Shown here: in pieces, positions 1 to 64,000 of the stretch
Numbering within the stretch: the stretch's first letter is position 1
Layout: each line of letters starts with the position of its first letter
NCBI RefSeq assembly: GCF_040938485.1
Contig: NW_027270916.1
Coordinates: 2,170,001 to 2,234,000, forward strand
Length of the DNA stretch: 64,000 nucleotides
Direction: 5' to 3'
From: Diadema antillarum
Taxonomy: Eukaryota
Position numbers and translations under genes: made by a program
The notes under the pieces: model-generated
What the model saw: only the letters and a program-made list of their open reading frames with translations
The model's database searches: none
What the model was told of the DNA's origin: nothing

Positions 1-680
1 TCGACAGACGATGGGGTTACTGCATTGCGACCGGTGATGCCCTGCATTCAAACAACGTGAGCACATGAGGTTTGCCCTTGCAGGTGGTACGATCTGGCCA
101 TAGTGGTAGACTTTGGCTTTAAAAATACCAAAGTTCATGTCTCGAGGCAGGGGCTTCGATGGATGCTGTATGTAGACTATCCGGTTGCCGGTCAGGCAGT
201 CAGTGAGCAGACCATCTACACGGAGACGTTCACGGATGGGGGCACCGAGGACCTTGTGTTTGCATTTTTCCAGTTCATCGGTGATGACAGTGTCGAGAAC
301 TGAAAGTGGTATGTCTCTGATGAGGAGACGTAGACTGTTTTCTTTCCCAGCTGTGATGAAAGGGTTTTGGTCATACACTGCGACATTGTCATTTCTGATG
401 TTTAAGCCGATTTTGTTATCAGTTTCATTCTTGACTCCCGATTTTCCACGTACAGCCTCCATAGACCACGAATTCTCTGTATCCCCTTAATTTCTCGTCC
501 TTCCACACTACGGATGAGGCATTTGTACATGTCCTCGTTTGACATTCCCTTCTCACTCACTGATGGTATGTCTTTATTTTTCAGGAAGACTGGCTTACCT
601 CCAAGCTGTTCCTCAGGTTTCGCAGAAGGGAAAGCATGGGCCGCTTTCTCGCCGTATGACGTGTCACTGCGTGCCGCCAT
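1..680 (-). pseudogene. LINE ORF1 (nucleic-acid-binding, zinc knuckle) with one frameshift near 409
   Basis: ATG at 680: MAARSDTSYGEK...KGIQRIRGLWRLYVENRESRMKLITK. After a 1-nt shift in an A-run it continues GLNIRNDNVAVYDQNPF...KAKVYHYGQ...CSRCLNAGHHRSQCSNPIVCR (CX2CX4HX4C), open to base 1. Confidence 0.75.
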
Positions 681-907
681 TTTCAAAGTCAGGATCTGTG
701 TGCTGAAGTTCAAATCAAATCCTGCTATTTTCTATTTCAGAGTTGTCATCCACCATTCCAGTCAGCACAAAGGATTCACAAGTGTTCCAATATAATCTTC
801 AGTCACAAATTTCTTTCCAAAACAGTTTCTATGATTGCAGATTTAGAGGTTTTCACCGCAGAGAAAAATCGTCGTAACAATTTCAGAGTCGGTGAAGAGC
901 GCCCTCC
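1..907 (-). mobile_element. 5' end (5' UTR plus start of ORF1) of an L1/Tx1-like non-LTR retrotransposon running off the left edge
   Basis: Unique sequence that abuts array sequence (gtagtctgtgtagttg) at about 908. It contains a gag-like ORF1 with a CCHC zinc knuckle. Clade assigned from recall of ORF1 architecture. Confidence 0.7.
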
Positions 908-1066
908 GTAGTCTGTGTAGTTGTTGCGTGTGTGTGTGAGTATGCTGTGTTTGTGTACGTGAGTGTTTGTTCCACACACACACTCTCTCTCTTCGATCAC
1001 ATCCTTTGACAAGCACTAACAGATAAATAGACAGATAAAACGTTATTTGTAAGTGGCATAATATAC

Positions 1067-1072
1067 TTTATT
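1067..1072 (-). terminator. Poly(A) signal AATAAA of SGNH copy 1 (homologous sites at 5175, 13363, 22893, 36628, 43184, 46713, 51927)
   Basis: Plus-strand tttatt about 150 nt past the stop codon in all 8 gene-bearing units. Confidence 0.7.
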
Positions 1073-1222
1073 ACAGAAATCCAGCAACATGCTGTTACAA
1101 AACATAAATTACAAATGTACAATGGGCATAGATAAAAAGTCCACAGTTCCAGCCCATGAAAAGTAAACTGCAGTCGTCGAGCATCCACATAATGTGAGTC
1201 GCACGTAGTAAAATCTCTGATT

Positions 1223-1846
1223 TTAGTCCATCTTGTACGCTTTCATCACGGCGCCTCTGATGGTGCGGAAGTACCTCAGCATGCCTGCCTCGTTGAAGTG
1301 AACTCCATCCTGCATGAAGAGCTTGCTGTGGTTCTGGGTGAAGGCGCGATGCCGCCAGAAGTGGACGTTGGGTAAGTTTTCCAGGAACTTGGCGAGGAGT
1401 CGGTTGGTGTCGTGCACGGCTGCGTTGAAGTTGGTCTTCCACTTGGGGACGAAGAGCCGGGGGATGATGCCGCATACGATTACGTGACGGACTCCAGGAA
1501 TGCGAGCTACGCGGAGAGCAAGATCTAGGAGAGCGGTGACTGTGGATTCGGTGGTTGCACCTAGTTCGCAGAGATCGTTAGAGCCGAGATCGATGACCAC
1601 GGCGTCGGGCGACAGCTCCCAGACGAGATCGAGCTGAGATGAGGCTGAGAAGACGTTACCAGGCTGGGTATGTCCCACGTCGTGAAGGAAGGCGAGTACA
1701 GAAGACTTCTCTAGAGCCAGGTTGCTTCGGGCTGGGTCCCGCTCGATGAAGCTGTTGAGGCTGCCAATGTAGCTGTGCCCGAGGACCAAAACGACAGGTG
1801 GTTCGCGATCGGACTCGCAGCTTCCAGTTGAGCCTCCAATCGACAT
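1223..1846 (-). CDS. SGNH/GDSL-family hydrolase, copy 1 (207 aa, intact)
   Basis: Block I VLGHSY (S25), block III DLGSND (N90), block V DGVH (D180, H183). Intronless, with a promoter upstream and AATAAA downstream. Confidence 0.9.
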   Translation of the reverse strand: MSIGGSTGSCESDREPPVVLVLGHSYIGSLNSFIERDPARSNLALEKSSVLAFLHDVGHTQPGNVFSASSQLDLVWELSPDAVVIDLGSNDLCELGATTESTVTALLDLALRVARIPGVRHVIVCGIIPRLFVPKWKTNFNAAVHDTNRLLAKFLENLPNVHFWRHRAFTQNHSKLFMQDGVHFNEAGMLRYFRTIRGAVMKAYKMD

Positions 1847-2007
1847 CGTGATGACTTGGGTTTGAACTCGAGGATGTAGCGGGAGAAGCTGGGTGTAGAG
1901 TTCTCGATGAGCTGTTCGATGGCGGAGACTGATGGCAATGATGATAGCAGATCGTTCTCGTTGGAGGTTCTAGATGAGTTTGATCGAAATCGCCATAAAC
2001 TCTCAAC

Positions 2008-2212
2008 TATTTAAGTGCAACGCGAAGGTGAAATCCAGTTTCCCGCCATCGTTCTGATTGGCTAAACTAATGTACCAATGAGCGGAGACTGGTTTGAGAC
2101 AATAGGGAAAGGCATCCCATTGTTATCTAATTAACTCGCTCGGAAAGGGGCAGGGATGCGATCCCGCGGACCAGCGTGGAACAATAGATCGCTTAAACGG
2201 TTCGGACAATAG
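2008..2212 (-). promoter_or_regulatory. Putative promoter of SGNH copy 1 (repeated upstream of copies 3-8)
   Basis: TATA-like TTAAATA 2008-2014; E2F TTTCCCGC 2039-2046; CCAAT boxes 2057-2061 and 2075-2079 in opposite orientations; ACAAT Sox/HMG motifs near 2099, 2119, 2181 and 2206. Confidence 0.65.
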
Positions 2213-2617
2213 AGGGGCAGCAGATCTGGGTTCGTGTAAGACCATGGCACGCGCTTGAGCAGAGGACTGTCATAGTGAAGTATTCCATCAAGACTTCACG
2301 AATTCGCCCAGTCCTATAGCTTGTTTAACTGAAATATTGCACATTACATTTTCGGAAATCATGCGTAGTACCTCTTAATTATCAGCTAAAAACACGCACA
2401 AACAGTCACACACACACACACTGTCACGTGTACACATACTCAAATACCAACAAAAAAACAAACAAACAAACAAAACAAAAACAAAACCAAGACCCAGACT
2501 GCCCATCTCTTAAAGCTTCGTGCCATTTGGGTTTCCCATGAGTATGAAATGATTATATAAATTCAACGCAATATGTCCACTTTTTAGTATATACTATATA
2601 TGTAAATATTCACGCAC

Positions 2618-2618
2618 A

Positions 2619-2690
<72 letters not shown>

Positions 2691-2692
2691 CA
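2618..2692. repeat. (CA)n(TA)n compound microsatellite (equivalent tracts near 17125, 18110, 24250, 44735)
   Basis: Seen directly; it sits at the same position in each unit. Confidence 0.95.
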
Positions 2693-4749
2693 TATTTACT
2701 TATCTATTTATTCATCTATTTATTTACGTCGGACAGCGACGTGGGGCATTTACTCATTTGTCTGAAAACTTAACATGCATCCGTTTTACTGGAAAACAAG
2801 TGACAACGGAGATTCTTGCACCGTTTAAACATAATTTAGTATGTGTATGTGTGTGATGCCGGGGTGCTATTGGTGATGTTGTGATACGCTCGGGGATACA
2901 TTTCACATCACCTATAGTTTATATACTAGTAACGTACCAGTCCGTTTTGCATATCTGTAATCAAATAATATATTGTCCAAATGAGTCAGTTAGTCAAATC
3001 ATCGCAATAAGGAAACTATTTTATACATTTAGTATTTCTTACAATATTTGATAGCCACAGATGAAGGCTCTTAAGTTTGTGAGTAGCTTGATTTTATGCA
3101 ACTACCGTGTAGTCTGTGTAGTTGTGTATGCGTATGTGTGTTTGTTTGTGTGTGCACCCTCCTTCCATTCTTTTTTTTTTTCTCTCTCTCTCTCTCCTTT
3201 CACTTCTTTCGACACCCAATGCACGGCACTTTTAACGATGAAACGACAGATGAAATACAGACGAAAGGTTGGCGTGCAAATTGATAATGGTGTGGCATAA
3301 CTTATTACAGAAATCCAGCTACATGCTGTTACAAGATTATCAACTACGAACGTACAAACTCGATGGTGAAATCCAGTTTCCCGCATCGTACTGATTGGTT
3401 AAACTAATGCGTAGTACCTCTTTAATTATCAGCTAAAACACTCACAAACACTCACATATGCACACATACTCATTACCAATCGAAAAAACAAACAAACAAG
3501 ACACATGGTGCTCATCACTAAAGAGCTTCTCGCCACGTGGGTTTCTCTTGAATATAAGATTATTATATATATAAATTCGACGCAATTATTTCTACTTTTC
3601 CTTCATAATGAGTACTAAGCTTTCCTCTATCAGAAAGCAGGGGCATGTTACTCATAAAGTAATTTTATTGAATTTCAAGTTTATACCCATGCCTTGGCGA
3701 CCTTTTGTAAAAACCTAAGTATAGACCACCTGTTTTTGTTTCCCTTTCTTTCTTTGTTATGCCTGTCTTTAGTTTGTTTTCTTGCCCGTTCCGTCCTTGC
3801 TTTTGTTCTTGTCCTTGTCATAGTCCTTTCGTTCTGTCTGTTTCGCTTGACGTCATGATTTCAACATTTTCATACATGGAGTCCTTGACGGATCTTGAGA
3901 TGCCCTCATCTCCGAGAGTAAGTCACAAAATTTACAAGGTATGCTTCTCTTGTGAATTCCTATTTTCCATATACGGTTAAAAAATAAAATTGTATTTGCT
4001 TACCTGTTTATCTATCGAAATACAAAGTTAATGCAATATATTACTATAATTGTATCCATGCTTGTTGAAGCTTATTTGATTCAAAATTCCTTAAAATATT
4101 CTGCACTTATGAAAGCGATACGTATATTACTTTGTATCACTTTATATGGAAATGAAACCATTTGAATTTCAATTTGAAATGTATCTAATGTGCACTTGAG
4201 AGGATTGTGACAGAGAGATCAATGAAACTGATACAGAATAAATGAAAGATTACATACATGCTGTGCCCATAGAAAAATGATGATTGAAACAAAATAGGTT
4301 TAGAATAAACTGGAAATATATCAAAAGTGGTTTGCTGACAGTTGGGATATATCTATGTAAAATATAAGCTTAAGTTCACCGAGTGCTTGCATTATACATT
4401 TTCTCTACTGTAGTATTCATTGCGAGTTTTGATCATTGCGTATGTCAAAATCATGTTATGCCCCGTTTGCCTAGATCATTAAAAGAAGTAAAATCAACTG
4501 TACTGTAACTGCCCGTTCTGTATATGTAGAGCCTGAATGTTGTCGGCTAGTCGTATACACATGACAAATTCTAAAATTTACACAACAGCCGTATCCTTTG
4601 CTGTTATGTATGTAACCATAGTACAGGAAGCTATGAAGCCTAAATTTCGGGACTTACTCAACTAATTTGAATGATATTTTGTATGGTTTCCAATTTATCT
4701 TACTCAATTCATCCAATAAAGAAACGTAATATTTTATTATACATCTTGT

Positions 4750-4870
4750 GGGGGCGCTGTGGTATAAAGTGGATACAATCCCCTCCCAGTCATTGGACAA
4801 GGTTTTTTTTACCCACCATGTCCCTCTCAACTTAGGTGTATAAATGGGGACCTGGCAACGCTAGGTAAAG
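4750..4870 (+). mobile_element. Degenerate tRNA-derived SINE-like remnant built into some units (also about 12923-13040, 36216-36330, 42770-42890)
   Basis: tRNA-like head ggggcgctgtggtataaagtgg (A-box-like) and ccctctcaacttaggtgtataaatgggg, which resembles from recall a common invertebrate SINE core. No clear B box. Confidence 0.4.
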
Positions 4871-5315
4871 GTAGGCTATAGCAGTGGCAACATCGAAGAC
4901 GGTACCATGAATAAATAGTACCTTATTATTATCATCATTGTTTTATTAAATATTTCATAAAGAAAGTCAAGTGAGTCGCTTGTTATCAAAATTATGAAAG
5001 TGCAGTTGTACTGTAGTCTGTGTAGTTGTTGCGTGTGTGTGTGAGTATGCTGTGTTTGTGTACGTGAGTCTTTGTTCCACACACTCTCTCTCTCTCTTCG
5101 ATCACATCCTTTGACAAGCACTAACAGATACATAGACAGATAAAACGTTATTTGTAAGTGGCATAATAATATACTTTATTACAGAAATCCAGCAACATGC
5201 TGTTACAAAACATAAATTACAAATGTACAATGCACATAGATAAAAAGTCCACAGTTCCAGCCCATGAAAAGTAAACTGCAGTCGTCGAACATCCACATAT
5301 TATGTGAGTCTGATT

Positions 5316-5698
5316 TTAGTCCATCTTGTAAGCTTTCATCACGGCGCCTCTGATGGTGCGGAAGTACCTCAGCATGCCTGCCTCGTTGAAGTGAACTCCA
5401 TCCTGCATGAAGAGCTTGCTGTGGTTCTGGGTGAAGGCGCGATGCCGCCAGAAGTGGACGTTGGGTAAGTTTTCCAGGAACTTGGCGAGGAGTCGGTTGG
5501 TGTCGTGTACGGCTGCGTTGAAGTTGGTCTTCCACTTGGGGACGAAGAGCCGGGGGATGATGCCGCATACGATTACGTGACGGACTCCAGGAATGCGAGC
5601 TACGCGGAGAGCAAGATCTAGGAGAGCGGTGACTGTGGATTCGGTAGTTGCACCTAGTTCGCAGAGATCGTTAGAGCCGAGATCGATGACCACGGCGT
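5316..5698 (-). pseudogene. SGNH hydrolase copy 2, 5'-truncated (codons ~82-207 only; catalytic Ser lost)
   Basis: Near-identical to the 3' part of copy 1. Homology stops at 5698, where foreign RNase H sequence begins. Confidence 0.9.
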
Positions 5699-6270
5699 TC
5701 GCGGACACTCGGTGAGATCGTGCGTGTGTTGACATCTGATTTCTTGATTGCAGTAGGCGCAGTCTGTTGATTTCTCTATGATCTGTCGGATGGTCTTGGC
5801 TTTCGTCCTGATCCTATTGATGTAGTACTGAGTTCTCCTTGGTAGCCTGTTGAGTGTTTCCTTCGATTCTCTGGTATTGTGTAGGCCTGTGTTCCACTTC
5901 AGTGAGTCGCTCTGGCTGTACCGGATGATGTTCCTCCATCTGGCCTCTGCTATCTGTCGGAAGTGTGTCTTGGTTTGGCGTTTGCTAATCCTGATGACGA
6001 CGTCTGGTACTGGTTTCTGAGTTCCCGTCTTGGCTGCTGCGTCTGCTTCCTCATTTCCTGGTATTCCGATGTGGCTTGGTATCCAGTTGATGACGTACTT
6101 CTTGTTGGTCGATCGCATGTTCTGTTGGATGTCTTTGTTGAGTCGTAGGTTGTCCCGATGTGGTTTCCTGATGTTCTCGATGGCGCCTTGGCTGTCTGTG
6201 TGGATGACGATGATGTCCTCAGGCTGGGTCTTGGAGTCGATGATGGCTTCTCTGATGGCTGCGAGTTCAG
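5699..6270 (-). mobile_element. Internal fragment of a non-LTR retrotransposon ORF2: RNase H C-terminal part plus CCHC finger (I-group-like)
   Basis: One open frame: HAELAAIREA...IHTDSQGA...WIPSHIGIPGNEEADAAAK...CAYC...HDLTECP. Confidence 0.88.
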
Positions 6271-6863
6271 CGTGGACCAGCGTGGAACAATAGATCGCTT
6301 AAACGGTTCGGACAATAGAGGGGCAGCAGATCTGGGTTCGTGTAAGACTATGGCACGCGATTGAGAAAAGGACTATCTGGTGAAGTATTCCATCGAGACT
6401 TTACGAATTCGCCCAGTCCTATAGCTTGTTTAACTGAAATATTGCACATTACGTTTTCGGAAATCATGCGTAGTACCTCTTAATTATCAGCTAAAAACAC
6501 GCACAAACACTCACACACACACTGTCACGTGCACACATACTCAAATACCAATAAAAAACAAACAAACAAACAAAACAAAAACAAAACCAAGACCCACACT
6601 GCCCATCTCCAAGAGCTTCGTGCCATTTGGGTTTTCCATTATATATATAAATATTCACGCACACGTACACACACGCACACACACAAACACACACACATAA
6701 TATATACATATATATATTTACTTATCTATTTATTCATTTATATATTTACGTCGGACAGTGACGTGGGGCATTTACTCATTTTGTCTGAAAACTTAACATG
6801 CACCCGTTTTACTGGAAAATAAGTGACAACGAAGATTATTTTACCTTTTAAACACATTGGCAT

Positions 6864-6897
<34 letters not shown>

Positions 6898-7729
6898 TGT
6901 GGGTACTATTGGTGATGTGATACGCTCCGGATATATAACGCACCCGTCCGTTTTGCATATCTATAATCAAATAGTATACTATCCAAATGAGTCAATTAGT
7001 CAGATCATCGCAATGAAGAAAATATTTTCACATATTTACTATTTTTCTATAATATTTCATATCCACAGATGAAGCCTTGAATGTTTGTGTGTCGCTTGAT
7101 ATTATGCAACCACCGTAGTCTGTGTAGTTGTGTATGCGTGTGTGTGTTTGTTTGTGTGTGTTTTTTTGTGTGTGCACCCCGTTCCATACTTTTTTTCTCT
7201 CTCTCTTCTTTCACATCTTTCGACACCCACTGCACAGCACTTTTAATTATGAAACGACAGATGAAATACAGACGAAAAGTTGGCGTGCAAATTGATAATG
7301 GTGTGGCAAAGCTTATTACAGAAATCCAGCGACATGCTGTTACAGGAGTATCAATTACGAACGTACAAACTCGAAGGTGAAATCCAGTTTCCCGCCATTG
7401 TTCTGATTGGTTACACTAATGCACCAATGAGCGTAGACTTGTTTGACACAATAAGGGAAGCCATCCCATTGTTATCTAATCAACTCGCTCGGAGAGGAGC
7501 GAAGATGCGATCCCGTGGACCAGCGTGGAACAATAGATTGGTTAAACAGTTCGAACAATGACGGGGCAAGCAGATCTGGGTTCGTGGAGGACCATGGCAC
7601 GCGATCGAGAAGGGGACTATCATAGTGAAGTATTCCATCAAGACTTCACGAATTCGCCCAGGCCTCTAGCTTATTTAACTGAAATTTTGCACATTTTCGG
7701 AAATCATGCGTAGTACCTCTTTAATTATC

Positions 7730-8960
7730 CAGGGACAAGCTCTCGAATGGTTTAAATCATACCTATCACACCATTCACAGTCTGTTCTTTTGAATGGTGT
7801 CACATCGTCTTCAAAGCCATTAGGCTGTGGTGTACCTCAAGGCTCTGTTGGCGGGCCCACCCTTTTTTCTATCTATTTGATCGGTCTGCGGAAAATATTT
7901 CAAAGGCATTCTGTTCGGTATCATCTATATGCAGACGACATACAAGTTTTTGTATCTTTTCCACCACATCAAATCCAAGCATCTCATGCACTGCGCTGTC
8001 TAGAAAATTGCATCATTGATATTGATGCTTGGATGAGGTCTAACTCATTGTCTCTAAACCACAGCAAGTGTGAATTTATCCTTTTTGGTTCTAAATCTCT
8101 CTTGAATAAGTTGGATATTAATTGTATTTCGATTGTAGGTAATGATATTCCTCTGTCAAAGTCATGTCGCAATCTGGGTTTTATGTTTGACTCTCACATG
8201 GCTATGTCTGATCAAATCACCAACATTTCTAAATCAGTCCGTTATCAATTGCGCAATATTGGTTTTATTCGCAAGTATTTGACTCGCTCTGCCATGGAAA
8301 AAACTTGTTCATGCACTTATTTCTTCACGCCTTGATTTCGGTAATGGTTTGTTTTTCAATCTACCAAACTCGCAAATTGCCCACTTACAAAAGCTACAAA
8401 ATGCCGCTGCACGTATTGTTTCTTTGTCAAGTAAACGCAGTCATATCACACCTATCCTGAAGAGTCTTCATTGGTTGCCTGTACAGGAGCGTATTCGGTT
8501 TAAGATACTTCTTTTGGTTTATCACGTTATTGAGGGAACAGCTCCTGATTACAATGTTTGTTTGTTTCGTCAATACCAACCTTCACGAACTCTTCGATCC
8601 TCAACTTCAGGTCTCTTACATATTCCGTTTTCTAGGAAATCTTGGGGGGGAACGAGCTTTCGCTCACGCTGGACCAACACTGTGGAATTCACTTCCTCGT
8701 GAGCTGAAAGACTCAAGCTCTATAACATCTTTCAGGAGTAATTTAAAATCCTATTTGTTTAGCAGTGCATTTTGAAGACCAGTGTCTTTTGAAGACAGAC
8801 TTTCATGTCTTTTTTTTCTGCTTCTTCATCTTCTATTACGGTGATGTACTTGTTTCTTCAGTCTGTTTGCTTTGATGTACAATTGTAAAGCGCCTTGAGC
8901 ATTTAATCAAAGTGGAGAACGGCGCTATAGAAATTGTATGTATTATCATTATTATTATTA
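7730..8960 (+). mobile_element. 5'-truncated L2-clade LINE (RT core to 3' end) with (TAT)n tail
   Basis: GVPQGS, YADD, LNHSKCE, LQNAAAR, HITPILKSLHWLP, GPTLWNSLP motifs. Two +1 frameshifts in homopolymers (about 8300 and 8648). Inserted into ctctttaattatc|agctaaaa with attatc on both sides. Confidence 0.9.
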
Positions 8961-23662: not shown

Positions 23663-24278
23663 CGTGATGACTTGGGTTTGAACTCGAGGACGTAGCGGAA
23701 GAAGCTGGGTGTAGAATTTTCGACGTGCTGCTCGATGGCGGAGACTGATGGCAATGATGAAAGCAGATCGTTATCGTTGGAGGTTCTAGCTGAGTTTGAT
23801 CGAAATCGCCATAAACTCTCAACTATTTAAGTGCAACTCGAAGGTGAAATCCAGTTTCCCGCCATCGTTCTGATTGGCTAAACTAATGTACCAATGAGCG
23901 AAGACTGGTTTTAAACAATAGGGAAAGGCATTGTATTGTTTTGTAGGCCTAATTAACTCGCTCAGAGAGGAGTGGAGATGCTATCCCGTGGACCAGCGTG
24001 GAACAATAGATCGCTTAAACGGTTCGGACAATAGGCAGCAGATCTGGGTTCCTGTAAGACTATGACACAGGATTGAGAAGAGGACTATCTGGTGAAGTAT
24101 TCCATCAAGACTTCACGAATTCGCCCAGTCCTATAGCTTGTTTAACTGAAATATTTCACATTACGTTTTCCTTACCTTACATACCTTACCTTACCTTACG
24201 TTTTCGGAAATCATGGGTAGTACTCTTAATTATCAGCTAAAAACACGCACACGCACATACACACTTACACACACATGC

Positions 24279-24324
<46 letters not shown>

Positions 24325-25270
24325 TTATTTATTTATTTACGTCGGACAGTGACGTGGGGCATTTACTTATTTGTCTGAAAACTTAACATGCACCCGTTTT
24401 ACTAGAAAACAAGTGACAACGAAGATTCTTGTACCTTTTAAACACATTAGTATGTGTACGTTTGTGCGCCGGGGGTACTATTGGTGATATTGTGATACGC
24501 TCGCGGATACATTTCACATCACCTATAGTTTATATACAAGTAACGTACCATTCCGTTTTGCATATCTGTAATCAAATAATATACTGTCTAAATGAGTCAA
24601 TTAGTCAAATCATCGCAATAAAGAAACTATTTTATCCATTTAGTATTTTTTACAATATTTCATAGCGACAGATGAAGGCTTGAATGTTTGTGAGTAGCTT
24701 GATTTTATGCAACTACCGTAGTCTGTGTAGTTGTGTACGCGTGTGTGTGTTTGTTTGTGTGTGTTTGTTTGTGTGTTTACCCTCCTTCCATTCTTTTTTT
24801 TTTCTCTCTCTCTTCTTTCACATCTTTCGACACCCACTGCACGGCACTTTTAACGATGAAACGACAGATGAAATACAGACGAAAGGTTGGCGTGCAAATT
24901 GATACACGTGTCATGGTATGGCATAACTTATTACATTACAGAAATCCAGCGACATGTTGTTACAAGAGTATCAATTGCGAACGTACAAACTCGATGGTGA
25001 AATCCAGTTTCCCGCATCGTTCTGATTGGTTAAACTAATGCACCAATGAGCGTAGAGTGGTTTGAGAAAATAAAGGAAGCCATTTCATTGTTATCCAAGT
25101 AACTCGCTCAGAGAGGAGTGGAGATGCGATCCCGTGGATCAGAGTGGAACAATAGATCGGTTAAACGGTTCGAACAATGAAGGGGCAAGCAGATCTGGGT
25201 TCGCGTAAGACCATGGCATGTGATCGAGAAGAGGGCTATCATAGTGATGTACATGTATTCCATCAATACT

Positions 25271-25610
25271 TGTTGTTGTTGTTGTTGTTGTTGTTCATTT
25301 TCCATCTGTAAAGATGGCTGGATAGCCCATATTCAGCTACACTAAGCTGGTCTTCCATGGGGTCCAGTTGGATGTGGGGTGGGACCACTTCACCGGGTTA
25401 GACACCCTGCTCTTTGCGATGAATGAATGAAGCGGGATCTTTTACGTGCATAAGCTGTGACTCTCTCATACACGGGACCTCCATTTTATGTCCTATCCGA
25501 GGGACAGAGTGTTTTGCCTCTTGCTAGAGGGGATGGTATGTTTACACACAACATTGCTCAGTCCAGACTCGGGTTCGAACCCGGGCCGCGTGATCGCGTG
25601 ATCGCGTGAT
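25271..25610 (-). mobile_element. 5'-truncated tRNA-derived SINE with Deu/Nin-type core and (CAA)n tail
   Basis: B box GGTTCGAACCC at 25571-25582. Core ggataggacataaaatggaggtcc...taaaagatccc...aagagcagggtgtctaacccggtg resembles the Deu domain (from recall). The tail appears as (TTG)n on the plus strand at 25271-25295. Confidence 0.75.
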
Positions 25611-26654
25611 ACTATCCAAATGAGTCAGTTAGTCAAATCATTGCAATAAAGAAAATATGTTCATACGTTTAGTATTTTTTTACAATATTTTCATAACCAC
25701 AGATGAAGCCTTGAATGTTTATGTGTCGCTTAATATCATGCATCTACCGTAGTCTGTGTAGTTTTGTACGCGTGTGTGTGTTTGTTTTTGTGTGTTTTTT
25801 GTGCGTGCACCCTCCTTCCATACTTTCTCTCTCTCTCTTCTTTCACATCTTTCGTCACCCACTGCACGGCACTTTTAACGATGAAACGACAGATGAAATA
25901 CAGACGAAAAGTTGGCGTGCAAATTGATAATGGTGTGGCAAAGCTTATTACAGAAATCCAGCGACATGCTGTTACAGGAGAATCAATTACGAACGTACAA
26001 ACTCGAAGGTGAAATCCAGTTTCCCGCCATTGTTCTGATTGGTTAAACTAATGCACCAATGAGCGTAGAGTGGTTTGACACAAAAATAGGGGAAGCCATC
26101 CCATTGTTATCTAATCAACTCGCTTGGAGAGGAGCGGAGATGTGATCCCGCGGACCAGCGTAGAACAATAGATCGCTTAAACGGTTCGGACAATTGAGGG
26201 GCGAGCAGATCTTGGTTCGTGGAGGACCACGGCACGCGATCGAGAAGAGGACAATCATAGTGAAGTATTCCATCAAGACTTCACGAGTTCGCCCAGGCCT
26301 ATAGCTTGTTTAACTGAAATTGTGCACGTTTTCGGAAATCATGCGTAGTACCTCTTTATTTATCAGCTAAAACACGAACAAACACTCACCCCCCCCCCCC
26401 ACACACACACACACGTGCACACATACTCAAATACCAATCGAAAAAACAAACAAACAAGACACTCGGTGCTCATCTCAAAAAGCTTCTCGCCTCATGGAGA
26501 TGCGATCCCGTGGATCAGAGTGGAACAATAGATCGGTTAAACGGTTCGAACAATGAAGGGGCGAGCAGATCTGGGTTCACATAAGACCATGTGCACGCGA
26601 TCGAGAAGAGGGCTATCATAGTGAAGTACATGACTTTGTATTCCATCAAGACCT

Positions 26655-29600
26655 CACGAATTCGTCCAGTCCTATAGCTTAATTGTTTAAGTGAAATATT
26701 GCACATAACATTTTCGGAAATCATGCGTAGTACCTCTTTAATTATCAGCTAAAACACTCACAAACACTCTCACATGTGCACACATACTCAATACCAATCG
26801 AAAAAAAAAAAAACAAGACACATGGTGCTCATCACTAAGAGCTTCTCGCCACGTGAGTTTCCCATGAATATGAAATGATTGTATTTATAAATTCAACGCA
26901 ACTATTTCTACTTTTCTTTCATAATGAGTACTAAGCTTTCCTCTACCAGAAAGTAGGGGCATTTCTCATAAAGTAATCATGTCCGTAATGAGGAAATATG
27001 TGAAGGAATTTCTGAAGTGTTAAGGAATTTCTGAAGTGTTGTGTAATTCCTTGAAAAAAAAAAGAAACTTTCTTTGCTTTGGTGGGAAAAAAAAATATCA
27101 CGGGTATCTTGAACGTCGATGTTCTACACCATAATAATTATCATAACATGCATAGTCATATAGATTTAATTAATGAAGCAACCACGAACCATTATCTATT
27201 GCAAACAATGTTACACTGACGAAATTCATGACAATTTAAATCTTTACCGTGTACAGTATGTAAATGTGGTGCATGAATGTGTGTGTATGTAAAAGTCTTT
27301 GTATGAATATGTGACTATTACATAATATGTTTGCGCGTATGTACGTGAATGTATGTGCTTTTATAATGTGCTACTGTTAGAAGTGTGGCAGAGTGATCCA
27401 TGAAACTGATACAGAATAAATGAAAGATTACATGCTTACAAACTGGGCCTCTAGGAAAAATATGGTGATGTTGGCGATTGGAACTAAATAATATTGGATG
27501 ACCTTTAAAGACATTAGCAGTGGTTTGCCGGTAGTGAAAATAGATGAATAATAGATAAACATACTACATTTTGAGTATTGATAACTAATGGATTTATTGA
27601 TATTTTTACAATTCGTTTATAGTGCTCTTTTGTGTGGCTCCTTAAGTTCCGCACGGCTAAATTCACAAAGTTTTCAACTTCGAGTGTTTACAATAATGCA
27701 TTTATGTATTGTTTGCGAGCTTCATGGTATTATGTACATCGAAATTATTTTAATTGAATATTCACACTATATGAAAACATGCAGGCCTATATNNNNNNNN
27801 NNNNNNNNNNNNNNNNNNNNNNNNNNNNNNNNNNNNNNNNNNNNNNNNNNNNNNNNNNNNNNNNNNNNNNNNNNNNNNNNNNNNNNNNNNNNNNNNNNNN
27901 NNNNNNNNNNNNNNNNNNNNNNNNNNNACGTGGACCAATTAAAGAATCTTGACTCATAATTATGTCTGAAAACTTCACATGCACCCGTTTTACTGGAAAA
28001 TAATTGACAACGAAGATTATTGTACCTTTTAAACACATTAGCATGTGTATGTGTGTGTGTGTGTGTTGTGGGTACTATTGGTGATGTTGTGATACGCTCG
28101 GGGATATATAACGCACCCGTCCGTTTTGCATAGCTATAATCAAATAGTATACTATAGTATACTATCCAAATGAGTCAATAAGCCAAATCATCGCAATAAA
28201 GAAAACATTTTTATATATTTACCATTTTTCTATAATATTTCATATCCACAGATGAAGCCGTGAATGTTTGTGTGTCGCTTGATATTATGCAACCACCGTA
28301 GTCTGTGTAGTTGTGTACGCGTGTGTGTTTTTGTGTGTGCACCCCCTTCCATACTTTTTTTTTCTCTCTCTCTCTCTTCTTTCACATCTTTCGAGCTATG
28401 CGGAGGGCAAGATCTAGGAGGGCAGTGACTGTGGATTCGGTGGTTGCACCTTGCTCGGACACCCTCTGAAATGACAGATGAAATACAGACGAAAAGTTGG
28501 CGTGCAAGTTGATAATGGTGTGGCAAAGCCTATTACAGAAATCCAGCGACATGCTGTTACAGGAGAATCAATTACGAACGTACAAACTCGAAGGTGAAAT
28601 CCAGTTTCCCGCCATCGTTCTGATTGGTTAAACTAATGCACCAATGAGCGTAGAGTGGTTTGACACAATAGGGGAAGCCATCCCATTGTTATCTAATCAA
28701 CTCGCTCGGAGAGGAGGGGGGATATAATTCCGTGGACCAGCGTAGAACAATAGATCGCTTAAACGGTTCTGACAATTGAGGGGCGAGCAGATCTGGGTTC
28801 GTGGAGGACCATGGCACGCGATCGAGAAGAGGACTATATCGTAGTGAGGTATTCCATCAAGACTTCACGAATTCGCCCAGGCCTATAGCTTGTTTAACTG
28901 AAATTTTGCACGTTTTCGGAAATCATGCGTAGTACCTCTTTATTTATCAGCTAAAACACGAACAAACACTCACCCCCCCCCCCCCCCACACACACACACG
29001 TGCACACATACTCAAATACCAATCGAAAAAACAAACAAACAAGACACTCACGAATTCGTCCAGTCCTATAGCTTAATTGTTTAAGTGAAATATTGCACAT
29101 AACATTTTCGGAAATCATGCGTAGTACCTCTTTAATTATCAGCTAAAACACTCACAAACACTCTCACATGTGCACACATACTCAATACCAATCGAAAAAA
29201 AAAAAACAAGACACATGGTGCTCATCACTAACAGCTTCTCGCCACGTGAGTTTCCCATGAATATGAAATGATTATACTTATAAATTCAACGCAACTATTT
29301 CTACTTTTCTTTCATAATGAGTACTAAGCTTTCCTCTACCAGAAAGTAGGGGCATTTCTCATAAAGTAATCATGTCCGTAATGAGGAAATATGTGAAGGA
29401 ATTTCTGAAGTGTTGTGTAATTCCTTTAAAAAAAAGAAACTTTCTTTGCTTTGGTGGGAAAAAAAATATCACGGGTATCTTGAACGTCGATGTTCTACAC
29501 CATGATAATTATCATAACATGCATAGTCATATAGATTTAATTAATGAAGCAACCACGAACCATTATCTATTGCAAACAATGTTACACTGACGAAATTCAT

Positions 29601-32600
29601 GACAATTTAAATCTTTACCGTGTACAGTATGTAAATGTGGTGCATGAATGTGTGTGTATGTAAAAGTCTTTGTATGAATATGTGACTATTACATAATATG
29701 TTTGCGCGTATGTACGTGAATGTATGTGCTTTTATAATGTGCTACTGTTAGAAGTGTGGCAGAGTGATCCATGAAACTGATACAGAATAAATGAAAGATT
29801 ACATGCTTACAAACTGGGCCTCTAGGAAAAATATGGTGATGTTGGCGATTGGAACTAAATAATATTGGATGACCTTTAAAGACATTAGCAGTGGTTTGCC
29901 GGTAGTGAAAATAGATGAATAATAGATAAACATACTACATTTTGAGTATTGATAACTAATGGATTTATTGATATTTTTACAATTCGTTTATAGTGCTCTT
30001 TTGTGTGGCTCCTTAAGTTCCGCACGGCTAAATTCACAAAGTTTTCAACTTCGAGTGTTTACAATAATGCATTTATGTATTGTTTGCGAGCTTCATGGTA
30101 TTATGTACATCGAAATTATTTTAATTGAATATTCACACTATATGAAAACATGCAGGCCTATATNNNNNNNNNNNNNNNNNNNNNNNNNNNNNNNNNNNNN
30201 NNNNNNNNNNNNNNNNNNNNNNNNNNNNNNNNNNNNNNNNNNNNNNNNNNNNNNNNNNNNNNNNNNNNNNNNNNNNNNNNNNNNNNNNNNNNNNNNNNNN
30301 NNNNNNACGTGGACCAATTAAAGAATCTTGACTCATAATTATGTCTGAAAACTTCACATGCACCCGTTTTACTGGAAAATAATTGACAACGAAGATTATT
30401 GTACCTTTTAAACACATTAGCATGTGTATGTGTGTGTGTGTGTGTTGTGGGTACTATTGGTGATGTTGTGATACGCTCGGGGATATATAACGCACCCGTC
30501 CGTTTTGCATAGCTATAATCAAATAGTATACTATAGTATACTATCCAAATGAGTCAATAAGCCAAATCATCGCAATAAAGAAAACATTTTTATATATTTA
30601 CCATTTTTCTATAATATTTCATATCCACAGATGAAGCCGTGAATGTTTGTGTGTCGCTTGATATTATGCAACCACCGTAGTCTGTGTAGTTGTGTACGCG
30701 TGTGTGTTTTTGTGTGTGCACCCCCTTCCATACTTTTTTTTTCTCTCTCTCTCTCTTCTTTCACATCTTTCGAGCTATGCGGAGGGCAAGATCTAGGAGG
30801 GCAGTGACTGTGGATTCGGTGGTTGCACCTTGCTCGGACACCCTCTGAAATGACAGATGAAATACAGACGAAAAGTTGGCGTGCAAGTTGATAATGGTGT
30901 GGCAAAGCCTATTACAGAAATCCAGCGACATGCTGTTACAGGAGAATCAATTACGAACGTACAAACTCGAAGGTGAAATCCAGTTTCCCGCCATCGTTCT
31001 GATTGGTTAAACTAATGCACCAATGAGCGTAGAGTGGTTTGACACAATAGGGGAAGCCATCCCATTGTTATCTAATCAACTCGCTCGGAGAGGAGGGGGG
31101 ATATAATTCCGTGGACCAGCGTAGAACAATAGATCGCTTAAACGGTTCTGACAATTGAGGGGCGAGCAGATCTGGGTTCGTGGAGGACCATGGCACGCGA
31201 TCGAGAAGAGGACTATATCGTAGTGAGGTATTCCATCAAGACTTCACGAATTCGCCCAGGCCTATAGCTTGTTTAACTGAAATTTTGCACGTTTTCGGAA
31301 ATCATGCGTAGTACCTCTTTATTTATCAGCTAAAACACGAACAAACACTCACCCCCCCCCCACACACACACACGTGCACACATACTCAAATACCAATCGA
31401 AAAAACAAACAAACAAGACACTCACGAATTCGTCCAGTCCTATAGCTTAATTGTTTAAGTGAAATATTGCACATAACATTTTCGGAAATCATGCGTAGTA
31501 CCTCTTTAATTATCAGCTAAAACACTCACAAACACTCTCACATGTGCACACATACTCAATACCAATCGAAAAAAAAAAAACAAGACACATGGTGCTCATC
31601 ACTAACAGCTTCTCGCCACGTGAGTTTCCCATGAATATGAAATGATTATACTTATAAATTCAACGCAACTATTTCTACTTTTCTTTCATAATGAGTACTA
31701 AGCTTTCCTCTACCAGAAAGTAGGGGCATTTCTCATAAAGTAATCATGTCCGTAATGAGGAAATATGTGAAGGAATTTCTGAAGTGTTGTGTAATTCCTT
31801 TAAAAAAAAGAAACTTTCTTTGCTTTGGTGGGAAAAAAAATATCACGGGTATCTTGAACGTCGATGTTCTACACCATGATAATTATCATAACATGCATAG
31901 TCATATAGATTTAATTAATGAAGCAACCACGAACCATTATCTATTGCAAACAATGTTACACTGACGAAATTCATGACAATTTAAATCTTTACCGTGTACA
32001 GTATGTAAATGTGGTGCATGAATGTGTGTGTATGTAAAAGTCTTTGTATGAATATGTGACTATTACATAATATGTTTGCGCGTATGTACGTGAATGTATG
32101 TGCTTTTATAATGTGCTACTGTTAGAAGTGTGGCAGAGTGATCCATGAAACTGATACAGAATAAATGAAAGATTACATGCTTACAAACTGGGCCTCTAGG
32201 AAAAATATGGTGATGTTGGCGATTGGAACTAAATGATATTGGATGACCTTTAAAGACATTAGCAGTGGTTTGCCGGTAGTGAAAATAGATGAATAATAGA
32301 TAAACATACTACATTTTGAGTATTGATAACTAATGGATTTATTGATATTTTTACAATTCGTTTATAGTGCTCTTTTGTGTGGCTCCTTAAGTTCCGCACG
32401 GCTAAATTCACAAAGTTTTCAACTTCGAGTGTTTACAATAATGCATTTATGTATTGTTTGCGAGCTTCATGGTATTATGTACATCGAAATTATTTTAATT
32501 GAATATTCACACTATATGAAAACATGCAGGCCTATATNNNNNNNNNNNNNNNNNNNNNNNNNNNNNNNNNNNNNNNNNNNNNNNNNNNNNNNNNNNNNNN

Positions 32601-33350
32601 NNNNNNNNNNNNNNNNNNNNNNNNNNNNNNNNNNNNNNNNNNNNNNNNNNNNNNNNNNNNNNNNNNNNNNNNACGTGGACCAATTAAAGAATCTTGACTC
32701 ATAATTATGTCTGAAAACTTCACATGCACCCGTTTTACTGGAAAATAATTGACAACGAAGATTATTGTACCTTTTAAACACATTAGCATGTGTATGTGTG
32801 TGTGTGTGTGTGTTGTGGGTACTATTGGTGATGTTGTGATACGCTCGGGGATATATAACGCACCCGTCCGTTTTGCATAGCTATAATCAAATAGTATACT
32901 ATAGTATACTATCCAAATGAGTCAATAAGCCAAATCATCGCAATAAAGAAAACATTTTTATATATTTACCATTTTTCTATAATATTTCATATCCACAGAT
33001 GAAGCCGTGAATGTTTGTGTGTCGCTTGATATTATGCAACCACCGTAGTCTGTGTAGTTGTGTACGCGTGTGTGTTTTTGTGTGTGCACCCCCTTCCATA
33101 CTTGTTTTTTTTTCTCTCTCTCTCTTCTTTCACATCTTTCGAGCTATGCGGAGGGCAAGATCTAGGAGGGCAGTGACTGTGGATTCGGTGGTTGCACCTT
33201 GCTCGGACACCCTCTGAAATGACAGATGAAATACAGACGAAAAGTTGGCGTGCAAGTTGATAATGGTGTGGCAAAGCCTATTACAGAAATCCAGCGACAT
33301 GCTGTTACAGGAGAATCAATTACGAACGTACAAACTCGAAGGTGAAATCC
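26655..33350. repeat. Near-identical tandem triplication of a ~2.4-kb higher-order unit
   Basis: The marker cacgaattcgtccagtcc recurs at 26655, 29049 and 31423. All three units share the same gap position and the same SGNH mini-insert. Confidence 0.9.
28392..28459 (-). pseudogene. 68-bp internal SGNH fragment inserted in a geneless unit (repeated at 30771-30838 and 33140-33207)
   Basis: Matches copy 4 at 23319-23386 at 67 of 68 positions. Confidence 0.92.
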
Positions 33351-33727
33351 AGTTTCCCGCATCGTACTGATTGGTTAAACTAATGCACCAATGAGCGTAG
33401 AGTGGTTTGACACAATAGGGGAAGCCATCCCATTGTTATCTAATCAACTCGCTCGGAGAGGAGTGGGGATATAATTCCGTGGACCAGCGTAGAACAATAG
33501 ATCGCTTAAACGGTTCGGACAATTATTGAGGGGTAAGCAGGTCTGGGTTCGTGGAGGACCATGGCACGTGATCGAGAAGAGGACTATATCGTAGTGAGGT
33601 ATTCCATCAAGACTTCACGAATTCGCCGCCAAGGCCTATAGCTTGTTTAACTGTATAATTTTGAACGTTTTCGGAAATCATGCGTAGTACCTCTTTAATT
33701 ATCAGCTAATACACGAACAAACACTCG

Positions 33728-33766
<39 letters not shown>

Positions 33767-36700
33767 ACACATACTCAAATACCACTCGAAAAAAAACAAG
33801 ACATTCAGTGCTCATCTCTAAGAGCTTCTTGCCACATGGGTTTCTCATGAGTATGAAATGATTATATATATAGATTAAACGCAATCATTTCTACTTTTCC
33901 TTCATAATGAGTACTTGGCTTTCCTCTATCAGAAGGCAGGGGCATGTTATTCAAAAAATAATCATGTCCGTATAACGAGGAAATATGTGAGGGAATTTTC
34001 TGAAGTGTGCAATTCCTTTAAAAAAAAACAGCAACCAACCTCCTTGCTTATTGTGTAAAAAAAAAAAAAACACACACACAAAAAAAAAACCCAAACCAAA
34101 ACAAACAATCAAACAAACAAACTTCCACCGGTATCTTGAATGTCGATGACACACTCAGTATCATATCATGCATACATATAGATATAATTGATAAAGCAAC
34201 CACGGAACCATTATTTCTTGCAAACAACTTGACACTGACAAAATTGATGACAACTTAAATCTTTACCGTGTATGCTAAACGTAGTGCATGAATGTGTGTG
34301 CATGTAAAAGTTTTGTATAAGTATGTACGTGCATGTATGTGTTTTTATAATGTGCAACTCTGAGGAGTGTGACAGAGGGAGTGTGACAGAGAGATCAATG
34401 AAACTGATAAAGAATAAACCAAAGAGTACATGCTTACAAACTTGCAAAATTGATTATGCGAATAACTTATTACAGAAATTTCAGCGACATGCTGTTACAA
34501 AACTATCAATTACAAATGTACAAATGCACATAGACACGATAAAAAAGTTCACAGTTTCAGCCCATGATAAGTAAACTGCAGTCGTCAAACATCCACATGT
34601 GAGTCGAAGGTAGTAAAGTCTCTGAAATCTCTCGAAAGCGCCATAAACTCTCAGCTATGGAACTCGAACGTGAAATCCAGTTTCCCGCCATCGCTCTGAT
34701 TGTTTAACAAACGCACCAATGAGCGTAGACTGGTTTGAGATAATGAAATAATAAAGCCATCCTATTATCTAATTAACTCGATCGGAGAGGAGTAGAGATG
34801 CCATCCCGCGGACCACTGTGGAACAATAGGTTCGGACCATGGAGGGGCGAGCAGAACTGGGTTCGTGGAGGACCATGGCACGCGATTGAGAAGAGGACTA
34901 TCGTAGCGAAGTATTCCATCAAGACTTCACGAATTTTAGAATATTAAGAGTTTGTGTTTCATTATTTGGCACAATTTTATTGAATTTCAAGTTTCTACCC
35001 ATGCCTTGGCGACCTTTCGTAAAAACCTAATTGTAGACCACCTGTTTTTGTTTCCCTTTCTTTCTTTGTTTTCTTGCCTGTTTCGTTCTTGTCCTTGTCA
35101 AAGTCCTATCTTTCTGTCTGTTTCACCTGACGTCGTGATATCAAAATTTCTATAAACGTAGTCCTTGATGGATCTTGAGATGCCTTTATCTCCGAGAGTA
35201 ATTCACAAAAGTTACACGCTATGCTTCTCTTGTGAATTCCTATTTTCCATATAAAGTTAAAAAATAAAATTGTACTTGCGTACTTGTTTATTCATCGAAA
35301 TACAAAGTTGATGCAATGTATTACTACGATTGTATCTGTAGTCTTGTTGAAGCGTATTTGATTCAAAATTCCTTAAAACATTCTGTAGTTGTGTAAGCGA
35401 TACGTATATTACTTTGTATCACTTTATATGGAAATAGAATCACTTGAATTTGAATTTGAATTTGAAATGTATCTAATGTGCATTTACGAGGAGTGTGACA
35501 GAGAGATCAATGAAACTGATACAGAATAAACGAAAGATTACATACGTGCTGTGCCCATAGAAAAATGTTGATGTTGGGGATTGGAACAAAAAAGGTTTGG
35601 ATAAACTGTAAATATATCAAAAGTCATTTGCTGACATTCGGGATATATCTATATAAAATAAAAGTATATCAAATTGGAGTATTGATAACTGTGACATATA
35701 GAATGTAATGATATTGCATCGTCACAATTCGTTTATAACCCTCCCTTTGTTTCTTATAAATTTCTTCAAGACTCTATACTGTGTCCCTGATTCACAGAAG
35801 ATGTAAAATACAAATACCGAGTGCTTGCATTATACATTTTCTGTACTAGTATTCATTGCGAGTTTTGATCATTGCGTATATCAAAATCATTTATGCCCCG
35901 TTTGCCTAGATTATGAAAAGAATAAAAAAAGAACCACACACAATAACCCTAGAGGTGTGATAAACTATACTGTAACTGCCCGTTTTGCATAGATAGAGCG
36001 TGAATGTTGTCGACTAGTACTATTCACATGAGGAATTCTAACATTTACACAACAGCCGTATCCTTTGCTGTTATGTCTGTAGCCATAGTACAGGAAGCTA
36101 TGAAGCCTAATTTTCGACTTACTCAACTGATTTGAATGATATTTTGTATGGATTCCAATTTATCTTACTCAATTCATCCAATAAAGAAACGTAATATTTC
36201 ATTATACATCCTGTGGGGGCGCTGTGGTATAAAGTGGATACAACTCCCTCCCAGTCATTGGACAAGATTTTTTTACCCACCATGTCCCTCTCAACTTAGG
36301 TGTATAAATGGGGACCTGGCAACTCTAGGTAATGGTAGGATATAGCAGTGGCAACATCGAAGAGGGTACCATGGATAAGTAACACCTTATTATTATCATC
36401 ATTGTTTTTTATATATTTCATAAAGAAAGTTAAGTGAGTCGCTTGTTATTATGAAAGTGCAGTTGTACTGTAGTCTGTGTTGTTGTTGCGTGTGTGTGTG
36501 AGTATGTGTGTTTGTGTACGTGAGTCTTTGTTCCACACACTCTCTCTCTCTCTTCGATCACATCCTTTGACAAGCAATGACAGATAAATAGACAGATAAA
36601 ACGTTATTTGCAAGTGGCATAATATACTTTATTACAGAAATCCAGCAACATGCTGTTACAAAACATAAATTACAAATGTACAATGCACATAGATTAAAAG

Positions 36701-36783
36701 TCCACAGTTCCAGCCCATGATAAGTAAACTGCAGTCGTCGAGCATCCACATAATGTGAGTCGCACGTAGTAAAATCTCTGATT

Positions 36784-37374
36784 TCAGTCCATCTTGCAAG
36801 CTTTCATCACGGCGCCTCTGATGCTGCGGAAGTACCTCAGCATGCCTGCCTCGTTGAAGTGAACTCCATCCTGCATGAAGAGCTTGCTGTGGTTCTGGGT
36901 GAAGGCACGATGCCGCCAGAAGTGGACGTTGGGTAAGTTTTCCAGGAACTTGGCGAGGAGTCGGTTGGTGTCGTGCACGGCTGCGTTGAAGTTGGTCTTC
37001 CACTTGGGGACGAAGAGCCGGGGGATGATGCCGCATACGATTACGTGACGGACTCCAGGAATGCGAGATACGCGGAGGGCAAGATCTAGGAGAGCGGTGA
37101 CCGTGGATTCGGTGGTTGCACCTAGTTCGCAGAGATCGTTAGAGCCGAGATCGATTACCACGGCGTCGGGTGACAGCTCCCACACGAGATCGAGCTGCGA
37201 TGAGGCTGAGAAGACGTTACCAGGCTGGGTATGTCCCACGTTGTGAAGGAAGGCCCCGCTCGGGTCCCGCTCGATGAAGCTGTTGAGGCTGCCAATGTAG
37301 CTGTGCCCGAGGACCAAAACGACAGGTGGTTCGCGATCGGACTCGCAGCTTCCAGTTGAGCTTCCAATCGACAT
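36784..37374 (-). CDS. SGNH hydrolase copy 5 (196 aa; in-frame net loss of 11 aa)
   Basis: ARSNLALEKSSVL is replaced by SG; S, N, D and H motif residues are retained. Confidence 0.8.
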   Translation of the reverse strand: MSIGSSTGSCESDREPPVVLVLGHSYIGSLNSFIERDPSGAFLHNVGHTQPGNVFSASSQLDLVWELSPDAVVIDLGSNDLCELGATTESTVTALLDLALRVSRIPGVRHVIVCGIIPRLFVPKWKTNFNAAVHDTNRLLAKFLENLPNVHFWRHRAFTQNHSKLFMQDGVHFNEAGMLRYFRSIRGAVMKACKMD

Positions 37375-61887: not shown

Positions 61888-62174
61888 GTGAACAAATTAA
61901 TGGACGACGGGCGACATGTACATCGACGCCGAATGGTGTGCAATTGCAGCAGCTCAGACCATTAATATGTGCTATTGGAATAGTCTCTCAATTTTGACTA
62001 TTGGTATATAGATCTGGACATACTCTATTCGGTGAAGGAAGGCCTTTGTTGGCAAAATAATGCAACCAGCAAGGTGCGACGGATTATTCTATTATTGTGT
62101 GCATTGGAGAAAATTCAAGAAGCGTGACAATGTATTATACATGTACTACAAAAAGGTATGTGATGCAGTGCGTG

Positions 62175-62212
<38 letters not shown>

Positions 62213-64000
62213 GAGAGGTAACGATTGTATTGGGCGGTTTGAGTGAGAAAACAGCGGGTCTGTTTACTACTACGTCATAAAGAATTGAAAGAAACCACAG
62301 CCCCTCCCATTTCTCATCGTGTTGTTGTTGTTATTTTTTTTTAAATCTTTGTTTGCTTTGGGATACAGGTAGCTGAAAAACTGCCAATTTTGGTGACACT
62401 ATGTGCGTTTTCTACACGGCTCAATCAAATACCTTTTCCTTTCAAGCTTTCTGGTTTTACACACAACACACACGGACAAGAAGCAAACACCCATGTGTAC
62501 TATCTCTCCGCACACACGCGTGCGCGCTCTGGAAGCCGAGGTGCAAATAGCTCGTTACTAGGATGCATGTACACGACGTGTATTTACACATCTCTCAACA
62601 GAAGTTTTTCGAGATTGGAGCCTGGAAGCTTGTACTGTACTACCTTCATAAGAGCGCGAAACACGAACAGCCTGCCATAATCATACACTTCGAGCAAGAC
62701 TCTTGTTTTATGCGACGATATTTCTAAGGTTTTGTGGCGCGATGTTATCCGTAAGGTCTCTTCCCTATCATCCCTTAGCCTGGAGACAGTTACGCGTTCA
62801 GGGCATAAGCTTGGATTATACGCCATCCTTTCACTTTGGTTCTGCCACTAAGTATGTTATACAGCGACACATCCGCATGGGCCGTTAAACACGCTTTAAA
62901 ATTGAAAGTGACATATTGTTCGCCAGAGACTTCGTGGCATGCAGTATAAAGACAACAAACATCATTTTCTGTGTAATATTACCTGCTAACTACAGGATTC
63001 GATACATGCACGAGGAGTTTATCATACTGTTTTGACTATTTAGAGCATAGTTCTAATTGTGTAAACATATCAAGATGACAGAAAACTGCAACTAAAAGAT
63101 GAGAGACCGCGTGATCATCATAAATCAGTTGTACGTTTGTTTCCAAAAAGAGAAAAGTGTCACGCAATGAATGCTTTGCTTTCACTTTTCTTTCATTTTA
63201 TTCACTGCGTGAACCACTGTTTGAAATTGTCTTTGACAGATTTTGCCCACTTGTTGATATTCGTCGCTCTGATAAAATGCAGCGGACCTCTATCTGTCTG
63301 GTCGCCGGTCGCCTCCCCATCACCCATGCTAAGAGTTGCCCCACCAGCAAACCCGAGAGTGTCCAGACTCAATGATGTGTGAATCCACCAGTATTGACAT
63401 TTGAAATCTATGCAGTGAAAAGAAAGATTCAAGACAGACATTGCCAAATCTCCGCGAGCCGAACAATATTGATGTTAAGTCGCTCCATGGTTTAACGGAT
63501 CGCGATAAACAAAAGATTTGCGTTCCGGCGGTTACTGAATGCTTACGATGATCCATTTGCAATCGGGGCAACGGACTTTTTATGGCGGGTGCTCGAGCGA
63601 ACTTTGAATAGAAGCGGCCTCGTCCACGCGTATTGAACAAATCTCCAGACTCCCTCCTTGTGTACAGGTGTTTCTATTGTGCCATTTTATGACAGCTTGT
63701 ACCAACCCATCGTATTTCTTGTTTACCTCCATATTTCAACCAAGCAAAGAAGGAATACGTCAATCGGAAGTCAATATAAACGTCAGGGCTGTGCATAACT
63801 CACATATTATCATTATGATTATTGATATTTTCGCAATAGAAGCTACAGCAGGATCTCATTCCACAGACGCAGTCCAGTGTGAAGTGTCACAATATTTGAT
63901 GTGGTGCATTGTCTAGCTGGACTGACACATCATTCTACACGCCGGAGAAACACTGTCGAGGGAGCAAGAATCGAGCAAATCGTTGGATTAAGATCTCCCA

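Follow-up and report, generated by a model that had tools for sequence, protein, structure and literature searches.

Near one end of a 64-kb stretch of the genome of the sea urchin Diadema antillarum lies a short gene for a hydrolase of the SGNH/GDSL superfamily. This stretch, 64,000 nucleotides in full, is referred to below as the window. The question raised by the locus is whether the enzyme belongs to a mobile element, is an ordinary host esterase, or was taken over by the host from an element. A first-pass annotation, made from the sequence, had read it as a captured, possibly domesticated enzyme of a Ngaro-type retrotransposon.

The gene and its product

The open reading frame (1223..1846, minus strand; copy 1 in what follows) is intact from ATG to stop and encodes 207 amino acids, among them Ser25, Gly63, Asn90, Asp180 and His183. 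The protein matches the Pfam families PF00657 (E 1.3e-10) and PF13472 (E 8.2e-9), each above its curated cut-off. All four catalytic blocks are present, as GHS, Gly63, GSND and DGVH. Every motif quoted in the first-pass annotation, including GHS instead of GDS in block I, can be located: LGHS (with Ser25), GSND (88-91), C.IIPR (125-130), FWRHR, DGVHFN (180-185) and RYFRTIRGA. The N-terminus, MSIGGSTGSCESDREPP, is of Ser/acidic character. Because it lacks a hydrophobic run no signal peptide is predicted, in agreement with the earlier reading. Residues 17-207 align with homologues with short gaps only and nothing intron-like, as expected of the intronless gene that had been described. The contrast in base composition also holds, the ORF having a GC content of 0.57, a GC3 of 0.71 and a CpG observed/expected ratio of 0.99, against a GC content of 0.35 and a CpG ratio of 0.83 in the flank at 2600-5000. 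The product is probably a cytosolic, single-domain SGNH serine esterase of about 23 kDa.

Upstream of the ORF lies a putative Pol II promoter core (2007..2079, minus strand), in which an inverted CCAAT box (ATTGG, 2079-2075) is followed by a CCAAT box (2061-2057) and a TATA-like box, TTAAATAG (2014-2007). Between the core and the ORF is a predicted 5' UTR (1847..2006, minus strand) that is open in the frame of the ORF and has no conserved start codon. The NCBI models, of 222-234 amino acids, reach into this 5' UTR, and the other members of the urchin-type family described below start at the ATG of MS... The longer protein was rejected, as the extensions are translated 5' UTR and promoter and are not conserved in other family members. 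The predicted 3' UTR (1040..1222, minus strand) has an AATAAA at 1072-1067. At the gathering threshold no RNA family of Rfam is found in the whole window. A scan for bacterial-type promoters and terminators gives no enrichment, the models being irrelevant to eukaryotic DNA.

Fold and catalytic residues

The AF2 model of the copy 1 protein has a mean pLDDT of 95.1 and a pTM of 0.90, and its sole part of low confidence is the N-terminus. The chain adopts the three-layer alpha/beta/alpha SGNH fold in the model. Comparison with the PDB using Foldseek gives 157 matches with E ≤ 0.001, and all 50 of the matches listed are SGNH/GDSL-type esterase or acyl-transferase domains or a scaffold designed on one. 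The best matches are SGNH enzymes, with PAF-AH Ib alpha in first place, at TM-scores of 0.62-0.65.

Two residues, G23 and H183, are invariant across 107 aligned members of the clade described below, and at least 90% conservation is reached by H24, S25, G88, N90, D91, R130, N148, D180, G181, G188 and R197. The G-x-S of block I is G23-H24-S25, the D-x-x-H of block V is D180-G-V-H183, and G63 of block II is invariant in the homologue alignment of copy 1. In the proposed mechanism Ser25, activated by His183 and Asp180, would attack the ester carbonyl, while Gly63 and Asn90 would form the oxyanion hole. The likeness of the modelled fold to PAF-AH Ib alpha suggests a short acyl (acetyl) ester as the substrate. 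The clade-wide presence of His24, Arg130, Asn148 and Arg197 suggests that it is the same as that of the element-borne enzymes, and it is possibly anionic.

One lineage (P0018), having a tandem unit of 1.93 kb, has its nucleophilic serine replaced (GHS to GHG) and the remaining protein kept. This loss argues that catalysis is not required in every lineage. The OSK domain of Oskar likewise has its nucleophilic serine replaced and the rest of the protein kept.

The tandem array

Copy 1 is one of eight copies in the window. They belong to a head-to-tail array (908..53390, minus strand) in which about 20 gene-less units lie scattered among the gene units. Copies 3 (13504..14127), 4 (23039..23662), 7 (46870..47493) and 8 (52096..52719), all on the minus strand, are intact and encode 207 amino acids each; copy 8 is the most divergent in the window, with 93% amino acid identity to copy 1. 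Copy 5 (36784..37374, minus strand) encodes 196 amino acids, having an in-frame deletion of 11 codons in the interval between blocks I and II. Two copies are broken. Copy 2 (5316..5710, minus strand) is truncated at its 5' end, retaining residues from about 78 to 207, and has foreign DNA with an RNase H fragment in place of its upstream part. Copy 6 (43340..43963, minus strand), whose DNA is 98.6% identical to that of copy 1, has a premature TAG after codon 191. The window has eight runs of N, all situated in spacers and none in the gene.

A gene unit is built of the modules 3' UTR, ORF, 5' UTR, promoter and upstream sequence, and the AATAAA-bearing 3' UTR is kept in every gene-bearing unit. 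In the gene-less units, which sit about 1.5 kb from the 3' end of the gene and are more numerous than the gene units in the Diadema array, the promoter core is joined straight to sequence resembling the 3' UTR. A deletion of about 0.9 kb, beginning just 5' of the TATA-like box and ending within the 3' UTR, explains these "empty" units better than an interpretation as the B1-A2-B2 repeats of a Ngaro element.

Protein and profile searches of the Diadema genome yield 19 matches, all 19 of which fall in two arrays, at 2.04-2.22 Mb of contig C28 and at 0.746-0.773 Mb of contig C711. These two sites may be two haplotypes of one locus. Stops interrupt two of the matches and six are truncated. The same searches bear on whether the gene is a recent deletion derivative, which the first-pass annotation would have concluded from a full Ngaro element with a near-identical ORF elsewhere in the genome; none is found, the two arrays being all that the searches yield.

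Urchin-type relatives and selection

The closest relatives, termed here the urchin-type family, are 67-77% identical to the window protein and include a Strongylocentrotus purpuratus protein at 77%. In S. purpuratus the gene is LOC105438741. Metagenome contigs carry members of the family in tandem units of about 2 kb, and head-to-tail repetition is found in Diadema and at least two other sources. Locus L062 has six genes within 15.7 kb, in units of 2.0-2.3 kb that are 98-99.7% identical, and the Tara metagenome contigs hold a 1.93-kb unit in circularly permuted forms. Since paralogues are alike within a source and the sources differ, the pattern fits unequal crossing-over or gene conversion. 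The order ATTGG, CCAAT, TATA-like box is common to Diadema, L062 and a further locus, L061. In the Tara unit L064 the ATTGG is kept and the second box is CCTAT.

The dN/dS ratio is 0.15-0.25 among Diadema paralogues and 0.08-0.16 between sources, where dS is saturated. Judged by these ratios, the protein is kept under purifying selection. The first-pass view of a captured mobile-element enzyme is supported, but a lone capture does not describe the locus, since the gene belongs to a multigene family that is tandemly arranged and conserved.

Relatives inside Ngaro-type elements

After the urchin-type family, the next-nearest relatives are retrotransposon ORFs that have 27-38% identity to the window protein and share its GHS. 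This triplet in block I, found in 139 of 178 proteins compared, is the signature of the clade. An exhaustive profile search gives 4891 clusters at E ≤ 1e-3, mostly of about 200 amino acids; the members that have names are from molluscs, a coral and annelids. The window protein carries the clade residues H24, R130, N148 and R197.

In all five relatives with readable context (L013, L017, L072, L073 and L074) the SGNH ORF, gag, RT/RNase H and the tyrosine recombinase (YR) lie on one strand. Split direct repeats in the arrangement A1...B1-A2-B2, by which Ngaro elements are defined in the literature (PMC9210276), are found in L072, L073 and L074 with 98.6-100% identity, and a looser set is found in L017. 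The SGNH gene is the first ORF and lies just inside repeat A1, which documents a Ngaro subtype of this organization. The association of the motif pattern with Ngaro, made in the earlier reading, is borne out, as the nearest relatives beyond the urchin-type family reside in gag-RT/RNase H-YR elements with split direct repeats. The link is to the GHS-type, SGNH-first subtype and not to the elements resident in Diadema. The latter, viewed as 3.5-kb pieces, have YR followed by a GDS-type SGNH that is a distant relative, matching the array protein only at E 2e-6.

In a tree whose root is assumed (GDS-type element SGNH as outgroup), and whose backbone is a polytomy that does not fix the sister group of the urchin-type clade, that clade has a support of 100, a stem of 0.84-1.06 and inner branches of 0.01-0.2, and is situated inside the element-borne radiation. 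The inner node placing it within the GHS clade has a support of 87. Element-linked exemplars occur on at least three other branches, and the Diadema GDS-type Ngaro SGNH splits off as the outgroup with a support of 99.

Probable loss of the element

Searching the 64-kb window by tblastn with five element exemplars (gag, RT, RNase H and YR) gives no match at E ≤ 0.01. No tyrosine recombinase is found in it at the same threshold with two YR queries and the recombinase-bearing 300-residue ORF of L072. The statement of the first-pass annotation that the window contains no YR or DIRS-type RT is confirmed by these searches. The only RT-like pieces in the window are an RVT_1 fragment (7706-8335, plus strand), which is on the strand opposite to the ORF and does not match the DIRS-type RT queries, and an RNase H fragment (5654-6118, minus strand). 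Likewise, YR, gag and DIRS-type RT are absent at E ≤ 0.001 from 12 other Diadema array loci and from L061, L062, L064, L065 and L067. The Diadema genome has more than 60 YR matches, scattered over other contigs.

Origin of the array

The gene is probably a retrotransposon-derived SGNH esterase that was domesticated and tandemly amplified in urchins. Its source would be a Ngaro-type retrotransposon whose accessory SGNH gene had GHS in block I and was the first ORF, just inside A1. The ORF would have become detached from the gag, RT/RNase H and recombinase ORFs in a common ancestor of Diadema, Strongylocentrotus and possibly further lineages. It would then have been placed under the control of a promoter composed of two CCAAT boxes and a TATA-like box, together with a poly(A) signal, and in this form have been amplified into head-to-tail arrays. 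Its status as a domesticated gene with a host promoter is suggested by conservation, and the direction from element to host is the parsimonious reading of a poorly resolved tree. Dual CCAAT boxes were also sought upstream of element-borne SGNH ORFs as a source of the promoter, and no consistent arrangement was found there.

Several observations weigh against domestication. Recent amplification of a repeat without function for the host would likewise give similar tandem copies with intact ORFs, 2 of the 19 Diadema matches have stops and 6 are truncated, and the P0018 lineage has lost its nucleophilic serine. The array might instead be a tandem repeat descended from a retrotransposon, a non-autonomous mini-element or satellite with the SGNH ORF as a chance passenger and no host function. 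Its spread would be due to unequal crossing-over or to circles that a recombinase inserts into resident copies, and the integrity of the ORF would reflect recent amplification or selection at the level of the element. Units that are head-to-tail and 93-99% alike, the excess of gene-less over gene units in Diadema and the broken copies are all in keeping with such a repeat. So is the circular or tandem form in which the 1.93-kb unit is assembled from many plankton metagenomes, implying a high copy number. In addition, the relatives of the ORF sit in elements that, according to the literature, pass through a circular intermediate and depend on a tyrosine recombinase (PMC9210276, PMC6681497). This origin nevertheless appears unlikely, because a functionless sequence should not keep a dN/dS of 0.08-0.16 with saturated synonymous sites, and because the catalytic residues are retained in most lineages. 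Moreover, the copies are confined to two places, whereas the YR elements of the genome are dispersed, neither recombinase nor RT is found in any array searched, and no clear split repeats of the A/B type are seen there. The CCAAT/TATA arrangement is conserved between sources while the remaining spacer is not.

Domestication of an element-borne enzyme must also be weighed against transfer in the opposite direction, in which an old gene of marine invertebrates was captured once or several times by Ngaro-type elements and the urchin arrays are the surviving host form. The tree is star-like and its root is placed on an assumed outgroup, accessory ORFs, GDSL esterases among them, are known to be acquired and swapped by retroelements (PMC5408684), and element-free texim-like SGNH genes are reported from amphioxus, Oikopleura and sea urchin (PMC4021074). 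However, all five relatives with readable context are element-borne and are found on several branches around the urchin-type clade. The next outgroup, the Diadema GDS-type SGNH beside YR, is element-borne as well, and the urchin-type clade is one narrow lineage on a long stem, making this reversal highly unlikely. A conventional host SGNH protein (PAF-AH Ib alpha or IAH1-like), a remnant of a LINE ORF1 esterase or bacterial DNA is scarcely credible as the source. The solved structures at the top of the Foldseek matches are indeed PAF-AH Ib alpha subunits and bacterial GDSL acylhydrolases, and a neighbouring cluster in the Atlas is automatically named "1-alkyl-2-acetylglycerophosphocholine esterase". 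The PAFAH1B2/3 enzymes (PDB 1WAB, 1FXW, 1VYH) resemble the window protein in being compact, cytosolic acetyl esterases of about 210 residues with the SGNH fold and a Ser-His-Asp triad. The resemblance is at the level of the fold only: with an identity of 18-22%, TM-scores of 0.62-0.65 and no sequence match at E ≤ 1, the window protein is not an orthologue of PAFAH1B2/3. In a phmmer search of PDB sequences, chains of PAF-AH Ib and IAH1 are absent from the hits at E ≤ 1, and the best bacterial chains have E 0.003; the placement in a conventional host family or bacterial clade that would have overturned the first-pass annotation thus did not materialize. Multicopy PF13472 ORFs in a 457-residue frame, guessed to be the LINE ORF1 esterases of Diadema, match only at E 0.01, and in a quick tree their representative, presumed to be LINE-type, forms a very long branch of unreliable placement. 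Bacterial DNA is also contradicted by the position of the sequence within a 3.1-Mb Diadema contig and by the 77% identity of the S. purpuratus protein.

Comparison with known systems

Accessory SGNH/GDSL esterases are carried by Ngaro, several LINE clades, rotifer LTR elements and Penelope-like elements, and the role of these enzymes is known only as lipid binding by one LINE esterase (PMC3905857, PMC5408684, PMC9210276). Ngaro-like elements, including those of Xenopus, have an SGNH-hydrolase ORF according to Goodwin and Poulter (2004), as cited in PMC9210276. That ORF is of the same superfamily and is also stand-alone and about 200 residues in size; the window gene is instead free of an element and tandemly arrayed. 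In DIRS-53_XT and DIRS-54_XT of Xenopus and in the YR-linked copies of Diadema the SGNH gene follows the recombinase, whereas in the element-borne relatives of the window gene it comes first. The ORF1 esterase of ZfL2-1, representing the CR1/L2/RTEX LINEs, is catalytically active and binds acidic phospholipids (PMC3905857). Placed at the 5' side of its retroelement, much as gag is, this SGNH domain provides a working model for element-borne SGNH enzymes. Unlike the stand-alone window ORF of 207 residues, it is part of ORF1p, where it is fused with a coiled coil.

The Texim proteins of fish are SGNH hydrolases that are expressed in the testis, multicopy, Y-linked and associated with Helitrons, and element-free "texim-like" sequences are listed from S. 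purpuratus and from a Lytechinus transcript (PMC4021074); XP_003726742.1 and JI442514.1 are among the sequences cited there. The Texim genes resemble the window gene in being small SGNH proteins that are multicopy, patchy in animals and tied to mobile elements. They differ in having introns and Helitron neighbours, and neither tandem arrays of about 2 kb nor a link to Ngaro is described for them (PMC4021074).

The urchin array represents a version of these enzymes that the host would have kept without the element, common at least to Diadema and Strongylocentrotus, under strong purifying selection and with the pocket residues of the clade retained. It therefore offers a clean, non-mobile handle on the enzyme, free of the confounding effects of multicopy transposons, that could be used for expression, assay and knockdown in a classical embryological model. 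Sea urchins have few gene families in tandem arrays, and the present one extends their number by an enzyme derived from a mobile element.

The early histone and snRNA arrays of urchins similarly consist of short, intronless head-to-tail units with CCAAT-box promoters, homogenised within a source and differing between sources. Arrays of the window gene may have been kept, like those of the histones, for a protein needed in bulk at one stage of life (oogenesis, early embryo or spermatogenesis), and its conserved role may be a non-catalytic one of binding or decoy, for example against the source Ngaro-type elements; we regard this as decidedly unlikely. Compared with the histone arrays, the window gene encodes a mobile-element-derived enzyme and has a poly(A) signal instead of the histone 3' stem-loop. 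In Diadema its copy number is modest and gene-less units litter the array.

The hydrolase and its gene array

Gene copy 1 (1223-1846, minus strand) runs from ATG to stop in the open reading frame (ORF) listing and encodes a 207-residue protein annotated only as 'uncharacterized protein'. The protein matches Pfam Lipase_GDSL (E 1.3e-10) and Lipase_GDSL_2 (E 8.2e-9), each passing the curated cut-off, and contains LGHS (Ser25), GSND (88-91), IIPR ending at residue 130, FWRHR, DGVHFN (180-185) and RYFRTIRGA. The hydrolase frame reported in the first-pass annotation is thus borne out, with every motif quoted there. The GC- and CpG-rich frame in AT-rich flanks and the missing signal peptide are likewise found: the ORF has a GC content of 0.57 (GC3 0.71, CpG observed/expected 0.99) versus 0.35 (CpG 0.83) in the spacer at 2600-5000, and a signal peptide is absent because the first 17 residues are Ser, Gly and acidic, without a hydrophobic run. 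These residues are the only low-confidence part of the AlphaFold model (mean pLDDT 95.1, pTM 0.90).

The window has eight SGNH copies, all on the minus strand, in a head-to-tail array extending from about 908 to 53390. Five are intact (at 1223, 13504, 23039, 46870 and 52096), one has lost 11 codons in frame (36784-37374), one carries a premature TAG (43340-43963) and one (5316-5710) has lost its 5' part to inserted foreign sequence. The gene units are interspersed with about 20 gene-less units, which outnumber them and have 3'UTR-like sequence fused straight to the promoter core (3290-3420 and about 20 more sites, to 50052). This organization is consistent with the loss of about 0.9 kb in one event, which would have removed everything between a point immediately 5' of the TATA-like box and one about 100 nt beyond the stop, followed by amplification of the shortened unit.

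The foreign insertion, an RNase H fragment (5654-6118, minus strand), replaces the 5' half of copy 2. An RVT_1 fragment (7706-8335, plus strand, E 5.5e-17) lies on the strand opposite to the array genes, and a 181-residue ORF (48560-49105, plus strand) has no Pfam match. Eight runs of N, 135-218 nt long (11493-11644, 14870-15034, 19700-19882, 27793-27927, 30164-30306, 32538-32672, 38118-38277 and 40269-40486), are all situated in array spacers, clear of gene, promoter and UTRs; those that could be placed directly precede the SPa spacer module, and in two gene units they follow UP2.

The whole Diadema antillarum assembly (1.75 Gb) was searched with the array protein, the family profile and a distant relative. 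All 19 matches (11 full-length without stops, 2 with a stop and 6 truncated) fall within C28:2.04-2.22 Mb, on the contig of the window (C28:2170001-2234000), and C711:0.746-0.773 Mb. The second set (C711:746758-773309) has its copies in the same order and orientation as the first sub-array on C28 (C28:2044853-2063065), each having one plus-strand copy, with identical scores, followed by minus-strand copies. Because of this mirroring, the C711 set may be the other haplotype, left uncollapsed, and not a separate locus.

Relatives in other sources

A word-index search recovered urchin-type proteins with 67-77% identity to the array protein, including many ENA and Logan sequences; that of S. purpuratus, XP_011665236.1 (LOC105438741), is 77% identical. 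Given this level of identity, the sources are presumably other sea urchins. One contig, L062, has six copies within 15.7 kb, in units of 2.0-2.3 kb that are 98-99.7% identical to each other. Thirteen contigs, each about 2 kb long, encode the protein P0018; the majority come from metagenomes of marine plankton, and several bear the label Tara. Both pairs of these contigs that were compared are circular permutations of one another, and one contig overlaps itself terminally by 119 nt, giving a 1.93-kb unit, tandem or circular. The unit was assembled independently in several plankton metagenome samples (L064-L071, Tara and other marine). No gag, reverse transcriptase (RT) or recombinase was found in any of these non-Diadema array loci.

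The dN/dS ratio is 0.15-0.25 among Diadema paralogues and 0.08-0.16 across sources, where synonymous sites are saturated; judged from the sequences, selection on the family is clearly purifying. In the trees the copies group by source, as concerted evolution or a recent renewed amplification would predict. In the 5' flank of the gene, Diadema, L062 and a further urchin-type contig, L061, have a common order of boxes (ATTGG, 13-16 nt, CCAAT, about 30-45 nt, TATA-like), while the remainder of the spacer has diverged; L064 retains ATTGG and has CCTAT as the second box. Together with an AATAAA 150 nt downstream of the stop, these boxes can reasonably be taken as putative Pol II signals.

The GHS clade and its element-borne members

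An exhaustive HMMER profile search over 1.84 billion representatives gave 4891 clusters at E<=1e-3, of which 1708 reach E<=1e-10; almost all consist of stand-alone proteins of about 190-210 residues. Block I is G-H-S in 139 of 178 proteins, which makes the motif a genuine mark of the clade. Members with a name are from scallop, oyster, mussel, a coral and siboglinid annelids, and their clusters are often large and multi-member, with many truncated forms. In addition, a 7.9-kb metagenome contig (L063:801-7826) encodes P0026, a single open frame of 2341 residues with six serial SGNH domains of this clade, parts of which match Pfam OSK (the Oskar SGNH-like domain, E 4e-10); P0030 (514 residues) has two such domains.

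The genomic context was read for five relatives from five different samples (L013, L017, L072, L073 and L074), which are 27-35% identical to the array protein. In all five, a single strand carries the SGNH ORF, a gag-like ORF (Cys/His-rich at its C-terminus in L017), RT, RNase H and a tyrosine recombinase (YR), in that order. In L013 an RT-like start leads straight into the recombinase, which we read as an internal deletion. Self-comparison of L072:6598-14391, L073:7572-14600 and L074:7580-14286 shows split direct repeats, with A1 immediately before the SGNH ORF and B1-A2-B2 beyond the recombinase. The pairs A1/A2 and B1/B2 are 98.6-100% identical, and these elements, about 6.7 kb as measured on L074, are apparently young. 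The repeats of L017 have the matching order and are looser. Such repeats define Ngaro and PAT-like elements, some Ngaro elements being known to have an SGNH ORF (PMC9210276, PMC6681497). Because of this structure, the relatives that were read are assigned by sequence to Ngaro-type elements with SGNH as the first ORF, in keeping with the first-pass proposal that GHS is a Ngaro-type pattern. They differ from the published Ngaro layout, in which SGNH follows YR. A short tandem repeat block separates the SGNH ORF from gag in L072, L073 and L074.

Diadema has Ngaro-like elements of its own. The L017 recombinase gave 65 matches scattered across many contigs, and in a PF13472 scan of 3.5-kb pieces several of them are followed, about 0.4-0.7 kb further downstream, by an SGNH ORF (C11:1999861-2001392, minus strand; C241:1215033-1216546, plus strand; also C1868, C1842, C115, with two kinds, and C1925), as in the published layout with YR before SGNH. 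The RT/RNase H and YR of these elements share 35-44% identity with their L072 and L017 counterparts. Block I of their SGNH is G-D-S, the match to the array protein reaching only E 2e-6, and no GHS-type SGNH was detected outside the arrays in a genome search that scores the best first-look candidates only. The full element with a near-identical ORF that would have marked the gene as a recent deletion derivative was thus not encountered. A multicopy PF13472 ORF with an open frame of about 457 residues (C295, C420, C64 and others) is possibly a LINE ORF1 esterase.

Origin of the family

Trees built with FastTree (178 sequences) and by an IQ-TREE LG+C20 quick search (52 sequences) agree on four points. 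The GHS clade is split from the GDS-type element SGNH of Diadema (support 99). Urchin-type sequences group together as a single clade (support 100), with a long stem (0.84-1.06) and very short inner branches, 0.01-0.2 versus 0.4-1.4 elsewhere. This clade lies inside the GHS radiation (inner node support 86-87), and the five element-linked exemplars occupy at least three other branches. The most parsimonious history is that the ancestor was element-borne and that the ORF escaped to the host once, within the urchin lineage. The tree backbone is in essence a polytomy that singles out no sister group for the urchin-type clade, and the root is placed by an assumed outgroup; the reverse direction, from a host gene into the elements, is considered improbable. 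With escape from an element as the preferred reading, we would class the gene as a domesticated mobile-element gene, derived from an accessory enzyme rather than from a transposase, gag or env.

Closest to it among published concepts are the Ngaro SGNH ORF, the CR1/L2/RTEX ORF1 esterase, the GDSL ORFs that rotifer retroelements share (PMC5408684) and the fish Texim genes, the last compared here from their published description. The Texim authors remarked on sea-urchin sequences that are 'texim-like' and lie free of any element (PMC4021074). In the literature searched, we did not find the nesting of the urchin family in a GHS-type, SGNH-first Ngaro subtype, its conserved tandem-array organization of about 2 kb or the strength of purifying selection on it.

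Likely activity

Two residues, G23 and H183, do not vary among 107 members of the clade, and H24, S25, G88, N90, D91, R130, N148, D180, G181, G188 and R197 are each kept by at least 90% of them. The window protein keeps the complete catalytic set. The top solved structures found by Foldseek are alpha subunits of PAF acetylhydrolase Ib (TM 0.62-0.65, 18-22% identity), followed by bacterial GDSL acylhydrolases and sialate O-acetylesterases. At the sequence level the PDB yields no chain of PAF-AH Ib or IAH1 at E<=1; PAF-AH Ib alpha is alike in fold and mechanism and is not orthologous. The protein would most likely hydrolyse a short acyl or acetyl ester through a Ser25-His183-Asp180 triad. An anionic substrate is hinted at by two arginines present throughout the clade and would agree with the binding of acidic phospholipids by the ZfL2-1 LINE esterase (PMC3905857). 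Catalysis may not be the sole constrained property of the family, because block I of P0018, which shares 67% identity with the window protein, reads G-H-G-H versus G-H-S-Y, the nucleophile being lost and the remainder conserved, and another member, P0010, has N in place of the block V Asp.
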